This document shows positions 1 through 64,000 of a DNA stretch of 64,000 nucleotides, in pieces. The notes under the pieces were generated by a model. That model saw only the letters and a list, made by a program, of their open reading frames with translations, made no database searches and had not been told where the DNA came from. Numbering within the stretch: the stretch's first letter is position 1; the number at the start of each line of letters is the position of its first letter. The stretch comes from Bacilli bacterium (GTDB lineage: Bacteria > Bacillota_I > Bacilli_A > ML615J-28 > CAG-698). The stretch is taken from positions 6,648 through 70,647 of the forward strand of contig JBFXJT010000007.1 in assembly GCA_050174575.1 (NCBI GenBank). The letters are read 5' to 3'. Position numbers and translations under genes: made by a program.

Positions 1-1048
1 TTTGAAAATCAAAAACATCAATACCAAGACTAATAGAAATGGTAAACGGTAATTGATTTGCTTTATTAAAATTATCAATGTTGGTTAATAGTCTATTTTG
101 AAAAATCGATATATCTTCCTTCAAAGATAAATCAAAAAAGACAGCAAACTCATCTCCCCCAATCCTTGCCAATAAATCATTTCTACGGAAACTTTGTCGT
201 AAAATATTCCCCATTTCCCGTAAAATAAAATCCCCCATTAAGTGACCATATTTATCATTTATTTGTTTAAAATTATCCAAATCAAACATCAATCCAGCAA
301 GTTTTCGATGACGGTAGTTATTTTTATTTATCGAAGATAAATAGTTCTCGAATTCACGTTTATTGTATAAACCTGTTAGATAATCAGTGATAACACTCTC
401 TGATTGAACAAACAAAAAGACCATTAAAATTGATAAAGCAATTGTTTGCCAAGTTAATAATACCCCATAAACAAGGATTTGGAGCACCCCTCCAATAATT
501 GGTGGAATACTAAATAAAAGCATGGGGATAAAATTTGATTTGCGAATTTGTTTTCGTTTTGCCAATGTGACAATCAAACTAATTATTAAATAAAAATACG
601 AAATAAAGGCATATATGATGAAAAATTTCCCTCGATGGTAAACATTATTGCTATCAATATAAAAAATCGAATTTCCAAACAAACTATAGAATGATAAAAT
701 CATATTGATAAATAAGGGTATAAAATAAATTAGATGTCTCTTTTTAAATTTAATTGGTTTCTTATTGATAAAAACATTAACAAAATGGAACCATAACAAT
801 CCGATTGTTGGAGCAACTGAAAAACTTATGATTTGAAAACTATAATTTAAAATAAAAAATAAGAGCCCCGGTTGTCCATCAAGCAAATAATTGCTTGCAT
901 CTAAAATCATTAAAAAGATGTCAATGAGAATAATTGATTTTAAGATTTTATTTACTGTTTGATAAGATTCTTTATGATGATTTAAGCTAATAAGGACGAT
1001 GATCATAATGATAATGCTATAAATGTTTGCTTGCAGTGAATAAATCAT
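1..1048 (-). CDS. Membrane-anchored GGDEF-domain diguanylate cyclase; the C-terminus runs off the window start (partial). Absent from the ORF track because there is no in-window stop.
   Basis: Reverse-strand translation from the ATG at 1046-1048 (RBS GGAGTG upstream) gives a hydrophobic multi-TM N-terminal region followed by DYLTGLYNKREF...RIGGDEFAVFF, a canonical GGDEF active-site block. Confidence 0.75.
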   Translation of the reverse strand, partial: MIYSLQANIYSIIIMIIVLISLNHHKESYQTVNKILKSIILIDIFLMILDASNYLLDGQPGLLFFILNYSFQIISFSVAPTIGLLWFHFVNVFINKKPIKFKKRHLIYFIPLFINMILSFYSLFGNSIFYIDSNNVYHRGKFFIIYAFISYFYLIISLIVTLAKRKQIRKSNFIPMLLFSIPPIIGGVLQILVYGVLLTWQTIALSILMVFLFVQSESVITDYLTGLYNKREFENYLSSINKNNYRHRKLAGLMFDLDNFKQINDKYGHLMGDFILREMGNILRQSFRRNDLLARIGGDEFAVFFDLSLKEDISIFQNRLLTNIDNFNKANQLPFTISISLGIDVFDFQ

Positions 1049-1125
1049 TTAATCACTCCTTTCTAACTAAGTTATGTTTATTATAACACAATTTTATTAA
1101 ATGTTATAAATATTTAAAAGACAAA

Positions 1126-3408
1126 TCAAAGTAAATCCGCAATTACCCATAAAAATTTTGCTGTAGTATGGCCCCATACTTCTTTATAAACAGCATTATT
1201 TACCACTGGCCAAAATGGCATATCAAAAGATCCTTTTGTTTCAATCCCCACAGGCAATGAACCAATGAGTTGTTGTGAAAAAGCGACGTACAACGGATGA
1301 TAATTATGTCCTTCCCCATATTGAGTCGATGAAGCAAACGGATTTTTCCCTAAAATCCATTCGATTTGGTTAAAGGCGACTTGTTTTAAAATGGGGTCTT
1401 TAAAAAACGATCCAATGGAACTTGCTGCTTTTGCTTTACTTAATAGCGTTGCATGAAAACCGCGTCTTTGGATAGCAATTGGAAATCTTCTTAAAAAGAC
1501 ATTTTTATCAAGACTAATTCCTTCTTTAATCTGTTCATCTAATTGGTTTTTGTAAAAATCAAGAGGCTCACGGCTTGGGATTGTAAAACGGTCCAAATTG
1601 ATTTTATCTGTTTCATAAATATGGGCGGGTAACAGCCCATAAGGAGCTATAACATCTTTTGTTTGCATGATGTATTCTTGATACAATGTCAATGCTTGTT
1701 TCCATTTTTCATAGTTTGGATGGTTTGGAGCAACTTCCATCAGCTTGACAATTCCTGTAATTGGTGATTGTTCATGTCCACGATGTTCATAAGTTAAATA
1801 TGTCTTATGGCTTGGATCTTCATAGAAAAAACCTCTAATGGGCTTTTCCCAAGTCGGATAACTGATTTGTTGACATGCCATTACTTCATCAGCATATTGG
1901 ATGGAAGTTTCCAGATATTGTTCTTCTTTGGTAATTTCATATAATTGACTGGCAGCTAAAACAAGCGCCCCGCTAACTTGCGCAATTGGTCCCTTCCCCC
2001 ATCGCTTTGTATAAAGACCTTGTTTTAAACCTTCTAGACCAAAAGTAAAATCAGCTTTCGCAATTCTTAAACAATAATGTGCAAAAATATCATCGTTGTT
2101 TTGAAAAGCTTTGGCACAAGCAGATAATGCCATTGAAGCTAGAAAATTTTCAAATGGACCGTTTTCTGCAATATTTTTGATTGATGACGCAGAATCTAAT
2201 TTCAATAAATCACTTGATTTCATTTGATTACTTGTCCAAATGGAATACAGCACGGCTAAAGCTCGGTAACCATCACCAAAATGTGTTTTAAGTAGCCACT
2301 GTGCTCCCCATTTAGCTTCATCTAAAAGTCTCTTTGCAAGTTCATCATCATAATTCACAACCTTCTCATAACAGTCAATAAGTGAATGGCATATTTCAGC
2401 TGTACAGATGGCAAATTGAGATACATCTCCTGCATCATGCCAACCTCCGTGATCACTTACAAGTCGACCATCAATTGGATGGATTGTATGATGAACTAAG
2501 TGGCAGGGGCTATGAACGCCTAATACTTCGCAACCACAACGTAAGCTATGCAAAAAATCAACACTTTTAGAAATGACGTTTCGATAAGGAAAAGAAGAAA
2601 TCTCAAAGAGAGGTGTTTTCTGTTTGCCAATTTGTAATCGAAAAAGACCTGATTGTGTCCATTTAGAAAAATCCATTTCCCAAAATTCACCGTAATCATT
2701 GGTGATTTGGTGCAGTTTATCTTGAAAAACAAACTCATTTTGTTCGTTTAATAGTGAAAAATGGTCTTGATCGGTATTGCCTATAAGCGCCTTTTTTTCC
2801 GAATCAGTAAAATAACCACTATGGCAATAGGCGATTCTATCCTTTAAATGCCAACCAAAATCATCATCAGGTTCGACTTCTTCTAAAACAAGATTACTAA
2901 AATAAAATAAAACTTCCGGAATTGCTTCAGGTGGACATCCCATCAGCAGGGGTCCCATGCTAACTCTAATGATATCTTCGCGATTAAAGTTAGGCATCTC
3001 AAAAAAAACATGATTCCAAACATTAGGAATTAAGCTTGGCGCATGAACAATATTTTGATTAGCAGCATTTGTAATTGATGCATGAAAATAAAAATTTATA
3101 AATCCTTCGGCCCTCGGAAATACCCAAACCGACAAACGGTTAAATTCCTGCCAGTTTTCATGATTAATCGCTATCGAAAAACTACAAGAAGGGCGAGGAC
3201 GAATATCTTGAATATCTGTATTTGCTTTAATTAGCAAACTTGTTGACCCTTGATTTTCTTGGACAATTTCTTTTGAATAATTAATTTCTCCACTACCATT
3301 AAAAGAGGCATGTCGCATCGTATCACAATCATAGATGACTTTTGATTTAATGACCTTTTTTTGTTCCCAGCGCCAAGTAGCACTGTTTTTGTCTACACGA
3401 TTATTCAT
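1126..3408 (-). CDS. GH9-like glycoside hydrolase (N-terminal Ig-like domain plus (alpha/alpha)6 catalytic domain), cytoplasmic.
   Basis: 760-aa ORF with GGWHDAGDVSQF, which resembles the GH9 GGWYDAGDHVKF motif. No signal peptide. The C-terminal NAVYKEVWGHTTA region resembles GH9 signature 2. Confidence 0.5.
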   Translation of the reverse strand: MNNRVDKNSATWRWEQKKVIKSKVIYDCDTMRHASFNGSGEINYSKEIVQENQGSTSLLIKANTDIQDIRPRPSCSFSIAINHENWQEFNRLSVWVFPRAEGFINFYFHASITNAANQNIVHAPSLIPNVWNHVFFEMPNFNREDIIRVSMGPLLMGCPPEAIPEVLFYFSNLVLEEVEPDDDFGWHLKDRIAYCHSGYFTDSEKKALIGNTDQDHFSLLNEQNEFVFQDKLHQITNDYGEFWEMDFSKWTQSGLFRLQIGKQKTPLFEISSFPYRNVISKSVDFLHSLRCGCEVLGVHSPCHLVHHTIHPIDGRLVSDHGGWHDAGDVSQFAICTAEICHSLIDCYEKVVNYDDELAKRLLDEAKWGAQWLLKTHFGDGYRALAVLYSIWTSNQMKSSDLLKLDSASSIKNIAENGPFENFLASMALSACAKAFQNNDDIFAHYCLRIAKADFTFGLEGLKQGLYTKRWGKGPIAQVSGALVLAASQLYEITKEEQYLETSIQYADEVMACQQISYPTWEKPIRGFFYEDPSHKTYLTYEHRGHEQSPITGIVKLMEVAPNHPNYEKWKQALTLYQEYIMQTKDVIAPYGLLPAHIYETDKINLDRFTIPSREPLDFYKNQLDEQIKEGISLDKNVFLRRFPIAIQRRGFHATLLSKAKAASSIGSFFKDPILKQVAFNQIEWILGKNPFASSTQYGEGHNYHPLYVAFSQQLIGSLPVGIETKGSFDMPFWPVVNNAVYKEVWGHTTAKFLWVIADLL

Positions 3409-3592
3409 ATTTCTTCTTCTTTCCTTTGATAATCTAATTATACATAAACTTTTAATTTAAATAAATGATTTCTTTTATGTAATGATGAATCTTGCTTTGT
3501 TTGACTATATTTCGTCTATAATTTGGTCTGTAATCGCTTTTGGATAATCATCTAATAAGAATAAGTAAAATTAAATAAGTTATCTTAAAAGA

Positions 3593-3617
3593 AAAAACGA
3601 ATCAACAGCATTGATTC
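3593..3617 (-). terminator. Intrinsic terminator downstream of the GH13 gene, ending the malQ-glgP-amy operon.
   Basis: Perfect 10-bp inverted repeat AACGAATCAA / TTGATTCGTT with a 5-nt loop, flanked by A-run and T-run. Confidence 0.6.
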
Positions 3618-3620
3618 GTT

Positions 3621-5477
3621 TTACTTCAATTTAATTATTTTTGCCGATTTTCTAGGAACATTGATTTTTTTTACAATCCAAATGTCATCAATCAAATCAA
3701 AACCTTCATTCAATTGATATTGAATTTCATGATTATTGTTGTTAATTATCGTTAATATTTTATCATTTCCCTTGCTTCTTGAGAAAGCAAAGATGTTGTT
3801 GGCTGTCGATTCTTCACAGTAATTACCATCAACAAAAATGGGATCTTTTCTAATAGCACCTAGTTTTTGATACCAACTTAAGATCTCTTGATTAATATTA
3901 TCCCAGTTGATTGTTTTACGGCAGAAAGGATCTCTGAACCCTTCAAGACCTGTTTCATCGCCATAAAAAATGGAAGGAACACCAGGGAGAGTAAACTGGA
4001 TGGCTGTTGCCATTTTCAATTTCATGATGGCATTGGAATAATCATTTTGATTCATATAATAATAGGCTTGCTCTTCTTTTGATAAATGGTCACCGTTTAC
4101 AAAAGCAAAATTAGTTAATAAACGAACTGTATCATGGGTTCCCAAATGGTTCATTAAACAATCCACTACTTGCTTAGGATAATTATTGATAAGATGACGT
4201 ATTTGAATAACCAACCCTGTTAAATTGTCATGGTTTAAAAAGTCGATAATTGCATTTTTTAAGGGGTAATTCATGACACTATCCATTTGTCTTCCCAATA
4301 AATATTTTCTTCTTTGGTCATAAGCCAATTTTGTGGATGCATCCTCCCAAACTTCACCGATTACAATGTTTTCAGGATTGTTTTTTTTCACTGAATTATA
4401 AATTTTCTCTAAGAAAGCATTATTTAGTTCATCAACAACATCTAGTCGAACACCTTTTGCTCCTTTCGTTAACCATTTATCTAAAACACCATATTTCCCA
4501 GTAATAAATTGTTGAAAATTGGGATCTTCTTGATTAACAGCTGGAAGTGTCTTAAAGCCCCACCAACAAATATATTGGTTTGGCCAATTAGTAAATTTAT
4601 ACCAACTGTAATATTTTGATGAACGTGACTGATAAGCACCAAGTTCTTGGTAATGGTTGTATTTGTTAAAATAAAGACTATCATCACCTGTATGATTAAA
4701 AACACCATCAAAAATAACTGAGATACCTTTTTCTTGGGCTTTTTGACACAATAATTGAAAGTCTTCTTCTGTTCCAAACATGGAATCAATCTTTCGGTAA
4801 TCACTTGTATCATACTTATGATTTGAAAAAGCTTCAAAAATCGGATTAAGATAAATAATGCCAACATTTAGTGATTCTAAATAGTCTAATTTGTCAATAA
4901 TACCTTGTAAATTACCACCAAAAAAATCATTATTTAAAACTGATCCATTAACAGGTTGATAATTGGGAACATCAAGCCAATTTTCATGCAATAGGGTACC
5001 AGTTTTGGGTGTCGTTTGTCCATGTTTATAAAAGCGGTCCACCATTATTTGGTACATTATTTTCCCTTTAAACCAGTTAAGATTACCAATTAGTTCTTGA
5101 TAAACTAACAATTGCCAAGATGTTGGATAATAATCCGTTAAAACACCATCCAAATCCCGATTTGAACCAATAAAATGTGTTCCATATGTGTCACTAAATT
5201 GAAAATAATACCAGTATAAACCAACTTGTGGCAACGAAAAAGAAACCGAATAAGCTTGATAGTTATTTTCGATTTGTTTTTTGACCAATCCTAATCGTTT
5301 TATTTCTTGATTCTTATCATCTTTGATAACCAAATCTAAATGGAACAGTTGATAGGCTTCTACGATATAAATAGTGATAATTACATTATCACTGATAATT
5401 ACATTATCACTATTTTTGATTGCCCCTTGAGGTGATTTAAAATGTTCAAAGAAAGGGTTGAATAAAATATTTTTCAT
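3621..5477 (-). CDS. GH13 alpha-amylase family enzyme (neopullulanase/cyclomaltodextrinase/maltogenic amylase type) with an N-terminal domain.
   Basis: 618 aa. GH13 conserved regions present: DGVFNHTG, GVRLDVVDEL, EVWEDAS, NHLGTHDTVR. Start overlaps the glgP stop (ATGA). Confidence 0.8.
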   Translation of the reverse strand: MKNILFNPFFEHFKSPQGAIKNSDNVIISDNVIITIYIVEAYQLFHLDLVIKDDKNQEIKRLGLVKKQIENNYQAYSVSFSLPQVGLYWYYFQFSDTYGTHFIGSNRDLDGVLTDYYPTSWQLLVYQELIGNLNWFKGKIMYQIMVDRFYKHGQTTPKTGTLLHENWLDVPNYQPVNGSVLNNDFFGGNLQGIIDKLDYLESLNVGIIYLNPIFEAFSNHKYDTSDYRKIDSMFGTEEDFQLLCQKAQEKGISVIFDGVFNHTGDDSLYFNKYNHYQELGAYQSRSSKYYSWYKFTNWPNQYICWWGFKTLPAVNQEDPNFQQFITGKYGVLDKWLTKGAKGVRLDVVDELNNAFLEKIYNSVKKNNPENIVIGEVWEDASTKLAYDQRRKYLLGRQMDSVMNYPLKNAIIDFLNHDNLTGLVIQIRHLINNYPKQVVDCLMNHLGTHDTVRLLTNFAFVNGDHLSKEEQAYYYMNQNDYSNAIMKLKMATAIQFTLPGVPSIFYGDETGLEGFRDPFCRKTINWDNINQEILSWYQKLGAIRKDPIFVDGNYCEESTANNIFAFSRSKGNDKILTIINNNNHEIQYQLNEGFDLIDDIWIVKKINVPRKSAKIIKLK

Positions 5478-7885
5478 TTTTTAAAAGACCTTAAATGCCA
5501 AATATTTTTTACATATTCATCAATACTTCGATCCGCAGAAAAGATACCTGCATTTGCAATATTGACCAAAGCCATTTGTTGCCATAATCGACGGTTTTTA
5601 TAGACTTGATCTAAATAATGATATTCCTTCATGTAGGAGTCAAAATCTGCTAAACACATATAAGGATCGGAAACAGGGAAATTATTTAATAAATAACGAG
5701 TAATGTTGTCAAAAGTCTTTCCATTGAAGCCACGGTTAAGTCGATTGATGACTTTTTTTATTAATGGATTGTTTTCATAATACATTGAGGGATTATATCC
5801 TTTTTTCCAAAGATTATTAACTTCTTCGGCGCTCATCCCAAATAAGAAAATATTATCTTTACCAACTGCTTCCGTAATTTCTACATTGGCTCCATCAAAA
5901 GTACCGAATGTTAAAGCACCATTAATCATGAATTTCATATTTCCCGTTCCACTAGCTTCTTTGCCAGCTAACGATATTTGTTCACTAATATCGCTAGCAG
6001 GTATAATTTTTTCAGCCATGGTAACATTGTAATTTTCAACAAAAACAACATTTAACTTCTCACGAATCAGTTGATTTTTATTAATGTCTTGAGAAATTGC
6101 ACAGATTAACTCGATAATTTCTTTCGCAACAAAATATCCCGGTGCAGCTTTTGCACCAAAAATATAAGTTTGTGGAGTAACATCTGCGTGAGGGTTTTCT
6201 TCTAATTCGATTAATAAAGCAACAATTTTAAGTGCATTTAACAATTGTCTTTTATATTCATGGAGACGTTTTATTTGCACATCAAATCTTGTTTTCGGAT
6301 TGATATTGATGCCTGTTTGTTTAAACAAATATTTCGCAAATTCAACTTTATTGTAGTTTTTTATCAATTCAAGTTGTTTTAATGTCTCATCATCTTCTTT
6401 AAAAGTTAATAACTGACGAAGTTCACTTGCATCGGTTAAATAGCCTTTTCCGATTGTTCGGTCCAACAATTCAACAAGTTTTGGGTTTGCTTGATAAAGC
6501 CAGCGGCGGTAAGCAATTCCATTGGTCACATTGGTAAATTTTTCTGGCCAAATTTGTGCAAAACCTTTAAATAAGTCATTTTTAATAATATCACTGTGTA
6601 ATTTGGAAACACCGTTAACTTTATGAGAAGCAATGACTGATAAATTAGCCATTCTTATTTGGCCTTGATGGATAATTGCTAAGTTGGCGATTTGTTGTTC
6701 GGACAATTGCCACTTTTCGCATGTCTTCACAAAAAGATTATTTATTTGCTTTAAGATAATATAAATCCTTGGCAATAATTTTTGAATTAATTCTTCGGAC
6801 CATTTTTCTAGTGCTTCTGCCATGACGGTATGATTGGTATAGCTGATGGTTGTTTGCACGATTCCCCAACTTTCTTCAAAACTTAAATCATATTCATCAA
6901 TTAAAATACGCATTAATTCCGGAATACATAAAGCTGGATGAGTATCGTTGATGTGAATAGCCACATACTTAGGAAGACTATGGATATCGCCATAATAACG
7001 AAGATGATCGGCAATAATGTTTTGCATTGAAGCACTTACTAAAAAATACTGTTGTTTTACACGGAGAGCTTTACCTTCATAATGATCATCCGAAGGATAA
7101 AGTACTTTAGATATTAAATCAGCTTCATTGTATTCTTTCATGGCTTCCATATAATCGCCTTGGGAAAACAATTTTAAATTGAAATCTTGAATATTTCGAC
7201 TACGCCATAATCGAAGGACACTGATGGCTTCACTATTAGCACCCGAAACCATCATATCGTAAGGAACAGCTTCAATCGCTTTATAGTTTAGGTAATCATA
7301 TATGATTTTATCGCCAACATGTTTTTCGATTACTTCACCATTAAACTTAACTTGGTAAACTTTGTCTCCGCGAAGCGTTAACCAAACTTCACCACCTGGT
7401 AACCAAACATCCGGTAATTCTGTTTGCCAACCATTGACTATTTTTTGTTTAAACAAACCATATTCATAACGGATGGAAAACCCCATGGCTGGATAGGCTT
7501 GTGAAGCTAAAGCGTCTAAGTAACAAGCGCCTAATCGCCCTAATCCACCATTGCCTAAACCGGCATCCGGTTCATGCTCATATAAATCTTCCAAAGTAAA
7601 CCCAATGCTCTCAAGGATGCTAGAAAACTCGTTAACTAATCCAAGATTATATAAATTATTTTTAAAAGAACGACCCATGAGAAATTCCATGCATAGATAA
7701 TAAACACGTTTCCCTTGGTTTTCTTTTACAATATTATTATAAACCTTGCGTTTTTTGCGAAGAATATCATTGATAGTTACCGCTGAAGCTTTATATAATT
7801 GTTCAATATTGGCATCAGCAAGGGCAACTCCGTACATTTTGGATAAATTGTCTTCAATGATATCTCTTAATTCCATTTTATTCAT
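5474..7885 (-). CDS. glgP: Alpha-glucan (glycogen/maltodextrin) phosphorylase.
   Basis: 803 aa with the PLP-site motif EASGTGNMKFMINGALTFGTFDGANVEI, typical of GT35 phosphorylases. Confidence 0.95.
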   Translation of the reverse strand: MNKMELRDIIEDNLSKMYGVALADANIEQLYKASAVTINDILRKKRKVYNNIVKENQGKRVYYLCMEFLMGRSFKNNLYNLGLVNEFSSILESIGFTLEDLYEHEPDAGLGNGGLGRLGACYLDALASQAYPAMGFSIRYEYGLFKQKIVNGWQTELPDVWLPGGEVWLTLRGDKVYQVKFNGEVIEKHVGDKIIYDYLNYKAIEAVPYDMMVSGANSEAISVLRLWRSRNIQDFNLKLFSQGDYMEAMKEYNEADLISKVLYPSDDHYEGKALRVKQQYFLVSASMQNIIADHLRYYGDIHSLPKYVAIHINDTHPALCIPELMRILIDEYDLSFEESWGIVQTTISYTNHTVMAEALEKWSEELIQKLLPRIYIILKQINNLFVKTCEKWQLSEQQIANLAIIHQGQIRMANLSVIASHKVNGVSKLHSDIIKNDLFKGFAQIWPEKFTNVTNGIAYRRWLYQANPKLVELLDRTIGKGYLTDASELRQLLTFKEDDETLKQLELIKNYNKVEFAKYLFKQTGININPKTRFDVQIKRLHEYKRQLLNALKIVALLIELEENPHADVTPQTYIFGAKAAPGYFVAKEIIELICAISQDINKNQLIREKLNVVFVENYNVTMAEKIIPASDISEQISLAGKEASGTGNMKFMINGALTFGTFDGANVEITEAVGKDNIFLFGMSAEEVNNLWKKGYNPSMYYENNPLIKKVINRLNRGFNGKTFDNITRYLLNNFPVSDPYMCLADFDSYMKEYHYLDQVYKNRRLWQQMALVNIANAGIFSADRSIDEYVKNIWHLRSFKK

Positions 7886-7911
7886 ACTAAACTCCTTTGG
7901 AAAAAGTATCC

Positions 7912-9375
7912 TTATCGACGGTATACTTTAACCCAATAATTAATTTTGGTGGCTAATTTTTCTGTTGTGGCCTGTTTTTGCATTCGCCATATCCAATTAC
8001 CACCTAAAAATGAAGGACGATTGATGCGGGCTTCTTCTTTTAATCCTAAATAATCTTGCATCGGAATAATCGCAATATCACATACAGATTTCAGGCATTC
8101 CAATATTGCTGCAAATCCAGCATCTTTTCGATTCTTTATATGCATATAGTCCATTAAATACTGATAATCTTCAGGTTTTAAACTATCAATCCAAGCTTCA
8201 ATCGGTAAATTATCATGTGTTCCTGTATAAACGATTGCATTTTTAGTTAAATTGTGAGGTGAGTACTCACTATCACCATGAGCATCAAAGCCAAATTGGA
8301 AGATTTTCATTCCTGGATATCCACAGTCATGTAGGAGCTGATAAACTTCTTCGGTTAGAAAACCTAAGTCTTCCGCAATGATATGAACTTCCCCTAAAGC
8401 TTCTTTGACTTTAGAAAACAACTTCATACCCGGACCTTTTATCCATTTGCCATTTTCTGCTGTTTTGTCAACAAATGGAACAGAATAATAAGCTTCAAAC
8501 CCACGGAAATGGTCGATTCTAACAACATCAAATAGTTTTAAACTTTCTTTAATCCGTTTGATCCACCATGCAAAACCTTCTTTTTCCATTAAAGCATAAT
8601 TATATAAGGGATTGCCCCATAGTTGACCAGTTGTTGCGAAATGATCTGGTGGAACTCCCGCAACGCTTACGGGATTAAGTTCAGAATCGAGTTGCCAATA
8701 TTCGGGAGTTGCCCAAACATCACTTGAATCATATGCCACATAAATCGGCATGTCACCAATAATTTGGATTCCATTTTCATTGGCATAAATTTTTAAAACT
8801 TGCCATTGTTCAAAAAATTTAAATTGAATAAATTCCCAAAAAGCAATATCATCTTTGTGCTTTGTACAAAATTCATTTAAAGCCTTTTTTTCTCTTGTTT
8901 TCAATTCAACCGGCCAAGAGCTCCAATTACCTTCTGGCGCATTATCTTTGATTGCCATAAACAAAGCATAATCATTAAGCCAATTGGCATTTTCCAAAAT
9001 AAATTGTTGATAATTCTCGTTTTGTACAAAACGTTTAAATGCTTTTTTCAATATTGGGAAGCGATGTTGATATTGAAAGGCAAAATCGACGGCATTTGTT
9101 TGCTTGGATTTTAAAGCTTGTATTTCGCTTTTTTTAAGCAATTGTTCTTTAACCAATATTTCAAGATTAATAAAATAGGGATTTCCAGCAAAAGCGGAAA
9201 AGGTTTGGTATGGAGAATCTCCATATGAAGTTGGACCTAGTGGTAAAACTTGCCAATATTTTTGCCCAGCTTTTTTTAAGAAATCAACATATTGATAAGC
9301 TTCTCTTCCAAATGTTCCAATGCCATAAGCATTGGGTAAAGAAGAGATATGCATTAAAATGCCACTACCTCGCAT
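7912..9375 (-). CDS. malQ: 4-alpha-glucanotransferase (amylomaltase, GH77).
   Basis: 487 aa. N-terminus MRGSGILMHISSLPNAYGIGTFG is the classic MalQ start. Conserved blocks seen in the GH77 region. Confidence 0.95.
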   Translation of the reverse strand: MRGSGILMHISSLPNAYGIGTFGREAYQYVDFLKKAGQKYWQVLPLGPTSYGDSPYQTFSAFAGNPYFINLEILVKEQLLKKSEIQALKSKQTNAVDFAFQYQHRFPILKKAFKRFVQNENYQQFILENANWLNDYALFMAIKDNAPEGNWSSWPVELKTREKKALNEFCTKHKDDIAFWEFIQFKFFEQWQVLKIYANENGIQIIGDMPIYVAYDSSDVWATPEYWQLDSELNPVSVAGVPPDHFATTGQLWGNPLYNYALMEKEGFAWWIKRIKESLKLFDVVRIDHFRGFEAYYSVPFVDKTAENGKWIKGPGMKLFSKVKEALGEVHIIAEDLGFLTEEVYQLLHDCGYPGMKIFQFGFDAHGDSEYSPHNLTKNAIVYTGTHDNLPIEAWIDSLKPEDYQYLMDYMHIKNRKDAGFAAILECLKSVCDIAIIPMQDYLGLKEEARINRPSFLGGNWIWRMQKQATTEKLATKINYWVKVYRR

Positions 9376-9524
9376 AATATTTTTCCTCCTGTACTTCTAC
9401 AACGATTGCCTCATATGGTTAAAATGATATATTTTTTTGAAATGGTGAATTTTATCTTTGTTCTATTTTTTTAATTATACTAAATTTTAAAGATTAAAAA
9501 AGACGATTACTCGCCTTTTATTAA

Positions 9525-9776
9525 TTATTGTTTTTTTGTAAGACTTCGAGTGATTCGTAATGCAAATAAAATGATGATGCCAAAGAAACCAATAGCTCCT
9601 GGGATAAGAATAACTTCGAGTCCATCTAAAACAGCCTGTAATCCGAGCAATAAAGATATAAAAGCAAAAATTGCTAGAAAAATACAAAACGCTCCACCAA
9701 TTAAAGCTAGCATATCTATAATAATATTAAACTTACTTTCAAACCAATCCAAAAAACGATTAAATTTATTTTTCAT
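9525..9776 (-). CDS. Small two-TM membrane protein (hypothetical).
   Basis: ORF 9525-9791. The internal ATG at 9774-9776 is preceded by AAAGGA. Two hydrophobic helices. No recognisable family. Confidence 0.35.
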   Translation of the reverse strand: MKNKFNRFLDWFESKFNIIIDMLALIGGAFCIFLAIFAFISLLLGLQAVLDGLEVILIPGAIGFFGIIILFALRITRSLTKKQ

Positions 9777-9837
9777 CTTATGTCCTTTCATGAACTTGAT
9801 TGATTATATCTTTTTTAAAACCTTTTTACAAGTTATT

Positions 9838-10734
9838 TTATAAACTATTTTTCTTGAAAACAATGACGATATTTCCAGTCGATGTTTTAGCGGTAATATT
9901 TTTTGTTCCTTGTGGATTTAAAACTTGGCTGGCAATTTTTAATCCTTGATAAGTAATATCACCGGTGGAAACAGATACGTCAACACGATAATCATCTTCT
10001 TCTCCCAATAAGTCAATATAGACTGATCCGGTTGAAGTACTACTCGTAACGTCATCACTAGTTATATCATTTAAATCAATTGTTCCTGTTGATGATGTCC
10101 CAGATATTGTCGGAGCACTTACGACATTCATTTTGATTTTACCTGTTGAAGTGCTGGCTTTGATCTCTTGTGCTTGAATAGTGTCGAGATTAACCGATCC
10201 TGTTGCCGTTTGCGCCGTCAATTTGTTAATAATGGAACAATTGCTCACTGTTACATCACCGGTGGATGTTGTTAATTTTAAAGACGGAAGTTGCGTAAAA
10301 CCATCAATTTCTAACGAACCAGTATCTGTCTCGCCTACAATTAACCCATTATAGTTGACTGGAAGAACAACCTTAATTAGCGAAACCGCTTGACTTTTAT
10401 AACCCCAAATAAAGAATAATTGGCGACTTGTATTATCTAATGTTAATACTCCATCTACTAAAGAATAGCTAAAATAATCATATTCTGATTCATAATAGGT
10501 TAAGGTATATGTACTATCAAGTGATTCTTCAAAGATTATATTATGAGTTGATCCTTCAATATACACTTCAGTGATGGCTTCATTGCCTGTTTTTTGAACT
10601 AAAGTAAAATCGTCATCCCGTGAAAACGCTTCGTAAATGACTGTAATATCACCTTTTGTACCAATAAAACCCCAGGTTGCTAAACCAAATCCAACAACAA
10701 GGATGAGTATTAAGATTGTTTTGATTGTTTTCAT
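9838..10734 (-). CDS. DUF4097 (putative adhesin / beta-helix) domain protein, membrane-anchored.
   Basis: Start chosen at MKTIKTILILILVV (RBS GAGGAAAAA), which overlaps the upstream stop. Repetitive STG-rich beta-strand segments typical of DUF4097. Confidence 0.7.
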   Translation of the reverse strand: MKTIKTILILILVVGFGLATWGFIGTKGDITVIYEAFSRDDDFTLVQKTGNEAITEVYIEGSTHNIIFEESLDSTYTLTYYESEYDYFSYSLVDGVLTLDNTSRQLFFIWGYKSQAVSLIKVVLPVNYNGLIVGETDTGSLEIDGFTQLPSLKLTTSTGDVTVSNCSIINKLTAQTATGSVNLDTIQAQEIKASTSTGKIKMNVVSAPTISGTSSTGTIDLNDITSDDVTSSTSTGSVYIDLLGEEDDYRVDVSVSTGDITYQGLKIASQVLNPQGTKNITAKTSTGNIVIVFKKNSL

Positions 10735-10735
10735 T

Positions 10736-11317
10736 TTATTTTTCCTCTGTTTTTCTTTTAATTCGTTTTGAAAAGTATGTATTAATGGCAGCAAGTGCTT
10801 TTTTCCCTAACTGGAATGTGACTAAAGACAAGTATCCAATCATAGCAAGAGCTATCATTGCAAGACCAATTGTTAATAATATGATTGGCAGTTGAACACC
10901 TGAAATAACCATGGATATCGCCATCGGAATTAAACTAACTAAAATAGCGACTGCCGATGCCACAAATGAAATCAGTAATGATAAAACAACTACAACTAAA
11001 GCAAAGGCAACTGCGCCAAGAGCGATGCCGATAGGAATTAAAATTGGCGAAGCACAAATACCCAAAATAATCCAAAAATTTTTGAGAGGGCTTGATGTTT
11101 GGTTGTTACTTCGGTTGATAACCAAATCAGCTGTTGTCTTACTTATAATGTTTTCGATAGTCCCGAATGATTCAATTGCTGCTTTTTCATCCAAGCCGTT
11201 TTCTTTTTTTTCTTCGATTAATTCGTCATAAAAGGCTATTATTCCGTCAACCTCTTCTTTTTTAAAAGCCTTTAACCGGCTTTTTAAAACCAATAAAAAT
11301 TCATTTTTGTTCATCAT
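10736..11317 (-). CDS. DUF1700-family membrane protein (PadR-associated HAAS-type sensor).
   Basis: 193 aa. Cytoplasmic helical N-terminal domain followed by several C-terminal TM helices. Overlaps the PadR gene upstream. Confidence 0.7.
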   Translation of the reverse strand: MMNKNEFLLVLKSRLKAFKKEEVDGIIAFYDELIEEKKENGLDEKAAIESFGTIENIISKTTADLVINRSNNQTSSPLKNFWIILGICASPILIPIGIALGAVAFALVVVVLSLLISFVASAVAILVSLIPMAISMVISGVQLPIILLTIGLAMIALAMIGYLSLVTFQLGKKALAAINTYFSKRIKRKTEEK

Positions 11318-11624
11318 TAAATCTCCCTTTTATAAATTGATAAACCTTATCGATATCCTGCCATTCATCCAAAAAATCTTTAATTTGTTTTTGACCTTGA
11401 GGCGTGATTTGGTAATATTTTCGCAATCTCCCCTGATGTTCTAAAGAATAAGACCGCAAATATTCAGCTTTCTCTAATCGACGTAAAATGGGGTACAATG
11501 TTGATTCAGAAACTTGAACCAAGGCTTGTGTATCTTGTAAAAGCTTATACCCATAACTATCATCTTCGATTAAAGACGCTAAGACGCAAATGTCTAATAA
11601 TCCCTTTTTTATTTGAGTTTTCAT
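11301..11624 (-). CDS. PadR-family transcriptional regulator.
   Basis: 107 aa with the winged-helix core DICVLASL...SYGYKLLQ...LYPILRRLEKAEYL typical of PadR. Confidence 0.9.
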   Translation of the reverse strand: MKTQIKKGLLDICVLASLIEDDSYGYKLLQDTQALVQVSESTLYPILRRLEKAEYLRSYSLEHQGRLRKYYQITPQGQKQIKDFLDEWQDIDKVYQFIKGRFNDEQK

Positions 11625-11707
11625 TATATCACCTTATGTATGGTATTATACATTACATAGTATTGATTGTCAAGCATATATGCAAAATATTTTTGTTTTA
11701 CATATAA

Positions 11708-11745
11708 AAAACCTCCTATAAACAATAAAAGGAGGTTTTAATTAA
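11708..11745 (-). terminator. Intrinsic terminator after the LRR lipoprotein gene.
   Basis: AAACCTCCT ... AGGAGGTTT inverted repeat, followed on the minus strand by TTTTTTAT. Confidence 0.5.
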
Positions 11746-11752
11746 TAAATTG

Positions 11753-13435
11753 TCACTTTCTAATTTTTATATGGTCTACTAAATTGTCATGAAAAACATA
11801 CTTATTGTCAATTGGCATATCACCCCATCGACTTATACACTGATCATAAATTTCTTCATAAACGTAAATCGACAAATCTTCATTTAATTTTACATCAATT
11901 TTTTGTTGTTCATTCAAAATATTGGAAATATAAATAATAAAATTTCCGGAAAAAAGTCTTACTATTTCGCCTTGTCTTAAATCATAATAAACATGAACTA
12001 AGTTGTGGCACTGGATAAAAGCTCCTGTTTCAACGGATTTAATCGTTGAAGAAAGGTATATTGTCTCTAAATCAAAACAATTTGCGAAAGCGGAAGCTTT
12101 TATTGTTTCACAACCTTCACCAAAAACAATTTCCAATAGACAATCTACATTGTCAAAAGCTCCAGTACTGATCTCCTTTGATGAAATGGTTAACTTATTA
12201 ATTGATGCATAATTAAAAGTTTTTGTTAGAACGACTTTTGCAGCAATATTTGCTTGATTTATTTTTGCATTAAAAAAGGCAAATTCAGAAATAGTATCAA
12301 CATGATTCCCGATAATCAAATTATCAAACGTTCGGCCAGCACATGAATATTCGCCAATTTTGTAAAAAACTTGAAAATCAGTTATGTCTGCATTACTTAG
12401 AATTAAATGATTTTGATTGTTTTCATTTACTACCAAAGAACCTTCTATTACATTATAAATGCTTTCATTACTAACTGTCATATTTTTTAGAGGGCAGCCA
12501 ATAAAGGCTTCTGCATTAACAAGAAGATTAGTTCCAAAAAAAACATTATTTAAATTAGAACAATTGAAAAAGGCATTTCTACCAAAAACGATATTTTGGT
12601 TGGGGAAGTTAATTTCTAAAAGATTAATACAGTTACTAAAGGCATTATCACCTATTTCTTTCATATTTGAAGTAAAATCAATTTTCGTTAATCCTGAATT
12701 TTCAAAAGCTTGGCTATTGATTATTTCAAGTGTTTCAGGAAAATTGATACTCGTTAATGAAGTACATCCAAAAAAGCAATTCCTACCAATTTCAGTTAAT
12801 TGTAAGGGAAGAGTAACGTTTGTTAACTGTAAACAATCATAGAATAAGTAGTCAGGAATAGTTGTGAAATTGTTTAAAAAAGTTACAGATGATATATCCG
12901 TGCTAGCGAAAGAAGAATCGGAAACTTCTACATCTTCTAGAACAATATTGCCTGATAATTTTGTACTCTGATATGCTCCAATCCCAATAAACTTAATATT
13001 TTCTGGGAGATTAATGACCGCTTCATTGTCATAAAACGCTTCTTGGCCTATATATTCAACACTATCAGCAATATTTACATTAAGCAGACCACTTTCAAAA
13101 AAAGCTTGATCTTCAATGATTTTTAGTCCCTCTTCGATAGTAAGGGATTCAATCGGTAAATTAACATCAGCCCCCCAGATACCATGATTCATCTTAAAAG
13201 CTTCACTTTTGATGGTAGAGACTTGTTTATTATTATGATAGGCAGGGATAAGGATATCTTTTACATAAAGCCCCGAAAATCCAGTCACTGCATAAGTATC
13301 ATCATCTAGGAGTTCAAACTCTAAATAATCATGGGGATTGGTACTTTTACTATAGCGCCCACCACATGCTGTCAACATTGTCAACAAAAAAAATATACTA
13401 ATAAAAAATGTAAAAAATAAAGTGACTTTCTTCAT
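11753..13435 (-). CDS. BspA-type leucine-rich-repeat surface lipoprotein.
   Basis: Signal peptide with lipobox LLTMLTAC-G. Repeated approx 22-aa LRR units (e.g. IGDNAFSNCINLLEINFP, AFFNCSNLNNVFFG). Confidence 0.75.
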   Translation of the reverse strand: MKKVTLFFTFFISIFFLLTMLTACGGRYSKSTNPHDYLEFELLDDDTYAVTGFSGLYVKDILIPAYHNNKQVSTIKSEAFKMNHGIWGADVNLPIESLTIEEGLKIIEDQAFFESGLLNVNIADSVEYIGQEAFYDNEAVINLPENIKFIGIGAYQSTKLSGNIVLEDVEVSDSSFASTDISSVTFLNNFTTIPDYLFYDCLQLTNVTLPLQLTEIGRNCFFGCTSLTSINFPETLEIINSQAFENSGLTKIDFTSNMKEIGDNAFSNCINLLEINFPNQNIVFGRNAFFNCSNLNNVFFGTNLLVNAEAFIGCPLKNMTVSNESIYNVIEGSLVVNENNQNHLILSNADITDFQVFYKIGEYSCAGRTFDNLIIGNHVDTISEFAFFNAKINQANIAAKVVLTKTFNYASINKLTISSKEISTGAFDNVDCLLEIVFGEGCETIKASAFANCFDLETIYLSSTIKSVETGAFIQCHNLVHVYYDLRQGEIVRLFSGNFIIYISNILNEQQKIDVKLNEDLSIYVYEEIYDQCISRWGDMPIDNKYVFHDNLVDHIKIRK

Positions 13436-13569
13436 TAAAAATAAACTCCAATACTTTGAGAAATTTTTATACTTTCGATTTTTATATCATAATTGTTTTT
13501 AATCCATTTTATTTTTTGAAAAAAAGCTTTAATACAAATTAATTTTGCATTAAAGCGTTTGTCTCTAAA

Positions 13570-13644
13570 TGGTGGAATCAGAGGGGTTTGAACCCACGAC
13601 CCCTTGCACGTCAAGCAAGTGCTCTCCCGCTGAGCTATGATTCC
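13570..13644 (-). tRNA. tRNA-Val (anticodon GAC, inferred).
   Basis: Manual cloverleaf fold: acceptor GGAATCA/TGATTCC, D-arm GCTC/GAGC, anticodon stem CTTGC/GCAAG with loop TTGACGT, T-arm GTGGG-TTCAAAC-CCCTC, encoded CCA. G37 and one T-stem mismatch are unusual. Confidence 0.7.
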
Positions 13645-13701
13645 AAGCAAAGTAATTATACTAAAATGAAAAGCAAATTGCAATCCTAATTTAATTACTC
13701 A

Positions 13702-13728
13702 TCAAAAAATGGCACCTTTTGGTGCCAC
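13702..13728 (-). terminator. Intrinsic terminator ending the lysine-fermentation operon.
   Basis: TGGCACC-TTTT-GGTGCCA hairpin followed on the minus strand by TTTTTT. Confidence 0.6.
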
Positions 13729-13731
13729 TTT

Positions 13732-14469
13732 CTATTCATTCAATTGCTTTCTTCTAATTAATTCTAAAACAGCAAAAGATGCTACATCTTCGGCATATTT
13801 CTTTTGACCGAATCCAGCATCATACCCCAATTCTTTTGCAAGTTCATGAGTTATTCTGGCTCCTCCGGCAATCAAAAGGACTTGATCTCTAATCCCTTCC
13901 GCTTCTAACATTTCCACAAGTTCTAATAAATTTTTCAAATGAACGTCTTTTTGTGTTACTGTTTGGCTAACAAGCAAAACATCCGCTTTAACTTCTTTAG
14001 CTTTTTTCACAAAAGCTTCATTGGAAACTTGACTACCTAAATTGTAAGTTTTGATGTTTTTATAGCGTTCTAAACCATAATGACCAGCAAAACCCTTCAT
14101 GTTCATAATGGCATCGATCCCAACAGTATGGGCATCAGTTCCTGTAGAAGCACCAATAAAAACAATTTCTCTTTTCAATTCGTTTTCAATCATTATTTCT
14201 ATTTCTTCTTTTGTATAAGTCGGAGTTGTGACATCACTAACATGAATAAGATTAGGATCAACAGAAAAAGGAATGGATCCATAAATAACATAAAAGCTAA
14301 AATTATCGCCCAAGGTCTCAGCTGCAACAACTTGAGGATCAATCAAACCCATTTGTTTTGCAAGAGACTTAGCGCATTCAATTCCTAGCGTGTTATTAAC
14401 AAGCGGTAAAGAAAAACTTATTTGGACTTTACCATCATTTGATGTATCGCCATAAGGTTTAATCAACAT
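13732..14469 (-). CDS. kamE: Lysine 5,6-aminomutase beta subunit (B12-binding).
   Basis: 245 aa with the Rossmann B12-binding motif IGASTGTDAHTVG (DxHxxG). Sits immediately downstream of the alpha subunit. Confidence 0.85.
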   Translation of the reverse strand: MLIKPYGDTSNDGKVQISFSLPLVNNTLGIECAKSLAKQMGLIDPQVVAAETLGDNFSFYVIYGSIPFSVDPNLIHVSDVTTPTYTKEEIEIMIENELKREIVFIGASTGTDAHTVGIDAIMNMKGFAGHYGLERYKNIKTYNLGSQVSNEAFVKKAKEVKADVLLVSQTVTQKDVHLKNLLELVEMLEAEGIRDQVLLIAGGARITHELAKELGYDAGFGQKKYAEDVASFAVLELIRRKQLNE

Positions 14470-16015
14470 GTTCTTCCTCCTCTAAAGCATCCATAACAAC
14501 ATTAACATAATTGTGGTGCTTTAAAAAAACGCCTTCTAATCCTTTTCCTCCAGTAAAACTGCGTTTGATGTCCGCAAATACGCCGTTTTCTAAAGCTTTG
14601 AATAGCGACATTTGTTCGATTTCTTGCAATAATTGATGAGCTTCGTTCAAAACATTTTTAGCTCTTTTTGCCATGATTCCATTTTGTTTATATTCAATTT
14701 CATCACCGAATGACTTCATCGAATTAGCAATCAATTTTGCATTTTCAATTGCTAAGTAGCGATCAGACATAAATGGTGTATGAATGGCTTCCGTCATCAT
14801 CCCCAACAGATGAATTGATTGATTAGAGATGATTGTTGCCATATTGAACATTGTGTTTTGCATATAAGCTCGGAAAATATTCCCAGTTATATGTTTTGTT
14901 GGTGGCATATATTTTAAAGGAGCCTCAGGGAAAATTTCTCTAGCCATTTGAGCTTGGGCTAATTCATACAAAAAACTATTTTCAATTGTCGGATCAATTT
15001 CAAAAGCATGGCCTAAACCCATTAAATTTTTTGGGAGGTGAGCTTTTATGGCGAATTGTTCATTAATAAATTGTGAAGCTAAAACGGTATGAGCTTGCGA
15101 ATAGGCATCAGCTGTTGTTAAGTAATTATCTTCACCGGTATTAATGATGATTCCCGCTAAAGCATTAATCCTTCTTGAAAAATTTTGATCAATTAGCGTT
15201 CTTTGCATATTAATATCACGGAAAATTATGCCATAAAGACTATCATTGAGTAAAACGTCGAGCCTTTCCAAAGCAGCCATTGCGGCGATTTCCGGCATAC
15301 ATAAACCCGATGCATAATTGACTAATTTTATATACCTTTTTTCCTGATGAGAAACCTGATCAAGTGCTTCACGCATAATGCGAAAGTTTTCTTGGGTGGC
15401 ATAAGTTCCGCCAAATCCCTCAGTTGTCGCCCCAAAAGGAACAAAATCTAATAAAGACTGCCCTGTTGACCTAATAACGGCAATAATATCAGCACCAGCC
15501 TTGGCAGCAGCTTTAGCTTGGATGACATCTTCATAGATGTTACCCGTTGCTACAATAACATAAATTTCAGTTGCTTTAGGTGGATATAGAGTAAACAAAG
15601 CTGCTCTTTTTTGTTTGTTTTGTTTAATTTTTTCTATTTGTTTTTGAACATATGGCTGTAAACTTAATTTAATATTTTTAGGAGATGCTAACGGAAAATC
15701 CGTTAATTTCATATCACCATTTAGGACGCTAGCCACCAAATCATTTAATGTTTTTTTAGTAGCAATCAAGGCACTCCCTAGATAACTGGAAACACCCAAA
15801 GTCAAATCGCCACTTTCTTTAACTTGGTTGACTAGTACATTAGGGATTGGCACGTCGAAGTCATCGACGCCATCAATTCCTAATAATCGAACAACAGTCC
15901 GCTCAATGGCAACGGTCGTGCGTTCGTTGATAAAGTTCTGAACATCATCAGCAATATGCAAGGCACATTGGCGACATTCATTGATAATATTTTGATCTAA
16001 ATGGAATTTATTCAT
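14459..16015 (-). CDS. kamD: Lysine 5,6-aminomutase alpha subunit (PLP/TIM-barrel).
   Basis: 518 aa. Size and context (kamE downstream, kamA upstream) fit 5,6-LAM alpha. Confidence 0.85.
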   Translation of the reverse strand: MNKFHLDQNIINECRQCALHIADDVQNFINERTTVAIERTVVRLLGIDGVDDFDVPIPNVLVNQVKESGDLTLGVSSYLGSALIATKKTLNDLVASVLNGDMKLTDFPLASPKNIKLSLQPYVQKQIEKIKQNKQKRAALFTLYPPKATEIYVIVATGNIYEDVIQAKAAAKAGADIIAVIRSTGQSLLDFVPFGATTEGFGGTYATQENFRIMREALDQVSHQEKRYIKLVNYASGLCMPEIAAMAALERLDVLLNDSLYGIIFRDINMQRTLIDQNFSRRINALAGIIINTGEDNYLTTADAYSQAHTVLASQFINEQFAIKAHLPKNLMGLGHAFEIDPTIENSFLYELAQAQMAREIFPEAPLKYMPPTKHITGNIFRAYMQNTMFNMATIISNQSIHLLGMMTEAIHTPFMSDRYLAIENAKLIANSMKSFGDEIEYKQNGIMAKRAKNVLNEAHQLLQEIEQMSLFKALENGVFADIKRSFTGGKGLEGVFLKHHNYVNVVMDALEEEEHVD

Positions 16016-16016
16016 A

Positions 16017-16922
16017 TTAATTACTCTTTTCTAAAACATCGTATATCGGTAAAGTTATTCTATCTTCTATTTTATTACGAAAATTTGCTAAAGAAATGAC
16101 ATTTCCAGTAGGAGAGAATGGATTAAAAGTTAAGGCAACAAGATTTATTGGTTGAAGTACAAAAATTTTTTGTTTTAAAAGCAACAAATGTTTTAACAAA
16201 ATATCATCAGCTAATAAATGTGTAGGACTATTAACGATTAAATCACAATTTAAGTTTTGACGATTGTCAATTAAGGCTTTTAAAAATGATGGACTAACCG
16301 CTTTAGGAACATATACATAACGAATATTTTGCTTAATTTGGGAAATTATGTCTGCTCCACAATCTAGTGTTGTCGTTCTTTTTAAGAATGACATTTTATT
16401 TTGATCATCAATTAAAACAATGTCATCCCATTCTTTTAAGTCAAGTGTCCCATTATATTTTGGCAAATTGAATAATTTGATGGTGTTTAAAGTATGTAGA
16501 ACAATTTTGTCAAGTTGATAGGAAAAACTAGAACCAACACAAAAAATCGTGGCATCACAAATTTGTGCAAGGGTTGTTCGGGAAAAAGCTCCATCAATCA
16601 ATATTTTTTGACATTCATATTCTTTTAATTTATCAATAATCATCCGCATTGATTGAATTGTCGATGGTCCCCCAACAAGACAGTTGCCGGCTTTGGTAAT
16701 TTTGATTAACACAATGGGACCTAATGCGGTCACAATCTTTGTTTCTTCGATAATGTCATATTGGGCTTCACATTCATCCAAACAATTTTTAGCGGTTGCA
16801 ACAATGGTGTTTGTGGAAGTAAAAATCCTTGGTTTCGGCAAGAAAGTGATTTGATCAATTTTTTCGCCATCAAGGCCAATAGAAGAAATACCCGTTGTAA
16901 TCGATTGATATTGTGTTAACAA
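16017..16922 (-). CDS. Conserved hypothetical protein inside the kam operon; possible 5,6-aminomutase accessory factor.
   Basis: 301-aa ORF starting with TTG, between kamA and kamD, translationally coupled to kamD (1-nt gap). No recognisable motifs. Confidence 0.45.
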   Translation of the reverse strand: MLTQYQSITTGISSIGLDGEKIDQITFLPKPRIFTSTNTIVATAKNCLDECEAQYDIIEETKIVTALGPIVLIKITKAGNCLVGGPSTIQSMRMIIDKLKEYECQKILIDGAFSRTTLAQICDATIFCVGSSFSYQLDKIVLHTLNTIKLFNLPKYNGTLDLKEWDDIVLIDDQNKMSFLKRTTTLDCGADIISQIKQNIRYVYVPKAVSPSFLKALIDNRQNLNCDLIVNSPTHLLADDILLKHLLLLKQKIFVLQPINLVALTFNPFSPTGNVISLANFRNKIEDRITLPIYDVLEKSN

Positions 16923-17002
16923 AAAATTTAAAACTGTTGTTTTCCCTGCATTTTTTGCATTGCCAACTGTACAAATTACTTGATAATCTTCAAGTAATGA
17001 AG

Positions 17003-18259
17003 TTAATGCTTTAATGCTCGTTCTCGTCTTTCTAAATGTTTGGGTTCGATTGCTCTTTGTTTGCCGGCAAGTAATCCACTAACACCTTCAGCTTCTTTAC
17101 TAGTACTGCAATTTGGATTTTCATGATAATCAGTTGGTTCATTGTAAGTGGTAATAACACCTTCATAATTTCTCAAAACAACTTTTCCCGGTGCTTGTGA
17201 AATTACATAGTTAGGCATAACGGGGATTTTACCTCCACCACCAGGAGCATCAACGACAAATGTCGGAACGCATAACCCACTAATGTGACCACGTAAACCT
17301 TCGATAATTTCAATACCTTTACTAATTGGTGTTCGGAAATGCTCAATACCAAGAGAAAGATCACATTGGTATAAATAGTATGGGCGAACACGCATTTGCA
17401 CTAAGCACGTGCATAATTTTCGCATTGTATCGACACAGTCATTAACGCCTCTTAAAAGAACACTTTGATTTCCCAAAGGAATTCCGGCATCAGCCATTTT
17501 CGCAATAGCCTTGGCACTTTCTTCAGTTATTTCATCATAATGGTTAAAATGAGTATTTACCCAAATAGGATGATATTTTTTTAACATTGAAACAAGTTCG
17601 TCCGTAATTCTTTGAGGCATAACAACGGGTGTCCTTGTGCCAATGCGGATAATTTCTACATGGTCAATTGCTCTTAAACGAGAAATGATTGATTCCAATT
17701 TCGCATCACTCATTAATAAAGCATCACCACCGGATAACAAGACATCTCGAACAGCAGGTGTTTTGCGAATATACTCAATTGCTTGTTCAATGCGATCACT
17801 TGGTAAATCATGGTCTGTTTGTCCTGCAAAACGTCTTCTTGTACAATGACGGCAATACATACTACACATATCCGTAATCAAAAACAAAACACGGTCAGGA
17901 TAACGATGTGTTAATCCAGGTACAGGTGAATCCTTATCTTCATCAAGCGGATCAACAAGATCGTTCTTGCCAATGATCATTTCATTAATGCTCGGGATAG
18001 CCTGTTTTCTAATTGGGCAATCAACGTTGTCTGGATCGATTAAACACAAAAAATAAGGTGTAATGGCCATCCGAAAACGTGATAGTACTTCAGTAATCTG
18101 TTGTTCTTCTTCGCTCGTTAAATTGATATATTTTTTAAGTTGCAAGACATCGGTAATCCGGTTTCGAACCTGCCAATGCCAGTCTTGCCAATCTGTTGAA
18201 GAGACATTAGGAAAATACTTTTGTTTTCTTTCTAAATATCTTTCATTTACTATTAACAT
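17003..18259 (-). CDS. kamA: L-lysine 2,3-aminomutase (radical SAM).
   Basis: 418 aa with the CSMYCRHC radical-SAM cysteine triad and the KamA-like length. Confidence 0.9.
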   Translation of the reverse strand: MLIVNERYLERKQKYFPNVSSTDWQDWHWQVRNRITDVLQLKKYINLTSEEEQQITEVLSRFRMAITPYFLCLIDPDNVDCPIRKQAIPSINEMIIGKNDLVDPLDEDKDSPVPGLTHRYPDRVLFLITDMCSMYCRHCTRRRFAGQTDHDLPSDRIEQAIEYIRKTPAVRDVLLSGGDALLMSDAKLESIISRLRAIDHVEIIRIGTRTPVVMPQRITDELVSMLKKYHPIWVNTHFNHYDEITEESAKAIAKMADAGIPLGNQSVLLRGVNDCVDTMRKLCTCLVQMRVRPYYLYQCDLSLGIEHFRTPISKGIEIIEGLRGHISGLCVPTFVVDAPGGGGKIPVMPNYVISQAPGKVVLRNYEGVITTYNEPTDYHENPNCSTSKEAEGVSGLLAGKQRAIEPKHLERRERALKH

Positions 18260-18262
18260 AAT

Positions 18263-19303
18263 TTACTCCTTCGGTTGATATCTTTTTACAAATAGATCAT
18301 AAAGCGGTTTTGATTCCCTTAAAAGGCTCAAGGTTAAATCGGCGTGTCCCGGAGTATAACCGTTACCGATAATCATGGTAGCTTCACTGGCAATGCCTTC
18401 AGCACCTAAAGCAGCTTTTGTGAAAGAAGTTGCCATACTGAAGAAATAAACAATACCGCTTGGTTTGGTTGCTAAAATCGATGTCATTTCTGTATTTGGA
18501 ACATTAACGACATTAATTGTGACATCAACTTGTTGATTATTATTGACTCGCATGATTTCTTGATAGACTGCCATCGGATCTCTAGCATCTGCTACAATGA
18601 TTTCGTCACAGACTCCGAGTGATTGCAAATCTTCAAGTTTATTGGTATTACTTATTAGCGCTATGATTTTGCCATTTGGACCGGCGTTCTTGTGAGCTTG
18701 ATAGCAGCATAATACACCACTTTTACCAGCTGCCCCTAGCACCAAAACAGTATTGTTAGGTTTAACCAATTTTTCAACTTGTGCAGGTGCACCAGCAACA
18801 TCTAAAGCAGATAATACTAAATGTTCACTTAAGTCATTGGGGATTTTCGCATAAATGCCCGTAGCAAATAAGATTGCTTCTGCTTCAACATCAACTTGAT
18901 CTTTATGCAAATGAATTTGTTTGATCGCTTTTATTTTTAATGGTGTTAGTGATAAAGAAACTAAAGTCACAATTTTATCACCAATTTTTAAATCGCATTT
19001 TAAGTCTTTTCCTATTTGTTTAATAACACCTAAAAGCATTCCCCCACTACCTGTTACAGGGTTTTGCATTTTTCCGCGTTTATTGACAATATCCATAATC
19101 ATCGTTTTCATGGCTTCCACATCACTATTAGTTGCTTGTTTAATTTGGGTAAAAGATGCGGAATCGATATTTAATGTTTTTACATCAATTAAAATTTCAT
19201 TGTCTTGGCAAATCATCGTATTATCTAATTGATCTGCAGCTTGAGGGAGAACACCTACCGGACTAATGACACGGTGAGTTCCATAAGGGCATGGCTTTTT
19301 CAT
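18263..19303 (-). CDS. kdd: L-erythro-3,5-diaminohexanoate dehydrogenase.
   Basis: 346 aa with a Rossmann GAAGKSG-type fold. Position between kamA and kce matches lysine-fermentation clusters. Confidence 0.8.
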   Translation of the reverse strand: MKKPCPYGTHRVISPVGVLPQAADQLDNTMICQDNEILIDVKTLNIDSASFTQIKQATNSDVEAMKTMIMDIVNKRGKMQNPVTGSGGMLLGVIKQIGKDLKCDLKIGDKIVTLVSLSLTPLKIKAIKQIHLHKDQVDVEAEAILFATGIYAKIPNDLSEHLVLSALDVAGAPAQVEKLVKPNNTVLVLGAAGKSGVLCCYQAHKNAGPNGKIIALISNTNKLEDLQSLGVCDEIIVADARDPMAVYQEIMRVNNNQQVDVTINVVNVPNTEMTSILATKPSGIVYFFSMATSFTKAALGAEGIASEATMIIGNGYTPGHADLTLSLLRESKPLYDLFVKRYQPKE

Positions 19304-20127
19304 ATTTTCTTCTCCATTCTTAATATTTTTCTAGTTTCTTCGGGATTGGCAATTTCCCGATTGTATTTTTTTGCAATTTGAACGACTTTCGCTACTAAAG
19401 CGGCATTCGATGGAGCTAATACTCCTTTGTCAATGTAAATATTGTCTTCTAAACCAACGCGAACATGACCACCATGCATAATGGAAAGTTCTGCAAGGGA
19501 AAATTCAAAACGACCGATTCCGGCAACACTATATGTCGCATCATTTGGAATGCTGTCCTTTAAAAACAGAAAATCCCGTTCTTCTCCAGTCATTCCACCG
19601 TTAACTCCTAAAACAAAACTAAAATGGTAGGGTGGATTAATAAAGCCTTTTTTCGCAAGTCTTTGTATCATATCAATATGACCTTTTTCAAAGCATTCAA
19701 GTTCTTTATAAATATGACGACTTTCCAAAACATTGGCAAAATACTTAATATCGTTTTCTGTATTAACAAAAATATCATCACCACCAAAGTTTAATGTTCC
19801 ACAATCAAGCGTCGCCATTTCAGGATTTAGAGTAACCGGACCTAAACGCTCATCACGGCTCATGCCAACGGCTCCTCCAGTTGATACTTGAACGATGACA
19901 TCGGGACATTTAGCTTTGATTGCTGTAATGATTTCTTTAAAACGTTTGGCATCTTGCGTCGGCGTTCCATCATCAAAACGGGCATGCAAGTGAATGATTG
20001 ATGCTTTCGCCAAATAAGCCTGATAAGCACTTTCAGCCATCTCTGAAACAGTATAGGGAACATTGGGATTATGGTCTTTAGTAACTTCCGCACCAGAAAT
20101 AGCACAAGTAATGATTAATTTTTCCAT
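19300..20127 (-). CDS. kce: 3-keto-5-aminohexanoate cleavage enzyme (BKACE/DUF849).
   Basis: Start placed at [17 protein letters not shown] (RBS GAGGAAAA). The TIM-barrel DUF849 family signature [10 protein letters not shown] is present. Confidence 0.8.
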
Positions 20128-20507
20128 GTTTTCCTCTGAAGAGCTTTTGGTACAACACAAGTACCCTTTGCAGAAGCAACCAAAATTGGTTCATCTAAAA
20201 AATCAGCTGCTGAAGGAACAATATTTGGTTTAGCTTCGATTACTTTGTAACATGCAAAAGTCATTTTTCTTGAAGTGTTTCCCACTTCAACAATTTCACC
20301 ATGCACTTCCAAAAAGTCACCAGCATAAACCGGAGCCAAAAAATCTACTTGCTCGTAAGCCCGAAATAATCCTTCATCTCCATCATGGCGAATGAGCAAT
20401 TCTGTCGCAACATCGCCAAATAAAGCTAAGATTCGAGCTCCATCCACAAGATTTCCTCCATAATGGGCATCGCTTAAGGACATTCGTAAACGGATTATTG
20501 TTTTCAT
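20115..20507 (-). CDS. kal: 3-aminobutyryl-CoA ammonia-lyase (hotdog fold).
   Basis: 130-aa hotdog-size protein located between kce and the CoA-transferase genes, as in Fusobacterium/Clostridium lysine clusters. Confidence 0.75.
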
Positions 20508-21151
20508 ATTGAAACTCCTTTCATTGGCAATACTTGATCAATAATTAAAGTTGCTTCAGTTACAGCGACAACTTCATCAATCGAATAATTAGGATGAACT
20601 TCTAATAGATGTAACCCATCGTCACGAACCTCCATAACGGCCATTTCTGTAACGATTAAGTTAGCTTGTTTATAAGCAGTAAGTGGTAAAACACAACGTT
20701 TTAATATTTTTGATTTTCCATTATTTGTATGTTGCATCGCAATAATAACCTTTTTAGCACCAACAACCAAATCCATGGCACCACCCATTCCCGGAACTTT
20801 CTTTCCTGGAATAATCCATGAAGCAAGGCTACCTTCTTCATCAACTTCAAGAGCACCTAGGACAGTGACATCAACATGACCACCACGAATAAACATAAAG
20901 GAAGTTGCAGAATCAATAAACGATCCTCCCGGCATAATCGTTGCTTTCATTCCTCCGGCATTAACGATATCACTTTGTTCTTCTGTTAATGGGCCAATAC
21001 CAATTATTCCATTTTCTGATTGTAAAATGACATGTTTGGTCGGAGGAATAAAATTTGCCACTAAAGTAGGAGTACCAATACCCAAATTGACAATATCGCC
21101 ATCTTTAAGTTCTAAAGCTATTCGACTAGCAATAATAAACTTTTCGTCCAT
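20504..21151 (-). CDS. atoA: 3-oxoacid (acetoacetate):butyrate CoA-transferase subunit B.
   Basis: 215 aa. N-terminus [29 protein letters not shown] is characteristic of the family I CoA-transferase beta subunit. Confidence 0.85.
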
Positions 21152-21798
21152 TATTCCACCTCCATAACGATGTAATCAACTAACGGAAAAGGTGTAATGA
21201 CTGCTTCAGGATCTATTTCTTCAAGTTTTTGCTGGCATACAGCAATCACTAATGATGCAGCTGTAGCCATGATTGGATTAAAATTACGCATTGTTTTGCG
21301 ATATGCAAGATTTCCATATCGATCGCAAATCGCTCCACCAATTAAAGCTAAGTCAGCAAATAACGGTTCTTCTAGCAAATAATCAATCCCTTGAACCTGG
21401 ATTACTCTTTTCCCTTCTTGAACAATTGTTTTTAGTCCAGTTGGGGTCAAAACACCACCTAGTCCCGCACCTGCAGCACGGATTTGTTCGACCAATGTCC
21501 CTTGAGGAACTAAAACAACTTCTAGTTTACCTTCTTGCATCAACTTCCCGACAGTTGGATTTGTTCCAATATGGGATGCAATCAATTTTTTAACCCGATT
21601 AGCAACAATCAATTTTCCAACTCCTCGGTCTTCAAATCCTCCGTCATTACAAATGATTGTAAAATCGGTAAAACTTGTTTCTAAAATTAAATCAATTAAG
21701 TAATCAGGACTTCCGTTTGCTAAAAAACCACCAACCATAATCGTCATGCCGGATTTAAGGTGACTTTTAAAATTTTCCTTACAAATAAAACCTCGCAT
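21151..21798 (-). CDS. atoD: 3-oxoacid CoA-transferase subunit A.
   Basis: 215 aa. The [18 protein letters not shown] glycine-rich motif belongs to the alpha subunit. Confidence 0.85.
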
Positions 21799-21807
21799 AT
21801 TTCCTCC

Positions 21808-22230
21808 TTACTTAGGGGGCATAATAGTCGCTTCACCGACTATCACCACTTCGTTTTTGTCGTTTTTTGCAACGCAATCAAAAACAACACGATTTTTTTC
21901 CATAATGATTTCTTTTACAGTCACAAAAGCCGTTATTGTATCATTCAAATAAACTGGCTTAATAAACTTTAAACTTTGGAAAGTATAGATACTTCCTAAA
22001 CCAGGTAATTCAGTACCTAAGATGGCACTAAAAAGAGAGCCAACAAGCATACCATGAACTATCCTCGTTTTAAAAATCGTTGTTTTTGCATAATCTTCAT
22101 TTACATGAGCGGGGTTAAAGTCACCAGAAACTGAGGCAAAATTGTTAACATCAGTTTCTGTAAAACTCTTTGTTATTGAACTTGTTTGTCCAATAAACAA
22201 TTCGTTAATTGTCAATTTTTTCAAGAAATA
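21808..22230 (-). CDS. MaoC-like (R)-specific enoyl-CoA hydratase/dehydratase (hotdog), first gene of the operon.
   Basis: The FNPAHVNEDYAKTTIFKTRIVHGML MaoC motif is present. The likely start is the TTG at approx 22230, preceded by AAAGGAG. The track ORF extends further upstream over the terminator and is probably over-called. Confidence 0.65.
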   Translation of the reverse strand, partial: YFLKKLTINELFIGQTSSITKSFTETDVNNFASVSGDFNPAHVNEDYAKTTIFKTRIVHGMLVGSLFSAILGTELPGLGSIYTFQSLKFIKPVYLNDTITAFVTVKEIIMEKNRVVFDCVAKNDKNEVVIVGEATIMPPK

Positions 22231-22232
22231 AC

Positions 22233-22265
22233 TCCTTTCATAAAAAAAGCTGTTGTCTTTTAAAG
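22233..22265 (-). terminator. Leader terminator/attenuator immediately upstream of the lysine-fermentation operon.
   Basis: Perfect 10-bp stem GCTGTTGTCT / AGACAACAGC with a 5-nt loop, followed on the minus strand by TTTTTTT. Confidence 0.7.
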
Positions 22266-22421
22266 ACAACAGCGCTCCATTTCCCAAATGGCAGTGGATA
22301 AGGCATTCCTTGTCCACCAAGACTTTAATGAATGAACTCATTAAATCTTTCGGCGATATTTCCCTTTATTTGTCACATTGGGAGTTCATTCCCTTAGCAT
22401 TGACAAATTACCCTAAATAAC
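22266..22421 (-). ncRNA. Lysine-riboswitch (L-box)-like 5' leader.
   Basis: Minus-strand leader begins AGAGGTGCG, contains GGGAAATATCGCCGAAAG, and forms several hairpins (GGGAA..TCCC, TTAATGA..TCATTAA, GTGGAcAAGG..CCTTaTCCAC, CCATTTgggaAAATGG) before GGAGCGC, resembling the five-stem L-box of B. subtilis lysC. Confidence 0.5.
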
Positions 22422-22438
22422 GCACCTCTGTGTATTAA

Positions 22439-22467
22439 CTAATACTATTATACCGAAACAAAAATGG
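22439..22467 (-). promoter_or_regulatory. Sigma-A-type promoter of the lysine-fermentation operon.
   Basis: Consensus TTGACA (22462-22467) and TATAAT (22439-22444) with a 17-nt spacer on the minus strand. Confidence 0.7.
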
Positions 22468-22483
22468 CTTGTCAAGAGCCACA

Positions 22484-22510
22484 AAGTTAAACAAAAAAAC
22501 ACTCCAATTG
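22484..22510 (-). terminator. Intrinsic terminator after the PAS-GGDEF-hemerythrin gene.
   Basis: Palindrome CACTCCAATTGGAGTG followed by TTTTTTTG on the minus strand. Confidence 0.6.
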
Positions 22511-22516
22511 GAGTGC

Positions 22517-24157
22517 TTAATCGTTTTGTTTGGTAAGATAGAAATATTTAGTATCCGCTTCAGCCATATGACCAACAATAAAATTATCTACTAAAAACGA
22601 TGCTAAAACGATACTTTTTATTTCACCATTTTGATATTTCTTTTTCATATCATTTGCTTTTAAAATAATGTCGCGATGCAGAGCACAATGTTCATCATAA
22701 TTAGGATAATCTAAATTATACATTACTTTTTCTTCAAAATAAAAATGTTGAGAAATGTGTTTGATGATTTTTTCAATTTGATTGATAATTTTTTCATAGG
22801 GAACATTTGTTTGAAACATAAAAATTAAGTTGTTTCCCAATTCAATAATCTCTCGATGTTGATTATCTATATCAACATTGCCACTACTCCATTCATTATG
22901 CCATTCAAAATACGGTGAAGTTGATAAAGATTCCATGGAGAGGCTCTCTGAAGAGCTTGCCACACGGTTACGTCCCTGTTCTTTTGCACAGTACATTGCA
23001 TCATCCGTACGTTTATACCAACTTCTTAATGACTCGTTAGGAATCATTTGGGCAACACCAAAACTTGCCGTTAATTTGGAAATAATGGGAAACCTGAAAC
23101 CTGCAACAGCAATTCGAATTTTATCAGCAACTTTTACAGCATCTTCCACTTTTGTATCTGGCAATACGATAACAAATTCTTCGCCTCCAAGACGAGACAA
23201 ATAGTCTGTTTTTCTAATTGATGATTTTAACAGTTGGGAAAAACTTACTAAAATATCATCACCAACAGGATGGCCCCAAGTATCATTTACAAATTTAAAA
23301 TGATCAATATCAGCAATAATCATTGATAAAGGCAAAGCTGTATTGTTGGCTTTTTCCATTGTTTCATTAGTAATTTTATGAAAGAAGTGACGATTGTAAA
23401 GTCCGGTAAGGTTATCAATTGTCATTTCAAATTCAAGACGGTTAGCTAATTCTACTGTTTTAGTGATATCGCGTGCAGACGCATAAATAAATCTTCCAAA
23501 TTGTTTTGCCCGCCACTCTAAAAAATGATATTGTCCATTTTTATCTTTATAACGATTAACAAAATTATTAATTTCTTCACCCTTAAGTAAATTTTTCATC
23601 ACTTCTCTTGTAGAAGAAATATCTTCCTCATGCATAAATTCAAAAAAAGTACGGGTTGTTAAATCAGCAAAGTTGGCTCCAACTAGGTTTTCAAAATAAT
23701 CATTTGTTTTAATAAAATGACCATCCATATCTGAGACCACTAAAAGGTCAAGGTTAACATCGATTAATCCTTTTAATAATTCCTCTTCTTTCATGGTTTT
23801 AGTGATATCTTCATAAAAGCAACCAAAGTGATGACAATCAATGGGAAAGATGGTTGCTTTAACCCATGAATGATTAATAGGTAAAAAGCAATTGCATGTT
23901 TTAACCTCTTTTTGATTTACTGCTTTCCTAAAGTTTTGATACCATTCATTGTTAAAATGATTATTAACATTTGCTGTTGATAAATAACTTTTTCCTATTA
24001 ATGCTTCTTTTGGAAGTGGAATAAACCGTTCAAACGCTTCGTTTACTCCGGAAAAATAGTAGTCAACAGGTTCTTGTTTTTCGTTAAAGATAATTTCATG
24101 AAAAGAACAAGGAATAGGAGATTCTTTAAAAAAGTCTAAAAAATTACAGTTATTCAT
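22517..24157 (-). CDS. Diguanylate cyclase with N-terminal PAS domain(s), a GGDEF domain (GGEEF) and a C-terminal bacteriohemerythrin domain.
   Basis: 546 aa. RLGGEEFVIVLPD is the active site. The C-terminus carries FEWHNEWSSGNVDIDNQHREI, HFYFEEKVM...YPNYDEHCALHRDII and LVDNFIVGHMAEADTKYF, matching the hemerythrin His/Glu/Asp iron ligands. Confidence 0.8.
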   Translation of the reverse strand: MNNCNFLDFFKESPIPCSFHEIIFNEKQEPVDYYFSGVNEAFERFIPLPKEALIGKSYLSTANVNNHFNNEWYQNFRKAVNQKEVKTCNCFLPINHSWVKATIFPIDCHHFGCFYEDITKTMKEEELLKGLIDVNLDLLVVSDMDGHFIKTNDYFENLVGANFADLTTRTFFEFMHEEDISSTREVMKNLLKGEEINNFVNRYKDKNGQYHFLEWRAKQFGRFIYASARDITKTVELANRLEFEMTIDNLTGLYNRHFFHKITNETMEKANNTALPLSMIIADIDHFKFVNDTWGHPVGDDILVSFSQLLKSSIRKTDYLSRLGGEEFVIVLPDTKVEDAVKVADKIRIAVAGFRFPIISKLTASFGVAQMIPNESLRSWYKRTDDAMYCAKEQGRNRVASSSESLSMESLSTSPYFEWHNEWSSGNVDIDNQHREIIELGNNLIFMFQTNVPYEKIINQIEKIIKHISQHFYFEEKVMYNLDYPNYDEHCALHRDIILKANDMKKKYQNGEIKSIVLASFLVDNFIVGHMAEADTKYFYLTKQND

Positions 24158-24168
24158 ACTTTGCCCCT

Positions 24169-25011
24169 CTATTTACTTAGTATTTGTTTGACATAATTAG
24201 GCAATACCAAGGAAGCTTGGTGAATAGAAAAATTATAATACTTTAAATTTAATGAGTCAATAAAGGATTGACTTCCCTTAATAATCTGAGGATTTTCTGT
24301 ATTAGAAGCAAATCCAAACAACCAATGGCCGCTTGGATAAGTGGGGATGAATGCTTGGTATACTGTTGCTGTGTGAAAAATCTCTCTAAGTTTTTCATGT
24401 GCTCGTAACATTTCTTGGCGCGTTTTTTCAAAGTAGGGACTTTCGTGCTGATTAACAAGAATTCCATTCGGCTTTAAAATGTTAGCACAATTTTTGTAAA
24501 ATTCACGGCTGAACAATCCTTCGCCTGGTCCTATGGGATCAGTCGAATCGATTACAATTAAATCATAAGTCTCGTGTGTTTGCTTAACAAATGCACTTCC
24601 ATCTGTAAATATTAATTTTACTCGAGGATCCGTTAATTTTGCTGCTGTTTGTGGCAGCAGCTCTTGGCATTTACGAACAACTATTTCATCAATTTCCACC
24701 ATAGTAATGGACTTGATAGTTGGGTATTTGCATAATTCTCGGACTGAACCACCATCACCACCACCAATCACCAATACATTGGAAATGGATGGGTTAACTG
24801 ACAAAGGAAAATGAATCATCATTTCATGATAAATAAATTCGTCTTTTTCGTTGGCCATCATGATGTCATCAAGAGTAAAAAAACGCCCCAATTCATAAGA
24901 ATCATAAAAATCTATTTTTTGGAAGGGGGTCTTTTGAGAAAATAAATGCTCTTTTATTTTTATCGAAAACTGAATATTATCCGTCCAGTATTCACTAAAC
25001 CATTTATCCAT
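24169..25011 (-). CDS. speE: Spermidine synthase (polyamine aminopropyltransferase).
   Basis: 280 aa with VLVIGGGDGGSVRE, VEIDEIVV and IDSTDP motifs. Confidence 0.9.
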   Translation of the reverse strand: MDKWFSEYWTDNIQFSIKIKEHLFSQKTPFQKIDFYDSYELGRFFTLDDIMMANEKDEFIYHEMMIHFPLSVNPSISNVLVIGGGDGGSVRELCKYPTIKSITMVEIDEIVVRKCQELLPQTAAKLTDPRVKLIFTDGSAFVKQTHETYDLIVIDSTDPIGPGEGLFSREFYKNCANILKPNGILVNQHESPYFEKTRQEMLRAHEKLREIFHTATVYQAFIPTYPSGHWLFGFASNTENPQIIKGSQSFIDSLNLKYYNFSIHQASLVLPNYVKQILSK

Positions 25012-25814
25012 TATTTCTCCAACTTCATTCGCGGAATATTCATTCCATAAAATATTTCTGCCATTTCAGCGTTAATTTCTTGTCTGATTTTCGCAACTTC
25101 TTCTTCTGTCAAATCCGTACTTTTGATATTGAATAAATAATTATCTAATATAAGGGTATTTAGCATCATTTTTGTGTGAAAAATATTGGTATAAGCCAAA
25201 TTCACATCGTAAGTTGTATACTTTGATAAAACCTCATCGGGGATAAAGTCTTGAATAGAATCAATGTCATGATCAAGGAAATGCTTTTCACCGTTTAAAT
25301 CTCTAGTAAACCCACGAATGCGATAATCAATTGTAATTATATCCGAGTCAAATTGATTAATTAAGTAATTTAATGTTTTTAATGGAGAAATTTCTCCACA
25401 TGTGGAAACATCAATATCAACTCGAAAAGTACTGATGGGACTGCCGGGATAACTTTCAGGATATGTATGAACAGTCAAATGACTTTTATCTAAATGGCCA
25501 ACAACGGATTCTTTTGCGGGAATTTCGACTTGTTCGTTTTTCCCATGATACTCGGAAATTAAAACAGTAACGCTTGCCCCTTGGGGTTCATAATCTTGGG
25601 TCGCTACGTTTAAAATCTTCGCATCAATCATTTTAGTAACTTCGGTTAAAATCTTTTTTAAGCGGGTACTATTGTACTGCTCATTGATATATTCAATATA
25701 AGCTTTTCTTTCAAGGTCATCTCTAGTATAGCAAATATCATATATATTAAAACTCAATGTTTTTGTAAGATTGTTAAAACCATAAAGTTTTATTGGATGA
25801 CGTTTTCTTACCAT
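25011..25814 (-). CDS. speD: S-adenosylmethionine decarboxylase proenzyme (E. coli-type class 1b).
   Basis: 267 aa, near-colinear with E. coli SpeD: LYGFNNLTKTLSFNIYDICY, QDYEPQGASVTVLISE, HLDKSHLTVHTYPE. Confidence 0.9.
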   Translation of the reverse strand: MVRKRHPIKLYGFNNLTKTLSFNIYDICYTRDDLERKAYIEYINEQYNSTRLKKILTEVTKMIDAKILNVATQDYEPQGASVTVLISEYHGKNEQVEIPAKESVVGHLDKSHLTVHTYPESYPGSPISTFRVDIDVSTCGEISPLKTLNYLINQFDSDIITIDYRIRGFTRDLNGEKHFLDHDIDSIQDFIPDEVLSKYTTYDVNLAYTNIFHTKMMLNTLILDNYLFNIKSTDLTEEEVAKIRQEINAEMAEIFYGMNIPRMKLEK

Positions 25815-26072
25815 TTTTGGGCCTCCTAAAAAAGAAAAGTAATTTTCTACAATTTACTTATCATATTATAATATAGTTGTCTCCTTTTTTCAACATTAAT
25901 AATCAGGAATCTATTTATTAATTTTTATGATCAAAATTTAATTTCTCAAATCATTTATAAAAGAACGTTTTTTCTTTCTTTAATTTTATATGTTTTTTTG
26001 CTATAATAAATTAAGAAAAACTGGCAAAAGCTATTTTAAAATTGTTATATAAATATAGAAAGGAGAAGAAAC

Positions 26073-28757
26073 ATGAGGCAATCAATAAAACTTATTTTTA
26101 TCCTTAATTTGTTTTTTATCCTTGCTTTGGGAGCAATCTATCCAAACCCTTCTTCGAAAAATTACGAAATCAATTCATCTAATAATCTCCACCTTTTAAT
26201 GGAAATTGATGAAAATGAGGCAAATGAAATTGCAAAAACATATAATCTAGATTTTCTTGATTATTCAAATTATGGTTATGCTACTTTCGTTGCCCAAGAT
26301 GATGAACAATATAAATCATTACTAAATGATACCGATCTATCCTTTATTCCTAATAACCTGTCTATTACTGATGCTAGACCACCAATAAATCAGGAAGACT
26401 TAACAAAATTATATGCTTTATCCTTAATTGATACCTATGATGCTTGGCAATTGACAATGGGAAGCAGTAGTGTTTTAGTGGCTATCATCGATACTGGAAT
26501 AGATATTTATCATAGTGAATTTACAGGGAAGATTTCTTCACTATCTTACAATTCGAAAACAAAGACAGTCGGTTTAACACAAGTCATTGATGATCAAGGT
26601 CATGGAACAATGGTAGCTGGTGTAATCGCCGCAACAAAAGGCAATAACATTGGGATTGCTGGTGTTGCACCTTCCTCTTCATTATTGGTTATCAAAGCAA
26701 ATGAGCCAAACGAAGGATCTTTTCTTGATAGTTCCGTCATTGAAGGTATTTATTATGCTGCTGACCATGGTGCTGATGTCATTAACATGAGTTTAGGAAG
26801 TCCTTATGCCAACCCATTAACAAAGACAGCATTAGAATATGCACGAAGTAAAGGCGCACTCATTGTTGCTGCTGCTGGTAATGATAGTGTTAGTACCCCT
26901 TACTATCCTGCAAGTTTTGACACAACAATTTCTGTATCTGCTGTTGATCAAACACAATTATTAGCCACGTATTCAAATTTCGGTTCAAATATTAGTGTTG
27001 CCGCTCCTGGAACAAACATTTATACAACAGTTAAAGGAAATACCTACGGCTATGGGTCCGGTACTTCTTTGGCTGCCCCACAAGTATCGGGTGTTTTAGC
27101 TTTAATGCTTGCATATTTAAATATGTCCGATGAGGAAATTTTGTCAAGAATTTTACTAACAGCAACTGATTTGGGAAATTTAGGCAAAGATGATTCATAT
27201 GGTTATGGACTTGTTAATAGTTATGATGCCTTAGTTCATCCTTTAGTTACCGTTTCGTTTGAAACTTTCGGTGGAACAGTTCTAGAGCCAATTCAAGTAG
27301 CGGCTAATCGTCCATTTATATGCACTCAAATTCCTGAAAAAGAATTATCCATTTTCGAAGGATGGTACAAGGATAGTTTATTGATGACACCTTGGGTTAT
27401 GGGAACAAGTGTAACCAGCACAAATATTACTTTGTATGCGAAATATACTAAAAGTTCATATTTAGTGTCTTTTGTAACATCTGGTTCTTATGTAGAAGAT
27501 ATGATTGTCGCAGCAAATGGTTCTTTTACCCTTCCAACTACATCCCTTGATCAATATCAATTTATTGGATGGTTTTTAGACAGTCAATATTTAGAACCAT
27601 ATGTTTCTGGACCAGTTACCGCAGATTTGACGCTGTATGCAAAATTTGAAAAACTTGATACTTATTATAATATTTTCTTTGTAACACAGGGATCGGCGAT
27701 TGATCCGATTCAAGTAAAAGAAGGCGAATCTGTTTCACCACCACCTTCCTTGTTAACTGGTTATACTTTTCATGGATGGTATTTAGACAGTAATTATTCC
27801 ATTCCCTATCAAAATGAACCTGTTACTTCATCGATGACACTGTATGCTTTGTTTGATATCAATGATTATGATATTTCCTATTTTATTGATAACGAACTTT
27901 ATGATACCATCACTTTGCCGTATAATAGTGAAATTCCTAATCTTGAACCTGCCAAAGAAGGATATACTTTTAGTGGTTGGTATTTAGATGATAGTTTCAC
28001 AACCCCACTTGATGATGGTGGTTTAGAAAACAATCTGTCCTTATTTGGTTTTTTCACAATCCAAACATTTGAAGTAATTTACTTAGTAGATGATACAATC
28101 ATCAGTCAACAAACCGTCAATTATGGGGAAAATGCTACTCCGCCTTCATCTTATACAAAACCAGATTCAATAAGCTTTTTCTATGAATTTATCGGTTGGA
28201 GTGAAGAAGCATTAAACGTTACCTCTAATTTAACAATAATAGCAATATTTAATAAAACATTCAAACCAACAAGCATTGCTTTACAACCGGGAATTGATAC
28301 AATCTATCAAAATGAAGAATGGATTGATGCCGGGTTAATCATTTCTAATTCAAATATTACTTATACAACTCAAAGTCAAGTCGATACTCATTTTATTGGT
28401 CGTTACCTTGTTTTATACTTTATATATGAAGAAGCAAATTTGGTGTACGAAAAAACAAGAGTGGTATCTGTTATAGAAAAACCACCTGTTGTCCAAATAA
28501 CTCTTAATGATGATGTAACAACAATTTTTGAAGGAAATGAATACCTAGATGCCGGAGCAAATACAAATGTTGGAACAATTACAACAAAAGGAACCGTAGA
28601 TTACAATCAGGAAGGCACTTATGTAATTGTTTATGAAGTTGTTGTCCAAAATATTACCTATCAAAAACATAAATATGTCTATGTTGTGAAAGAAGTTGAA
28701 CCAACTTCAACCGTAGCTTTTATTGTAAACGATAAAAAAAGGTGGTATGAAGTATGA
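26073..28757 (+). CDS. Secreted S8 subtilisin-family serine protease with Listeria-Bacteroides (Flg_new) repeats and C-terminal Ig-like (DUF5011-type) domains.
   Basis: Signal peptide present. Catalytic triad in D/H/S order: AIIDTGID, HGTMVAG, GTSLAAPQVSG. Repeated ...F.GWY.D....P... units. C-terminal G.D.I..G..W.DAG modules. Confidence 0.85.
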   Translation: MRQSIKLIFILNLFFILALGAIYPNPSSKNYEINSSNNLHLLMEIDENEANEIAKTYNLDFLDYSNYGYATFVAQDDEQYKSLLNDTDLSFIPNNLSITDARPPINQEDLTKLYALSLIDTYDAWQLTMGSSSVLVAIIDTGIDIYHSEFTGKISSLSYNSKTKTVGLTQVIDDQGHGTMVAGVIAATKGNNIGIAGVAPSSSLLVIKANEPNEGSFLDSSVIEGIYYAADHGADVINMSLGSPYANPLTKTALEYARSKGALIVAAAGNDSVSTPYYPASFDTTISVSAVDQTQLLATYSNFGSNISVAAPGTNIYTTVKGNTYGYGSGTSLAAPQVSGVLALMLAYLNMSDEEILSRILLTATDLGNLGKDDSYGYGLVNSYDALVHPLVTVSFETFGGTVLEPIQVAANRPFICTQIPEKELSIFEGWYKDSLLMTPWVMGTSVTSTNITLYAKYTKSSYLVSFVTSGSYVEDMIVAANGSFTLPTTSLDQYQFIGWFLDSQYLEPYVSGPVTADLTLYAKFEKLDTYYNIFFVTQGSAIDPIQVKEGESVSPPPSLLTGYTFHGWYLDSNYSIPYQNEPVTSSMTLYALFDINDYDISYFIDNELYDTITLPYNSEIPNLEPAKEGYTFSGWYLDDSFTTPLDDGGLENNLSLFGFFTIQTFEVIYLVDDTIISQQTVNYGENATPPSSYTKPDSISFFYEFIGWSEEALNVTSNLTIIAIFNKTFKPTSIALQPGIDTIYQNEEWIDAGLIISNSNITYTTQSQVDTHFIGRYLVLYFIYEEANLVYEKTRVVSVIEKPPVVQITLNDDVTTIFEGNEYLDAGANTNVGTITTKGTVDYNQEGTYVIVYEVVVQNITYQKHKYVYVVKEVEPTSTVAFIVNDKKRWYEV

Positions 28758-29284
28758 AAAAAATAATATTATTCCTCCTTTTTGTTAGTTTACTTGCTAT
28801 CGTTGGTTGTACAATTGGTGAAAACACAACTGTTAAAATGTCTTTAAAGTCTGGTATCGATACAGTTGAAATTAATAGCGAATATGTTGATCCAGGTGTC
28901 AAAGCAACTTTTGGTTTATTGAGCCTTGATGTCAAGGTCGTTTCTTCAACCGTCAACACCCAAATGCTCGGGGCTTATGAAATTGTTTATGAAGCTAGTT
29001 ATAACGGTATTTTTAAAACAATTACACGAATAGTGACTGTAATTGATGATACTGCCCCTATTATTTACTTAAATCCTGGTGTTGACACTATTTTAATCGG
29101 TGAAAATTGGGTTGACGCTGGTGTTACGATAACCGACAATAGCAATGTTGTGATTGACCCCATCATAACTGGAGAAATTAACAATCAAGTTGTTGGTGAT
29201 TATGAAATTGTTTATCAAGCAAAAGACTCAAGCAACAATATTAATCAAATTATCCGTATAGTTCATGTTATTGATAACGAATAA
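28754..29284 (+). CDS. Lipoprotein with two Ig-like DUF5011-type domains.
   Basis: Lipobox LLAIVGC. Two repeats of SGIDTVEIN..YVDPGV / PGVDTILIGENWVDAGV. Overlaps the protease stop (ATGA). Confidence 0.6.
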   Translation: MKKIILFLLFVSLLAIVGCTIGENTTVKMSLKSGIDTVEINSEYVDPGVKATFGLLSLDVKVVSSTVNTQMLGAYEIVYEASYNGIFKTITRIVTVIDDTAPIIYLNPGVDTILIGENWVDAGVTITDNSNVVIDPIITGEINNQVVGDYEIVYQAKDSSNNINQIIRIVHVIDNE

Positions 29285-29289
29285 AAAAA

Positions 29290-29306
29290 GGTCCGATTTT
29301 CGGACC
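29290..29306. terminator. Bidirectional intrinsic terminator between convergent genes.
   Basis: GGTCCG-ATTTT-CGGACC hairpin flanked by A-run and T-run. Confidence 0.6.
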
Positions 29307-29309
29307 TTC

Positions 29310-30254
29310 TCACATTAAATTATTTATTTCATCTAAGGTAGGAAGGGCATCAATTGCCCCTTTTTTTGTTGTCACTAACGCGCCTGAAATATTACCAAAC
29401 CGTAAAATTTGTACAATTTGCTCATCAGTTAAATCATCAATATCTAATTTGTCTAAATTGACTAAAACACCAGCATAGAAAGCGTCTCCTGCACCCGTTG
29501 TATCAATTGGTTTTACAATAATTGATGGTACTTTGAGCAAGCGCCCATGGTGAAAAAAAACAGAGCCATCTTTTCCCAAAGTCAAAAAGACTATTTGGTT
29601 TTTTGTTGTGAGTTTCATCAATCCTTTTTCTAAATCTGTTTCACCAGTAAATAAAATTAATTCGTCTTGAGATATTTTTAAATAATCTGCCTTTTTTGCG
29701 TAATATGTATAAATGTTAATTGCTGTTTGCGCATCAACGAATAAATCATCGCGATAGTTAACATCAAAACTTAATGATTTATGGCTTTTTTTCACAAGTT
29801 TAATAATGTGATTTGCAAGTTCTCTTCCTTTTGGTTCGCTTAACAGTAATGAACCAAGATGAACAATATCAGCTTGTTTGATGGCTTCTAAGCTGGTTTT
29901 GGGGATATGAAAATCCGCTTGGTTTTTGTGATAAAAACTAAAGTGGCGTTCGCCATCATCGTCATTCGCAACAAATGCTAAAGTAGTATTGTGAAATGGA
30001 TCTTCCGTAATTAATGTTTTAGAAAAAGGAATTTTAGATGCAAAATCAATTAAAAATTGACCCATCAAATCAACTCCGACATTTCCAACGAACTGAACAT
30101 TTCCTCCATACTTAGCAATGCCACAAGCAACATTAAAAGGAGCTCCACCCGCAAATGTTTGATAAGACATCGTGTTATTAACTTTTTGACCTATTAAATC
30201 AACAAGGATTTCGCCAATACAGACTATCATTTGTTTCTCCTTAAGTTGTTTCAC
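29310..30254 (-). CDS. PfkB-family sugar kinase, probable fructokinase.
   Basis: 314 aa with the C-terminal DTTGAGDAFYAGVL anion-hole motif. Last gene of the fructan locus. Confidence 0.75.
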   Translation of the reverse strand: MKQLKEKQMIVCIGEILVDLIGQKVNNTMSYQTFAGGAPFNVACGIAKYGGNVQFVGNVGVDLMGQFLIDFASKIPFSKTLITEDPFHNTTLAFVANDDDGERHFSFYHKNQADFHIPKTSLEAIKQADIVHLGSLLLSEPKGRELANHIIKLVKKSHKSLSFDVNYRDDLFVDAQTAINIYTYYAKKADYLKISQDELILFTGETDLEKGLMKLTTKNQIVFLTLGKDGSVFFHHGRLLKVPSIIVKPIDTTGAGDAFYAGVLVNLDKLDIDDLTDEQIVQILRFGNISGALVTTKKGAIDALPTLDEINNLM

Positions 30255-31203
30255 CTAAAATTAAATTAGTTGGAACAAAAATGAATTCTTCCGATGTTTC
30301 ATGATTAATTCGTAATATCAGTTGATTAACAATGGCAACGGCAAGAGCTTCAATATCTTGTTTGACAACAGTAAATTTAGGATGTTGTAAAATCTCATCC
30401 ATGACTCCATCAAATGCAATGATTTTGATTTCTTCAGGAACTTTTTTTCCAAGTTGAGTAGCTATCTGAAAGCAAGTATTGGCAAAGGTATCACTTTGGG
30501 CAAAAATTCCGTCCAATGTTGGGTTCTCTTGCATAAATTGTTTTGCAACAACAAATTCTTCACCATGATATACATTCTTATAACAAGAAGTCGGAACCAT
30601 ATTATATTTTTGCATTACATCCAAATAAGCAAAGTAACGTTTTTGTGTTTCTGAAGGAGCAGTGGACATACCACCAATATAGCCAATGTGATGACACCCT
30701 TTTTGGACAAGATGCTCAATGGCTTTAAAAGTACTTTCATAATTATCACTTGTAACACAAGGAACGTTGTCGAGATGACGATCCAAAGTCACTATGTTTA
30801 GCCCTTTGAAATCAACATCCTGATATAAGTGATTGGTGATGAAAATAATCCCGTCGACTTGTCCTGTCTTAATCATATTCAATAAATGAACTTCTTTATC
30901 TCTTTTTCCTTGAGAACTGACAATAATCATTTTGAAACCTTTTTTATACAAGTAATCCTCAATGTAAAAAGCAATTTTACTAAAGAAAACGTGACTAATG
31001 GTTGGAACAAATAGGGCAACTAATCCAGATCTTTGTGCCTGTAGATTTCGCCCTAATTGATTAGGAATGTAATTGAGTGCTTTAATTGCATCTTCTATTT
31101 TTTTTCGCGATTCTTCAGATACATAACCGTTTTTATTAATGTATCGCGAAACAGTTCCCATGCCAACCCCAGCTCGTTTTGCAACTTCTTTCATTTGGGC
31201 CAA
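30241..31203 (-). CDS. LacI-family transcriptional regulator.
   Basis: N-terminal HTH MKEVAKRAGVGMGTVSRYIN and a periplasmic-binding-protein-like effector domain. Confidence 0.85.
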   Translation of the reverse strand: MAQMKEVAKRAGVGMGTVSRYINKNGYVSEESRKKIEDAIKALNYIPNQLGRNLQAQRSGLVALFVPTISHVFFSKIAFYIEDYLYKKGFKMIIVSSQGKRDKEVHLLNMIKTGQVDGIIFITNHLYQDVDFKGLNIVTLDRHLDNVPCVTSDNYESTFKAIEHLVQKGCHHIGYIGGMSTAPSETQKRYFAYLDVMQKYNMVPTSCYKNVYHGEEFVVAKQFMQENPTLDGIFAQSDTFANTCFQIATQLGKKVPEEIKIIAFDGVMDEILQHPKFTVVKQDIEALAVAIVNQLILRINHETSEEFIFVPTNLILGETT

Positions 31204-31290
31204 GGTAGTCGCCTCCTAACATGTTTTCATAAACTATATTATATCACTACGTACTACTATTTTTTAACCGTTTTTCGAAATATTGTAATG

Positions 31291-31339
31291 AAAGTAGTTC
31301 TTTCATGGATGATTAACATCATTTTGAAAGAACTACTTT
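31291..31339 (-). other. Long interrupted stem-loop between the CBM lipoprotein gene and lacI.
   Basis: Perfect 15-nt arms AAAGTAGTTCTTTCA / TGAAAGAACTACTTT, with a nested ATGAT-taac-ATCAT hairpin in the loop. Weak U-tract. Confidence 0.4.
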
Positions 31340-31353
31340 ATTATTAAACAACC

Positions 31354-34098
31354 TTATCCCATTTGATTAGTAATTGTTTGCCATGGAATATTGTGTGTTC
31401 GTTCGACAGTCCATTGATCGCTCGTATCTTTACTGTAAAGAGTTACGGTATCAAAGCCATTAGCAATATCTGGAGTAACTGCATAGTATGTTACAACTTC
31501 ATCAAAGAAGGCAACAGCCCAACCAGCTACTTCAATATCACAAAGTTCCAAATACAATTCCTGGCCTAAGTAAGCACTTAAATCAATAAAATATGTCCCC
31601 ATATCTGCCCATGATCCACCTAAATCTACACTTGGGAAATTGGTATCGCTAAAACGATTTTGTTTATATAAACCAATTTGTGTCCCGTCAGCTAAATAAA
31701 CTTTTACAGCTGCAGCATTAGCACCCATTTTTAAAGAAATAAAGCCTGTTCCGTGAAGAGTAAAATTGGTTGAGCGTAATGAATATTGCTCGCTTTCCGC
31801 AACACCTGAAGTCCATCCGTCAAAGTGATAATCACCGCTTTGGTTATATGGTAATTTTTCATTCCAATAATGTGTTTGACTTATAACAGCATTAACTGTA
31901 ACTTTTTCAGAAGTCCAACCAGTCATATCACCAGTTTCAAAACCTCCATTGATAATTAAACCATTATTGCCCATTTCCCATTCGATATTAACATCTGGTT
32001 CTTGGACACTGTCTTTTGTAGAACCAGCAACAGTATCAAAGCCATTTGCAACATCAGGAACAGTTGTATGATAGAAATTAATATCATCAAAGAAAGAAAC
32101 TGCCCAACCAGCTGTAGCTGGATCATCAATCAATTCAACATAAACTTTTTCGCCTAAATAAGCCGATAAGTCCGCAAAGTAACGTGTCATGGTCGCTAAA
32201 CGTCCACCATTAGCAAGGTATGGGAAATCAAAATCTTTGAAACGATAATTTGTGAAATAACCGATGACTGTTCCATCTTCTTTTACAACACGAACAGCGG
32301 CAGCTTTTCCACCCATCATGAAGGAAACCCAACCAGTACCAGATAATGTAAATAATCCAGAGCGTAAAGTATAACCAGCTGATTCCACGCTTGTTGCTGT
32401 CCAACCATCAAAATGGTAATTTCCTTGTTGGTTATAAGCAATCATTTCGCCCCAGAAAGTTTCTGCGCTTAAGGCACCATTAATTATATCGCCAAAAACA
32501 ACACTCCAACCAGTCATATCACCTGTTTCAAATCCACCGTTTGCGACATTGGTATCGGCAGAAACGACAACATTGAATGTGCTCGTAACTGTTTCGCTTT
32601 CATAAGTTGTCCCATAATGAACAACATATGTTCCTTCTTGATCAAAATCAAAAGCATCAAATCCTGTTGTAAACTCTGTTTCGCCTAAAACAACTTTTGT
32701 AATGACAGCTGGTACAGCCGTTTCGCCATAAGTTATCACGACATCAGCCATTAATGCTGTCAAGTTGTAATCATTTACCATCGCCGTTACAAAACCTTCT
32801 GCTTCAGTTTCAATCATTAAGGCAGGTAATTCAAATGGATAATCATAATTTGTATAGTATTCTTGTAAATGAGCTAGCGAATTATATGAATCGGTGTATG
32901 TTTCTGCCATAATTGCTTGGAAAGTAGATTTCATTAAAGCTTTTACTTCAACTTCCGTCATACTAACACGGAAATCATCAGCATTGATGAAAGCAAATCC
33001 GCTACTTGGATTGTTGTCCACAATCGAGATGTACAACACATCGCCAAGGTATTCGGATGCATCAACATAAACGCGACGTAATGTCAATGGTAATCCTGGA
33101 TCGTTAAATGTTGTATTAGTGACTTGGATTAATTCTGCATCTGTTGTTCCGTCATTAATAGAAATATAACAATTTGTTGGCCCAGAACCAATCATAAAGG
33201 AAATCCAACCATCACCGGCTAATGTGAATTTTGTAGAACGGATTGCTCCAACTGCTGATTCGGCAGTAGCTGCATTGTTATTTCCGTCTAAATAATAATC
33301 ACCTTCACCATAAACCATACGATCAGTCCAATAAAATTGTGATGTTGGAACGACAACTGTTCCACCAAATGCTGTACCGCTTAATTGTTTCCAACCAGTT
33401 AAATCACCTGTTTCAAACCCACCATTTGTAATCGTTGTTGATGTTGGGTCTTCTTCAAATTCTGGTTCTCCATAAGCTTCAATTTGGGCATCACGTTCTG
33501 CTTGCATAGCTGTAACTTCTGCTTCAGTCAAACAAACTACAAAATCATCTAAATTGACATAGCCATAATCATCGGTGTTATCACTGTCAGTTACTCTGAT
33601 ATAAATGATTTTATTCAAATGTGCTGATAAATCAACAACTCTTCTGATCATTTGATCAGTAATAAATGGTTCATCATAATCAGTATTCGTTATTTTTAAC
33701 AAAGCCGTGGCATTGTCTTTTTCAAAGAACTCAACAAAAATCTTATCTTGATTTTTTGCAGCTCCCATTTTAAAAGCAATTTTACCAGTTCCAGTTAATT
33801 TAAAGAAAGAAGATGTTAGTGTACCAACCATTTGTTGAGTACCACCATCCGTTCCACTGAACCAAAATTCTCCTGTTTTATCTACAGTAATTCCATTTAC
33901 TTTTAGATCATTAACGATACCGCGAGGACTAAAAGCCGTTTCTGTTTTTGTCCATCCCGTCCAAACTTCTGCTGTTCCAACTTCAAATCCACCGTTTGTA
34001 ATTTGGGTTGGATACTCTTCTTCTTTACCACATGCTGCTAACAATAATAAAGAGAGTGCTAGCATAAATACAAAGGTAAAACGCCATGTTTTTTTCAT
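31354..34098 (-). CDS. Surface lipoprotein built of four tandem CBM-like beta-sandwich modules (putative fructan-binding protein).
   Basis: Lipobox LLLAAC-G. Four approx 200-aa repeats each starting (I/V)xNGGFE(T/V)G(D/T)xTGW and ending Y(G/V)xxDD(F/I). The same module forms the N-terminal domain of the adjacent canonical GH32. Confidence 0.65.
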   Translation of the reverse strand: MKKTWRFTFVFMLALSLLLLAACGKEEEYPTQITNGGFEVGTAEVWTGWTKTETAFSPRGIVNDLKVNGITVDKTGEFWFSGTDGGTQQMVGTLTSSFFKLTGTGKIAFKMGAAKNQDKIFVEFFEKDNATALLKITNTDYDEPFITDQMIRRVVDLSAHLNKIIYIRVTDSDNTDDYGYVNLDDFVVCLTEAEVTAMQAERDAQIEAYGEPEFEEDPTSTTITNGGFETGDLTGWKQLSGTAFGGTVVVPTSQFYWTDRMVYGEGDYYLDGNNNAATAESAVGAIRSTKFTLAGDGWISFMIGSGPTNCYISINDGTTDAELIQVTNTTFNDPGLPLTLRRVYVDASEYLGDVLYISIVDNNPSSGFAFINADDFRVSMTEVEVKALMKSTFQAIMAETYTDSYNSLAHLQEYYTNYDYPFELPALMIETEAEGFVTAMVNDYNLTALMADVVITYGETAVPAVITKVVLGETEFTTGFDAFDFDQEGTYVVHYGTTYESETVTSTFNVVVSADTNVANGGFETGDMTGWSVVFGDIINGALSAETFWGEMIAYNQQGNYHFDGWTATSVESAGYTLRSGLFTLSGTGWVSFMMGGKAAAVRVVKEDGTVIGYFTNYRFKDFDFPYLANGGRLATMTRYFADLSAYLGEKVYVELIDDPATAGWAVSFFDDINFYHTTVPDVANGFDTVAGSTKDSVQEPDVNIEWEMGNNGLIINGGFETGDMTGWTSEKVTVNAVISQTHYWNEKLPYNQSGDYHFDGWTSGVAESEQYSLRSTNFTLHGTGFISLKMGANAAAVKVYLADGTQIGLYKQNRFSDTNFPSVDLGGSWADMGTYFIDLSAYLGQELYLELCDIEVAGWAVAFFDEVVTYYAVTPDIANGFDTVTLYSKDTSDQWTVERTHNIPWQTITNQMG

Positions 34099-34115
34099 TT
34101 TTTTCTCCTTTTCCT

Positions 34116-36164
34116 CTATTTTACAATAATGTCATATTTGCTTATTTGCTTTAATATAGAACTTCCCCCAACAGTGAAAAATTCAATACCAGTGTCATTT
34201 AAGCCTGGGTAAACATTTCCAGTCATCGTAATATAACCATCATTAATAAAGACTTCAACACTGGAAACGTCTAAAAAGATTCGTAATTTTAAAATCCCAT
34301 TATTTAAGGAAACGTCAGCACTCCTAGTTTGACGGTTGATTTCCGCACCACTGATTGTTTCACCTGAATTTCCTCGATCAAAGATAACTGTTTGTGAAAG
34401 AGCATCATAATAAACTAATGTTTCGTTTTCTGTTCCTTTAAACAGTTTCACCCCAACTTTAGATGCAGATCCAACTTCAATTTCAAGTTCCAGTTCAACC
34501 GTCTTACCAGAAATTTGTGGGAGGACTAAGTTTCCATTAATCGTTTTATTTTGATAACTGACTTCATTTTGACGATAATTTTCGATTTCTCTAACTGGGG
34601 CTTGATAAATATGGCCATCTTTATAGGTCAATTCTCTTGGCAAGGTATAAGCACCAACCCAGTTATGCGCTTGTGTGACTAAAGTACGATCCCACATTTG
34701 CATCCATGCTAGCATAATTGTTCGTCCATCAGGCGTTATCATCGTTTGAGCAGCATAGAAATCAAATCCACCGTCAAATTCTTGAAATTCATCATAATTG
34801 AATTTCCCCGTTTGATAATCAATTCCACCAACCATATAAACTACCGAGTGAATATTTTCAAATTTCGTCTTGTCTCTTGGTAAATTTTGTGGACTAACAA
34901 TTAAAATCTCTTGATTATTTAACTCAATAAAATCTGGGCATTCATAAACACCATTTAACTGTAAGAAATTTGGTGCTTGAGGATTGTTATTGTTCATGAC
35001 TTTGCCAACATAATCCCAACTAGTTAAATTGCTCGAACGATAAAGGACAACCATGCCATAGCCATTTGCTTTCGTACCGATCAAACAATAATAATATCCA
35101 TCATGATAAAACACTTTTGGATCACGAAAATCAGCTGTTGATACACCGATTGGTACCTCAATTGTAGAAATAACTGGATTACGGGTTAATTTTTCAAAAT
35201 TAATCCCATCTTCGGACACTGCTAGATTTTGTGTTTGTTGATTATTGGCTACGCCAGTATACATGAGGTATAATTTCCCATCTTTTTCAATAGCCGTCCC
35301 ACTAAAGCACCCAAAATCTTGATCATATTTTTGATCGGGAGCTAAAGCTACAGGCTGTAATTCCCACTTAACAAAATCCTTCGTTGTTTGATGCCCCCAA
35401 TGCATTGGGCCCCAACTGCTGGCATAAGGGTTAAATTGGTGAAACAAATGACCTTCACCATTAAACCAAATTAATCCGTTGGGATCATTACTCCATCCTA
35501 TTGGAGATGCAGCATGATAAGTATGACGGTAAGTTGGGTTTACAGTATTAAGATTTTCAAGAACATATTGATATGCATCGTGTACTTTTCCCACTTGATC
35601 TTCAACTCCTTGATAATTAACGATAAAATCGTCAACATTGATGTAATTATAGTTATCGGTATTATTATCATTATCAATAATTTTTATTTGAACTGTTTTT
35701 CCAATATGACTACTTCCATCCAATATGACCCGATGGAGAGTATTTGGACTGCTTTCATCAAAATTTAAATTAGCGCGTGTTGCTAATTCATTCCCTCTTG
35801 AGTCAATTAAAGAAACATAACATAAGTCGACATTTGCTCCACCGCTAATCAAAAATCCGATTTTTCCATTCCCTTTTAATTGAAATTTTTCACTTAACAT
35901 AAAACCGGTTTTACTTAAGCCTGCTTTTTTACCATAAAAGAGAAATTCTCCCGTTTGGTTAAAGCGATTGCCATTTTCATCTTTGTCATTAAGAACAACA
36001 CCAGCATCAGTAAAAGCATCACCGTCTTCTTCCCAGTTTTTTAAGGTACCACTTTCAAAACTAGCGTTTAAAAAGGAATATTCGCCATCCACAGTTTGAT
36101 TACATCCTCCTAATATCATGATGAAAGAAAGAAGGATAGCAATCAAAAGCCATTTATTCTTCAT
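34116..36164 (-). CDS. Extracellular GH32 beta-fructofuranosidase/fructanase lipoprotein with an N-terminal CBM-like module.
   Basis: Lipobox ILGGC-N. Canonical GH32 catalytic motifs GWSNDPNG, FRDPKV, ECPDF. C-terminal GH32 beta-sandwich. Confidence 0.85.
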   Translation of the reverse strand: MKNKWLLIAILLSFIMILGGCNQTVDGEYSFLNASFESGTLKNWEEDGDAFTDAGVVLNDKDENGNRFNQTGEFLFYGKKAGLSKTGFMLSEKFQLKGNGKIGFLISGGANVDLCYVSLIDSRGNELATRANLNFDESSPNTLHRVILDGSSHIGKTVQIKIIDNDNNTDNYNYINVDDFIVNYQGVEDQVGKVHDAYQYVLENLNTVNPTYRHTYHAASPIGWSNDPNGLIWFNGEGHLFHQFNPYASSWGPMHWGHQTTKDFVKWELQPVALAPDQKYDQDFGCFSGTAIEKDGKLYLMYTGVANNQQTQNLAVSEDGINFEKLTRNPVISTIEVPIGVSTADFRDPKVFYHDGYYYCLIGTKANGYGMVVLYRSSNLTSWDYVGKVMNNNNPQAPNFLQLNGVYECPDFIELNNQEILIVSPQNLPRDKTKFENIHSVVYMVGGIDYQTGKFNYDEFQEFDGGFDFYAAQTMITPDGRTIMLAWMQMWDRTLVTQAHNWVGAYTLPRELTYKDGHIYQAPVREIENYRQNEVSYQNKTINGNLVLPQISGKTVELELEIEVGSASKVGVKLFKGTENETLVYYDALSQTVIFDRGNSGETISGAEINRQTRSADVSLNNGILKLRIFLDVSSVEVFINDGYITMTGNVYPGLNDTGIEFFTVGGSSILKQISKYDIIVK

Positions 36165-38544
36165 CCAGTGTTACCTCTTCATAAATTGATTTCATTGTTT
36201 TGACAGTCATTTGGTTTATGTTGACTTCACCATTTTCTGAAAACAAGAGTAACCCTAAAGATGAAGGATCGGGATAAATACGGGCAGAAATAGCTTTTTC
36301 ATTGTTGAAAAAAGCTTCAATTAAAGAACGGTCGAGGTAAATATCCATGACTAAAATATTATTATCTAAAACAAATGAGCCATAGAAATTTCCTGAAATG
36401 TTTTGGTTATCGCTTAATGCACCACTTAAACCTGTTTTTACTCCTAAGGTTTTTAATGTCTCATTAAAATAAAGCGTTGTTTCTTCTAACGTAGTGGCGT
36501 TCTTGCGAACTTTTATTCCAAACAAAGTAGCATTAATGTTTTCAAATTCTACGTGAATATAAAGCATGTCACCCTTTACATCAGTTAATAGGGTGTTGGC
36601 TTCACTGATGGACTTATTGCTCATTGTGACTAATGTCTCTTGGTAATAGTCTTCTAGTGCGGATACTGGGCGAATCATTAAATCCGTTCCGTCACTGTTT
36701 AAATAAACTTCTCTAGCCAGTCCAACACAGTTTGCCCACCCAGATAAATAGACATCCGATGGTTTCCTTTGATCCTGCATGATACTGAAAAGATAAGTTT
36801 TTTGGGAAACTGGATCAATAAAACCTGAAGGGCCAGTAAAAACATTATTACCATAATCAAGTAGTCTTGGAGTCGTCCCAAAAGCAGGATCGGGAATAAA
36901 ACGACCAGCAGTTTTATCGAAAGTACCAAGCCAATAATAAATATCATTATCGGCACTGTCAGCAGGAGCAGGACTAATAATCAACATATATTTTGTAATT
37001 GTTTTACTTTCGTTTGTTACGGGAAGCATAATCGGAAGTTCCCAAACAGGCCCTAAATCGGCAGGTTGATTGACTTGTTCGTACAATTGCCCTTTGTAGG
37101 TCCAATTATTAAACGAGTCATCCTTTGTTGTATAAAGTAAAGCTGTCCCACCAGTATTGATTTTGGTACTTGATGATCCAATTAGTAAAAACCAAGTATC
37201 TTCTTCTTGCCAAACATGGGCATCACGAAATTGTCCCGATGCTCCTTGACCAGCTACTTGTTTAATAGCTAATTCATCATCGATTACCCATTCTGTTAAG
37301 TAGGGATCGGTTGGATCTTTGGGCCTAGCAATACCAATGTTTTGATTGCTTATCAAACCATCTTTTTGATAAGAGTCATTTCCAGCAGTAAATAGTAAGA
37401 CGGGAATGCCTTCATTATCATAAGTTACACCACCGCTCCATACACCATCCGGACAAACGGAATCAGCTGTTGGGGTGATAACTTCTTTTAATGGACGCCA
37501 ATTAACCATATCATCACTGATTAAATGCCCCCATCCAATATTGCGAAAATAAGGGCCAAACATATTGAATTGGAAAAATAAGTGATAATACCCATTGTAA
37601 TACATTGGAGCATGAGGTTCATTCATCCAGTGTTGATAAGGACCACCATGATATTGTGTTTTATAAAAATCATCTGTCAGAATATTTTGTAACCAAATAT
37701 CCTCAAAAGCAATTTCCGGAACTGTCTTACTTTCGTAAACTTGCTTTACATCATTTGCTTGTAAACTGGCTTCATAGACTTTTAACTCATCAATCAATCC
37801 ACTTACCATATTTAAAGTTGCCGTAGCATTCGAACCTGGATAACTATTACGAGCAATGAGGAAGGGTTCGCCCGACGCTCCCATAATGGTTGCCCCTTCG
37901 AAAAAATAATCAATGTTGACTAATTCGCCATTTAAATATATGGCCATTTCGCCTTGATCACCATCGAAGGTTGCCACAATATGATTCCATTCATATTTTT
38001 TAAGGGGATTACCTTCATCCCATAAAGTTAACCATCGGTCACCAAGACCTACTTGAAAGCTCCAAGAACCATGGCGTTGATAGCCAAGAATAAATCCTTG
38101 GTTTTCACTTTTATTGTGTTGAGAAACAATCGCTGTTAATTTATCAGTTCCATTGTCTTTGGCATTGGGATCGTCCCACTCAAAGGCCCTTGGAGCAATC
38201 CAAACACTAATTGATAATTTTGAACCGCGAATTTTTAAATCTTCTTCTTGATAACGGATAAAATTAGAATATCCATCAAACAATAAGGAGCCATTATTGA
38301 TCCCTGTTGCGCGCCACTGTGGATCCTCAGGATTTTCCATAAAGCTAGGGTTTGTGAAAACATAAGCAACAGTCGCTGGAGCTTCGTTTTTCGAAGCATC
38401 ATTCACTTTGTTGCCCTGACCTTCATCAAAAGTTAAATGTAACAATAAATCTTTTGTATAAGGGTCGCTCTTTCCACATGCATATAAACTTGAAACAATG
38501 AATAATAGGAAAAAAATAGTCAATAGTTTTTTTGTTATCATCAT
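36154..38544 (-). CDS. Lipoprotein: LamG-like lectin domain plus divergent GH32-like beta-propeller plus GH32 C-terminal beta-sandwich.
   Basis: Lipobox LYAC-G. Motifs HWMNEPHA (replacing WMNDPNG), FRDAHVW (RDP-like), VWELP (replacing WECP). C-terminal DRSLIEAFFNN...ARIYP matches the GH32 C-terminal domain. Confidence 0.7.
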   Translation of the reverse strand: MMITKKLLTIFFLLFIVSSLYACGKSDPYTKDLLLHLTFDEGQGNKVNDASKNEAPATVAYVFTNPSFMENPEDPQWRATGINNGSLLFDGYSNFIRYQEEDLKIRGSKLSISVWIAPRAFEWDDPNAKDNGTDKLTAIVSQHNKSENQGFILGYQRHGSWSFQVGLGDRWLTLWDEGNPLKKYEWNHIVATFDGDQGEMAIYLNGELVNIDYFFEGATIMGASGEPFLIARNSYPGSNATATLNMVSGLIDELKVYEASLQANDVKQVYESKTVPEIAFEDIWLQNILTDDFYKTQYHGGPYQHWMNEPHAPMYYNGYYHLFFQFNMFGPYFRNIGWGHLISDDMVNWRPLKEVITPTADSVCPDGVWSGGVTYDNEGIPVLLFTAGNDSYQKDGLISNQNIGIARPKDPTDPYLTEWVIDDELAIKQVAGQGASGQFRDAHVWQEEDTWFLLIGSSSTKINTGGTALLYTTKDDSFNNWTYKGQLYEQVNQPADLGPVWELPIMLPVTNESKTITKYMLIISPAPADSADNDIYYWLGTFDKTAGRFIPDPAFGTTPRLLDYGNNVFTGPSGFIDPVSQKTYLFSIMQDQRKPSDVYLSGWANCVGLAREVYLNSDGTDLMIRPVSALEDYYQETLVTMSNKSISEANTLLTDVKGDMLYIHVEFENINATLFGIKVRKNATTLEETTLYFNETLKTLGVKTGLSGALSDNQNISGNFYGSFVLDNNILVMDIYLDRSLIEAFFNNEKAISARIYPDPSSLGLLLFSENGEVNINQMTVKTMKSIYEEVTLDEE

Positions 38545-38555
38545 CTTTTTCCCTC

Positions 38556-40904
38556 CTAGATTGTTTTCATTTTAATTACTTGCAAAACATCAACCATAAT
38601 TTGACCATCAGCAAATAACGACATTTCCGATGCATTGTTATAAACCATCGCCGTCAATGTTTGATACCCATTGATGTATATTTCAATCATTGCTCCATCA
38701 ATAAATATTTCTAAATCTAATACTTCCCCAGGAAGAAGAGAAATTCCTCCCCCAAAGATTCCTTTCACAACACTATTTCCAGAATTAGTTGTATCAATTG
38801 AAATAAATTGATCGATTGCGTTATAATTTAGGACTGTCTTTCTCCCTAGTTGATCTTCTTTTAAAGTAAGTCCAAAATTTTGAGAATTTTCATTAGTTAA
38901 TTGAACATGCAAGTATAACTGATTGCCGACCACTGATGCTAAAGCTTGGTTTGCAAATTCAATATTAGTATCTTTTTTATCAACAATGACATCAGTTTTT
39001 AAATTATTTAATTCGTTTAAAGGGGTAATTTTTAAACTGCCGGCATCATCAAGTGACAATTGACGAGGAATACCAGCAGTATGGGCCCATCCTGCATCAT
39101 AATCTTGATGACCATTTCGTTGGCCTTGAATAATGCTACAAATTAAAACACGTCCTGTTAGGGGATCCGTCGAAACCGTTGGCCCCGTAAACACATTGTT
39201 CCCAAAATCCATTAATTTTGGATCTTCATGTTCAGGAATAAAAGTCATCGTTGTTTTATCGAAGTCCCCCAAATAATAGTAAATATCATTATCCGCACCA
39301 GAACCCGCGGGAGAAAACGCAAATATATACTTAGAAACTGTTTTATTAGCGTTCGTTATTTTCGCAAGATTTACTAATTCCCATGTCGTACCCATATAAT
39401 TATGATAAACAGAAGGCATGAACAGTTCGCCTTGATAATCCCAATTCAAAAAAGAATCGTCTTGAGTTGTAAATACTTGGGCAGTTCCTTTATTATCATA
39501 ACGAGCAGATCCGACAAACATGTAGTAAGTTCCATCTTCAAAATAAATATTTGGATCACGAAATTCGTTTGTTTTGGCCATTGATGGTGTTGAGACGGCT
39601 ACTAATTGATCGCTTACATCCCACTCCGTTAAATCAGGATCGCTTAAATCTTTCGGTATTGCAATGGCGATATTTTGATTGCTCCATTGCCCAAAGCTTT
39701 TGGCATCATCACCGGCTGTAAAAAATAATACGGGTGTTCCATCAGCTTTGTATGACGCTCCTCCCGACCAAATACCATCAGGACAAACAGAATTTTTCAT
39801 AAGAATAATGGCTTCTTTCACATTGCGCCAATTGACCATATCAGGACTTACCCAATGACCCCATGCAATTTGCCGCCAGTATGGCCCAGTAAGATTAAAT
39901 TGATAAAACAAATGGTAATTTCCATTGAAATAAAACAAAGCATGTGGTTCATTCATCCAATGTTGAGGTGGTGAAGCATGATATTGAGGTTTGTATATAT
40001 CATCATCTAGCAATTCGTCATTAAGCCAAGCATCTTTAAAATCAATGGCTTTCATGCGGTTTTTTTGTACAAAACTGTTGTGATAGGCTATTATATCCTC
40101 TTCTTTAATTGATGCTTGGTAAATTTTAAGTTCGTCCATTAAACCATTGAACATATTAATTTCATAAAGGCCTGTTTTTTGGGGAACCTGGCTTTTTCCG
40201 ATATACAAAGATGTATTCGCAGCAATAATCTCGCCAAATACATCATTGTGAAAATTAATTATTTCCCCGTTTTTGTATATCCCCATAAATCCGTTTGTTC
40301 CATCAAAAACAAAGGTAAGATGATTCCAAGTATAACGGTCAAGATCATTCCACTCATTCCAAAGTTTAACCCAGCGATCGCCAAGTCCTATTTGAAAGGA
40401 ATATTCACCATATTTATGCATGCCGATAACAAAACCTTGATTTTCTGACATGATGTATTGCCCTAAAACAACTTGCAAATGCTCCGTTCCGTTAACAACT
40501 GCTCCTGGAACATCCCATTCAAACATCCTTGGGCTAATGAATAAATCAATAGTTAAGTTAGGACCGCTAATTTGAATATCCTGATAATCATATTTTATAT
40601 AATTCGAATAACCATCAAAGGCTAAACATGCACCACTAATTGCTGAATTTGTAATCCAAGTTGGATCAATCGATTGCTTGTATTCAGCATCCGTGAAGAC
40701 ATATTCAATCGTGGCTTTTGTCATTGTTGTTTGTTCAGTAAGTTCGTTACCTTCATTTTCATCAAAAGAAGTTGCAAATATTAATTTATCTTGATAAGGG
40801 TCATGATAATCGTGATAATAAATTGCATCCTCCTCTGTTTTTGCACAACCAATAAAGGCCATCATTAAACAAAAAACTGTGATAATTAATAAACCTTTTT
40901 TCAA
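38556..40904 (-). CDS. Paralogous LamG plus divergent GH32-like lipoprotein.
   Basis: Lipobox FIGC-A. Motifs HWMNEPHA, FRDPNIYF, TWELV. The paralogy is shown by matching blocks in both N-terminal LamG regions (e.g. LAFDGYSNYIKYDYQ / LLFDGYSNFIRYQEE, NGTEHLQ / NGTDKLT) and both GH32-like cores (e.g. YHLFYQFN / YHLFFQFN, DMVNWR in both). Confidence 0.7.
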   Translation of the reverse strand: MKKGLLIITVFCLMMAFIGCAKTEEDAIYYHDYHDPYQDKLIFATSFDENEGNELTEQTTMTKATIEYVFTDAEYKQSIDPTWITNSAISGACLAFDGYSNYIKYDYQDIQISGPNLTIDLFISPRMFEWDVPGAVVNGTEHLQVVLGQYIMSENQGFVIGMHKYGEYSFQIGLGDRWVKLWNEWNDLDRYTWNHLTFVFDGTNGFMGIYKNGEIINFHNDVFGEIIAANTSLYIGKSQVPQKTGLYEINMFNGLMDELKIYQASIKEEDIIAYHNSFVQKNRMKAIDFKDAWLNDELLDDDIYKPQYHASPPQHWMNEPHALFYFNGNYHLFYQFNLTGPYWRQIAWGHWVSPDMVNWRNVKEAIILMKNSVCPDGIWSGGASYKADGTPVLFFTAGDDAKSFGQWSNQNIAIAIPKDLSDPDLTEWDVSDQLVAVSTPSMAKTNEFRDPNIYFEDGTYYMFVGSARYDNKGTAQVFTTQDDSFLNWDYQGELFMPSVYHNYMGTTWELVNLAKITNANKTVSKYIFAFSPAGSGADNDIYYYLGDFDKTTMTFIPEHEDPKLMDFGNNVFTGPTVSTDPLTGRVLICSIIQGQRNGHQDYDAGWAHTAGIPRQLSLDDAGSLKITPLNELNNLKTDVIVDKKDTNIEFANQALASVVGNQLYLHVQLTNENSQNFGLTLKEDQLGRKTVLNYNAIDQFISIDTTNSGNSVVKGIFGGGISLLPGEVLDLEIFIDGAMIEIYINGYQTLTAMVYNNASEMSLFADGQIMVDVLQVIKMKTI

Positions 40905-40916
40905 ATTACCACTTCC

Positions 40917-41843
40917 TTACTTCAATCCAGTAAAAGCGACACCTTCAATAATATATCTTTGAGCAAAAATATAAACTAAGGCGATCGGAATCGTACTAAA
41001 TGTTAAGGATGCCATAACTAAAGAAATATCTTTCGGATTAAAATTATTAATCAACTGTAAAAATACTTGCAAAGGTTGTTGCACTGGATTAGAGAACATT
41101 AATTGTGCAAACACATATTCGTTCCAACTTCCCATAAATGTAAAAATAGCGACTGTTGCAAATACTGGCAATGATAGAGGAACAATAACCTTAAAGAAGG
41201 TTGTTAATTTACTAGCACCATCAACATAAGCTGCTTCTTCTAATTCTTTAGGAATTCCCAAGAAAAAAGCCCGAAACATGAAGATATAAAAGGGACTAAC
41301 AATACCTGGTAATAAATAACCAATGACTCTCAATTCTGCTGTCAATAATCCCAAATTTTTTAAAATAACATACAAAGGAACAATAGAAGTCTCAACAGGA
41401 ACAATTAATATTAAAATAATGATACTAACGATGGTTTTATGACCAGGAAAAACAAAACGAGACAACGCATAACCGGCAAGTGAGTTAACTAATAAAACAC
41501 CTGTAATCGAAATTGTTGCATAAATGACACTGTTAAGAATGGATCTTCCAAAATTATCAAAAGTTGCAAATAAATTTTGATAAGATAAAAACCATTTGCT
41601 GATATTCCAAGTAGCTGGTAAAAAGGTTTTTATGGAATTGATGGAGGCATACACTTCTGCTTGAGTTTTAAAACTATTCGAAAGCATCCATACTACAGGA
41701 AATAAAAAGATAATGCATAGCACGATTAAAAAAATTCTAAATAATGTTTTCGCAATTATTTCACGAACTGAGTAATGTCTTTTTTGTTTTTTAGGCAATT
41801 GTAGTATTGATAATGGAATGTTTTTTCGCTTCTTTTTCATCAT
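40917..41843 (-). CDS. Carbohydrate ABC transporter permease (MalG-like).
   Basis: Six TM helices. EAA loop EEAAYVDGASKLTTFFKVIVP. Start taken at the internal MMKKKRKN to avoid a long overlap. Confidence 0.8.
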   Translation of the reverse strand: MMKKKRKNIPLSILQLPKKQKRHYSVREIIAKTLFRIFLIVLCIIFLFPVVWMLSNSFKTQAEVYASINSIKTFLPATWNISKWFLSYQNLFATFDNFGRSILNSVIYATISITGVLLVNSLAGYALSRFVFPGHKTIVSIIILILIVPVETSIVPLYVILKNLGLLTAELRVIGYLLPGIVSPFYIFMFRAFFLGIPKELEEAAYVDGASKLTTFFKVIVPLSLPVFATVAIFTFMGSWNEYVFAQLMFSNPVQQPLQVFLQLINNFNPKDISLVMASLTFSTIPIALVYIFAQRYIIEGVAFTGLK

Positions 41844-41850
41844 TATCACC

Positions 41851-42783
41851 TCAAATTGTGTTATCTTTCTCAAAGACTTTTCTTAAGGTTAAAGCAATCG
41901 TAGCCATAAAGATGGTATAAATTAAAGCGATGGCACTTGAATAACCAACATCCCGGAAATTAATACCTTGCAAATAAATATAATAAGACATCGTTAAGGT
42001 CCGGTCAATCGGACCTCCTCTTGTCATAATCATTGGTTGGGTAATCAACCTAAATGCCCCAATCATCATTGTAATCAGCACAAATGAGAATGTAGGCTTG
42101 ATGCTAGGAAGGGTAATCCGCCAGAATTGTTGGAATTTATTCGCTCCATCGATGCTTGATGCTTCATACAGCTCTTTTGGAATATTTTTTAGTGCTGACA
42201 AGAAAATTAACATTTGGTAACCTGCTCCCTGCCAAGCAGAAATCATGACAATTAAATCCATGGCTTGTTCGGGATCGCTTAAGAAAAGTTGTCTCGATAA
42301 ACCAATAGTTTCAAGGAGGGCATTTATCAATCCATCTTGCTCATTCAATAAGTTAATCCATAACATCGATGTGACCGCCAATGACAACATTGTTGGCACA
42401 AAGAATGCCCATCTAAAAAAGGTATTTCCCTTCATTGGCTTATTTAAAATCAAGGCTAACAAAAGAGCTGCACCAAGTTGTAACGGAATAACTTTTAAAA
42501 CAAATTCCATTGTGTTTTTAAATGCTTGAAGAAGAATTTTATCTTGAAAGGCATTTTTAAAGTTTGCAAAACCAATAAAAGTTGTATTATTTAACTCTAA
42601 TAAATTGGCATCTGTAAACGAATAGGCTAGAGAAATAACAATGGGCATAATGACAAATATAATTCCTAAAATAACAGCAGGAAGCAAAAAACTCCAACCT
42701 ATAATCGTATCAGAAGTTCGGTATGTTTTCCCAAATAATTTAAAATACATTCGGGTATTTGGTTTTTTTACAGATCCTACCAT
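41851..42783 (-). CDS. Carbohydrate ABC transporter permease (MalF-like).
   Basis: EAA loop ELYEASSIDGANKFQQFWRITLP. Six TM helices. Confidence 0.85.
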   Translation of the reverse strand: MVGSVKKPNTRMYFKLFGKTYRTSDTIIGWSFLLPAVILGIIFVIMPIVISLAYSFTDANLLELNNTTFIGFANFKNAFQDKILLQAFKNTMEFVLKVIPLQLGAALLLALILNKPMKGNTFFRWAFFVPTMLSLAVTSMLWINLLNEQDGLINALLETIGLSRQLFLSDPEQAMDLIVMISAWQGAGYQMLIFLSALKNIPKELYEASSIDGANKFQQFWRITLPSIKPTFSFVLITMMIGAFRLITQPMIMTRGGPIDRTLTMSYYIYLQGINFRDVGYSSAIALIYTIFMATIALTLRKVFEKDNTI

Positions 42784-42793
42784 TTTTCACCTC

Positions 42794-44134
42794 TTAATTG
42801 TCAATTTGAACGACTTGAGTGTCAATGTAATCTTCTAAATTGTATTCTGTTGTTCCATTCATTGTTTCGATGTATTCAATAATTTTACTGTAGCTACTAC
42901 TTACTTTAGGATAGTTGATCATTTTTGGTCGGGGAGTAGCAATTTCTTGTAAAATAGTTGCTAATGAACCTAAAGCTCCCGTTTGGAATCCTGTTAAATC
43001 ATTCAAAAGTGATTTATGGGTTGGAAATGTTCCAATTGATTCATACATTAATTGGCTTCCAGTAACTCCTGTTATATAAGCAACAGCAATCGCTGCTGAA
43101 GCAGGATCGGATGAATTAACCGTTACTCCAAATCCCCATGAACCACAACCAGCAACCGGCGTTCCTTTTGTAGTTTCGTCTTCATAAACAGGCATCGGCA
43201 TAATTCCATAACTTGGAATAAAAGTATTATAATTTTTCTTAATCGTCGAAATATTCCATGGTCCGTGAATTTCAAAAGCGCATTCTCCACCTGCTAAAGC
43301 ATCTGTATTGCTGCCATTGTAAACCCAAGGTTCGCCATCATCATCGGGGTTGAAGAACATTTCTAACATTTTAATTCCTTTAATAGAATTAGAAGAGTTA
43401 AGGGCACCATCAACGACTTCATTGGCGCCAAAGAAACTCCCACCTGAAGAATATATTAATGATGAATATAAATACATGACACCTTCATCGCCACCAAATC
43501 CTAAGTTCAATTTAATTCGATATTCAAGGTTGGCAGCTTTTAGGGCAACCATTGCTTCCATAACATCAAGCCAAGACCAAGGATTAGTAACTGTCCCAAA
43601 ATCTTCTTCATCATAACCAACTTGCTTTAATAAATCCTTATTAAAATACATTCCAGTTGGCGCATCCATACCGGATAAAGCATATAATTTTCCATCAATC
43701 GTACTTTGTTCGATGACGCTGTCAACATAACTCGAAGTAATATCAGTTGTTAAATATTGATCAATCGGTGCTAAAATGCCCGCATCAGCATAAGCAGCTA
43801 TATTAGGGGCATCAACAGCAACAATGTCAGGAAGTCCTCCTGATAGAATTTCCGCGTTGATTGCTGTTTGTAAAGTATCAGAACTGTTTTTAAATTCTAA
43901 TTTCATTTTTAAAATTCTTGTTCCATCAGCAGTTTTTAATTGTTGTTCATTAAACAATTCAGCAATTGTGGAATAAACAATCCCTTCATCTTCTGCTTCG
44001 GATTTATGAACCCAAACCTTAATTACTTTTACCTCGTCCGTATCTTCATCTTCTGCTGGACCACAACCAACAAACACCAAGAAACTAAGCAAAAGTACCA
44101 TAACACTTAAAAAAAGTTTTCCAAAATTTTTCAT
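42794..44134 (-). CDS. Extracellular sugar-binding lipoprotein of the ABC transporter (family 1 SBP).
   Basis: Lipobox FLVFVGC-G followed by an acidic linker. 446 aa, typical of oligosaccharide SBPs. No ATPase gene in the locus. Confidence 0.85.
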   Translation of the reverse strand: MKNFGKLFLSVMVLLLSFLVFVGCGPAEDEDTDEVKVIKVWVHKSEAEDEGIVYSTIAELFNEQQLKTADGTRILKMKLEFKNSSDTLQTAINAEILSGGLPDIVAVDAPNIAAYADAGILAPIDQYLTTDITSSYVDSVIEQSTIDGKLYALSGMDAPTGMYFNKDLLKQVGYDEEDFGTVTNPWSWLDVMEAMVALKAANLEYRIKLNLGFGGDEGVMYLYSSLIYSSGGSFFGANEVVDGALNSSNSIKGIKMLEMFFNPDDDGEPWVYNGSNTDALAGGECAFEIHGPWNISTIKKNYNTFIPSYGIMPMPVYEDETTKGTPVAGCGSWGFGVTVNSSDPASAAIAVAYITGVTGSQLMYESIGTFPTHKSLLNDLTGFQTGALGSLATILQEIATPRPKMINYPKVSSSYSKIIEYIETMNGTTEYNLEDYIDTQVVQIDN

Positions 44135-44223
44135 TTTCGTTCATCCTTTCTTATTATTGTTGAAAATGTGAAAATAGTTTGTTTTATAAAGTGAAAAAGA
44201 GATCTAGAAAATACAAATTTAAG

Positions 44224-44237
44224 TGGAATCGTTTCCA
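44224..44237. promoter_or_regulatory. cre / LacI-family operator-like palindrome (proximal).
   Basis: TGGAATCGTTTCCA fits TGNAANCGNNNNCA. It overlaps the probable -35 region of the locus promoter, approx 90-100 nt upstream of the SBP start. Confidence 0.5.
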
Positions 44238-44279
44238 TGTTTTGCTAAAAAAAAGAAAAAATCTTATTTTTTTAAAATG

Positions 44280-44293
44280 TGGAAACGATTCCT
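44280..44293. promoter_or_regulatory. cre / LacI-family operator-like palindrome (distal).
   Basis: TGGAAACGATTCCT, the reverse complement of the proximal site core, centred approx 56 bp further upstream. Confidence 0.5.
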
Positions 44294-44436
44294 CTAGTTG
44301 CTTTTATTTTAAACCACCCCGTTTTTTTTGTCAAGCGTTTTCTTTTATTATTTTTTAAAAATAAAAAATACTATGGCGTTTCCCATAGTATCTAAAAACT
44401 GATTGTTATTCTCTTCTTATTTTCTTAATAATTTAA

Positions 44437-44527
44437 TGGCGGAGGAGAAGGGATTTGAACCCTTGCACCGTTTTACCGATCTGCTCGCTTTCGAGACGAG
44501 TCCCTTCAGCCGCTTGGGTACTCCTCC
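44437..44527 (-). tRNA. tRNA-Ser (anticodon CGA), long variable arm, encoded CCA.
   Basis: Manual fold: acceptor GGAGGAG/CTCCTCC, anticodon stem CTCGT/GCGAG with loop CTCGAAA, extended variable arm, T-arm AAGGG-TTCAAAT-CCCTT. Confidence 0.85.
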
Positions 44528-44533
44528 AAATTT

Positions 44534-45331
44534 CTAGTCATTTTTTGTTTTTAAAAATTCATAAAAGTCGTTAACAACCTGTACTAATTCCCAATCTAAA
44601 TACTCTAAAGCCTGAATTTTTAAATCGTCTGGAATACCATAGTATGCTTCCGCAAGATTACCTGTAATTGCTCCTAGTGTATCACTATCACCACCAATGG
44701 AAATGGCATTTCGAATGGCATCTTCAAAAGAATATGATTCAAAAAAAGCAACAATTGCTTGAGGAACAGTTCCTTGGCAAGTCTCATCAAAAGTGTAATT
44801 GTCCCTTATTTGATCCAAAGTAAAATTAAGAGCATAATAATGAGCTTTAATGAATGCTCGCATTACTTCAATGGATGTTTTCTTTTTCGCAAGCACCATC
44901 AACCTTGCGATTGCTTCTGCACCCTTCATTCCTTCAGGATGGTTATGAGTGATAGCAGTTACTTTCTCGGATAAACTGATGGCCTCTTCTTCCGTTCTCG
45001 CAATCAATCCTACCGGACCAATGCGCATTGCTGCACCATTACCATAACTACCGTATGGTTCAGGTTTCGAAGTAAAAAGCCAACGAAAAAAATTACCCCC
45101 ATAACCCACATCAGGGTATAAGTTTCCAAAATAACGCATTTGTTCAATAGCCCTTGCTGATAATTTTTGATAATCACCTTGACAATCCATCAAGGCTTTT
45201 CCGATAGCTATTGACATTACTGAGTCATCAGTAAAAAAACAATTGGGTGTGAATAATGAAAATTCTTTACTTTTATTATTATCCCACTCAAATCTAGAAC
45301 CAACAATATCACCAATTATGGCTCCTAGCAT
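44534..45331 (-). CDS. ADP-ribosylglycohydrolase family protein.
   Basis: 265 aa. N-terminus MLGAIIGDIVGSRFEW and the internal TDDSVMSIA and GGDSDT motifs are typical of the ARH/DraG fold. Confidence 0.8.
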   Translation of the reverse strand: MLGAIIGDIVGSRFEWDNNKSKEFSLFTPNCFFTDDSVMSIAIGKALMDCQGDYQKLSARAIEQMRYFGNLYPDVGYGGNFFRWLFTSKPEPYGSYGNGAAMRIGPVGLIARTEEEAISLSEKVTAITHNHPEGMKGAEAIARLMVLAKKKTSIEVMRAFIKAHYYALNFTLDQIRDNYTFDETCQGTVPQAIVAFFESYSFEDAIRNAISIGGDSDTLGAITGNLAEAYYGIPDDLKIQALEYLDWELVQVVNDFYEFLKTKND

Positions 45332-45357
45332 GTTTTTTCTCCTTACTAATTATTTTA

Positions 45358-46074
45358 TCATATTTCCGAGCTTTTTTCAAGATTTTGTCCGTTTTTCCCT
45401 AGTTTTCCATCGGCCCAACTAAGGACCCAAACAATGCCCAAAAGAATAATTAAAAGTCCGATGGCATTGATAATTACCGAATTCCATCCCAATACATCAA
45501 CATCTAAGAATGGATAAGGATAATAAGTTGTCACTTCTTGGCCCATGTTTTGCAAAGGTTCTCCGACCTTTGCCCGAATCATTATAAAGATAAAGTAGGC
45601 AAACGGATAAGAAAGCCACAAAATGGCTTTCTTAAAAGAAACCTTTCCTTTTGCACAAAACAACATATAATCAGCAACAGTCAGTAACGGAACGATATAA
45701 TGAAGTAAAATATTACCAAAAGCAAATTTAATTCCTTCCCATTCATACCCTTCGGAAAAAGTATAATCATTTAATAAAGTTGCATAAACTAAAAAAGTAA
45801 CTAAAATGATAAAAACATTTCCTAGTTGAATGATAGGGGAAATTGTCGCGGGTTTACCTTTTTCACCATGGAAAGTAAATAATCTTATGTCTTTCAAAAG
45901 TAAAACGAAACTAATTAAAATCGTAATAATATTACTTTGAATAGTATAAAAAACAAACATTTCCATCGGAAAAGAAACCTTTTCGCTCATAATAACTAAA
46001 TTGATACCTAACAATCCAAAAGCAATAATTGCTAAACGCATAAATAATGAATACATTCTGTTTTCGATAAGCAT
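45358..46074 (-). CDS. Polytopic membrane protein (Pr6Pr/FAR-17a-like), hypothetical.
   Basis: 238 aa with approx 6 TM helices and no soluble domain. Confidence 0.5.
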   Translation of the reverse strand: MLIENRMYSLFMRLAIIAFGLLGINLVIMSEKVSFPMEMFVFYTIQSNIITILISFVLLLKDIRLFTFHGEKGKPATISPIIQLGNVFIILVTFLVYATLLNDYTFSEGYEWEGIKFAFGNILLHYIVPLLTVADYMLFCAKGKVSFKKAILWLSYPFAYFIFIMIRAKVGEPLQNMGQEVTTYYPYPFLDVDVLGWNSVIINAIGLLIILLGIVWVLSWADGKLGKNGQNLEKSSEI

Positions 46075-46188
46075 ATAGGGTTCCTCTTAACCATTATTAT
46101 ATCAAAAGCCCCAACATAACTCAACAATGAAAAAAGCCCCCAAACGGGGGCAATATTAATTGTTATTTCCTTAATGACAAACCATTAA

Positions 46189-47268
46189 TTATAAATGTTT
46201 TTCTTTAGGGATAAAATTGCTTCGAATCTTACCAATCAAGGCGATTCTTTCTTCAGCAAATTTATTAGCAGCCAGTTGCGTATTAATCTTATGCTTCTTC
46301 GAATAATCAAAAATGATTAATAAGCGATCATATATTTGTTTAATTACTTTCAAAGTACGTTCACGATTATAAGGAGGTGTAAATTCTTGGTAAACATTGA
46401 CTACGCCACCAGCATTGATCACGTAATCAGGAGCATACAAAATACCTCGATCCATTAACATATCACCGTGTTTCTTTTCATCTAGTAAAACATTATTAGC
46501 AGCACCAGCAATTATTTCACAATTCAATGTTGGGATTGTATCATCATTTAAAATTGCTCCAACAGAATTTGGTGAGAAAATATCACATTTTACGGCATAA
46601 ATATCTTCACATTTTACAGCTGTAGCCCCAAAATCTTTAACTGCTCGTTCAACACGGTCTTTCTTGATATCGGTAACAATCAGTTTTGCACCTTCTTGGT
46701 ACAAGTATTCACAAAGAGTATAGCCAACGGCTCCTAATCCTTGGACTGCTACAACTTTTTCTAGTAAACTATCATTTCCCCATTTTTCTTTTGCACAAGC
46801 TTTAATTCCCCAATAAACTCCATAGGCTGTTACAGGTGATGGATTACCCGACATGTCAGCACGTCCGTTGACATAGTTTGTTTCCATCATTAGATAATCA
46901 ACATCATATTCGTTAATATTCATATCTTCGCCGGTGAAAAAGCGTCCGCCTAAAGATTGAACATAACGACCGTAAGCTCGCAAATAAGCCTCCGTCTTTA
47001 CTTTTTGTGGATCACCAATCAAGACTGTTTTTCCACCACCGCAATTTACACCGGATGCAGAGCACTTATAAGTCATTCCTCTTGAAAGACGAACAACATC
47101 AAATAATGCATCATCTTCGCTCTCGTATTTAAAAAGACGAGTTCCCCCAATGGCTGGGCCTAAAACGGTGTCGTGGATAGCAGTGATTCCTTTTAATCCT
47201 GTTGCTTTGTCATAAAAATAGATAATTTGTTCGTGTCCATACTTTTCCATGTAATCAAAAACTTTCAT
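46189..47268 (-). CDS. Leucine (branched-chain amino acid) dehydrogenase.
   Basis: 359 aa, colinear with B. subtilis Bcd: FDYMEKYGHEQII, LGPAIGGTRLF, GMTYKCSASGVNCGGGKTVLIGDP, and Rossmann GLGAVG. Confidence 0.85.
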   Translation of the reverse strand: MKVFDYMEKYGHEQIIYFYDKATGLKGITAIHDTVLGPAIGGTRLFKYESEDDALFDVVRLSRGMTYKCSASGVNCGGGKTVLIGDPQKVKTEAYLRAYGRYVQSLGGRFFTGEDMNINEYDVDYLMMETNYVNGRADMSGNPSPVTAYGVYWGIKACAKEKWGNDSLLEKVVAVQGLGAVGYTLCEYLYQEGAKLIVTDIKKDRVERAVKDFGATAVKCEDIYAVKCDIFSPNSVGAILNDDTIPTLNCEIIAGAANNVLLDEKKHGDMLMDRGILYAPDYVINAGGVVNVYQEFTPPYNRERTLKVIKQIYDRLLIIFDYSKKHKINTQLAANKFAEERIALIGKIRSNFIPKEKHL

Positions 47269-47284
47269 GCAAATCCTCCTTTTG

Positions 47285-48358
47285 TTAATAAGTTTTCGGT
47301 TGTTCTTCTTTGTTTAAGACTCGTAAGGCTCCTAATGCAAGTGATAACATTTCGTTTTCACCGGGATATACGAGTACTTCTCCAAGAAACTTAATTCTTT
47401 CGATTAAGTGCGTGACTAGATATGGTTCATATGCTAGTCCTCCAGTTAATACAATAAAGTCAAAATTGCCTTTGAAAACAGTCGCACATGCTCCTATTTC
47501 TTTCGCAATTTGATAAATCATGGCATCATAAATAAGCTTTGCATACTCATCATGCTGCTCAATCCGTTTTACAACCTCTTTTGCATCATTCGTTCCTAAA
47601 TAAGCTACTAACCCTCCTTTTCCATAATTCATTCGTTTGATGTCTTCAAGAGAATATTTACCAGAAAAACATAAATTATATAAAGGGCCTAAAGGAACAG
47701 TTCCGCTTCGCTCAGGAGACATTGGACCATCCCCATCTAAGGCGTCATTCACATCAATGACTCGACCTTTTTGGTGAGCAGCAACACTAATTCCTCCACC
47801 CAAATGGACAATAATCATATTCAAGTCTTCATATGATCTTCCCTTATCTTTAGCTACTTGCCGACCAATTGCTTTATGATTTAAAGCGTGAAAAATGCAT
47901 TGGCGTTCAATTATTGGCATCCCAGATATCCGAGCAATGGGAGCCATTTCATCGACAGCAACAGGATCAACGATAAAAGCCGGGATCTTGTACTGTTCGC
48001 CAATTTCAAAAGCAATTAAAGCTCCTAAGTTGGAGGCGTGTTCACCACGTCTTGCTTCTTTTAAAAAAGTTATCATTGCTTCGTTGACCAAATATGTTCC
48101 GCTTTCAAGCGGTGCAAGCATCCCTCCACGGCCACAAACGGCCGTTAATGTTTTTAAATCAAATCCATGAACTTCTAAGTTATCAAGAATTACTTTTTTC
48201 CGAAATTGGAATTGGGAAGCAACATTTGGAAAAGACTGGATGACATCGGTCGGATGACTTATCTTTACTTCAAGAATACTTTGGTCGTTTTTAAATACAG
48301 CGATTTTTGTTGATGTTGAACCAGGATTAATTATGAGAATAAAATTCTCCAAGGACAT
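47285..48358 (-). CDS. buk: Butyrate (branched-chain fatty acid) kinase.
   Basis: 357 aa. ILIINPGSTSTKIAVF N-terminus of the ASKHA acetate/butyrate kinase family. Confidence 0.9.
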   Translation of the reverse strand: MSLENFILIINPGSTSTKIAVFKNDQSILEVKISHPTDVIQSFPNVASQFQFRKKVILDNLEVHGFDLKTLTAVCGRGGMLAPLESGTYLVNEAMITFLKEARRGEHASNLGALIAFEIGEQYKIPAFIVDPVAVDEMAPIARISGMPIIERQCIFHALNHKAIGRQVAKDKGRSYEDLNMIIVHLGGGISVAAHQKGRVIDVNDALDGDGPMSPERSGTVPLGPLYNLCFSGKYSLEDIKRMNYGKGGLVAYLGTNDAKEVVKRIEQHDEYAKLIYDAMIYQIAKEIGACATVFKGNFDFIVLTGGLAYEPYLVTHLIERIKFLGEVLVYPGENEMLSLALGALRVLNKEEQPKTY

Positions 48359-48450
48359 CCCTCCTTTTTAGATTATAATAAAAGAAACCGCTTCCATAGA
48401 TATTATACTTGAAGAATGCGAAATTCTCAATGAATATTTGCAGATAATTA

Positions 48451-48480
48451 AAAAAGGATTTGTTTCCTAAATCCTTTTTT
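48451..48480. terminator. Bidirectional-looking intrinsic terminator after the amidohydrolase gene.
   Basis: AGGATTT-gtttcct-AAATCCT hairpin flanked by A6 and T7. Confidence 0.55.
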
Positions 48481-48491
48481 TAATTAATCTA

Positions 48492-49664
48492 TTAAGCTTG
48501 AAAAACAATCGCACCATTGACAAAAACATGGGTTGGTGTTGATAGATAATGAAGCGGGTGGCCCGACCAAACAACGATATCGGCATCTTTTCCAACCTCA
48601 ATACTGCCAACGCGATTGGAGATGCCAATAATCTTGGCAGCATCAATTGTGACAGCTTTGAAAGCATCTAACTCACTTAATCCATTTCGGACAAACAACC
48701 CAACCTGAGTCAAAGTGTTGGAACAATGGATAACGGGATGATCCGTCATAATCGCAAATTCGATTCCATGTTCTTTTAAAACTTGCGCCGATTTAAACGA
48801 TTTATTACGCAATTCATATTTAGACTTGGAACCTAAAGTTGGGCCAATAATAACTCTTTGATGATGTTTTTTTAAATAATCAACAATAAGATAACCTTCA
48901 GTGGCATGTTCAATGGTTGCGTTTAAACCAAATTCTTCAATAATGCGAATGGCAGTTACGATATCATCTTGTTGGTGAGCGTGGATTTTAACCATGAAGC
49001 CATCAAAAACGCGGGATAAACTTTCCCATTTTAGATTGATTTCCGGTTTTGGAACATCTTTTCCTTCCGAAATATCTTTTAAATATTTGTCTTTTTTAGC
49101 TTTATATTCTTTGGCTTTCATTAAAGCTTCACGCATAATGGCTGCTGAAGCCATTCTTGTAGTCGGACTTTGATTTTTGGAATTAAAAGCTCTTTTCGGA
49201 TTTTCTCCTAAAGCCATTTTAATAGCCGATTCAGGAACAACTACCATATCGTCAATTGTTTTCCCAAATGTTTTGATAATGCAAAAAACACCGCCAATAA
49301 CATCGGCACTACCCGGCCCCGTCGCAACAGTTGTGACGCCTGCTTCTAGAGCATCTTTAAAAGCAACATCTTGCGGCTTAATTGAATCGATTGCTCGAAG
49401 TTCGGGAAAAACAGGAGCTGTCGCTTCATTAAAATCTGCACCTTCAAATCCAATCGCTTCTTCATACAAACCTATATGGCAATGGGGATCAACAAGACCC
49501 GGAGTGACATAAGCACCCTTCACATCAATGACTTCCGCATTCGGATAATCCTTTTTTGCAATTTTCCCAACAGCTCTAATCGTGCCATTGTCTAATAATA
49601 AATCGCAAACTTCATAATTGATGTCTGCCATACTGATTAAATTAGCATTTTTTAATAAATACAT
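48492..49664 (-). CDS. Metal-dependent amidohydrolase-family protein.
   Basis: 390 aa with PGLVDPHCHIGL, the HxH metal-binding start of the amidohydrolase TIM barrel. Confidence 0.7.
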   Translation of the reverse strand: MYLLKNANLISMADINYEVCDLLLDNGTIRAVGKIAKKDYPNAEVIDVKGAYVTPGLVDPHCHIGLYEEAIGFEGADFNEATAPVFPELRAIDSIKPQDVAFKDALEAGVTTVATGPGSADVIGGVFCIIKTFGKTIDDMVVVPESAIKMALGENPKRAFNSKNQSPTTRMASAAIMREALMKAKEYKAKKDKYLKDISEGKDVPKPEINLKWESLSRVFDGFMVKIHAHQQDDIVTAIRIIEEFGLNATIEHATEGYLIVDYLKKHHQRVIIGPTLGSKSKYELRNKSFKSAQVLKEHGIEFAIMTDHPVIHCSNTLTQVGLFVRNGLSELDAFKAVTIDAAKIIGISNRVGSIEVGKDADIVVWSGHPLHYLSTPTHVFVNGAIVFQA

Positions 49665-49756
49665 AAATCCTCCTCTAAATTAAGTTAATTAAGTATACTA
49701 AAGATTGATTATAATTGCAAACTTATAAGAAAAAATGCCTATTTAAAGGCATTTAA

Positions 49757-50452
49757 TTAAATCGGACGATTTGTTAGGTCTAAGTTAATTCGTCCATCTT
49801 TTATTTCAATAATACGGTCGGCTTTTTCAGCAATCTTTCGGTCATGAGTAATAATGATAAAAGTAGTTCGGTATTTTTGGTTGATTTGGCGAAGTAGATC
49901 ATACACCTGCTCCGTCGTATCACTGTCAAGATTCCCTGTAGGCTCATCCGCTAAAATAATTTTGGGATTGTTAATTAAGCTTCTAGCAATGGCAACACGT
50001 TGTTGTTGACCACCACTAATGTTGGTTGCTAAGCTGTTTTTAACTTTATTTAACCCAACAAAATCAAGAAGTTCATTTGCACGATCAATAATTTCATCAC
50101 TAATCGGTTTTTTGGAAATGCGGAAAGGCATTAAAACATTTTCTAGCACAGTAAATTCCGGAAGCAAATAATGAAACTGAAAAATAAAACCAATGTCTTC
50201 ATTCCGTAATGTTGATAATTCCGGATTTTTCATTGTTTTTGTATTCTTCCCATTAATAATAATATCGCCATCGGTCGGACGGTCTAAAGTCCCTAAAATA
50301 TTTAATAAGGTCGACTTACCACTACCTGACTGCCCGATGATGGAATTAAATGACCCTTCTTCAAAAGCTAAATCAATTCCAAAAAGCACTTGTGTTTTTA
50401 TCTTTGAGCCATAAAATTTAGTTATGTTTTTTAGTTCCATAATCTTAGCCAT
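49757..50452 (-). CDS. ABC transporter ATP-binding protein (MacB/LolD/FtsE type).
   Basis: Walker A GQSGSGKSTLLN, signature ISGGQQQRVAIARSL, Walker B ILADEPTGNLD. Confidence 0.85.
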   Translation of the reverse strand: MAKIMELKNITKFYGSKIKTQVLFGIDLAFEEGSFNSIIGQSGSGKSTLLNILGTLDRPTDGDIIINGKNTKTMKNPELSTLRNEDIGFIFQFHYLLPEFTVLENVLMPFRISKKPISDEIIDRANELLDFVGLNKVKNSLATNISGGQQQRVAIARSLINNPKIILADEPTGNLDSDTTEQVYDLLRQINQKYRTTFIIITHDRKIAEKADRIIEIKDGRINLDLTNRPI

Positions 50453-51614
50453 TGCGAATCACCTCAATAACACTTAATTTTGACGATTTTCGAGCAGGAA
50501 TGATGGATGCTCCAAGAGCTGCTAAAACAGCGATTGCGGCGGAAACAGCGATAAACTGTCCATCAATATATAGCGGAACAACTGGCGTACCATCTGGTTT
50601 TAAAGCAAAAGTTACAAAAGAATACGATAAACCAAGTCCTAGCATAACCCCAAATATCGCTCCAAGAAGTCCTAAAATTAGCCCTTCAAACAAGAAAATG
50701 AAACTAGCATCACCATTTTGGATACCCATAGCTTTTAAAATGCCAATTTGTTTCGACTTTTGTAAAACGATGATTGCTAAAACACTGGCAATTCCTAGGA
50801 CGACGGAAATCATAACAAATACTTGAATCATCGTGCTAGAAATACTTTGTCCTTGCAATCCGCTCAATAACTCCTGATTGTTATCAATCCAATTAGTTAA
50901 TTTTAAATTGTCGGGAACACTTGGGGCAATTGCTTCTGCAATACTAACGGCATCAAAAATTCTGTCATCATCTATTTGCATTTCAATGGCATTGACTTGA
51001 TTGGGAACATTAAGCAATGTTTGCACCATGGTTAATGAAGTCATTCCCCAACCGGCATTAACTGCCGCAACTCCAAAATCAAAGAAGCCCACTACTTTAA
51101 CGTTTTGGCTGTCCACCTGAGGAATATCAACCATAATTTGCTCTTCTAAAGAGATGTTTAATAACCCTTTAAGGTCTTTCCCTAAAATAATTTCATCATC
51201 GCTTGATGGCATTCTTCCTTCAATCAGCTTTTCATTAAAACGATATATCGTATTAGGAAGAAGATAATTATTACTACTGTCAAAACCTCTTAATAATAAA
51301 GGAGCTGTATTTGTTCCGTTGATGGCAAATCCATTAATGCTAAGAGCTGGAGACACGGCTTTAATGCCATCAGCATTTTCAATATCAGCAATAATTTGAT
51401 CATATTGAGTAATATATTCCGTTACTGGTGCCGAAATGGTGATTTGGGATGAATTACCAATGGTCTTATCAACTAAACTTTTTTGTAATCCTGAAATCAA
51501 AGATCCAATAAAGACTTGAACGGAAACACCAACGGCAATACCCAGAATAATAAACAAGGTTTGTAGCTTACCGGATTTCAAAAAGCGAACTGCGATACTA
51601 AATGCTAACTTCAT
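50445..51614 (-). CDS. FtsX/MacB-type ABC permease.
   Basis: 389 aa. N-terminal TM, a large extracytoplasmic domain, three C-terminal TM helices. Overlaps the ATPase gene. Confidence 0.8.
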   Translation of the reverse strand: MKLAFSIAVRFLKSGKLQTLFIILGIAVGVSVQVFIGSLISGLQKSLVDKTIGNSSQITISAPVTEYITQYDQIIADIENADGIKAVSPALSINGFAINGTNTAPLLLRGFDSSNNYLLPNTIYRFNEKLIEGRMPSSDDEIILGKDLKGLLNISLEEQIMVDIPQVDSQNVKVVGFFDFGVAAVNAGWGMTSLTMVQTLLNVPNQVNAIEMQIDDDRIFDAVSIAEAIAPSVPDNLKLTNWIDNNQELLSGLQGQSISSTMIQVFVMISVVLGIASVLAIIVLQKSKQIGILKAMGIQNGDASFIFLFEGLILGLLGAIFGVMLGLGLSYSFVTFALKPDGTPVVPLYIDGQFIAVSAAIAVLAALGASIIPARKSSKLSVIEVIRNG

Positions 51615-52255
51615 TTGACATCTCCTTTCGCAAGTTCAAAAACACTGCTCGGAGATGATAAATAAAAATCGTGATCAACTTGCTCTAAAGCATCCTTTTG
51701 GGAAAAAGCTTGGCCCCCAACAATGATTTTCACATTAGGAAATTGTTCCCTTATGGTCTTGGTGATTTGTTTTGTGACAACTAAATTGTAATAATTGGTA
51801 ACACTTATAGCTACATAATCAGGTTGAAAAACACTTACCGCCGAAATAACGTCATGTTTTGGGGTGTTCGCACCAATATATTGGCTTTGATAACCCGCTA
51901 ATGCAAAGTAATTGGCTGCCATAATGGCTCCGATTTCATGAAATTCTTCCGATGGTGTGAAAACAACAATTTTCTTGTTGATTGCTGGTCGCTCTTGTTT
52001 TCTTTGAATAATTTGAGAATAAGTGGCTTCTAAAATAGTGCGAATAATCGATGTTCTTGTGTGCTCTTTCCAAATACACACTTTTTGGTCCGGTTCTTGG
52101 CAATGGAAGTTCCATAGCGTTGGTCCTAGAATGTTTTCATAAAGTTGCTCAATAGTAACTTTTTGATCATTCAGTAAACTAAGAACAAACATTAATGCTT
52201 GATCTTTGTCTTCTTTGTCTAAGAATGCGAGTAGTTGTTCGTAATACTGATTCAT
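51611..52255 (-). CDS. Standalone cobalamin (B12)-binding domain protein (CarH/AerR-like, no DNA-binding domain).
   Basis: 214 aa. N-terminal helical bundle, then a Rossmann segment VVFTPSEEFHEIGAIMAANYFALAGY resembling the DxHxxG...G B12-binding motif (here ExHxxG). Overlaps the permease start by 4 nt. Confidence 0.6.
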   Translation of the reverse strand: MNQYYEQLLAFLDKEDKDQALMFVLSLLNDQKVTIEQLYENILGPTLWNFHCQEPDQKVCIWKEHTRTSIIRTILEATYSQIIQRKQERPAINKKIVVFTPSEEFHEIGAIMAANYFALAGYQSQYIGANTPKHDVISAVSVFQPDYVAISVTNYYNLVVTKQITKTIREQFPNVKIIVGGQAFSQKDALEQVDHDFYLSSPSSVFELAKGDVK

Positions 52256-52270
52256 TTTTCCTCCTCTAAA

Positions 52271-53521
52271 TTAAAATGCGAAAAAGTATGATTGTAATAA
52301 ATAGTCAATATTTTCTTCAAGTGCCAAATTAAATAAATAGTTTTTGAAGGCATTTAATGATAAAGAGCCTTCTCTAAACCTTTCTAGACGCTTTTGAAAA
52401 ACAATTTTTTCATGTTCTCGGTGTTTGAAGTATCCCCAAATATGCATAATGGCATTTTCTTCATGACCTCTTTTTGGTTCTTGATTGATTGCAAAATCAA
52501 CTAAGCGATAAAAATTAAGAGGCAGGGGGTTTTGTTTATCTTTTAATAATTGACGAATTTGCAGGTAAAGTTTAGGAGACATTTCAAGCACTTTATATTT
52601 GTATTTTTCCCAAGATTTTTCTAAATCTCTCATTTTGAGATGATCGTTTAAACAATGAGTAATTTTTATTGCGGAAATATTTTTGTCTTTCACTTCTAAC
52701 ATTACATCTAAATCGTCCCGTTTGAGTTCTTTAAACCAAGCTATAAAAGTATCTGGGTTGATAATAAATGAGTGCGACCCTGCTTTTTTAATAGGATCTT
52801 GTTCAGAATAATGGATTTTTTGATTGCCATCTTGTGATTTCCATGTATATTTGCATAAGTTAATCCATTCTTGATCAGTTAAGTATTTTTTGGGTGGATT
52901 TAAAAAGTGATGAAGATTATCAAAAACAACGGGGATATTAATTTGTTCACTTATTTCTAAAACATCTTCGATATTATAACTTTTGTCATCATTTTCAATA
53001 ATCAGTCTTTGTTTTACAGACTGTGGAAGTAATAGAAAATTTTGTACAAATCGTTTTTTTGCTTCTTCTTTATTTCCGTATATTCCTCCAATGTGCAAAA
53101 CAATTTTTGAAGAACTGGCGGTTCCCAAACTGCTCAAAATTCTTTCATGATAGATTAAATCATCAAAAGCGCGATTAACCACTTCTTGACTTGGCGAATT
53201 TATCACCGTATATTGCCCTGGATGACAGGAAACGCGGATGTTGTGATTACGGATCTTTTCGCCGATTCGATTAAAATCATCTTTAAAAAGATCCCACCAT
53301 AAGAGAGAGTTGACACTGTTCGACCCAAAAGGGATTAAATCTGAACTAATCCGAAACAAATGAAGGTCATTTTTAATGTTATAGTCAATGATATTTTCGA
53401 ATGATGTCAAATTGTATTTAATTAATGTTATTAAGTTTTCTTTATTGGCATTGTTGATTCTACAAGTATGATAATCTGTATGTAAAACACCCAATGCTAA
53501 GCAAGCATATCCAATATTCAT
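52271..53521 (-). CDS. uvsE: UV DNA damage endonuclease UvsE with a C-terminal extension.
   Basis: Colinear with B. subtilis UvsE over the TIM-barrel region: FRISSDLIPFGS, NHNIRVSCHPGQYTVINSP, SKIVLHIGG. Start taken at MNIGYACL. Approx 110 extra C-terminal residues. Confidence 0.75.
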   Translation of the reverse strand: MNIGYACLALGVLHTDYHTCRINNANKENLITLIKYNLTSFENIIDYNIKNDLHLFRISSDLIPFGSNSVNSLLWWDLFKDDFNRIGEKIRNHNIRVSCHPGQYTVINSPSQEVVNRAFDDLIYHERILSSLGTASSSKIVLHIGGIYGNKEEAKKRFVQNFLLLPQSVKQRLIIENDDKSYNIEDVLEISEQINIPVVFDNLHHFLNPPKKYLTDQEWINLCKYTWKSQDGNQKIHYSEQDPIKKAGSHSFIINPDTFIAWFKELKRDDLDVMLEVKDKNISAIKITHCLNDHLKMRDLEKSWEKYKYKVLEMSPKLYLQIRQLLKDKQNPLPLNFYRLVDFAINQEPKRGHEENAIMHIWGYFKHREHEKIVFQKRLERFREGSLSLNAFKNYLFNLALEENIDYLLQSYFFAF

Positions 53522-53625
53522 ATTTTTAAAAATAAAACACCCATTTTTCAATAGATGTTTATTCCTTCCATTATTCAATTATAACATTTTTATAAAAAAG
53601 CACAAGTTTAATGCAAAATGTTCTT

Positions 53626-55254
53626 TTAAATCGTCAATTGTCGGCGGAACATTGGGATCGTGATAGTTAGATTGATTCCTAAAATGACAAGGAGTGCCAA
53701 TAATCCACCAACAGTTAAAGCTAAAAATAAGGAATAGAGAATCGGTACTAATAATAGCACATTCCAGATGATGTTCTGACTTAAAATCAGGCACCTAATA
53801 ATTTTATTTTTCATAAAGGTTTCACTTAACAAAGAAATTGTTCCCCAAAAAGCTGGAATAAAAAAGAGAAATGATGCTCCACTTAAAACAAAACCAGTCA
53901 AAAGTGCTAATAATAAATTTAAGAAAACACCTGCTAGCCCAAATGACCACTTTGTTTCTTCTTTTTTTATGGTTGAATAATAAATAAAGCCAAGACCAAC
54001 AACGATAACTAAGATGATAATTAACGTCGGTAACTCTGTATTATCCATTCGAACATAGGTTAATGACCAAGGAACTTTCCCGAAAAACGCCATTATTTTG
54101 CTGATTACAAAACCAATGAAGCCTAATACAGCAAGCAAACCAACATCAATCCCTAAATATTTGATAAAGGACAAAATCGTTATTTTCTTTTTTAAGATAA
54201 GGTATATAAATAATCCAATAAAGATAACTAATAAAATGATGTGTAGAACAACAGCAAAATTCTCTTTATATGTTACTAAAACATTAGGAAGTAATGTGAA
54301 AAAGATTTGATCTTGCTCACCAACAAAGTAATTGAGATCTTGATATTTATCATTACTTGTAAATTCATCAATCAATGGGACAATTTGTGATCCATAGTGT
54401 TGAATACTACTCAAATTAATGTTTGTATAGTTATCAAGTGGTGTGTGGTAATAGTATAAATTATCTAAGACAGCAAAATTGATACCTGTTTTGCCAATTT
54501 TCAAAAATTCCGTAAAATCCGTATAATTGGGCATGACGGAATAAACGGCAGTTGCTAAACTATATGATACGGGCAAATCGGCATGCTTATAAAAATCGAT
54601 AACTTTTTCGTTATTAGGACTAGTCTCAAACATATAGCTTGGGCCTTTGATTCCCCTTGCTTCCACATTAATCACAAAACTTATTTTATCCATGAGATTT
54701 GCATCTAATACAGCTTGTTTTGCGCCAAGTAAACCAACTTCTTCCGCATCAGTAAGCAAAAAATATAAACTTGTTTTTAAATTTTTGCCAGCATAAAGTC
54801 TTGCTATTTCTAACATTGTTCCAATGGCATAGCCATCATCTGCTGCTCCATATGAACGACCTAATTCTCCATAACGGCCAATATGGCCACGTGAATCATA
54901 ATGACCAACCAATAATAACCCTGTTTCACTTTCTCCAGGAATGGATCCAATAAGATTTTTAACAGGGTAATCTTCATTAACCGCTTCAGCAGTATAATTC
55001 ATTTCATAGACATTTGCTAATCCTAAGAGAGCTTCTAGTTCTTGTTTAAGGTATTTTCTGACTTCTTCATGTGCTTCTTCGTCAAAGACGGAATGGGGTT
55101 CCCGAGAAATCACTTCAATTGTTTGTGCAACATTGACGGCACTGAATTCTTGAACATCTCCACCGGCAATTGGTTGGGGAGTATACAAAACAAAGAAACT
55201 CAAGATTAAGCTAAATAGTAAAACTAATAAAACAACAATAAAACGATGACGCAT
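53626..55254 (-). CDS. Membrane-anchored M28-family (amino)peptidase.
   Basis: 542 aa. N-terminal TM, M28 zinc-site motifs GHYDSRGHIG ... GAADDGYAIGTMLEIARLY, then approx 6 C-terminal TM helices. Confidence 0.75.
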   Translation of the reverse strand: MRHRFIVVLLVLLFSLILSFFVLYTPQPIAGGDVQEFSAVNVAQTIEVISREPHSVFDEEAHEEVRKYLKQELEALLGLANVYEMNYTAEAVNEDYPVKNLIGSIPGESETGLLLVGHYDSRGHIGRYGELGRSYGAADDGYAIGTMLEIARLYAGKNLKTSLYFLLTDAEEVGLLGAKQAVLDANLMDKISFVINVEARGIKGPSYMFETSPNNEKVIDFYKHADLPVSYSLATAVYSVMPNYTDFTEFLKIGKTGINFAVLDNLYYYHTPLDNYTNINLSSIQHYGSQIVPLIDEFTSNDKYQDLNYFVGEQDQIFFTLLPNVLVTYKENFAVVLHIILLVIFIGLFIYLILKKKITILSFIKYLGIDVGLLAVLGFIGFVISKIMAFFGKVPWSLTYVRMDNTELPTLIIILVIVVGLGFIYYSTIKKEETKWSFGLAGVFLNLLLALLTGFVLSGASFLFFIPAFWGTISLLSETFMKNKIIRCLILSQNIIWNVLLLVPILYSLFLALTVGGLLALLVILGINLTITIPMFRRQLTI

Positions 55255-55336
55255 TTAATAACTCCTTAATTTACTTTGATAATCAAAGTATTCTGCTCAT
55301 AATAATAACATAATTAAAAATCAAAAGCAACAAAAA

Positions 55337-55366
55337 AGTAGGGAAGCTAGTTTCCCTACTTATTGT
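55337..55366 (-). terminator. Intrinsic terminator after the DUF1801 gene.
   Basis: AAGTAGGGAA-gctagtt-TCCCTACTT, followed on the minus strand by TTTTTTG. Confidence 0.55.
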
Positions 55367-55730
55367 AATGGTTATTTTCTTCATCAACCCGGTACTTAAC
55401 AATGGATTTGATTAATTCATGAGGAAGAGGTTCATTTAAAGGAAATTGAATGGAACCTTTCCCAAAATGGTATCTTTTTAACTCTTCTTTAAAATGCTCA
55501 ATCCCACTACTTCCAGGATAAAACCCAATATGATGAGGAAAAGCTGCAAAATGAACGAGGTTGTGATGCAAAAATAGTGTTGGCATCTGATAGCTGATTT
55601 TTTCATAAGCTTCTTGAGCATTTTCATGGATGATTCTTCTTAATTCTTGTAACTTTGTTTGAACTTCTTGAGGAAATTTTTCAATGTATTGATCGACTAA
55701 AAAACTATATTTTGGATGATTGGAAATCAT
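55356..55730 (-). CDS. DUF1801 (YdhG-like) domain protein.
   Basis: 124 aa. Family-typical size and conserved F..GKGSI.FPL segment. Translationally coupled to gpx (ATGA). Confidence 0.65.
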   Translation of the reverse strand: MISNHPKYSFLVDQYIEKFPQEVQTKLQELRRIIHENAQEAYEKISYQMPTLFLHHNLVHFAAFPHHIGFYPGSSGIEHFKEELKRYHFGKGSIQFPLNEPLPHELIKSIVKYRVDEENNHYNK

Positions 55731-56200
55731 AATAATTTTATTATATGGCTTTCCATTTTTTCAGGAGTATCTGTCGGTGCAAATCTTTTCACAACTTCAC
55801 CTTGGCGGTTAATAAGGAATTTTGTGAAATTCCATTTGATGCTTTCGCCAAAAAAGCCTTTTTTCTCTTTCTTTAAGAAACTATATAGCGGTGCTTCATT
55901 GGGACCGTTGACCTCAATTTTCGCAAACAATGGAAAAGTTGTGTGATATTTCAAAGTACAAAACTCATGGATTTCTTCGATTGTCCCTGGTGCTTGATTT
56001 CCAAATTGGTTACAAGGAAAATCTAAAATTTCCAACCCTTGAATTTGATATTTCTGATATAATTTTTCCAATCCTTCATATTGTGGAGTAAATCCACATC
56101 CAGTTGCTGTATTAACGATTAATAATACGTGATTTTGATACTTCGATAAACTAATTTCATTTCCCGAAGAATCTTTAACTTTTAAATCATATATTGTCAT
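55727..56200 (-). CDS. Glutathione/thiol peroxidase (GPx family).
   Basis: 157 aa with VNTATGCGFTPQY (peroxidatic Cys motif), FPCNQFG and WNFTKFLI. Confidence 0.9.
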   Translation of the reverse strand: MTIYDLKVKDSSGNEISLSKYQNHVLLIVNTATGCGFTPQYEGLEKLYQKYQIQGLEILDFPCNQFGNQAPGTIEEIHEFCTLKYHTTFPLFAKIEVNGPNEAPLYSFLKKEKKGFFGESIKWNFTKFLINRQGEVVKRFAPTDTPEKMESHIIKLL

Positions 56201-56322
56201 AATGTTCTCCTATCTTTTTTATTATATCTTATTTTAAAAATTTAAATAACAATTTGATAAATTATTTTTTTGCCATTGCTTTCTTTGTTTTAATTAGTAT
56301 AATTAACTTTGAGGAAATTGCT

Positions 56323-57015
56323 ATGATAATAAATTTTATGACTTTTAATATCCAACATTGTAAAAACTACATGACGAAAGAAATCGATATTGACATCATG
56401 GTGAAAACCATTAAAGACTGCCATGGTGACATAATTGGACTAAACGAAGTTTTTGGAGCATCAGAAACAGAACCATCACAAGCCGAAATGATTGCAAAAG
56501 CCCTTGGTTATCATTATTATTTTGGGCAAGCTATCTTATACCATGGCAGGCCGTATGGCAACGCCATTATTTCAAAATATCCCATCACCAAAGTCGAAAC
56601 AATCATGATTCCCGATCCAATTAAAAATGATATTGAATTTTTTGAATCACGTTGTTTTATAAAAGCTCTTTTCCATAGTTTAAATTTTACTCTATTTACA
56701 AGTCATTTCGGACTTGCAAAGGGTGAAAAAATTAATGCCGTGAATACATTATTATTACTAATGAAAAATGAAACTAATCCTCTTGTTTTTATGGGAGATT
56801 TAAATATGGAACCAAATGATGCCATATTACAACCTCTATTTTCACATTTAGTAAATACTTTACCGAGCAATGAACCAACTTTTCCTTCTATAAATCCAAA
56901 TAAAAAGATTGATTATATTTTTGTTTCCAAAGAAATAGATGTATTAAAGGCCACGATCCCCAACATTGTTGCTTCCGATCATTTTCCTCTTTTAGCAATG
57001 TTAAAGATAAAATAA
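56323..57015 (+). CDS. Endonuclease/exonuclease/phosphatase (EEP) family protein.
   Basis: Start at the ATG after GAGGAA. MTFNIQHC ... GDLNMEPND ... SDHFPL are EEP catalytic blocks. Confidence 0.75.
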   Translation: MIINFMTFNIQHCKNYMTKEIDIDIMVKTIKDCHGDIIGLNEVFGASETEPSQAEMIAKALGYHYYFGQAILYHGRPYGNAIISKYPITKVETIMIPDPIKNDIEFFESRCFIKALFHSLNFTLFTSHFGLAKGEKINAVNTLLLLMKNETNPLVFMGDLNMEPNDAILQPLFSHLVNTLPSNEPTFPSINPNKKIDYIFVSKEIDVLKATIPNIVASDHFPLLAMLKIK

Positions 57016-57016
57016 T

Positions 57017-57034
57017 CCCTATAAGGGATTATTT
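57017..57034. terminator. Bidirectional hairpin between convergent genes.
   Basis: ATCCCT-ATAA-GGGAT followed by a T-rich tract. Confidence 0.5.
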
Positions 57035-58156
57035 ATTTTCTAGGGTGCTTGCTAAATCGAAAGTTGCCTTCTGTAAATAAACTTGAGCATTAGTGATTGC
57101 ATCTTCAATCGACTGGCTATAATCTGTTAATGCAATAATTTTTGTTAATCCTTTAGGAATGAGGGCTTTTTGTAGGTTTTCTGTTTGGCCAACAATAGCA
57201 TATAAAGGAATTTGAGCCGATTGAGCGTATTGTGAAATGCCATCAATGACTTTCCCCGTCATACTTTGGGAATCGAATCTTCCTTCCCCAGTTATAATCA
57301 TATCAGCATTTTGAATGATATTTTGAAATTTGATTAATTCTAAAAAAGTATTGATGCCTGATTTGATTTCTGAATTAAGGAATAATTTTGCACTAACAGT
57401 CATTCCTCCAGCTGCTCCAGCTCCAACAAAATTGGCATTAAACTGGAATTTTTTATATAACAAATCAGCCAGTTTCTTCATGCTTTCATCAAGTTTTATG
57501 ATATCTATTTCACTAGCACCTTTTTGTTTGGCATAGACAAAAGCTGCTCCGTTTGGTCCGTAAAGAGGATTCCTTACATCACATAATGTAGTGAATTTTG
57601 TTTTTAAAATTTGGGGATCAACTTTATCAATAAAAATATCGGTAATATCACCCAATGTTTCTCCGACAGGAAGAAAGGTGGTGTTATTTTGATCAACAAA
57701 CAAAACACCCAGACTATTGGCCATTCCCACGCCCATATCATTTGTAGCACTTCCGCCTAAACCCAGGATTATTTTTTTTGCTCCCCTTGCCACTGCATCT
57801 TTGATAATTTCCCCAACCCCATAAGTCGTTGTTAGGCAGGGGTTCTTTTTGTTCTTGACAAGCAACAACCCAGCACTAGCTGCCATTTCTACAATGGCTG
57901 TTTGCTCATCAATCATTCCATAAAAACCATCGATTTCTTCCATGTAAGGGCCTTTTGTTTTTAGAGTGATCTTTTCACCACCAACAGCAGCCAAATAACT
58001 GTCCACAAAACCATCTCCACCATCGGAAACAGGTATTTGAACAATCTTGGCATCAGGAAAAATTTCGTTTAGCGTTTTTCCAATAATAGTGGCGACCTCT
58101 TTACTTGTTAAGCATCCTTTATAAGAATCAGGTATTACAACAATTTTTTTAACCAT
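57029..58156 (-). CDS. Glycerate kinase (GlxK/GarK family).
   Basis: 375 aa. MVKKIVVIPDSYKGCLTS...PVSDGGDGF N-terminus characteristic of glycerate kinases. Confidence 0.85.
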   Translation of the reverse strand: MVKKIVVIPDSYKGCLTSKEVATIIGKTLNEIFPDAKIVQIPVSDGGDGFVDSYLAAVGGEKITLKTKGPYMEEIDGFYGMIDEQTAIVEMAASAGLLLVKNKKNPCLTTTYGVGEIIKDAVARGAKKIILGLGGSATNDMGVGMANSLGVLFVDQNNTTFLPVGETLGDITDIFIDKVDPQILKTKFTTLCDVRNPLYGPNGAAFVYAKQKGASEIDIIKLDESMKKLADLLYKKFQFNANFVGAGAAGGMTVSAKLFLNSEIKSGINTFLELIKFQNIIQNADMIITGEGRFDSQSMTGKVIDGISQYAQSAQIPLYAIVGQTENLQKALIPKGLTKIIALTDYSQSIEDAITNAQVYLQKATFDLASTLENK

Positions 58157-59411
58157 TGTTCCGTTCCTTAAAATCGGTCATAAAAACATTGTTACCAAGG
58201 CTTGGCATCTTTTTTTGCCATAATTTAGGTAAATAACGATAGTCTTGTTTAATAATATCGATTTCCTTTTTAAAACTATCAACAAAAGCTTGCTCGATAT
58301 TTGAGCACTTGCTTGCAAAGGCCACCAATTGATCTTTTGTCGGCTCTTTCGCAAATAAAGCTTCTTCTTCTTTAATAAATTGTTCTTGAATGTCATGCGC
58401 TTTTTGGAGGTATTGATCCTTTGCAATCAGTCTTCCAAAAATAGCTCTTGCTAATAATTCTCTTTCTAACCAATATTGATAACTGCTTTCTTTATCAACA
58501 AAAACAGGTGGAACATTGATTCCTAAAAAACAAGGTTTATAAATTGATAGGCAAGGAGAACTAGCTCCCGTTAGCCAAATGGTTGGAAGATGCTTGTGAA
58601 AATGAACAATCATGCTTGATGTTGTATGATCACCTAATAAACTTTGGTGCATGCAGACACTTCGAATGCTTCCTTTAGTAAATAAACGTTTTTCATCTTT
58701 TGGATGATGCGATGTTAAAATACCCATAATGTCTCTCAGGTCATTCGCTTGTTTCAGGCTTTCATAAACCGTTTTTTGACGGGTTTTTGCTTGAGAAAAA
58801 TAAGTTACAACTGGTTCCGTGTTTTGCTTTCTAAAATTTGAATATGTTTTGGACCCTTTTATATAATCCTTTTCAATTGTTAAGCGGTTACTAATATTCC
58901 CACTATCGGTTATTTCTTTTAAAACCCAATTTTTTACTACTGTTTCTAAAATATAGGAGTTTTCTCCATCTGTAATTAAATAAGAATTATCGTAATAAAA
59001 ATGTTTATCAAAACCACAGTTTCCGCCTTGACCATACTCATCAAGATAGTGAATAATAGTATCGACGGCCTCTTTCGCATTACTACTTTGCTCTAACCCT
59101 AGCCGTAGCAAATCCATTCCAAGCAGATGTTCGTCCTTTTTATTAGATGATTTTGTGAAGGTGGCTTCGTTCCCGATAACAACACCACAATCATTGATTC
59201 CCATTTCCCCGCCCCATATCCAACTCGGTTGGATTAAAAGTAGACTATGGATGCTGTTGGCATTCCCAATGGAAATGTATGTGCCTTTTTCGTTTATTTT
59301 CCTTTCATATTGTGGATAATATAAACACAAATTTGGTTCATTGGCACTTCGATCGCTATTTTTCCCAAAAAAAGCAGTTGTTTTAGTTTTTTTAAATAAT
59401 GTATCACACAT
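58149..59411 (-). CDS. Secernin/C69-like Ntn-hydrolase peptidase.
   Basis: Start at MCDTLF (strong RBS AAGGAGAAAAAC), so Cys2 would be the N-terminal nucleophile. FFGKNSDRSANEP resembles secernin/C69 FGKNSARPRDE. Confidence 0.65.
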   Translation of the reverse strand: MCDTLFKKTKTTAFFGKNSDRSANEPNLCLYYPQYERKINEKGTYISIGNANSIHSLLLIQPSWIWGGEMGINDCGVVIGNEATFTKSSNKKDEHLLGMDLLRLGLEQSSNAKEAVDTIIHYLDEYGQGGNCGFDKHFYYDNSYLITDGENSYILETVVKNWVLKEITDSGNISNRLTIEKDYIKGSKTYSNFRKQNTEPVVTYFSQAKTRQKTVYESLKQANDLRDIMGILTSHHPKDEKRLFTKGSIRSVCMHQSLLGDHTTSSMIVHFHKHLPTIWLTGASSPCLSIYKPCFLGINVPPVFVDKESSYQYWLERELLARAIFGRLIAKDQYLQKAHDIQEQFIKEEEALFAKEPTKDQLVAFASKCSNIEQAFVDSFKKEIDIIKQDYRYLPKLWQKKMPSLGNNVFMTDFKERNNG

Positions 59412-59467
59412 GTTTTTCTCCTTACTTAATAATAAAATTAAGTGAAAACACAATCGATATAATTTTA

Positions 59468-59938
59468 TTAGTTATTAATATATAATTTTAAAATCTCTTC
59501 ATCATCGTCTTTTTCGTTTGTATCAATAAATCCATATTTTATGTAAAATTGATAAGGTTGTTCTCCGATCATCTCACAAGATGCATAAAGTGTTTTGATG
59601 TGTTCTTCTTTACATTTTTGGACAATTAAATCTAGGACTTGCTTGCCATAGCCTTTTTGCTGATATTGGCCCCCAATCATAAAACGCCAAAGATAATAGG
59701 CTGGCTGATCCTGTTTAATGGCATCTGGTTCATCAAGGGAAATCATGACAAATCCAATGGGTTGATCATCTAAATAAATGGCTCTAGGCCACGCTTTTAA
59801 AGGATTAACATATGCTTCCGCAATCGAAAAAACATTGGGAGCAACACAGCGCTTTTGGTAATCACTTAGTGTATTTGATAGGGATACTACTTCTCTTAAG
59901 TTGTCTTCGTTAATTATTTCTAAGGATATTTTGCCCAT
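59468..59938 (-). CDS. GNAT-family N-acetyltransferase.
   Basis: 156 aa with the acetyl-CoA-binding segment FMIGGQYQQKGYGKQVL. Confidence 0.8.
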   Translation of the reverse strand: MGKISLEIINEDNLREVVSLSNTLSDYQKRCVAPNVFSIAEAYVNPLKAWPRAIYLDDQPIGFVMISLDEPDAIKQDQPAYYLWRFMIGGQYQQKGYGKQVLDLIVQKCKEEHIKTLYASCEMIGEQPYQFYIKYGFIDTNEKDDDEEILKLYINN

Positions 59939-60096
59939 ATTATTCTCCGTTTTAAAATCATTACACGGATTTCATCCGATGTTATTTTAGCAAAATTACA
60001 AGAATTTGTAAATTGATATTTTATAACTGGTTAATAATGCTAATAATTTTTATGGAACAAAAAAACCAATCAAAATCTATTGATTGGTAGTAAATA

Positions 60097-60987
60097 CTAT
60101 TTTTTTCTTACGGGAATCCAAATACCGCTTTCGTAATTGGCTTCTTGGGTTTTGTCACTGCTATACCATTCGATATTAGCACCTAAAGCTATTTCATAAT
60201 CGGGATTATTCGGTAACCATTCTTGGAATATTTTTGCATTAACCGCTTGAATTGCCCCTGGCATTGGTCCAACTACTTTAAACTTAGCCCACTCAACATC
60301 TTCAAAAGTGAATACCGTAAGTTCTTTCGGAGTTTCTTTGCCACGATAGAGGCCTGCAATGAGATATCGAAATGATGTAGGATCATCCTTAATCTCAATA
60401 CAAACACCAAATTCACCAATACAATTATCAATTACCACTTTTTGAAGAGTCGCAAACGAAGCTTCTTTTTTAAAAGGTTTTGCACAATACATTTGACGAA
60501 AGGTATCCCAAAACTTGGGAATTTCCTGATGGGCAGTATCAAATTTAAATATTTTTTCAAACCCAACAACAGTAAAACTTTCCATTTTTTCAACAATAAA
60601 ATCCATTTCTTCTCCTCCTTGAATTTCAATTCTTATTTTTAAAGGTAAGAAAACTTTTATTTTGTTAGCATCCGTCTTTACTTGATGCGGAGTGTAATTA
60701 TGGAACCTAGAAAAAGCTTTTGTGAAACTCTCCGGTGTTTCATAACCATACTTATAAGCAATATCAATTATCTTATCATTTCCATTGCAAATATCAAGTG
60801 CTGCTAAATAAAGTCGTCGATTTCTAATGTAATCTGATATTGAATACCCTGTCATTATCCTAAATCCTTTTTGTAAATAAAAAGAAGATACACAAACATT
60901 GTTTGCTACATCCTCGGCGCCAATAAAGTTGTGCAAGTTTGTTTCAATGTATTCTAAACTCTTCTTAATACAAGTCATCCACTCCAA
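60097..60987 (-). CDS. AraC-family transcriptional regulator with a C-terminal GyrI-like effector domain.
   Basis: N-terminal double HTH (DVANNVCVSSFYLQKGF...YGYETPESFTKAF) followed by an approx 160-aa GyrI-like domain. Confidence 0.8.
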   Translation of the reverse strand: MEWMTCIKKSLEYIETNLHNFIGAEDVANNVCVSSFYLQKGFRIMTGYSISDYIRNRRLYLAALDICNGNDKIIDIAYKYGYETPESFTKAFSRFHNYTPHQVKTDANKIKVFLPLKIRIEIQGGEEMDFIVEKMESFTVVGFEKIFKFDTAHQEIPKFWDTFRQMYCAKPFKKEASFATLQKVVIDNCIGEFGVCIEIKDDPTSFRYLIAGLYRGKETPKELTVFTFEDVEWAKFKVVGPMPGAIQAVNAKIFQEWLPNNPDYEIALGANIEWYSSDKTQEANYESGIWIPVRKK

Positions 60988-61201
60988 GTCATTGTCCTCC
61001 TTACCTTTGTATTCATTATATTCTTCTTTGGCAATTTTATCTTGTCATAATTTGCTTTGTTTTGTCCGACATAATGTTATTTATAACTAATACTATAGAT
61101 TAAATAAAACATTAAAAAAGTGTAACATAATTTTAAAAAAAGTAGTCGCTATCAAAAACAATATTGTCTACTTTTTCTATCAATTTTTACATTTTAAAAT
61201 A

Positions 61202-61292
61202 TGGCGGAGGAAAGGGGATTTGAACCCCTGCGCCAGGTTAATGGCCTACTAGCTTTCCAAGCCAGCCCCTTCAGCCACTTGGGTACTCCTCC
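61202..61292 (-). tRNA. tRNA-Ser (anticodon GGA), long variable arm, encoded CCA.
   Basis: Manual fold: acceptor GGAGGAG/CTCCTCC, anticodon stem CTGGC/GCTAG with loop TTGGAAA, long variable arm, T-arm AGGGG-TTCAAAT-CCCCT. Confidence 0.85.
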
Positions 61293-61318
61293 AAATAAAG
61301 TATCACAAAGTGATACTT

Positions 61319-62113
61319 TTATAAAGCTCCATCAATAATCATCATTAATAAAAAACCAGCAATAAAGGACAAAGTTCCCAAATGCGAATGAGCATCAAGT
61401 TGTGCTTCAGGAATTAATTCTTCCACAACTACATAAATCATTGCACCAGCAGCAAATCCCAAAAACCATGGCATTATGGAAACCATTTGACTTGCCATCA
61501 ATAACCCCAGCGCTGCAAAAACTGGTTCTACAAAACCACTTAATGAACCAAAAAAGAATGATTTCTTTTTAGAAAGTTTATAATCCCTTAATGGAAGCGA
61601 TATTGCTGCTCCTTCAGGGAAGTTTTGAATACCAATACCAATAGCTATACCCAAGGCAGAACCTAATAAAACAGGATCATTTAGTTTTAAAGCATAACCA
61701 AAAGCTAAACCAACTGCCAAGCCTTCAGGAGCGTTGTGTAAAGCAACTGCTAAGATGAGCATTGTTGTTCGTTTGAATTTTGATCTTAAGCCTTCAGGTT
61801 GATCTTCATGAAGATGTAAATGCGGTAACAAATGGTCAACTAACAATAAGAAAATAACTCCAGCTAAAAACCCTATTGTTGGTGGAATCCAACTGGCTAG
61901 TCCACCATTAGATGAATCTTCCATTGCAGGAATCAATAATGACCAAACGGCTGCTGCAATCATAACTCCAGCTGCAAAACCTAAAAAAATTTGATTGAAG
62001 GAAACAGATAATTGTTTTTTTACAAAAAATACTAATCCTGCTCCTAAAGTTGTCATTATAAAAATAAAGGCAATACCAAAAATTGCGATTACTTCAGGTG
62101 AAAATCCGAACAT
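61319..62113 (-). CDS. zupT: ZIP-family zinc/metal transporter.
   Basis: 264 aa, 8 TM, conserved HNAPEGLAVG and HNFPEGAAIS metal-binding helices. Confidence 0.85.
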   Translation of the reverse strand: MFGFSPEVIAIFGIAFIFIMTTLGAGLVFFVKKQLSVSFNQIFLGFAAGVMIAAAVWSLLIPAMEDSSNGGLASWIPPTIGFLAGVIFLLLVDHLLPHLHLHEDQPEGLRSKFKRTTMLILAVALHNAPEGLAVGLAFGYALKLNDPVLLGSALGIAIGIGIQNFPEGAAISLPLRDYKLSKKKSFFFGSLSGFVEPVFAALGLLMASQMVSIMPWFLGFAAGAMIYVVVEELIPEAQLDAHSHLGTLSFIAGFLLMMIIDGAL

Positions 62114-62114
62114 A

Positions 62115-62651
62115 TTATCTTCCTTTCAGAAATTTCTTCTTATAAACAGTCATTGATTTTTTAATTATATCAGTGGCCTTTTCTTTTCCATATACTTCAA
62201 ATCCCGTTGTCTCACGATGCTCCAGGTTTTTATAAACCATGAAGAAATGTTTAATTTCATCGGTAATATGTGGTGGTAATTCCTCTAAATTATGATAGTA
62301 ATTCCAAGTAGGGTCTTTAAAAGGAATTGCAATTATTTTATCATCAGTTTCTTCGTTATCAAGCATTCTAACAACACCGATTGGATAACACCTTACCATA
62401 CTCATTGGTTCTAATTCTTCACTGCAAAGAACTAAAACATCAAGTGGATCGTGGTCTTCCGCATATGTTCTTGGAATAAATCCATAATTGGCTGGATAGT
62501 GGGTTGAAGTGTAAAGAATACGATCAAGAATAATCAAACCGGTTTCTTTATCCATTTCATATTTCTTTTTGCTTCCTTTTGATATTTCAATCACCGCAAT
62601 AAAGTCTTCGATTTGAATTCGATCTGCACTAATATCATGCCAAATATTCAT
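62115..62651 (-). CDS. ppa: Inorganic pyrophosphatase (family I).
   Basis: 178 aa with YPANYGFIPRTYAEDHDPLDVLVL active-site block. Confidence 0.9.
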   Translation of the reverse strand: MNIWHDISADRIQIEDFIAVIEISKGSKKKYEMDKETGLIILDRILYTSTHYPANYGFIPRTYAEDHDPLDVLVLCSEELEPMSMVRCYPIGVVRMLDNEETDDKIIAIPFKDPTWNYYHNLEELPPHITDEIKHFFMVYKNLEHRETTGFEVYGKEKATDIIKKSMTVYKKKFLKGR

Positions 62652-62806
62652 TTTATTCCCCCTTATAATGATTAATTTCCATATAATATTCTACTATAAA
62701 ATGATTCATTTTCCAAGTAATTTCGGTAAAAAGAAAAAGATACTTTTACAAGTATTAAAAGTATCTTCTGAAGATTATAATTTATTATTAAAAGCATTCA
62801 TTAAAT

Positions 62807-64000
62807 TTAGATGGTATTGTTAATTAATGGTTCTTTAAAACGGTAAGTCATAACTATAAAGGCTAACAAAGCTGCAGTGAAGCCCATAATACCACCAAAA
62901 ATAAATGGTGCTGAACCACCGAACCAACTCCACAAACCGCCCGCCAACAACGAAGCAAATAATAAACCAATGCCCTGACATGTTCCATATAACCCAATAA
63001 TGGTTCCTTTTGCTTCTTTTGGTGCATACTCCGTAATAAAGGCTTTCTCAGCTCCCGTTATGATGGCTTGATACAGCCCATAAATCCCAAACAAAATCAT
63101 CAATGATGTTTTTGATGTGAAAAAAGCAAAACCTAAGTAAACTATGCCATATAATAAATATCCTGGAACGACAAGTTTCCGACGTCCAATTTTATCGGAC
63201 AGTTTACCCATTGGTAAAGAAAAGATTGTTGAAACTAAATGATATACCAAATAAAGAAGTAAAACTGAACTAGCACTGTAACCAGCATCAGTTGCTTTAA
63301 GTAATAAAAAAGCATTGCTCGAATTGCCTAGACTAAATAACAACACGACAACCAAATACCAAGTGATCCTTGGGTTTAATTTAAGACCTTTTAAAGAAAG
63401 CCGATTTCCCCATTTCTTGTGGTCCTTCTTCTCTTTTACAAGTAATAAAAAGATTAACCCAATGACTGCAGGAATGATTGACAAAAGAAAGATTGTTTTA
63501 AAAGCGTCTATATCAATAATCGAATTGTCGTTGACTAATTGTTGATATAATAAATAAGCAACCAAAAGACCCAAACCAGCTCCGAACATGTCGAGCATCT
63601 TGTGGAGCCCAAAAGATTTACCTAATGTTGTTGTATCGCCTGATTCAGCAACCAAAGCATCACGCGGTGCCGTCCTAATACCTTTACCAATGCGATCGAT
63701 TAATCGTGCAATCATAATGCCAATCCAACTTCCGGAGAAAAAGAGAATTATTTTATAAAAAATGGCACTTGAATAACCTAAAAAAGCTAATCGTTTTTTG
63801 TTTTGATATTTATCACCAATATAGCCCGAATAAACCTTAAGTAAAGCTGCTGTGCTTTCAGCAAACCCTTCAATAACCCCAACGATGGGAACGGATGCAA
63901 AGGTCTGCAAATAAATTGTTACAAGGGGATAAACCATTTCTGTCGATAAATCAATAAAAAAACTGACAAACCCCAAAAAAAGAATATTGATAACTCCTCG
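62807..64000 (-). CDS. MFS transporter; the N-terminus lies beyond the window end (partial).
   Basis: 12 TM-like hydrophobic segments with MFS-type loops. The reading frame is open through position 64000, and the track 'start' is an internal TTG. Confidence 0.7.
   Translation of the reverse strand, partial: RGVINILFLGFVSFFIDLSTEMVYPLVTIYLQTFASVPIVGVIEGFAESTAALLKVYSGYIGDKYQNKKRLAFLGYSSAIFYKIILFFSGSWIGIMIARLIDRIGKGIRTAPRDALVAESGDTTTLGKSFGLHKMLDMFGAGLGLLVAYLLYQQLVNDNSIIDIDAFKTIFLLSIIPAVIGLIFLLLVKEKKDHKKWGNRLSLKGLKLNPRITWYLVVVLLFSLGNSSNAFLLLKATDAGYSASSVLLLYLVYHLVSTIFSLPMGKLSDKIGRRKLVVPGYLLYGIVYLGFAFFTSKTSLMILFGIYGLYQAIITGAEKAFITEYAPKEAKGTIIGLYGTCQGIGLLFASLLAGGLWSWFGGSAPFIFGGIMGFTAALLAFIVMTYRFKEPLINNTI

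Follow-up and report, generated by a model that had tools for sequence, protein, structure and literature searches.

The window, that is, the whole 64,000-nt stretch of DNA analysed here, carries on its minus strand a ten-gene operon preceded by a leader with a promoter, an aptamer and an intrinsic terminator (Table 1). Equivalog matches for Kal, Kce, Kdd, KamA, KamB, KamD and KamE, together with those of two CoA-transferase subunits, identify the operon as one of lysine degradation, as the initial annotation of this DNA had it, and by these matches the ten genes make up a complete lysine-to-butyrate/acetate fermentation pathway. The junctions between the genes are short or overlapping, with one sizeable gap of ~80 nt between kamA and kamB, and no protein regulator is encoded among the ten. 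The operon stops ahead of a tRNA-Val gene with a promoter-like site of its own, and the upstream neighbours (a gene for a PAS-GGDEF-hemerythrin protein, speE and speD) are unrelated to it and separately terminated; no evident link to the switch described below was seen for these neighbours, for the tRNA-Val gene or for a leucine-rich-repeat protein. The Kal protein of the window is 100% identical to a protein of a 'Bacilli bacterium' MAG, and its next-nearest relatives come from Izemoplasmatales and 'Tenericutes' MAGs.

Table 1 Operon genes and leader elements, with their positions in the window
Feature	Coordinates	Strand	Basis
Ten-gene lysine-fermentation operon	13732..22224	minus	NCBIfam matches; gene order found in ten related loci
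maoC-like dehydratase, first gene	22224..21808	minus	MaoC-family models
atoD, CoA-transferase subunit (3-oxoacid/acetate, A subunit)	21798..21151	minus	NCBIfam subfamily model, above cut-off
atoA, CoA-transferase subunit (3-oxoacid/acetate, B subunit)	21151..20504	minus	NCBIfam subfamily model, above cut-off
kal, 3-aminobutyryl-CoA ammonia lyase	20507..20115	minus	NCBIfam equivalog, 194 bits (cut-off 160)
kce, 3-keto-5-aminohexanoate cleavage enzyme	20160..19300	minus	NCBIfam equivalog, 412 (cut-off 382)
kdd, 3,5-diaminohexanoate dehydrogenase	19303..18263	minus	NCBIfam equivalog, 259 (cut-off 200)
kamA, lysine 2,3-aminomutase, seventh gene	18259..17003	minus	NCBIfam equivalog, 611 (cut-off 525)
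kamB, reactivase subunit	16922..16017	minus	NCBIfam equivalog, 257 (cut-off 210)
kamD, lysine 5,6-aminomutase alpha subunit	16015..14459	minus	NCBIfam equivalog, 838 (cut-off 600)
kamE, lysine 5,6-aminomutase beta subunit	14469..13732	minus	NCBIfam equivalog, 369 (cut-off 280)
Terminator of the gene upstream of the leader	22518..22497	minus	Read from sequence
-35 hexamer TTGACA	22470..22475	minus	Half of 12/12 promoter match; unchanged, at the same register, in four related leaders
-10 hexamer TATAAT	22447..22452	minus	17-nt spacer to -35; 12/12 match; register kept in four relatives
Lysine riboswitch (L-box) aptamer, helices P1 to P5	22262..22438	minus	RF00168, 81.1 bits; own model R1, 169.9 bits
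P1 5' strand ACAG	22428..22431	minus	Rfam alignment; second position covaries with partner
L2 loop UGAAC, kisses L3	22384..22388	minus	Perfect complement of L3
L3 loop GUUCA, kisses L2	22333..22337	minus	Perfect complement of L2
P1 3' strand CUGU, common to terminator 5' arm; switching sequence	22269..22272	minus	Rfam alignment, terminator scan
Intrinsic terminator hairpin, 11-bp stem (5 G-C pairs), 3-nt loop	22249..22273	minus	Terminator scan
U-tract, seven U	22242..22248	minus	Read from sequence and terminator scan
RBS AAAGGAG (22238..22232), 7-nt spacer, TTG start (22224..22222)	22222..22238	minus	Read directly from sequence

Promoter and start of the leader

A consensus scan of 12 kb returned 45 promoter-like sites, and the pair TTGACA-17 nt-TATAAT ahead of the operon is the sole 12/12 match among them; because such sites are no commoner than in shuffled sequence (45 versus 46.5, no enrichment), the hexamers by themselves are weak evidence for a promoter. 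Their conservation in register is the stronger argument: in an alignment of the four closest leaders TTGACA is invariant and the -10 reads TA(T/A)AAT at the same register, and the conserved position and the 17-nt spacer agree with the 16-18 nt of Sigma-70/SigA promoters. Transcription would start near A22440, ~7 nt past TATAAT, since 7 nt is the usual distance from the -10. The elements that the initial annotation had placed within 22233-22470, its sigma-A promoter included, are all present, except that the -35 hexamer begins at 22475, five bases beyond that range.

The 221-nt leader folds better than each of 200 dinucleotide shuffles (200/200, z = -3.8). With the -35 hexamer at one end and the last U of the tract at the other, the element takes up about 235 nt, of which the aptamer accounts for 177 nt. 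After the terminator hairpin come T7, ATG, AAAGGAG, a spacer of seven bases and, at 22224, the TTG start, whose frame matches MaoC-family models over residues 4-138.

The leader carries a lysine riboswitch aptamer

The Rfam model RF00168 matched 22438..22262 with 81.1 bits (gathering threshold 30, E = 1.3e-19) over model positions 1-182 of 182, untruncated, and this is the only riboswitch that Rfam finds in the 64-kb window; our own covariance model R1 gives the same aptamer 169.9 bits. The search that had been proposed for the L-box-like leader was thus significant, and the hallmark sequences named with it were both located, AGAGGTGCG at 22429..22421 and GGGAAATATCGCCGAAAG at 22364..22347 (minus strand); an aptamer is indeed present at 22266-22421, where it had been placed, and its true span is 22262..22438.

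Thirteen kal-linked elements, aligned without fitting to any structure, provide the comparative evidence for the fold. RNAalifold draws 48 pairs on them, with compensatory changes in 35, and the fold including the L2-L3 pseudoknot is paired in 90.6% of cells, compared with 38-47% in slid controls; 0 of 500 shuffles attain the observed values on any measure. The L2-L3 kissing helix has 84.6% of its cells paired across the 13 sequences and compensatory changes in four of its five pairs (for example, UGAAC/GUUCA in the window versus UGGAC/GUCCA in L045), and the second pair of P1 is CG in eight sequences, UA in four and UG in one. In the Rfam alignment, GGGUAA...AAAGGG of the window is matched, at high posterior probability, to the columns of the loop-E consensus. 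Taken together, the RF00168 score, the covarying five-helix fold, in which 35 of the 48 pairs covary and which fits the five-way junction suggested by the hairpins noted earlier, and the L2-L3 contact support the assignment of the leader element as a lysine riboswitch.

It might be argued that the aptamer merely resembles a lysine riboswitch and senses a compound other than L-lysine, for example beta-lysine, an intermediate of the pathway. Ligand-switched variants with a kept fold do exist in other classes, 8-oxoguanine variants of guanine riboswitches being one case (PMC10556655); the lysine specificity of kal-linked L-boxes is deduced from sequence; and 81 bits, well above the Rfam threshold, is not an exceptional score. 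However, the core junction motifs AGAGGNGC, GCCGAA, GG of CUUGG and AUGGAGNGCU, all present in the window, are invariant in the 13 kal-linked elements and agree with the Rfam consensus. The nucleotides of the lysine pocket in B. subtilis (G39, G40, G111, A112, G144, G193 and G195; PMC3082890) were placed onto the window by eye, at the level of motifs and without structural alignment, and the corresponding motifs AGAGGUGCG, GCCGAAAG, CUUGGUGG and AUGGAGCGCU are all found there, in columns that are invariant in the 13 sequences; on this mapping G22426 would correspond to G39, for which the same paper describes a core mutation, G39C. With the lysine contacts mapped at motif level only, no systematic substitution is seen at the conserved junction motifs, and induction by the substrate lysine is the simplest logic for the pathway; we consider another ligand very unlikely.

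P1 and the terminator share a strand

The terminator reads GCTGTTGTCTT / TAA / AAGACAACAGC at 22273..22249; in five relatives 98.2% of its cells are paired, compared with 31-62% when slid, and two of its pairs are compensatory. The hairpin, its U-tract and the distance of 3 nt from the end of the U-tract to the RBS are as initially described, and the stem, given there as a perfect 10 bp, has 11 bp. All four nucleotides of the P1 3' strand (22272..22269) lie within the terminator 5' arm (22273..22263), an overlap that had been suggested as a point to check by folding. Since this CUGU is common to both, P1 and the terminator are mutually exclusive, and anything that stabilises P1 would promote read-through because P1 excludes the terminator; in the lysine riboswitch family it is ligand binding that stabilises P1 (PMC3082890). 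The terminator 3' arm begins 10 nt past P1, which leaves no space for a separate antiterminator, and no such segment was found in the window leader in its sequence, in the Rfam alignment or in the folds.

Folding with ViennaRNA gives the terminator form as the free fold of the leader (-62.1 kcal/mol). When the four P1 pairs are forced (-56.8 kcal/mol), the full terminator is lost and a hairpin of six pairs (UGUCUU/AAGACA) is left, which should not terminate in this model because it has six pairs only and stands 5 nt off the U-tract. The terminator form is therefore favoured by ~5 kcal/mol, a figure that leaves ligand energy out, so the switch works only if lysine and tertiary contacts make up at least this difference in the short time available. 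P1 in the window has only four contiguous pairs, the next two model pairs being non-canonical in the Rfam alignment. An extended P1, with C22432 bulged and three A-U/G-U pairs added, was rejected; forcing it gave -50.2 kcal/mol, ~6.6 kcal/mol worse than the 4-bp P1.

From this arrangement we infer that the element binds lysine and responds to it by raising expression, and that it is very probably a lysine-activated ON riboswitch acting at the level of transcription. Transcription would start ~7 nt beyond TATAAT and a standard L-box aptamer would emerge at once, the last of its strands to be made being the P1 3' strand, which would also open the terminator 5' arm; the terminator 3' arm and the U-tract would emerge within 25 nt after it, giving a decision window of ~25 nt of transcription. 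When lysine is scarce, the short P1 (4-bp core) would be outcompeted by the 11-bp terminator and transcription would stop 3 nt ahead of the RBS. When lysine is abundant, the bound aptamer would keep P1 shut, only the 6-bp remnant hairpin at 5 nt from the U-tract could form, and the polymerase would read on into the ten lysine-fermentation genes. Given the deficit of ~5 kcal/mol, the short P1 and the ~25-nt decision window, the switch is probably under kinetic control and in need of high lysine, a requirement that would suit a catabolic operon. The main yield of the analysis is a secure annotation for the lysine-to-butyrate/acetate pathway of an uncultured Izemoplasmatales-like bacterium, as one predicted to be induced by its substrate through an RNA.

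Control might also reach translation, the U-tract region (AGCUUUUUU) pairing with the RBS (AAAGGAGUU) in the read-through RNA in addition to antitermination. The P1-forced fold contains a 9-pair, G-U-rich helix between 22251..22243 and the RBS region, and the terminator ends just 3 nt from the RBS; yet this helix is weak, with mostly A-U and G-U pairs, it would lower expression just when the switch is ON, an effect with little regulatory logic, and the terminator-RBS distance varies among related leaders. Dual control of this kind strikes us as very improbable, and we prefer the transcriptional ON switch.

The shared strand is common to kal-linked leaders

An alignment of 15 Kal proteins served as the query with which 80 kal loci were drawn from a collection of one genome per species, and a covariance model built on the 13 candidate elements was run on these loci. 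It detected 25 further L-boxes, spread over 24 of the 80 loci and lying without exception on the kal strand. Each of the 25 precedes a lysine-fermentation cluster, upstream of its fermentation genes except for the second L052 element, which sits inside the cluster, and ten of them share the order maoC-atoD-atoA-kal-kce-kdd-kamA with the window. The L-box-positive loci are all labelled Bacillota or Mycoplasmatota, bar L001, which is labelled Bacteroidales yet has a Kal 85% identical to that of the window and almost the same leader. Among the Bacillota and Mycoplasmatota kal loci whose upstream sequence is long enough, about two thirds carry the ON design, and within the fetched flank L-boxes are absent from the loci of Bacteroidota, Myxococcota, Thermotogota, Cetobacterium and Asgard archaea. 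A minus-strand candidate at 2137..1973 of L014, from a regex pre-screen, aligned poorly and was dropped; the real L014 element is on the plus strand.

RNAfold predictions at fixed register agree for 26 of 26 kal/kce-linked elements, that of the window among them: downstream of the aptamer, the first hairpin opens 1-8 nt ahead of the P1 3' strand, and behind this hairpin comes a U-rich tract. The terminator 5' arm is thus always made up of junction purines together with the P1 3' strand; these leaders are related sequences and do not count as independent trials. The logic put forward in the initial annotation, inverted so that lysine prevents the terminator, gains support from this agreement among the 26 leaders, as it does from the overlap of P1 with the terminator and from the lack of an antiterminator.

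Every natural lysine riboswitch with an experimental characterisation (B. subtilis, E. coli) is an OFF switch (PMC11477304), and on that precedent the window element could be a conventional OFF switch, or a constitutive attenuator, with lysine giving no rise in expression. An OFF switch, however, needs P1 and the terminator together plus a separate antiterminator, whereas here 22272..22269 is shared and the antiterminator is missing; with P1 formed, the 6-bp hairpin that is left stands apart from the U-tract. Genuine OFF-type L-boxes look different: among the matches listed in the metagenome scan described below, L108 lies before an aspartokinase gene and the L149 type before a gene for a secreted protein, neither has fermentation genes downstream, and P1 is separated from the downstream terminator by about 36 and 87 nt, respectively. 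Nor would a decaying relic retain 35 covarying pairs. A conventional or constitutive element seems to us scarcely credible, and the lysine-activated switch stands as the preferred reading.

Relation to known riboswitches

Activating LYS elements before lysine-catabolic genes were predicted by Rodionov et al. 2003, as cited in PMC2258182, and the 2007 catalogue says of ON-logic lysine riboswitches that they 'bury pieces of terminator stems' (PMC2258182). In the list of Mukherjee et al. 2017, lysine riboswitches precede kal/kce in C. sticklandii, F. nucleatum, T. tengcongensis and T. wiegelii, and are described there as positively regulated (PMC5584792). An experimental study of a natural ON-type lysine riboswitch was not found in the literature searched, which omits most subscription journals; such switches, predicted since 2003, have apparently never been tested experimentally, in keeping with the earlier remark that activating elements are predicted yet little studied. 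Synthetic lysine-activated switches have meanwhile been evolved by metabolic engineers, who regarded the natural ones as repressors only (PMC10974012).

The window element is a clean new example of the predicted element type, not a new type. With the predicted activating elements of Thermoanaerobacter tengcongensis, Fusobacterium nucleatum and Clostridium sticklandii it shares the aptamer class, the pathway (kal, kce, kamA) and the predicted logic, in which ligand binding would bury part of the terminator stem. It differs from them in its host, an uncultured Bacilli MAG related to Izemoplasmatales, and in its operon, which is longer and is led by a MaoC-like dehydratase and two CoA-transferase subunits, whereas the predicted ones are led by kal, kamA or a pspF-like regulator. 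The OFF-type L box of B. subtilis lysC has the same five-helix aptamer, L2-L3 kissing contact, core nucleotides and control by an intrinsic terminator (PMC3082890), but there P1 serves as an anti-antiterminator, the downstream terminator has a separate antiterminator as its rival, and lysine therefore causes termination; in the window, where the antiterminator is lacking and P1, at a 4-bp core much shorter than that of lysC, competes directly with the terminator, lysine should prevent it. Closer in logic are the ON-type glycine (gcvT) and adenine (ydhL/pbuE) riboswitches, which likewise are switched on by their ligand, their closing helix sequestering a terminator arm (PMC2258182, PMC11477304), and which serve catabolic or efflux functions, as the window's would serve catabolism. 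They belong to other aptamer classes, bind other ligands and have been experimentally validated, whereas the window switch is known by its sequence. Its compactness (a single promoter and a single perfect terminator on either side of a 177-nt aptamer) would make it a convenient natural template for tests of ON control and for tools.

Leaders with several terminators

Many Clostridia-type lysine ON leaders contain two or three successive terminators, each opening with a copy of the aptamer 3' segment. Extra copies were found in four of the 25 genome-set elements, two in L043 and one each in L057, L070 and the first L052 element. The copied segment, in generic form UGRNGNRCURU, takes in the 3' strands of P5 and P1 with junction J5/1 between them; five matches were seen in the 8.2 kb scanned versus about 0.25 expected by chance, and each extra copy stands at the head of another hairpin, which usually has a U-tract. 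A metagenome scan for an L-box core followed by two segment copies, with no condition on the downstream gene, yielded at least 59 model-confirmed L-boxes (59 of 80 loci among the matches listed), with at least 39 distinct sequences in about 11 families among the matches listed, a set picked by the pattern itself and composed of related families. The listed L-boxes all stand directly before kal or kce, bar the two OFF-type groups.

The nearest parallel is the c-di-GMP-I riboswitch Bc1, which also combines one aptamer with a pair of intrinsic terminators, spaced by a few tens of nucleotides; there the second terminator remains folded and conceals the response to the ligand (PMC11218506). Unlike in Bc1, the extra terminators of the lysine ON leaders (L043, L057, L070, L052 and at least about 11 metagenome families) begin with a copy of the aptamer 3' segment, and because each of them does so, the sequences suggest that the ligand state is passed on to them. 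Neither iterated aptamer-copy terminators nor a relay platform was found for any riboswitch class in the literature searched, Bc1 being the sole related report, and a layout with copied 3' segments is absent from the 2022 review of tandem riboswitch architectures.

Two ways of passing on the ligand state were considered. A strand swap, in which copy 2 would take the place of copy 1 inside the aptamer, was examined by asking whether copy 2 pairs with the P1 5' strand of its leader over more than the four bases that the pattern fixes; the pairing averaged 5.61 bp versus a null of 5.20. In a relay, the 3' arm of terminator 1, set free while lysine keeps copy 1 in the aptamer, would pair with copy 2, as it can because copy 2 resembles copy 1, and would act as the antiterminator of terminator 2. 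The relay hairpin is predicted in several families, with z values against shuffles that are inconsistent (-5.1 to +0.9), and it follows almost automatically from the similarity of copies 1 and 2; we treat the multi-terminator relay as a lead, not a result. Were it true, a single aptamer would govern multiple checkpoints, the ON state being passed down the leader and the OFF state made tighter. It is possible, though in our judgement rather doubtful, that the fermentation-linked lysine ON riboswitches form a coherent, widespread Bacillota/Mycoplasmatota sub-class that works by P1-terminator competition, with the window element as its minimal form and relay copies in the Clostridia-type leaders. 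In L046 and L075, two leaders with second terminators that the motif had not picked out, the relay pairing beats shuffles (p = 0.014 and 0.034, respectively), which is suggestive only. The window element itself carries a single terminator.

Iterated terminators behind single lysine aptamers

Two or three consecutive hairpin and U-tract units were observed downstream of a single lysine aptamer, both in loci from the one-genome-per-species collection (L001-L080) and in metagenome loci (L081-L160). Each iterated unit opens by repeating the 3' segment of the aptamer itself (AUGRNGNGCUAU), and nearly all of these leaders, among the matches listed, are directly followed by kal (3-aminobutyryl-CoA ammonia lyase) or the lysine-fermentation gene kce. 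The iterated terminators may constitute a relay passing from terminator 1 to terminator 2, in which lysine binding would leave the 3' arm of terminator 1 free and this arm would in turn mask terminator 2. No description of this layout was found in the literature searched.

A different two-hairpin arrangement occurs in the Clostridium loci L046 and L075, where the first hairpin is long, overlaps the aptamer closing helix P1 and has a weak U-tract, and a strong terminator that is no obvious copy of the aptamer 3' segment lies 60-80 nt downstream of it. Pairing between the 3' arm of the first hairpin and the 5' arm of the second terminator was better than in shuffled sequences (p = 0.014 and 0.034 for L046 and L075, respectively).

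Two complete L-boxes of predicted ON type are present in L052, a locus from a Eubacterium-labelled MAG, one preceding kal and the other kce-kdd-kamA; the pathway is therefore predicted to be divided into two lysine-gated units. The window's leader is without iterated terminators. When it was folded with the P1 pairs imposed, representing the read-through state, weak pairing of the U-tract region AGCUUUUUU with the RBS region AAAGGAGUU was predicted.

Features in the window and in related loci
Feature	Position	Strand	Details
Iterated-terminator leaders, genome set	L043:5730-5900; L057:5850-5965; L070:5745-5870; L052:3010-3170		
Iterated-terminator leaders, metagenome	among matches listed, L081-L160, e.g. 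L100, L160, L104, L093, L083, L103		
L-boxes in L052	2852-3031; 3708-3890		
Two-hairpin leaders, Clostridium	L046:5830-5960; L075:5850-5990		
U-tract/RBS pairing partners	window 22243-22251 and 22230-22238	minus	P1-forced fold
First operon gene	window 21808-22224	minus	138-aa MaoC-like (R)-specific enoyl-CoA hydratase/dehydratase
Upstream neighbour	window 22517-24157	minus	546 aa; PAS, GGDEF diguanylate cyclase and C-terminal hemerythrin domains
Terminator of upstream neighbour	22518..22497		
tRNA-Val (GAC) gene	window 13570-13683, including promoter-like site	minus	directly after kamE
tRNA-Val promoter-like site	13683..13655	minus	TTGCAA, 17-nt spacer, TATAAT
tRNA-Val terminator	13556..13526		
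Inverted repeat	13710..13727		between kamE and tRNA-Val
Archaeal kal loci	L018; L019; L033		Promethearchaeia MAG; uncultured archaeon; Promethearchaeum syntrophicum MK-D1

Related operon and Kal proteins in other lineages or labels

The operon proteins of L001 (CAZYFI010000027.1), labelled 'uncultured Bacteroidales', are 81-90% identical to those of the window, and its leader and terminator are nearly identical as well; for L001, a Bacteroidales origin is less likely than mis-binning of a contig that belongs to the lineage of the window. Kal also occurs in two Asgard archaeal genomes and in a MAG whose only label is 'uncultured archaeon', at 67-71% identity to the bacterial Kal of the window. 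In these three loci the 6 kb upstream yielded no L-box, and the high cross-domain identity of Kal suggests that the genes of the pathway were transferred but the RNA switch was not.

First gene and neighbours of the operon

The MaoC-like gene that opens the operon falls outside the canonical lysine-fermentation enzyme set. In ten related loci the same gene comes first in the cluster, and the clusters of L045, L034 and L003 are headed instead by a more distant hotdog-fold gene. The substrate of the MaoC-like protein may be crotonyl-CoA, the product of Kal.

The upstream neighbour, which may encode a c-di-GMP synthase that responds to oxygen or iron, has a terminator of its own behind it. At the other end, kamE is followed by a tRNA-Val gene with a promoter-like site and a terminator, and an inverted repeat lies between the two genes.

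Follow-up and report, generated by a model that had tools for sequence, protein, structure and literature searches.

A putative fructan utilization locus with a stand-alone lipoprotein of four CBM38-like modules in an uncultured Bacilli bacterium

Within the 64-kb stretch of DNA analyzed here (the window), taken from an uncultured low-GC Bacilli bacterium, nine co-directional genes occupy positions 29310-44134 of the minus strand, and all nine open reading frames listed in a preliminary description of this DNA were recovered there (Table 1). Read along that strand, the order is a solute-binding protein (SBP), two permeases, three GH32 enzymes (GH32A, GH32B and GH32C), a 914-aa protein, a LacI-family regulator and a PfkB-family kinase. 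Pfam returned the same domain identities as that description (SBP_bac_1, two BPD_transp_1, the GH32 proteins, LacI and PfkB). A Gram-positive PUL in the sense of Sheridan et al. 2016 (quoted in PMC7833758) has a transporter and a regulator together with one or more enzymes that degrade polysaccharide, and by Pfam content all three are co-located at this site. The terminator closing the locus is shared with convergent plus-strand genes that meet it head-to-head.

Table 1. Features of the locus and its immediate surroundings, in window coordinates
Feature	Position	Strand	Evidence or remarks
Intrinsic terminator closing the locus	29285..29311	-	12-bp stem, then T-run
PfkB-family sugar kinase, about 306-314 aa	29310..30254	-	PfkB 1.3e-52
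LacI-family repressor, 320 aa	30241..31203	-	LacI HTH 1.6e-19; Peripla_BP_3 4e-22
Promoter P2 for LacI and putative fructokinase genes, extended -10, TTAAAA-18-TG-n-TATAAT	31238..31267	-	
Strong stem-loop after the 914-aa gene	31286..31343	-	MFE -22.9 kcal/mol; z = -6.4 vs shuffles
Non-catalytic predicted lipoprotein, four CBM38-like modules, 914 aa	31354..34098	-	Lipobox LAAC; module homology
GH32C: N-terminal CBM38-like module, canonical GH32 domain; predicted lipoprotein	34116..36164	-	Pfam, NCBIfam
GH32B: LamG-like domain, GH32 propeller, GH32 C-domain; predicted lipoprotein	36154..38544	-	Pfam
GH32A: LamG-like domain, GH32 propeller, GH32 C-domain; predicted lipoprotein	38556..40904	-	Pfam
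ABC permease, MalG/UgpE-like	40917..41873	-	BPD_transp_1; MalG, UgpE NCBIfam matches
ABC permease, MalF/UgpA-like, 310 aa	41851..42783	-	BPD_transp_1
Solute-binding predicted lipoprotein of CUT1-type ABC importer, 446 aa	42794..44134	-	SBP_bac_1 5.5e-28; lipobox FVGC
Predicted operator O2, contained in TGGAAACGATTCCA (coding strand)	44225..44236	.	Exact GGAAWCGWTTCC match, 56 bp from O1
Predicted operator O1, GGAAACGATTCC	44281..44292	.	Exact GGAAWCGWTTCC match, about +8 to +19 from the inferred start site
Promoter P1, structural genes, TTGACA-17-TAAAAT	44306..44334	-	11/12 matches
tRNA-Ser(CGA)	44437..44527	-	ARAGORN; upstream side of locus

The structural genes are preceded by P1, the best-scoring sigma-70-like site within 29000-44700, whose TTGACA is kept in L006, one of the two closest relatives. 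Operators had been proposed upstream of the SBP gene, and we found two exact copies of GGAAWCGWTTCC there, both downstream of P1 and the only exact matches in the window. The pair of copies recurs in L006, again 56 bp apart, and five other loci (L011, L042, L050, L053 and L054) carry the 12-mer a short distance before an SBP or GH32 gene. The palindromic, CG-centred predicted operators near P1 accompany a regulator with a LacI HTH and a periplasmic-binding-protein fold, for which no NCBIfam equivalog was found at or above cut-off. The stem-loop that follows the 914-aa gene has a weak U-tract and probably ends or stabilizes the transcript of the structural genes. No other site in the region shares with P2 a TG before the -10 hexamer. 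The LacI and kinase genes probably form a separate transcription unit with their own promoter.

The tRNA-Ser gene, which has its own terminator-like hairpin at 44393..44366, had been described as a boundary of the locus. It does adjoin the upstream side, but synteny comparison placed the cassette between other flanks, without a tRNA, in the closest relatives L006 and L007. A tRNA-integrated genomic island is not supported: no integrase occurred among the flanking genes scanned, the opposite end of the locus carried no att-like repeat of the tRNA-Ser 3′ end (the only other match was a second tRNA-Ser at 61202), and there was no GC shift, with values of 0.32-0.375 inside and outside alike. The tRNA-Ser is a mere neighbor of the locus. 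The earlier label of an accessory element thus draws its support from the variable context of the cassette among relatives, and not from tRNA-targeted insertion.

Pfam and NCBIfam together identify the SBP and the two MalF/MalG-type permeases as a CUT1 set, with the UgpA and MalF matches of the MalF/UgpA-like permease below cut-off. The MalG/UgpE-like permease probably starts at an internal pair of ATG codons and would then be about 307 aa long; its L006 ortholog is called at 307 aa. Among solved structures the SBP is best matched by sugar SBPs, but no better than E 7e-16, which is too remote to indicate its specificity. As already remarked in the preliminary description, the locus lacks an ATPase; no open reading frame combining a Walker A motif with MsmK size was found within the window, whose sole Walker A frame encodes 231 aa (49757-50452), and we infer that the importer shares an ATPase encoded elsewhere. 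CUT1 importers that share MsmK, such as the Streptococcus pneumoniae Fus FOS importer, likewise consist of an SBP and two permeases with no ATPase in cis, although the SBP of this locus has no close match to any solved FOS-binding protein. The best NCBIfam match of the kinase is fructokinase NF006957 (212.6 bits, under the equivalog cut-off of 450), and by its sequence it is probably a fructokinase.

A PF00251 propeller followed by a PF08244 beta-sandwich was found in all three GH32 proteins, with E-values of 9e-91, 4e-54 and 2e-57 for the propeller and 7e-35, 3e-22 and 2e-17 for the sandwich, the first of each series being those of GH32C; in GH32A and GH32B Laminin_G_3 is present as well. These two had been termed LamG-GH32-like: both domains are indeed there, yet "like" understates enzymes that are full GH32 proteins with Glu in place of the Asp nucleophile. 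GH32A, whose TTG start is preceded by the ribosome-binding site GGAAGTGG, carries WMNEPHAL, FRDP and WELV (E319, D450 and E509), and GH32B, 40% identical to it, carries WMNEPHAP, FRDA and WELP (E309, D441 and E502). The catalytic triad is complete in all three enzymes, although neither the position following RD nor the Cys of EC is constant; the RDA of GH32B replaces RDP, and most members of its clade have RDM or RDA. All 120 GH32B homologs among the matches listed retain WMNEPH[ASV]P. GH32C (WSNDPNG, FRDP and YECP) exceeded the NCBIfam scrB_fam cut-off (427.7 against 356.4), among solved structures it is best matched by exo-acting beta-fructofuranosidases and an exo-inulinase, and its sequence classes it as a canonical exo-type GH32 bearing one CBM38-like module.

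Five products, the SBP, the three GH32 enzymes and the 914-aa protein, are by their signal sequences predicted lipoproteins, exposed on the outside of the membrane. That each carries a lipobox was borne out for the SBP, GH32A (FIGC), GH32C (LGGC) and the 914-aa protein, while the L-Y-A-C of GH32B is atypical at position -2. A search of the 64-kb window found no GH32 besides these three exported enzymes, and hence no cytoplasmic one.

The 914-aa protein has no significant Pfam match. Pairwise BLAST among its modules (E 2e-9 to 1e-63) confirmed the four-fold repeat noted earlier, with copies of about 185 aa each at aa 27-214, 216-403, 513-700 and 711-895 around a middle domain of about 110 aa. 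A fifth copy forms the N-terminus of GH32C (aa 27-206, DNA about 35550-36098); it was recognized both by comparison with M1 (E 1e-24) and by the module HMM (1e-52). The modules show a CBM fold, that of chain-binding beta-jelly-roll CBMs. The module HMM also matches the cycloinulo-oligosaccharide fructanotransferases (CFTases) P0330 (at 75-247, 260-393 and 1169-1329) and P0283 (at four sites), with E-values of 1e-17 to 1e-57 for the CFTase repeats, to which the window modules are 30-46% identical. We take these repeats to be the founding CBM38 inulin-binding module; inulin binding has reportedly been measured in the Paenibacillus macerans protein. In a Defluviitalea protein, dbCAN coordinates for CBM38 were published as 44-189, 221-367, 409-527 and 1313-1448 (PMC7355431), and the module HMM hits the L076 protein, which has the same architecture, at the coinciding coordinates 38-209, 222-390, 403-533 and 1306-1464. 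On sequence, the modules are classed as CBM38-like through their homology to the CFTases of P. polymyxa and N. circulans; the P. macerans protein does not enter into this classification.

CFTases are also the nearest characterized match for the two LamG enzymes. GH32B (aa 30-790) aligns with aa 557-1312 of the Niallia circulans CFTase P0283 at 39% identity over 782 aa (E 7e-171), and GH32A aligns with the same protein at 35% over 762 aa; within the set compared, which included no bacterial endo-inulinase sequences, the closest characterized relatives of both are transferases. The CFTases P0283 and P0330 carry WMNEAHAP, FRDP and WELP. Sequence places GH32A and GH32B in a Glu-nucleophile GH32 clade that includes the CFTases and, judging from the nucleophile reported in the literature, endo-inulinases also: the Glu of the WMNEP motif, as in GH32B, is the nucleophile in INU2 of Aspergillus ficuum (E43; PDB 3RWK; PMC3829992) and in EnIA of Arthrobacter sp. 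S37 (PMC5984348). Compared by published residues, E323, D460 and E519 of EnIA nearly match the GH32B positions, which implies a similar N-terminal extension of about 300 aa. INU2 has no LamG domain and matches only distantly (E 2e-25).

The nine-gene order is identical in L006, L007 and L009. More broadly, a Glu-type GH32 lies at most 10 kb from the module protein in 70 of 80 loci, each from a different species, and the two are fused in 17 of the 80, mostly in Paenibacillus. The pair of module protein and LamG-GH32 enzyme is kept in Oscillospiraceae, Lachnospiraceae, Christensenellaceae and uncultured Bacilli, and GH32B is 50% identical to the Lachnospiraceae partner enzymes.

Because the domain content, lipoboxes, catalytic motifs, Glu nucleophile, CFTase homology and modules agree with one another and with the module fold, gene neighborhood, conserved gene order and operators, we read the cluster as a Gram-positive PUL for fructan, most probably of the beta-2,1 (inulin) type, that would capture and cut its substrate at the surface before import, and we put the probability of this reading at roughly 75%. 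The fructan assignment of the preliminary description is thereby supported on sequence evidence, with inulin favored over levan. In the proposed scheme, the four-module lipoprotein would capture the polymer at the cell surface, GH32A and GH32B would cut it internally, and GH32C would trim the fragments to fructose and short oligosaccharides. With three exported GH32 enzymes and no other in the window, the imported species could therefore be either fructose or oligosaccharides, taken up by the SBP and the two permeases with the ATPase encoded elsewhere, and the PfkB kinase would turn free fructose into fructose-6-phosphate. The LacI repressor, made from its own extended -10 promoter, would sit on O1 and O2 until a fructan-derived sugar releases it.

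Levan or mixed grass fructans (beta-2,6) could be the target, with the LamG domains acting as CBM66-like levan binders and GH32A and GH32B as endo-levanases: levan-binding CBM66 falls in Laminin_G_3, extracellular gut GH32 enzymes with LamG have been annotated as CBM66 (PMC7833758, PMC5320581), and many homolog-bearing MAGs come from herbivore guts, which are rich in grass fructans. We consider this unlikely, as the LamG region matches only that broad Pfam family and no solved CBM66 at E <= 10; GH32B aa 25-290 searched against all PDB chains at that threshold returned only 4qvs, 4dqa and 3aih, with the SacC CBM66 absent. As a match, the solved endo-levanase LevB1 (E 2e-14) also falls far behind plant invertases and the CFTases, inulin is the substrate of the named CFTases, the modules are members of the inulin-binding family of repeats, and the Glu nucleophile is the one reported for endo-inulinases (PMC3829992, PMC5984348).

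Somewhat more doubtful is the view that GH32A, GH32B or both are CFTase-like fructanotransferases, making cyclic or non-reducing inulo-oligosaccharides at the surface for uptake by this transporter only. The only characterized homologs found are CFTases, which share WMNE[PA]HAP, FRD and WELP, and the combination of modules, LamG and GH32 is a CFTase architecture in split form; against this, the identity is only 35-39%, a signal-less 759-aa Paenibacillus paralog is equally close, endo-inulinases have the same nucleophile (PMC3829992, PMC5984348), and the cassette has an exported exo-GH32 with no cytoplasmic ring-opening enzyme. It is a long shot that the poly-CBM38 lipoprotein and LamG-GH32 form a split CFTase-like machine, widespread in uncultured gut and digester Bacillota, that turns inulin at the cell surface into inulo-oligosaccharides, cyclic or protected in some other way, for exclusive uptake. 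If true, this would be for fructan what the cyclodextrin route is for starch. Scavenging of sucrose or short FOS only, with the 914-aa protein a structural surface protein or adhesin unrelated to fructan, is very improbable: many Gram-positive GH32/ABC/LacI/kinase loci do handle only FOS (PMC7833758) and that protein has no annotated domain, but five CBM-fold module copies are present, one on a GH32 enzyme, across taxa the module protein shows tight linkage to a Glu-type GH32 and is sometimes joined to it in one chain, and two of the three exported GH32 enzymes are of the endo-type clade.

On the favored reading, what Paenibacillus makes as one CFTase-type chain is here split into the module protein and the LamG-GH32 enzyme. 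The CFTases of Niallia (Bacillus) circulans, P. polymyxa and P. macerans share with the locus the module family, the LamG and GH32 core and the WMNE[PA]HAP/FRD/WELP motifs, but each is one secreted chain of 1333-1503 aa (relatives reach about 2270 aa with SLH anchors), whereas the modules and enzyme of the window are on separate predicted lipoproteins. The Bacteroides thetaiotaomicron fructan PUL has a surface endo-levanase (BT1760), a surface glycan-binding protein and SusCD. The logic of surface binder, surface endo-enzyme, importer and intracellular or periplasmic exo-enzymes is shared, but that system is levan-specific and uses an outer membrane and a TonB-dependent importer; its endo-enzyme has an Asp nucleophile and matches weakly, and there is no relationship between the binding proteins. 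Similar in gene content are the inducible fructan/FOS loci of Bacillota described by Sheridan et al. 2016 (PMC5320581) in Roseburia and Eubacterium rectale (Eub-3, Eub-4) and by Tanno et al. 2021 (PMC7833758) in further butyrate producers, which likewise have GH32, an ABC transporter, LacI and fructokinase, with one, mostly cytoplasmic, GH32 and at most a CBM66. The window locus differs from them in its three exported GH32 enzymes (two of Glu type), its separate poly-CBM38 lipoprotein and its lack of a cytoplasmic GH32.

Inulin is the most widely used prebiotic, and to our knowledge the seizure of the polymer at the Gram-positive cell surface is poorly described. The locus is no surprise but a well-formed representative of a kind already known; the stand-alone surface protein of four inulin-binding-type modules is an under-described part of an otherwise ordinary sugar-utilization locus. 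If the pair works as proposed, it would help to recognize primary degraders of inulin among the uncultured Bacillota, as a marker, and supply candidate endo-inulinases or fructanotransferases for making FOS. A 797-aa homolog of the LamG-GH32 enzyme was found on 782 contigs, and the stand-alone module proteins of relatives carry three to five or more CBM38-type modules. These module proteins are annotated as "hypothetical" and are invisible to Pfam.

Nine open reading frames, all on the minus strand and with short or overlapping junctions, fill positions 29310-44293, and together with their Pfam assignments they confirm the one-strand, nine-gene cluster of fructan-type content reported in the preliminary description. 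A lipobox follows a hydrophobic N-terminus in the solute-binding protein (SBP), in GH32A (one of two LamG-GH32 proteins), in GH32C (the canonical GH32 enzyme) and in a non-catalytic 914-aa protein; the claim that all exported products carry one thus stands for these, while the second LamG-GH32 protein, GH32B, has only an atypical L-Y-A-C.

Features of the fructan locus in window coordinates
Feature	Position	Strand	Basis or remark
tRNA-Ser(CGA)	44437-44527		
P1 promoter, TTGACA-17-TAAAAT	44334..44306	minus	best sigma-70-like site of region
Operators, exact GGAAWCGWTTCC	44281-44292 and 44225-44236		56 bp apart, upstream of SBP start (44134)
SBP (SBP_bac_1)	42794-44134	minus	Pfam; first in transcription order
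Permease (BPD_transp_1)	41851-42783	minus	Pfam
Permease (BPD_transp_1)	40917-41873	minus	Pfam
GH32A (Laminin_G_3 + GH32N + GH32C)	38556-40904	minus	Pfam
GH32B (Laminin_G_3 + GH32N + GH32C)	36154-38544	minus	Pfam
GH32C enzyme (GH32N + GH32C domains)	34116-36164	minus	Pfam, no Laminin_G_3
914-aa protein	31354-34098	minus	no significant Pfam family
Stem-loop, strong, 3′ of 914-aa gene			-22.9 kcal/mol, z = -6.4
Extended -10 promoter	31267..31238	minus	precedes LacI gene
LacI regulator	30241-31203	minus	Pfam
PfkB kinase	29310-30254	minus	Pfam; best NCBIfam match fructokinase, below cut-off
Terminator ending locus	29311..29285	minus	

Besides carrying the canonical motifs WSNDPNG, RDP and ECP, GH32C scores above the NCBIfam scrB_fam cut-off and has exo-acting beta-fructofuranosidases and an exo-inulinase as its solved relatives. 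GH32A and GH32B, old paralogs that share 40% identity, keep all three acidic residues and have a nucleophile motif with Glu (WMNEPHA-), as do all 120 of the listed GH32B homologs; the partner enzymes in Lachnospiraceae loci are likewise of this Glu type. A Glu nucleophile (E43) is known from the endo-inulinase INU2, in which about 5% of activity is left in E43D (PMC3829992), and the E323, D460 and E519 of the Arthrobacter S37 endo-inulinase EnIA (PMC5984348) occupy almost identical positions to E309, D441 and E502 of GH32B. Plant invertases and fructan exohydrolases head the matches among solved structures, with E no better than 1e-41. A search with a Paenibacillus fusion protein reached two named cycloinulo-oligosaccharide fructanotransferases (CFTases), O52973 of Niallia circulans (1503 aa) and a 1333-aa enzyme of Paenibacillus polymyxa, each with WMNEAHAP, FRDP and WELP; aligned across LamG and catalytic core, GH32B is 39% and GH32A 35% identical to CFTase. 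Judged by sequence, we regard this homology as the decisive link for the Glu-type enzymes. A CBM66 assignment was rejected for the LamG domains, to which solved CBM66 gives no sequence match. Within the Glu-type clade (GH32B homologs P0121-P0240), the RDP motif reads RDM in 72/120, RDA in 35/120 and RDP in only 10/120, the altered residue adjoining the transition-state Asp.

The 914-aa protein consists of four repeats of approximately 185 aa, each starting NGGFE-G---GW, with a fifth copy of the module forming the N-terminus of GH32C. Its homologs number in the hundreds, most commonly as a form of about 720 aa with three modules; none has a Pfam domain, nearly all are annotated as hypothetical, and a cluster look-up returned no informative names. 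The module profile found 1140 clusters (50% identity, E <= 1e-10) among 1.84 billion representatives. The module HMM also finds the repeated segments in each of the two named CFTases, at E 1e-17 to 1e-57; these repeats are described as the enzyme's inulin-binding module by Lee et al. 2004, as cited in PMC4835578. Identity between these repeats and the window modules is 30-46%. The CFTase module is the founder of CAZy family CBM38, and the published dbCAN CBM38 coordinates of a Defluviitalea protein agree with the module positions in a protein of the same architecture from relative locus L076. By analogy with related CBM families, the invariant N and E and the C-terminal Asp residues appear to have a role in structure, not in ligand binding. 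AlphaFold confidence was high for the whole protein (pLDDT 89) and for a single module (92.5); Foldseek with the full-length model gave multi-domain noise (reelin, Cry, Vip3), and a usable result needed the single-module model. The 914-aa sequence had no match in the PDB, and the module profile matched two CBMs in the N-terminal NGGFETG motif only. The NCBIfam assignment ‘NTTRR-F1’ was rejected because its score lies below cut-off and its coverage is confined to that same motif. On the minus strand of relative locus L045, an ORF of about 2024 aa with at least seven NGGFE-type modules adjoins an ordinary module protein as well as a Glu-type GH32.

Sampling one genome per species, we found at least 209 loci with module proteins, the carriers of the 80 best being Oscillospiraceae, Lachnospiraceae, Christensenellaceae, uncultured Bacilli and Clostridia, and Paenibacillus. 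Module protein and Glu-type GH32 are encoded no more than 10 kb apart, mostly side by side, in 70 of these 80; in 17 of the 80, mainly from Paenibacillus, modules, LamG domain and Glu-type GH32 form a single chain of 1469-2266 aa that frequently has SLH anchors. The window thus encodes a split, lipoprotein-anchored version of the CFTase-type architecture. The identical nine-gene order occurs in L006 and L007, the closest relatives, and in L009; GH32B of L006 is 84% identical to that of the window, and a GH32B homolog with 57% identity is present in a cultured species, Pumilibacter muris. In Paenibacillus L078:4840-15532 (also L064, L069, L072, L077 and L082), an S-layer CFTase-like enzyme adjoins genes for a 759-aa LamG-GH32 (WMNEPHAP, no signal peptide) and an 823-aa PfkB-GH32 fusion, a layout that would fit cyclofructan import followed by cytoplasmic ring opening.

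By the definition of Sheridan et al. 2016 (PMC5320581), this is a fructan Gram-positive polysaccharide-utilisation locus; it stands apart from those described in having three GH32 enzymes at the surface, Glu-type clade members among them, and a separate, putative poly-CBM38 lipoprotein. In a literature search of incomplete coverage, we found no paper describing the pairing of such a lipoprotein with a Glu-type GH32, no homolog characterised from a gut bacterium and no stand-alone CBM38 protein. Fructan would be captured by the poly-CBM38 protein, cleaved internally by GH32A and GH32B and trimmed by GH32C, with the products taken up through SBP and permeases and phosphorylated by the kinase, all steps being under LacI control; this flow accommodates every part. 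Since the three GH32 enzymes are exported and the window holds no other, the sugar taken up would be mainly fructose unless a gene for a cytoplasmic GH32 lies elsewhere. The specificity of the SBP was not readable from its solved relatives. As previously noted, the locus has no transporter ATPase gene, and none of MsmK type occurs in the whole window. At 49757-51614 (minus), two overlapping ORFs, one of 231 aa with the Walker A motif GQSGSGKS and one of 389 aa, probably encode a small ABC exporter pair rather than the ATPase that the importer lacks.

Downstream (3′) of tRNA-Ser(CGA), a terminator-like hairpin is followed by P1. The operators proposed ahead of the SBP gene proved to be two exact copies of GGAAWCGWTTCC, the only ones in the 64 kb. 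The 12-mer occurs twice with identical spacing in L006 and immediately 5′ of SBP or GH32 genes in L011, L042, L050, L053 and L054 (Clostridia and Christensenellaceae), a recurrence that argues for a conserved operator of this LacI group. In L007 (4370-4400), a variant, TGGAAACGATACCA, sits right on the SBP gene's ribosome-binding site, with a cre-like GAAAGCGCTTTGA farther upstream. CcpA cre sites were not evident in the window, their frequency being not above chance and the promoter having none. Given the extended -10 promoter before the LacI gene, LacI and the kinase are probably transcribed separately.

The tRNA-Ser said to bound the locus is present, as a neighbour only: a tRNA-targeted island was rejected because there is no att-like repeat, no neighbouring integrase and no GC shift, and direct repeats were uninformative. 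L006 and L007 have flanks unlike those of the window and unlike one another's, with no tRNA in either. A metagenome scan for the flanking ADP-ribosylglycohydrolase gene gave 15 relatives, all at <=59% identity; none had other window genes nearby, and the seven of the 15 scanned for tRNA-Ser had none. A second tRNA-Ser (GGA; 61202-61292, minus) matches tRNA-Ser(CGA) at 23/25 positions of its 3′ end.

Between the ADP-ribosylglycohydrolase gene and a Glu/Leu dehydrogenase-like gene lies a 238-aa ORF with no Pfam family (45358-46074, minus). Convergent with the locus, and sharing its terminator, are two genes at 26073-29284 (plus), one for an S8 subtilase that contains four Listeria-Bacteroides repeats and the other for a small lipoprotein bearing bacterial surface Ig-like domains. 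At 22517-24157 (minus) lies a diguanylate cyclase gene (GGDEF 4.5e-43) whose product also has PAS and hemerythrin domains; the adjoining genes at 24169-25814 encode spermidine synthase and AdoMet decarboxylase.

Follow-up and report, generated by a model that had tools for sequence, protein, structure and literature searches.

Fructans (inulin, FOS and levan) are among the most used prebiotics, and the capture of the polymer before hydrolysis is far less described in Gram-positive gut and rumen bacteria than in the levan utilisome of Bacteroides. A Gram-positive gut precedent for a stand-alone surface CBM array is Sas6 of Ruminococcus bromii, which carries CBM26 and CBM74 and aids the capture of polysaccharide by separate enzymes. 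For fructans, the closest described modules are those of family CBM38 (the inulin-binding module, IBM, formerly X39) in cycloinulo-oligosaccharide fructanotransferases (CFTases), which belong to GH32. In the 1333-aa CFTase of Paenibacillus macerans, CBM38 comprises residues 32-389 and consists of two beta-sandwiches (PMC10076258), and it binds inulin and levan with low micromolar affinity (Lee et al. 2004, via PMC10076258). The reported binding data for CBM38 concern only the N-terminal two-module region of one CFTase (PMC10076258). Neither stand-alone CBM38 proteins nor non-catalytic surface proteins that bind fructan in Gram-positive bacteria were the subject of any paper found in our literature searches. 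Here, we describe such a candidate from the window, that is, the whole 64,000-nucleotide stretch of Bacilli DNA that was analysed. The CBM38 module itself was already known; what appears to be new, as judged from the sequence, is its stand-alone, enzyme-free and lipid-anchored form.

Architecture and predicted fold of the protein

The open reading frame of the preliminary description was borne out exactly. It occupies 31354..34098 on the minus strand, starts with ATG, has a Shine-Dalgarno sequence (AGGAG) 7 nt upstream, and encodes a 914-aa predicted non-catalytic lipoprotein with four CBM38 modules. The signal peptide and the lipobox LLAAC span aa 1-23 (34030..34098, minus strand), with Cys23 as the predicted lipidation site. 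The N-terminus, MKKTWRFTFVFMLALSLLLLAAC followed by GKEEE, reads as a classical lipoprotein signal with the lipobox L-A-A-C, and MKKTWRFTFVFMLALSLLLLAAC combines a positively charged n-region, a hydrophobic h-region and a lipobox of the form [LVI][ASTVI][GAS]C within the first 15-35 residues. Cys23 is at least 90% conserved in an alignment of 53 homologues, and a lipobox-like Cys was found in 110 of the 120 closest homologues. The earlier claim of a surface lipoprotein is thus consistent with a predicted lipobox that is kept across homologues, although a membrane-tethered protein may reach outside only in part if a thick cell wall is present.

The four modules, all read from the minus strand, are A (aa 28-205, 33484..34017, followed by a helix at aa 192-209), B (aa 218-392, 32923..33447), C (aa 513-706, 31981..32562) and D (aa 710-905, 31384..31971). 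Each is about 180 aa long, and their local alignment scores against one another lie 13 to 71 SD above those of shuffled controls, the upper value (z 71) being that of module D against module C. The protein had been described as consisting only of four modules; the number holds, but an additional spacer of about 120 aa separates modules 2 and 3. The start-to-start spacing is 190, 295 and 197 aa. This spacer (aa 393-512, 32563..32922, minus strand) is folded into two helices and a small beta-sandwich according to DSSP of the model, is unrelated to the modules (z <1 in alignments against shuffled controls), and had no match in a Pfam search even at E 10. The proposed NGGFE...DDF signature also survives in part: NGGFE is present in all four modules, at aa 35, 225, 520 and 717, whereas DDF occurs only in A and B and is replaced by DDI in C and DEV in D. 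Across all modules, the alignment contains the invariant residues N, F, E, W, G, S, F, G, G, D and D, which seem to serve the structure rather than the specificity and in this resemble the N/E...D pattern of CBM4/6/22-type jelly rolls.

The AlphaFold model covers the whole chain (pLDDT 90.6, pTM 0.69), and module B alone was modelled with a pLDDT of 94. In this structure prediction and in fold searches, the modules appear as CBM-type beta-jelly rolls. The nearest solved folds belong to binders of porphyran, galactan, glucans and xylan, and the searches also returned jelly-roll domains sited inside enzymes. Foldseek with the full-length model gave generic multi-jelly-roll proteins (reelin, Cry protoxins and MAM-domain proteins), which indicates little beyond the fold class, and the module profile gave only marginal motif matches when compared with the PDB (8xmz, E 0.03; CBM61, E 0.14). 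With the whole protein as query, Pfam and NCBIfam returned only sub-threshold matches at the N-terminal NGGFE motif (NTTRR-F1, score 51.7 against a cut-off of 70), and the PDB sequence search returned none. The absence of a catalytic domain was therefore upheld by the Pfam, NCBIfam and PDB sequence searches and by a confident model that explains the full chain.

Assignment of the modules to CBM38

On the basis of sequence comparison, the modules belong to CAZy family CBM38, which the preliminary description had not named. The CFTase homologues of Paenibacillus polymyxa and Niallia circulans were used for this comparison, standing in for the founding CBM38 sequence AAG47946.1. In hmmsearch, the module profile matched the N. 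circulans CFTase (O52973/BAA24360.1) at 57-226, 241-408, 424-556 and 1332-1491, and the P. polymyxa CFTase at 76-244, 259-393 and 1169-1328, with E-values of 1e-17 to 1e-47 against the repeats of both enzymes. Module C comes nearest to the inulin-binding region that was defined by experiment, with 46% identity over 171 aa to residues 76-244 of the P. polymyxa CFTase (repeat N1), and BLASTP aligned residues 518-789 of our protein with CFTase residues 78-324 at 38% identity (E 9e-40). Module D is 40% and module A 30% identical to N1, and modules A and B reach only 26-38% identity to the CFTase repeats. The beta-sandwich fold with approximately 170-180 aa per unit likewise agrees with CBM38. Published dbCAN coordinates of CBM38 in a Defluviitalea GH32 (44-189, 221-367, 409-527 and 1313-1448) are closely tracked by the module matches in P0138, a protein of similar build (39-208, 220-391, 402-555 and 1331-1491), with the fourth pair about 20-40 residues off.

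The modules had previously been compared with the beta-sandwich style of families 4/9/22/66. The fold type was correct, but the family is CBM38, and identity with CBM66 was rejected: the modules have no Laminin_G_3 or ConA-like match, and the CBM66-like domain of the locus sits on the other two GH32s. Membership of Pfam CBM_4_9 (CBM4/9/16/22) was also rejected, with 16.8 bits against a cut-off of 25.9 and a match confined to profile positions 2-31, despite the similar fold. The same is true of homology to SusE/F, as the Pfam search found no Sus family and the locus encodes an ABC importer without a TonB-dependent transporter. Because there is no solved CBM38 structure among the PDB sequences searched, single well-predicted modules would be suitable for crystallisation.

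Operon and distribution

On the minus strand, the gene forms the final cistron of a catabolic operon. The genes in the window lie close together, either overlapping or separated by 10-17 nt. The first gene encodes an extracellular solute-binding protein (SBP_bac_1, 42794..44134) and is followed by two ABC permease genes (BPD_transp_1, 40917..42783) and three GH32 genes. GH32 enzyme 3 (782 aa, 38556..40904) and enzyme 2 (796 aa, 36154..38544) carry the lipobox-like motifs FIGC and LYAC, respectively, and combine a Laminin_G_3 domain (CBM66-like) with GH32. Enzyme 1 (682 aa, lipobox ILGGC, 34116..36164) is exo-type beta-fructofuranosidase-like and consists of CBM38 and the GH32 N- and C-terminal domains. 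Its single module at aa 22-200 (35565..36101, minus strand) matches module A in BLASTP (E 9e-24), gives alignment scores with the four modules that lie 7 to 30 SD above those of shuffled controls, and is 36% identical to the C-terminal repeat of CFTase, in agreement with the earlier observation that the module is shared with the N-terminus of this enzyme. Comparison of the GH32s with the PDB gave exo-type beta-fructofuranosidase relatives and does not discriminate between inulin and levan. Downstream on the same strand are genes for a LacI-family regulator (30241..31203), which has a separate promoter-like site (extended -10) at 31238-31267, and for a PfkB-family sugar kinase (fructokinase-like, 29310..30254), after which comes a terminator-like hairpin (29285-29311). 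Further surface proteins encoded in the window are a BspA-type LRR protein and a subtilase that contains Listeria-Bacteroides repeats.

The best sigma-70-like promoter match of the region (11/12, 44306..44334, minus strand; a consensus match only) lies upstream of the solute-binding protein gene, with a terminator-like hairpin ahead of it at 44366-44393. Such sites were overall no more frequent than chance in the promoter and terminator scan, and only the positions of the best ones are suggestive; these positions are compatible with one operon. Just past the stop codon of the CBM38 gene, we found by eye a perfect 15-bp inverted repeat with a 19-nt loop (31291..31339, minus strand). It was not called by the terminator scan and is possibly a weak terminator or an operator.

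Relatives of the protein are numerous. The module is present in 1955 clusters at 50% identity, and among 8,000 candidates scored from a database of clusters at 90% identity, 444 reached E <= 0.001. We identified 209 genome loci that encode relatives. They belong to Oscillospiraceae, Lachnospiraceae, Christensenellaceae and Bacilli MAGs, and the samples were of human, mouse, rabbit, chicken and ruminant origin; the protein family occurs widely among Firmicutes of the gut and rumen. Pfam domains are absent from all of the 120 closest homologues, and any names given were 'hypothetical protein'. The homologues adjoin GH32, LacI, PfkB and ABC genes, with GH32 within 8 kb in 74 of 80 loci. GH32 is also the sole catalytic domain that recurs with the CBM38-type module in other proteins (12 of 35 long module-bearing proteins, against 0 of 35 for other glycoside hydrolase families). 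Fusions of the modules with Laminin_G_3, GH32 and SLH domains occur in Paenibacillus proteins 1922 and 2266 aa long. Some relatives contain up to 10 module copies in 3900-aa proteins, and Big_2, FIVAR or SLH domains are found in some.

Proposed function and alternative explanations

We consider it probable that the protein is a non-catalytic, lipid-anchored, polyvalent surface fructan-binding protein that serves the three GH32 lipoproteins and the ABC importer. The precursor would be exported by Sec, lipidated at Cys23 and cleaved, and the protein would therefore be tethered to the outer face of the cytoplasmic membrane. Each of the four CBM38 jelly-roll modules would bind beta-fructan chains (inulin and/or levan), and together they would provide avidity for the polymer, keeping plant or bacterial fructan at the surface beside the three lipid-anchored GH32s of the operon. 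The freed fructose and short fructo-oligosaccharides would then pass via the solute-binding protein to the two-permease ABC importer, fructose would be phosphorylated by the PfkB kinase, and the whole pathway would be under the control of the LacI-family regulator. The module architecture, the lipobox, the jelly-roll fold, the CBM38 homology, the repeated pairing of the module with GH32 and the conserved gene neighbourhood favour the multivalent fructan capture that had been suggested earlier, and it is from them that we infer sugar binding by these modules, its specificity, the surface exposure and the cooperation with the enzymes.

The same array might instead be an adhesin that attaches the cell to a biofilm matrix rich in levan or to plant particles that bear fructan, with enzyme feeding being secondary. 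Insoluble or matrix-bound polymer is held with avidity by polyvalent CBM arrays, and the relatives with up to 10 copies, the Big_2, FIVAR or SLH domains in some of them and the further surface proteins of the window (the LRR protein and the subtilase) would suit such a role. We nevertheless regard it as unlikely, because the position of the gene as last cistron of a catabolic operon and the GH32, ABC, LacI and PfkB neighbours kept in 74 of 80 loci argue for a role in the catabolic pathway; adhesion and nutrient capture are, moreover, compatible with each other. It seems quite unlikely that the modules bind a non-fructan glycan, or that they have lost binding and act as spacers projecting other surface machinery. 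Polyspecificity is common in jelly-roll CBM families, the ligands of the nearest solved folds are other glycans, and the modules share only 26-46% identity with the tested CFTase region. On the other side, GH32 is the sole catalytic partner of the module, the 35 long proteins matched no further glycoside hydrolase family, and conservation of the modules across homologues is good, the columns of their alignment averaging 53% identity.

A very unlikely role is that of a protein scaffold or regulatory subunit organising a complex without sugar binding, through module-module contacts with the GH32 lipoproteins or the solute-binding protein. Enzyme 1 does bear the same module, and the pTM of 0.69 of the full-length model suggests some fixed inter-domain packing; however, the homologous CFTase region is reported as a sugar-binding module (PMC10076258). 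Hidden catalytic activity on fructans, for example in aa 393-512 or in a modified module, is extremely unlikely. The spacer has no database match and the fold searches gave jelly-rolls inside enzymes, but aa 393-512 are only about 120 aa of helices and a small beta-sandwich, the Pfam, NCBIfam and PDB searches gave no catalytic match, and three GH32s are already encoded at the locus.

Returning to the surface fructan-binding role, polyvalent recognition by CBM38 would provide an annotation for the family, a binding hypothesis and a marker of extracellular fructan degradation in Firmicute genomes. More tentatively, we speculate that stand-alone CBM38 lipoproteins form a conserved Firmicute class of surface glycan-binding proteins; members of the family have 3-5 modules, in the core order A-type, B-type, spacer and at least one C-type. 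They might be needed for growth on polymeric fructans, with module types recognising different features (e.g., inulin as opposed to levan, or the ends of chains as opposed to internal residues), and might be complexed with the GH32 lipoproteins and the solute-binding protein of the ABC importer in the role of the Bacteroidota utilisome.

Comparison with known systems

The jelly-roll CBMs of the CBM4/9/16/22/61 type and the porphyran-binding 8xmz resemble our modules in sequence only over the first 25-45 residues and have different ligands. CBM66 of the Bacillus subtilis exo-levanase SacC (Laminin_G_3/ConA-like fold) is also a fructan-binding accessory module of GH32s, and a CBM66-like domain is present at the same locus on GH32 enzymes 2 and 3. 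Sas6-type proteins differ in that they bind starch, use other CBM families and are anchored by dockerin/cohesin instead of a lipid. SusE/SusF and other surface glycan-binding lipoproteins of Bacteroidota (e.g., BT1761, the SGBP of the levan PUL) are similar in their lipid anchor, their non-catalytic tandem beta-sandwiches and their gene position, inside a glycan utilisation locus by enzymes and a transporter. The earlier view of our protein as a counterpart of SusE/F may hold as a functional analogy; the likeness is one of function only, because no sequence or fold relationship was found. The CFTases of P. macerans, P. polymyxa and Niallia (Bacillus) circulans are nearest, with modules of the same family (26-46% pairwise identity) and with beta-sandwich units of about 170-180 aa, a tandem arrangement and an association with GH32 in common. 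In CFTases and other GH32s, however, the modules are appended to a catalytic domain and the enzyme is secreted or S-layer-anchored, whereas here the four modules form a separate enzyme-free polypeptide with a predicted lipid anchor and an extra spacer domain.

Domain architecture and predicted fold

The 914-aa window protein is encoded on the minus strand at 31354-34098, where the ORF translates from an ATG start with an AGGAG ribosome-binding site 7 nt 5' of it. The ORF outlined in the preliminary description is thus real. The N-terminus of the protein (MKKTWRFTFVFMLALSLLLLAAC followed by GKEEE) combines a charged n-region with a hydrophobic core and an L-A-A-C lipobox. NGGFE motifs at residues 35, 225, 520 and 717 mark modules A (aa 28-205), B (218-392), C (513-706) and D (710-905). 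Local alignments of these four segments with one another scored 13 to 71 SD over shuffled controls, and alignments with residues 22-200 of GH32 enzyme 1 (34116-36164) scored 7 to 30 SD; module A matched the N-terminus of that enzyme with 32% identity (BLASTP, E 9e-24). Thus, the four tandem repeats, and the module common to GH32 enzyme 1, are well beyond chance, as had been proposed. The protein was also said to consist of these modules only, and this part did not hold, since residues 393-512 show no kinship to them (z below 1); this spacer matched nothing in Pfam, even at E 10. Sequence comparison of the whole protein gave nothing above threshold in Pfam or NCBIfam and matched no PDB chain, in agreement with the claimed lack of a catalytic domain.

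The full-length AlphaFold2 model, for which 53 homologues were aligned, has high confidence (mean pLDDT 90.6, pTM 0.69). It covers the entire chain: the signal peptide, the spacer, modelled as two helices and a small beta-sandwich, and the four modules, each of them all-beta. Module B modelled singly reached a pLDDT of 94. Structure prediction and fold search of one repeat gave a predicted CBM-type beta-jelly roll, in keeping with the suggested beta-sandwich CBM style; interspersed among the matches are domains of the MAM type, subrepeats of reelin and Cry/Vip3 toxin domains, and the Foldseek result was concordant with the other structure search. The earlier likening to families 4/9/22/66 is retained for the CBM-type jelly roll and dropped for CBM66, because this ConA/Laminin_G-like fold was absent from the top matches. 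Analogy with CBM4/6/22-type modules suggests that the residues invariant in all module types (N, F, E, W, G, S, F, G, G, D, D) form a structural core and do not define specificity.

Assignment of the module to CBM38

Judged by sequence, the module belongs to CAZy family CBM38. With P0138, a GH32 protein with four of the modules, as the seed, a search retrieved the cycloinulo-oligosaccharide fructanotransferases (CFTases) of Niallia (Bacillus) circulans (O52973/BAA24360.1, 1503 aa) and Paenibacillus polymyxa (QDY82655.1, 1333 aa; its cluster includes AAL82574.1/Q8RLU3), each with ~61% identity to P0138 at 85-97% query coverage. The module profile matched the former at 57-226, 241-408, 424-556 and 1332-1491, and the latter at 76-244, 259-393 and 1169-1328, with E-values of 1e-17 to 1e-47. 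The best CFTase counterpart of modules C (46% identity over 171 aa), D (40%) and A (about 30%) was repeat N1 (76-244 in the P. polymyxa enzyme), while module B matched N1 and the C-terminal repeat at 38% and 37%, and the N-terminus of GH32 enzyme 1 was closest to the C-terminal repeat (36%). These two CFTases took the place of the P. macerans enzyme AAG47946.1 in the comparison. PMC10076258 defines CBM38 (formerly X39) as residues 32-389 of this 1333-aa CFTase and, citing Lee, Kim and Choi 2004, describes two beta-sandwich domains with low micromolar affinity for inulin and levan. An independent check on the CBM38 identity comes from a similarly built Defluviitalea GH32, whose dbCAN CBM38 coordinates (44-189, 221-367, 409-527, 1313-1448; PMC7355431) are closely tracked by the profile matches in P0138 (39-208, 220-391, 402-555, 1331-1491), the fourth pair being ~20-40 residues off. 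A 'CBM38' is also labelled by dbCAN in Pseudoalteromonas and Bacteroides GH32s, and is described in the Pseudoalteromonas enzyme as inserted between catalytic propeller blades IV and V (PMC13000452, PMC9458734).

Distribution and partner domains

An exhaustive module-profile search of 1.84 billion cluster representatives gave 1955 clusters with the module at E <= 1e-3, and 298 at E <= 1e-30, in proteins of 380 to 3900 aa with 2 to 10 copies each. Among 35 long carriers scanned with Pfam, GH32 and Laminin_G_3 each occurred in 12, Big_2, SLH or FIVAR domains in some, and no glycoside hydrolase family other than GH32 was matched. In Paenibacillus proteins of 1922 and 2266 aa the modules lie N-terminal to Laminin_G_3, GH32 and SLH domains. 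Two giant proteins, P0125 (3900 aa) and P0145 (3220 aa), hold up to 10 CBM38-like modules. The non-catalytic family of the window protein is itself large (444 of 8,000 scored candidates at E <= 0.001). Its 120 closest homologues contain three (89), four (26) or five (5) modules, 110 have a lipobox-like Cys, none has a Pfam domain, and the named members are all labelled 'hypothetical protein', as is an identical protein of a Bacilli bacterium MAG. Members of the family keep a core order in which an A-type and a B-type module are followed by the spacer and then by at least one C-type module. Most carriers are uncultured bacteria of the Oscillospiraceae, Lachnospiraceae, Christensenellaceae, Clostridia and Bacilli, sampled from gut and rumen.

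At a Paenibacillus sinensis locus (L054), one 844-aa ORF (1909-4443) unites a PfkB sugar kinase (aa 22-329) with a complete GH32 (aa 354-823), an unusual fusion adjoining a giant CBM38-GH32-SLH protein. Directly 3' of the latter's gene lies a DUF2961 protein (14679-16427). The DUF2961 family is now GH172 and has a link to the metabolism of difructose anhydrides and alpha-fructofuranosides; its presence beside the CFTase-like enzyme hints at cyclic or anhydro-fructan metabolism there.

Gene neighbourhood

The CBM38 gene (31354-34098) is the last in a tightly packed minus-strand series of genes for a solute-binding protein (42794-44134), two permeases (40917-42783), two GH32s with Laminin_G_3 (38556-40904 and 36154-38544) and GH32 enzyme 1 (34116-36164), and is followed, after a 150-nt gap, by a LacI regulator and a PfkB kinase. 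All three GH32s (34116-40904) have lipoprotein-type signal peptides (ILGGC, LYAC, FIGC), so that the whole extracellular fructan apparatus appears, from these signals, to be lipid-anchored and not secreted or wall-anchored. By consensus match only, the region's best promoter-like site lies directly 5' of the solute-binding protein gene, after a terminator-like hairpin, and a second such hairpin lies 3' of the kinase gene. This neighbourhood (GH32, LacI, PfkB, ABC) recurs around homologues: a GH32 lies within 8 kb at 74 of 80 genome loci encoding relatives, and five of the other six loci are short (4.5-10 kb).

Directly 3' of the CBM38 stop codon and ahead of a LacI promoter-like site, an AT-rich, perfect 15-bp inverted repeat with a 19-nt loop (31291-31339; AAAGTAGTTCTTTCA ... 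TGAAAGAACTACTTT) received no call in the terminator scan; it might serve as an operator or terminate transcription weakly. Elsewhere, the window holds a lysine-fermentation cluster (13732-20160) with the alpha and B12-binding beta subunits of D-lysine 5,6-aminomutase, a radical SAM lysine 2,3-aminomutase, a BKACE (beta-keto acid cleavage enzyme) and a dehydrogenase-like gene, and alpha-glucan/glycogen genes (1126-9375: GH13 alpha-amylase, glycogen/maltodextrin phosphorylase, GH77 4-alpha-glucanotransferase) adjoining a GH9 protein that carries a CelD_N Ig-like domain. Candidate surface proteins at 11753-13435 and 26073-29284 comprise a leucine-rich-repeat protein of the BspA type, a subtilase containing four Listeria-Bacteroides repeats and, overlapping the subtilase stop, a small ORF with bacterial surface Ig-like domains. 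A PAS-GGDEF-hemerythrin protein (22517-24157) may be a diguanylate cyclase that senses oxygen or iron.

Proposed function

Beside the observed architecture, fold, family, partners and context, we infer fructan binding, its specificity and surface exposure, and the most likely role of the window protein is to capture beta-fructans at the cell surface without cleaving them. Its lipid anchor would keep it on the membrane, and four CBM38 units would give avidity for long fructan chains. The polymer so held would be degraded by the three lipid-anchored GH32s, whose catalytic domains resemble exo-type beta-fructofuranosidases; the solute-binding protein and ABC system would import the products, and PfkB would phosphorylate the fructose. 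The protein might instead be primarily adhesive, on levan-rich matrices or plant particles, or its modules might bind a non-fructan glycan or have lost binding; however, the repeated co-occurrence with GH32 and the place of the gene in the operon count against either as the sole function. We found no support for a protein scaffold or for a hidden catalytic activity.

The module itself belongs, by its sequence relationships, to an already known family, CBM38; several such units without an enzyme, lipid-anchored and encoded by a separate conserved gene in Firmicute fructan loci, are undescribed in the literature searched. The resemblance drawn earlier to surface glycan-binding proteins of the SusE/F type in Bacteroidota stands as a functional analogy and not as relatedness: the proposed working mode is alike, but the window protein has no kinship to them.

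Follow-up and report, generated by a model that had tools for sequence, protein, structure and literature searches.

Two LamG-GH32 lipoproteins with a glutamate at the nucleophile position are probable cell-surface endo-fructanases in a Bacilli bacterium

What do two neighbouring GH32 lipoproteins do when glutamate occupies the position of the catalytic aspartate? The question is raised by a locus of a Bacilli bacterium (assembly GCA_050174575.1), analysed within a stretch of 64,000 nucleotides (the window; Table 1). A preliminary description of this DNA had assigned the paralogs, here P1 and P2, to a distinct GH32 subfamily, and had named a fructotransferase, an endo-acting levanase or inulinase, and an activity on a non-fructan furanoside as candidate functions, of which the endo-acting enzyme proved best supported and the other two remained without support. 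Judged from sequence, P1 and P2 are probably lipid-anchored, retaining GH32 endo-fructanases of the cell surface, and among these most probably endo-inulinases (EC 3.2.1.7).

P1 and P2 are neighbours on the minus strand and 41% identical, and both are indeed lipoproteins in which a LamG domain precedes a GH32 propeller and a GH32 beta-sandwich, as Pfam (Laminin_G_3, Glyco_hydro_32N and Glyco_hydro_32C with E-values of 6e-18, 4e-54 and 3e-22 for P1 and 3e-13, 2e-57 and 2e-17 for P2) and the signal peptides indicate. The signal peptide of P1 ends in ...SLYAC23, with C23 invariant in alignment A1, and that of P2 in ...FIGC20 (Cys20 at 40845-40847). The TTG start of P2 follows an RBS-like AAGGAAGTGG and yields a proper signal peptide, whereas the alternative ATG 13 codons downstream, implied by a 769-aa gene call on contig L015, has no RBS. 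The motif DRSLIEAFFNN...ARIYP, formerly ascribed to both paralogs, is literal in P1 but has diverged to DGAMIEIYING...AMVYN in P2, which nevertheless scores as GH32_C. With the AlphaFold model of P1 (pLDDT 91, pTM 0.87) as Foldseek query, the top matches are all GH32 (target-normalised TM ~0.8), and 3SC7, a structure of the fungal endo-inulinase INU2, ranks 16th at ~21% identity.

Table 1. Positions of the genes, domains, catalytic codons and candidate regulatory elements of the locus within the window
Feature	Position	Strand	Basis or remark
P1, 796-aa lipoprotein, LamG + GH32 propeller + GH32 beta-sandwich	36154..38544	-	ATG start; ORF and Pfam
P1 signal peptide MMITKKLLTIFFLLFIVSSLYAC	38476..38544	-	read from sequence; lipobox Cys23 at 38476-38478
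P1 LamG / ConA-like jelly-roll, residues ~33-270	37735..38448	-	Pfam Laminin_G_3 covers 104-266; AlphaFold model
P1 GH32 five-bladed propeller, residues 299-626	36667..37650	-	Pfam, PDB alignment, family alignment
P1 GH32 C-terminal beta-sandwich, residues 642-782	36199..36621	-	Pfam
P1 predicted nucleophile E309	37618-37620	-	
P1 predicted transition-state Asp D441	37222-37224	-	
P1 predicted acid/base E502	37039-37041	-	
P2, 782-aa lipoprotein, architecture as P1	38556..40904	-	TTG start; ORF and Pfam
P2 GH32 propeller, residues 309-627	39024..39980	-	Pfam, motif alignment
P2 predicted triad E319; D450; E509	39948-39950; 39555-39557; 39378-39380	-	
Asp-type GH32 lipoprotein, 682 aa, WSNDPNG / FRDP / YECP	34116..36164	-	scrB_fam 428 bits, above cut-off
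914-aa lipoprotein, four ~190-aa repeats (NGGFETGD...GW...DDF)	31354..34098	-	
ABC sugar importer	40917..44134	-	solute-binding lipoprotein at 42794-44134 (Pfam SBP_bac_1)
ABC importer permeases	41851-42783, 40917-41873	-	Pfam BPD_transp_1
LacI-family regulator	30241-31203	-	
PfkB sugar kinase, presumed fructokinase	29310-30254	-	
Best sigma-70-like promoter match (11/12), upstream of the binding-protein gene	44306..44334	-	consensus match; site number in region equals shuffle expectation
Terminator-like hairpin closing the locus	29285-29311	-	consensus match; site number in region equals shuffle expectation
Perfect 15-nt inverted repeat between the 914-aa gene and lacI	31291-31339		

The catalytic motifs read WMNEPHA / FRDA / WELP in P1 (E309, D441, E502) and WMNEPHA / FRDP / WELV in P2 (E319, D450, E509), in agreement with the earlier reading of RDP in one paralog and RDA in the other. 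In a phmmer search against the PDB, HWMNEPHAP of P1 pairs with NWMNDPNGP of Arabidopsis cell-wall invertase (2AC1), FRDA with FRDP and WELP with WECP; because of this alignment, the Glu of WMNEPH is placed in the true GH32 nucleophile column, while the Asp of the RD motif is kept. The three residues would act as Glu nucleophile, Asp transition-state stabiliser and Glu acid/base, in this order. Sequence drift had been discounted in the preliminary description because the GH32 encoded downstream keeps the Asp-type motifs, which it does, and both drift and error are discounted by the invariance of E309, R440, D441, W501 and E502 (P1 numbering) in a 44-sequence alignment and from the presence of WMNEPH in all 120 of the 120 closest database homologues.

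P1 and P2 belong to a very large, monophyletic clade of bacterial and archaeal proteins with an N-terminal LamG, in which the triad is near-invariant (W-x-N-E-P-H / RD / WE[LM]P) and a few members read WMNEPNG; conservation and clade structure bear out a distinct subfamily with a conserved Asp-to-Glu exchange and an added LamG. The Glu nucleophile and the loss of Cys from the acid/base motif tend to occur together: 39 of 43 domains combine Glu with a non-Cys residue, and 15 of 17 combine Asp with Cys. A neighbour-joining tree places the Glu/non-Cys pairing in two separate clades, that of the LamG proteins (bootstrap 74) and that of INU2 (bootstrap 98). P1 and P2 are old and divergent paralogs, which fall into different subclades. 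By sequence and fold, the LamG clade is nearer to plant invertases and exohydrolases and to Bifidobacterium exo-enzymes than to INU2, its profile scoring 185-193 bits against plant and Bifidobacterium structures (193 for 2QQU) and 131 bits against INU2 (3RWK). As INU2 lies in a different GH32 clade, Glu was probably acquired independently. Three members of the LamG clade carry the submitter name 'endo-inulinase' (HCT76620.1, HCU50243.1, AFC29062.1).

The biochemistry of the Asp-to-Glu exchange had been considered open, yet a Glu nucleophile and the loss of Cys have already been published for the endo-inulinases INU2 and EnIA. In endo-inulinases, Glu serves as the GH32 nucleophile and WMNEPNG is their signature, as in INU2 from Aspergillus ficuum (crystal structure 3RWK/3SC7; E43/D176/E233), whose acid/base motif is EVP, with Val replacing Cys (PMC5245892; PMC6042768; PMC3829992). 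The E-to-D back-mutation, formerly proposed as a test, has been reported for INU2, E43D retaining ~5% of the activity with an unchanged product pattern (PMC3829992). The Glu-nucleophile GH32 enzymes in the cited literature are all endo-inulinases and inulin-specific (PMC5245892; PMC5984348; PMC3829992). Like P1 and P2, INU2 combines a Glu nucleophile, albeit in WMNEPNG, with an Asp in RDP and an acid/base Glu followed by a non-Cys residue, and it acts in endo mode to give inulotriose and inulotetraose. In contrast to P1 and P2, it has no N-terminal LamG, and together with Planctomycetota relatives it groups with exo-inulinases, whereas the LamG clade groups with plant invertases in both the tree and the PDB scores.

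EnIA from Arthrobacter sp. S37 is a second parallel. Mutagenesis showed E323, D460 and E519 to be essential: kcat fell in the E323A and E519A variants, and D460A had no activity. The products are inulotriose to inulopentaose (PMC5984348; PMC7545266). The enzyme is bacterial, has ~813 aa (2439-bp gene) with ~300 residues before the nucleophile, and its N322, E323, Q339, R459, D460 and E519 parallel N308, E309, Q325, R440, D441 and E502 of P1. If the '519-ECMP-522' of a review is taken as garbled, the acid/base motif is apparently E-M-P and resembles the WEMP of many LamG-clade members. EnIA differs in reading WMNEPNG rather than WMNEPH, and it is a secreted actinobacterial enzyme while P1 and P2 are lipoproteins; nonetheless, it probably belongs to the LamG clade rather than to the INU2-like clade, with a homologous N-terminal domain. 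An inulotriose-forming inulinase has also been reported for Streptomyces rochei E87, as cited in PMC5984348, and S. rochei genomes hold two LamG-clade members.

In six lineages, LamG-clade genes lie in fructan-utilisation loci beside Asp-type GH32 enzymes, sugar importers and fructokinase; the context is fructan-specific in every lineage examined, among them the Firmicutes locus L010-12, S. rochei, where two Glu-type paralogs stand in tandem, Janthinobacterium, Bacteroidia and a Haloterrigena megaplasmid. At least one Asp-type GH32 is present in each locus examined. In several polypeptides, a Glu-type LamG-GH32 module is joined to one of Asp-type GH32, and such fusions argue that the two activities are complementary and not redundant. 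In most loci, a by-eye reading finds a hydrophobic, signal-peptide-like N-terminus on the Glu-type enzyme and none on the Asp-type enzyme, which would match the usual layout of endo action outside and exo action inside the cell. In the window, the Asp-type partner, presumably an exo-fructosidase, is itself a lipoprotein, which makes this logic less clear-cut than in the remaining loci. It carries an N-terminal domain of ~190 aa of the same kind as the repeats of the 914-aa lipoprotein, a homologue of which (50% identical) occupies the equivalent position in locus L010; the 914-aa protein is a conserved accessory of LamG-GH32 loci and a candidate fructan-binding surface protein.

The alternative that survives best, although we consider it unlikely, is that P1 and P2 are endo-levanases or broad endo-fructanases acting on beta-2,6 or on mixed and branched fructans such as levan and graminan, or that the paralogs divide the linkages. 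The divergence of P1 and P2 and the recurrence of tandem Glu-type pairs in S. rochei favour it, and beta-2,1 and beta-2,6 specificity are indistinguishable from sequence alone. A Bacteroidia polysaccharide-utilisation locus is compatible with a beta-2,6 fructan, as its LamG-GH32 gene follows those for SusC, SusD and a Pfam SGBP_levan-binding protein, with a second GH32 present. The corresponding place in the levan locus of Bacteroides thetaiotaomicron belongs to BT1760, a surface endo-levanase, which also favours this alternative. BT1760 is beta-2,6-specific and, as is proposed for P1 and P2, is a surface-attached endo-fructanase that supplies an importer with oligosaccharides. However, it has no LamG, its nucleophile is reported as Asp (Asp62 in PMC5245892; Asp41 in the structure paper) within a very diverged GFVGDPMP, and ECP is kept (PMC5245892). 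Against the LamG-clade profile, BT1760 (6R3R) reaches 37 bits, in its C-terminal domain only, and the endo-levanase LevB1 (9H8I) 108 bits, well below the plant and Bifidobacterium enzymes, and the inulin specificity of the published Glu-nucleophile enzymes likewise speaks against levan.

It is less probable still that P1 and P2 are ordinary exo beta-fructofuranosidases or exo-inulinases, in which Glu simply replaces Asp and LamG serves as a carbohydrate-binding module like the CBM66 of SacC-type exo-levanases. The closest solved relatives of the clade, namely a plant invertase, a fructan 1-exohydrolase and a Bifidobacterium beta-fructofuranosidase, are exo-acting, and extracellular Anaerostipes enzymes with LamG/CBM66 and GH32 are active on kestose and nystose (PMC7833758). 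SacC-type and Anaerostipes enzymes share with P1 and P2 an extracellular location and a ConA-like lectin module, and themselves act on fructans, but they work in exo mode, their module is CBM66 and they retain Asp and NDPNG, which places the Anaerostipes enzymes in a different family. Sequence comparison detected no similarity between the LamG of P1 and CBM66, and none of the top 50 fold matches to the model of the isolated domain was recognised as a CBM66 entry, the nearest PDB folds being the HCN lectin domain of clostridial neurotoxin, domain 4 of AbnA (GH43) and pentraxins. A second exo-enzyme would, moreover, be redundant in loci that already hold an Asp-type GH32, and the distribution of signal-like N-termini and the fusions of both types also count against it. 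Very improbable is a role as fructotransferases, whether of the DFA-forming lyase-like kind or as transfructosylases, or an activity on non-fructan furanosides. In favour of it, GH32 includes a levan fructotransferase (4FFF-4FFI), and near the -1/+1 subsites the clade shows specific changes, namely the His of WMNEPH and the Leu or Met that follows the acid/base Glu. However, the levan fructotransferase uses Asp (D54N mutant entries 4FFH/4FFI) and scores only 38 bits against the LamG-clade profile, no DFA hydrolase gene was seen in the loci examined, and the neighbours in every lineage examined (fructokinase, Asp-type GH32, sugar ABC importer or SusCD) indicate fructan breakdown for growth.

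As endo-inulinases, P1 and P2 would act outside the cell and cleave long-chain fructan at internal beta-2,1 fructosyl bonds, possibly with a division of labour between them, while the N-terminal LamG, a ConA-like lectin domain, probably helps to hold the polymer or shapes the cleft. The resulting oligosaccharides would be trimmed by the Asp-type GH32 lipoprotein, imported by the co-transcribed ABC transporter, or both, and the PfkB kinase would convert the fructose released to its phosphate, with the LacI-type repressor governing the whole locus. The Glu nucleophile of P1 and P2 would then be the signature of a known type of enzyme, the endo-inulinase, an assignment that is well supported but ordinary.

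The tandem lipoproteins P1 and P2, which had been described as LamG + GH32-like proteins with Glu in the nucleophile position, are borne out as such by their open reading frames, signal peptides and Pfam domains (Laminin_G_3 + Glyco_hydro_32N + Glyco_hydro_32C in both), PF00251 and PF08244, the basis for CAZy GH32 membership, being well over their cut-offs. The two proteins are 41% identical, and the TTG start of P2 is preceded by an RBS-like AAGGAAGTGG. A database contig (L015) carries an identical P1, and the public gene call of its P2 counterpart (247-2556) has 769 aa, implying an internal ATG (Met14) as start and the removal of the signal peptide; the deposited start is probably wrong, because the upstream TTG is preceded by an RBS and supplies a leader proper to a lipoprotein. 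The AlphaFold model of P1 (44 homologues as input) has a pLDDT of 91 and a pTM of 0.87, and its best PDB matches by Foldseek are all GH32 enzymes, with a target-normalised TM of ~0.8. When P1 was compared with PDB sequences by phmmer, HWMNEPHAP aligned to NWMNDPNGP of the Arabidopsis cell-wall invertase 2AC1, FRDA to FRDP and WELP to WECP, and MAFFT alignment to six GH32 enzymes of solved structure retained the same catalytic columns, which agrees with the assignment of Glu to the nucleophile position and of WEL to the acid/base position. The GH32 triad, namely the nucleophile carboxylate in WMN(D/E)P, the Asp of RDP and the acid/base Glu of EC, is present in both proteins with three variations: Glu replaces Asp, P1 has RDA, and Leu replaces Cys. 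The RDP/RDA difference between the paralogs and the canonical motifs of the downstream Asp-type GH32 were likewise found as described; the C-terminal string quoted for both paralogs is literal in P1, but not in P2.

Features of the fructan locus and its neighbourhood (window coordinates)
Feature	Position	Strand	Length (aa)	Start and leader	Motifs or domains	Catalytic residues
P1, LamG + Glu-type GH32	36154-38544	-	796	ATG; ...SLYAC23	WMNEPHA / FRDA / WELP	E309, D441, E502
P2, LamG + Glu-type GH32	38556-40904	-	782	TTG; ...FIGC20	WMNEPHA / FRDP / WELV	E319, D450, E509
Asp-type GH32	34116-36164	-			WSNDPNG / FRDP / YECP	
Repeat lipoprotein	31354-34098	-	914		four ~190-aa repeats (NGGFETGD..GW ... 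DDF)	
Subtilase	within 26073-29284	+	894		Listeria-Bacteroides repeat (Flg_new) domains, one bacterial Ig-like domain	
Lipoprotein after subtilase	within 26073-29284	+	176		two copies of the same Ig-like domain	

[quoted passage not shown] Both marks are found in P1 and P2: the nucleophile Glu stands in WMNEPHA, as against WMNEPNG in INU2 and in the literature signature, and a residue other than Cys follows the acid/base Glu (WELP and WELV, compared with EVP). The biochemistry, which the preliminary description had treated as an open question, is thus largely answered in the literature, where a Glu nucleophile with loss of the Cys is the mark of endo-inulinases. The E-to-D back-mutation that had been proposed has already been made in INU2, where E43D retained ~5% of the activity with an unaltered product pattern (PMC3829992).

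In a neighbour-joining tree of 60 catalytic domains (326 columns, 100 bootstraps; INU2 and five Asp-type structures entered with sequences taken from PDB alignments), all LamG-associated Glu-type domains (39/39) form one clade adjoining plant invertase (bootstrap 74), as expected of the distinct GH32 subfamily that had been suggested, whereas a second clade, adjoining the exo-inulinases (bootstrap 98), unites INU2 with a fungal orthologue and with relatives from Planctomycetota. Comparisons with the PDB agree: with the family profile, plant invertase reaches 193 bits and INU2 131 bits; P1 scores 146 bits against 2AC1 vs 92 bits against 3RWK (phmmer); and the match of an INU2 orthologue to an exo-inulinase amounts to 325 bits. 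Because the Glu-type domains fall in two separate clades, with these scores agreeing, the Asp-to-Glu exchange would have originated at least twice in GH32. Each origin appears to have come with an exchange of the Cys that follows the acid/base Glu; 39 of the 43 domains with a Glu nucleophile have a residue other than Cys there, and 15 of the 17 with Asp have Cys. Membership of P1 and P2 in the INU2 clade is rejected on account of their separate placement and the lower 3RWK score, so that their likeness to INU2 is apparently functional and the double substitution apparently convergent. A second alternative, that P1 and P2 are GH32 levan fructotransferases (4FFF-type), is dismissed with a score of 38 bits against the family profile and D54 as nucleophile in 4FFH/4FFI.

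A scan of genome contigs with the back-translated pattern WMNEPNGL returned 9 loci. They comprised four chance matches, a short GH32 fragment from Spirochaetaceae, four INU2-type GH32 genes from Planctomycetota and a contig labelled "Deltaproteobacteria MAG". Three Planctomycetota MAGs (L005, L007, L009) carry a bacterial INU2-type GH32 with WMNEPNGL / FRDP / GWEVAD, and L006, whose stored locus ends within the gene, holds an incomplete copy. The nucleophile of these proteins follows just after a probable signal peptide, and a long C-terminal tail bears LamG-like motifs; judged by sequence, the genes would represent a second, separate bacterial lineage with a Glu nucleophile. The remaining contig (L003, NYXK01000007.1, "MAG: Deltaproteobacteria bacterium") encodes an open reading frame with Ser/Thr-rich linkers, which joins an exo-inulinase-like module to a ~70%-identical Aspergillus INU2 orthologue (728 bits against 3RWK), and is for that reason probably a fungal contaminant in the MAG. 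Among the bacterial extracellular endo-inulinases listed in a survey (PMC10390659) is A0A2D5SDX0, a Deltaproteobacteria protein of 1295 aa, which may be the same kind of sequence.

The Glu nucleophile is no local oddity either, as had been argued, since WMNEPH is present in all 120 of the closest database homologues, and E309, R440, D441, W501 and E502 (P1 numbering) are invariant in a 44-sequence alignment. An exhaustive HMMER search with P1 against 1.84 billion cluster representatives yielded 2606 at E <= 1e-10, a count that takes in other GH32 proteins. Among the best 150 of these 2606, nearly all that span the region carry W-[MTA]-N-E-[PA]-[HY], FRD[PA] and WE[LM]P with comparable spacing, and WEMP is common in the clade. 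Counted from the nucleophile, the Asp lies at +114 to +144 and the acid/base Glu at +171 to +218, most commonly at +125 to +137 and +184 to +203, respectively. Members occur in Actinobacteria (Streptomyces, including S. rochei, Kitasatospora, Saccharothrix, Microbacterium, Agromyces and Actinotalea), Firmicutes (Paenibacillus, Cohnella, Priestia and Pumilibacter, with P0034 in the cultured Pumilibacter muris), Proteobacteria (Janthinobacterium and Pseudoduganella), Bacteroidia, Balneolales and on haloarchaeal megaplasmids; a tblastn search of plasmids recovered haloarchaeal members, none of them a characterised protein. Giant polypeptides of 1200-2100 aa also occur, in which LamG and a Glu-type GH32 are joined to a canonical WMNDPNG GH32 in one chain (P0126, P0127, P0133, P0156, P0164 and L018 14200-18414). 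Almost everywhere, members are labelled "GH32 C-terminal domain-containing protein" or "sucrose-6-phosphate hydrolase"; submitters named three of them "endo-inulinase", namely HCT76620.1 and HCU50243.1 from Micromonosporaceae MAGs and AFC29062.1 from Paenibacillus mucilaginosus 3016. P1 and P2 are two new members of this very large and poorly annotated clade.

[quoted passage not shown] A nucleophile at position 323 leaves ~300 residues ahead of the propeller, as in P1 (E309) and P2 (E319), and N322, E323, Q339, R459, D460 and E519 correspond to N308, E309, Q325, R440, D441 and E502 of P1. The spacings of EnIA, known here from published residue numbers (Q +16, D +137, E +196), lie inside the family range. 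In a review, its motifs are printed in garbled form as "WMNDEPNGL / RDF / ECMP", most simply read as WMNEPNGL and E-M-P. Arthrobacter was absent from the 9 loci of the WMNEPNGL scan and from the matches listed in protein searches seeded with the actinobacterial clade members P0235 and P0328. The submitters' "endo-inulinase" names were most plausibly transferred from EnIA, and lend indirect support; with the enzyme placed by published residue numbers and such names, its membership of the clade is considered likely.

As to the N-terminal domain, a 2005 J. Biochem. paper reportedly describes one that is unique to EnIA and needed for catalysis. The LamG region studied here matched only 4QVS, 4DQA and 3AIH in the PDB (phmmer, E up to 10). 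By Foldseek (top 50), the closest folds to the model of the isolated domain (pLDDT 77) are the lectin-like HCN domains of clostridial neurotoxins, domain 4 of AbnA, an extracellular GH43 arabinanase, and pentraxins. The modelled structure confirms a ConA-like lectin fold of generic type, with which polymer binding would be consistent, and the strong conservation of DGYSN and PRxFE in the 44-sequence alignment suggests a specific role. P1 residues 62-84 and 236-244 are confident in the full-length model and lose confidence in the isolated one, and may therefore pack on the propeller, although alignment depth (16 vs 44 sequences) is a confounding factor, so that no weight is placed on the difference. 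Identity with CBM66, the fructan-binding module of SacC, was rejected, as neither phmmer nor the Foldseek top 50 support it, and Anaerostipes GH32 enzymes with LamG/CBM66, which are extracellular (PMC7833758), do not qualify as characterised relatives because they keep Asp and NDPNG.

In the window, the minus strand carries, in order, a solute-binding lipoprotein, two permeases, P2, P1, the Asp-type GH32 lipoprotein and the 914-aa repeat lipoprotein, with overlaps or gaps of at most ~20 bases, followed by a 150-base gap with a perfect 15-nt inverted repeat and then LacI and PfkB. At its edges the locus has a site strongly resembling a promoter and a hairpin resembling a terminator (consensus matches, whose number in the region equals the shuffle expectation). 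No Pfam family exceeds its cut-off in the 914-aa protein; one domain of its repeat type forms the N-terminus (residues 1-200) of the Asp-type GH32 (32% identity, E 2e-23), and a 719-aa homologue, 50% identical, occupies the same position in an unrelated fructan locus (L010). The repeat protein is a candidate fructan-binding module or surface glycan-binding protein. The subtilase and the 176-aa lipoprotein beside the locus are surface proteins.

This gene set recurs in other lineages. In Firmicutes (L010-L012), an SBP, two permeases, PfkB, a LamG Glu-type GH32, a 499-aa Asp-type GH32, the repeat-protein homologue, LacI and an ABC ATPase are found, and in Streptomyces rochei, PfkB, a 488-aa Asp-type GH32, permeases, SBP and LacI adjoin two tandem LamG Glu-type genes. 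The Janthinobacterium locus comprises LacI, SBP, two permeases, a 325-aa short GH32/GH43-like protein, a LamG Glu-type GH32, an ABC ATPase and a TonB-dependent receptor, with a 557-aa Asp-type GH32 upstream. A polysaccharide-utilisation locus of Bacteroidia combines SusC, SusD, an SGBP_levan-binding match and a LamG Glu-type GH32 with a 502-aa Asp-type GH32 one gene on, and a Haloterrigena megaplasmid carries three GH32 genes together with genes for ABC transport, a TrmB regulator and a carbohydrate kinase. Motif checks bear out the Glu and Asp assignments in these loci. Judged by eye, the Glu-type protein usually begins with a hydrophobic stretch resembling a signal peptide, whereas its Asp-type partner usually does not. 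The arrangement is the familiar one in which an endo-enzyme is secreted, oligosaccharides are imported and an exo-enzyme acts inside the cell, and, together with the N-termini, is the strongest argument outside the literature for endo action; it is compatible with inulin or levan and does not choose between them. One exact 797-aa LamG Glu-type sequence (P0067, from L010, L011 and L012) is present in 1499 blocks of the assembly collection, its whole fructan locus being flanked by phage-type integrases and TnpV, with BREX genes in one contig. Inulin utilisation may thus be spreading among metagenome-derived bacteria on a mobile element; the plasmid collection yielded no match.

The initial instinct of a distinct subfamily, possibly endo-acting, was sound. 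Endo-inulinase activity (EC 3.2.1.7), that is, random internal cleavage of beta-2,1 fructan to inulotriose to inulopentaose, is predicted for P1 and P2, with indirect support from genomic context and from the submitters' names for clade members. A broader reading, tentative and as a whole rather unlikely, holds that the LamG clade comprises independently evolved endo-fructanases, convergent with the fungal endo-inulinases in the Asp-to-Glu and Cys-to-aliphatic exchanges, in which LamG would be an integral wall of the substrate cleft and not a detachable binding module, and the tandem paralogs would differ in linkage or chain-length specificity, for instance for inulin versus levan or branched graminan. 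The remaining points of interest are the apparently convergent double substitution, the role of LamG and the division of labour between the paralogs. None of the solved structures has this LamG + Glu-type architecture, and one would reveal what LamG does and why Glu and the loss of Cys co-arise in two lineages. The clade is very large, spanning Firmicutes, Actinobacteria, Proteobacteria, Bacteroidia and haloarchaea, yet barely annotated by function; a survey recognised 8 endo-inulinases among 16,002 bacterial GH32 sequences (PMC10390659). Practical value is modest: W-x-N-E-P-H / WE[LM]P as a marker of surface endo-fructanases would improve the prediction of primary degraders of long-chain inulin in gut and soil. 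If the broader reading is true, a Gram-positive gut bacterium would possess a complete surface system for fructan breakdown.
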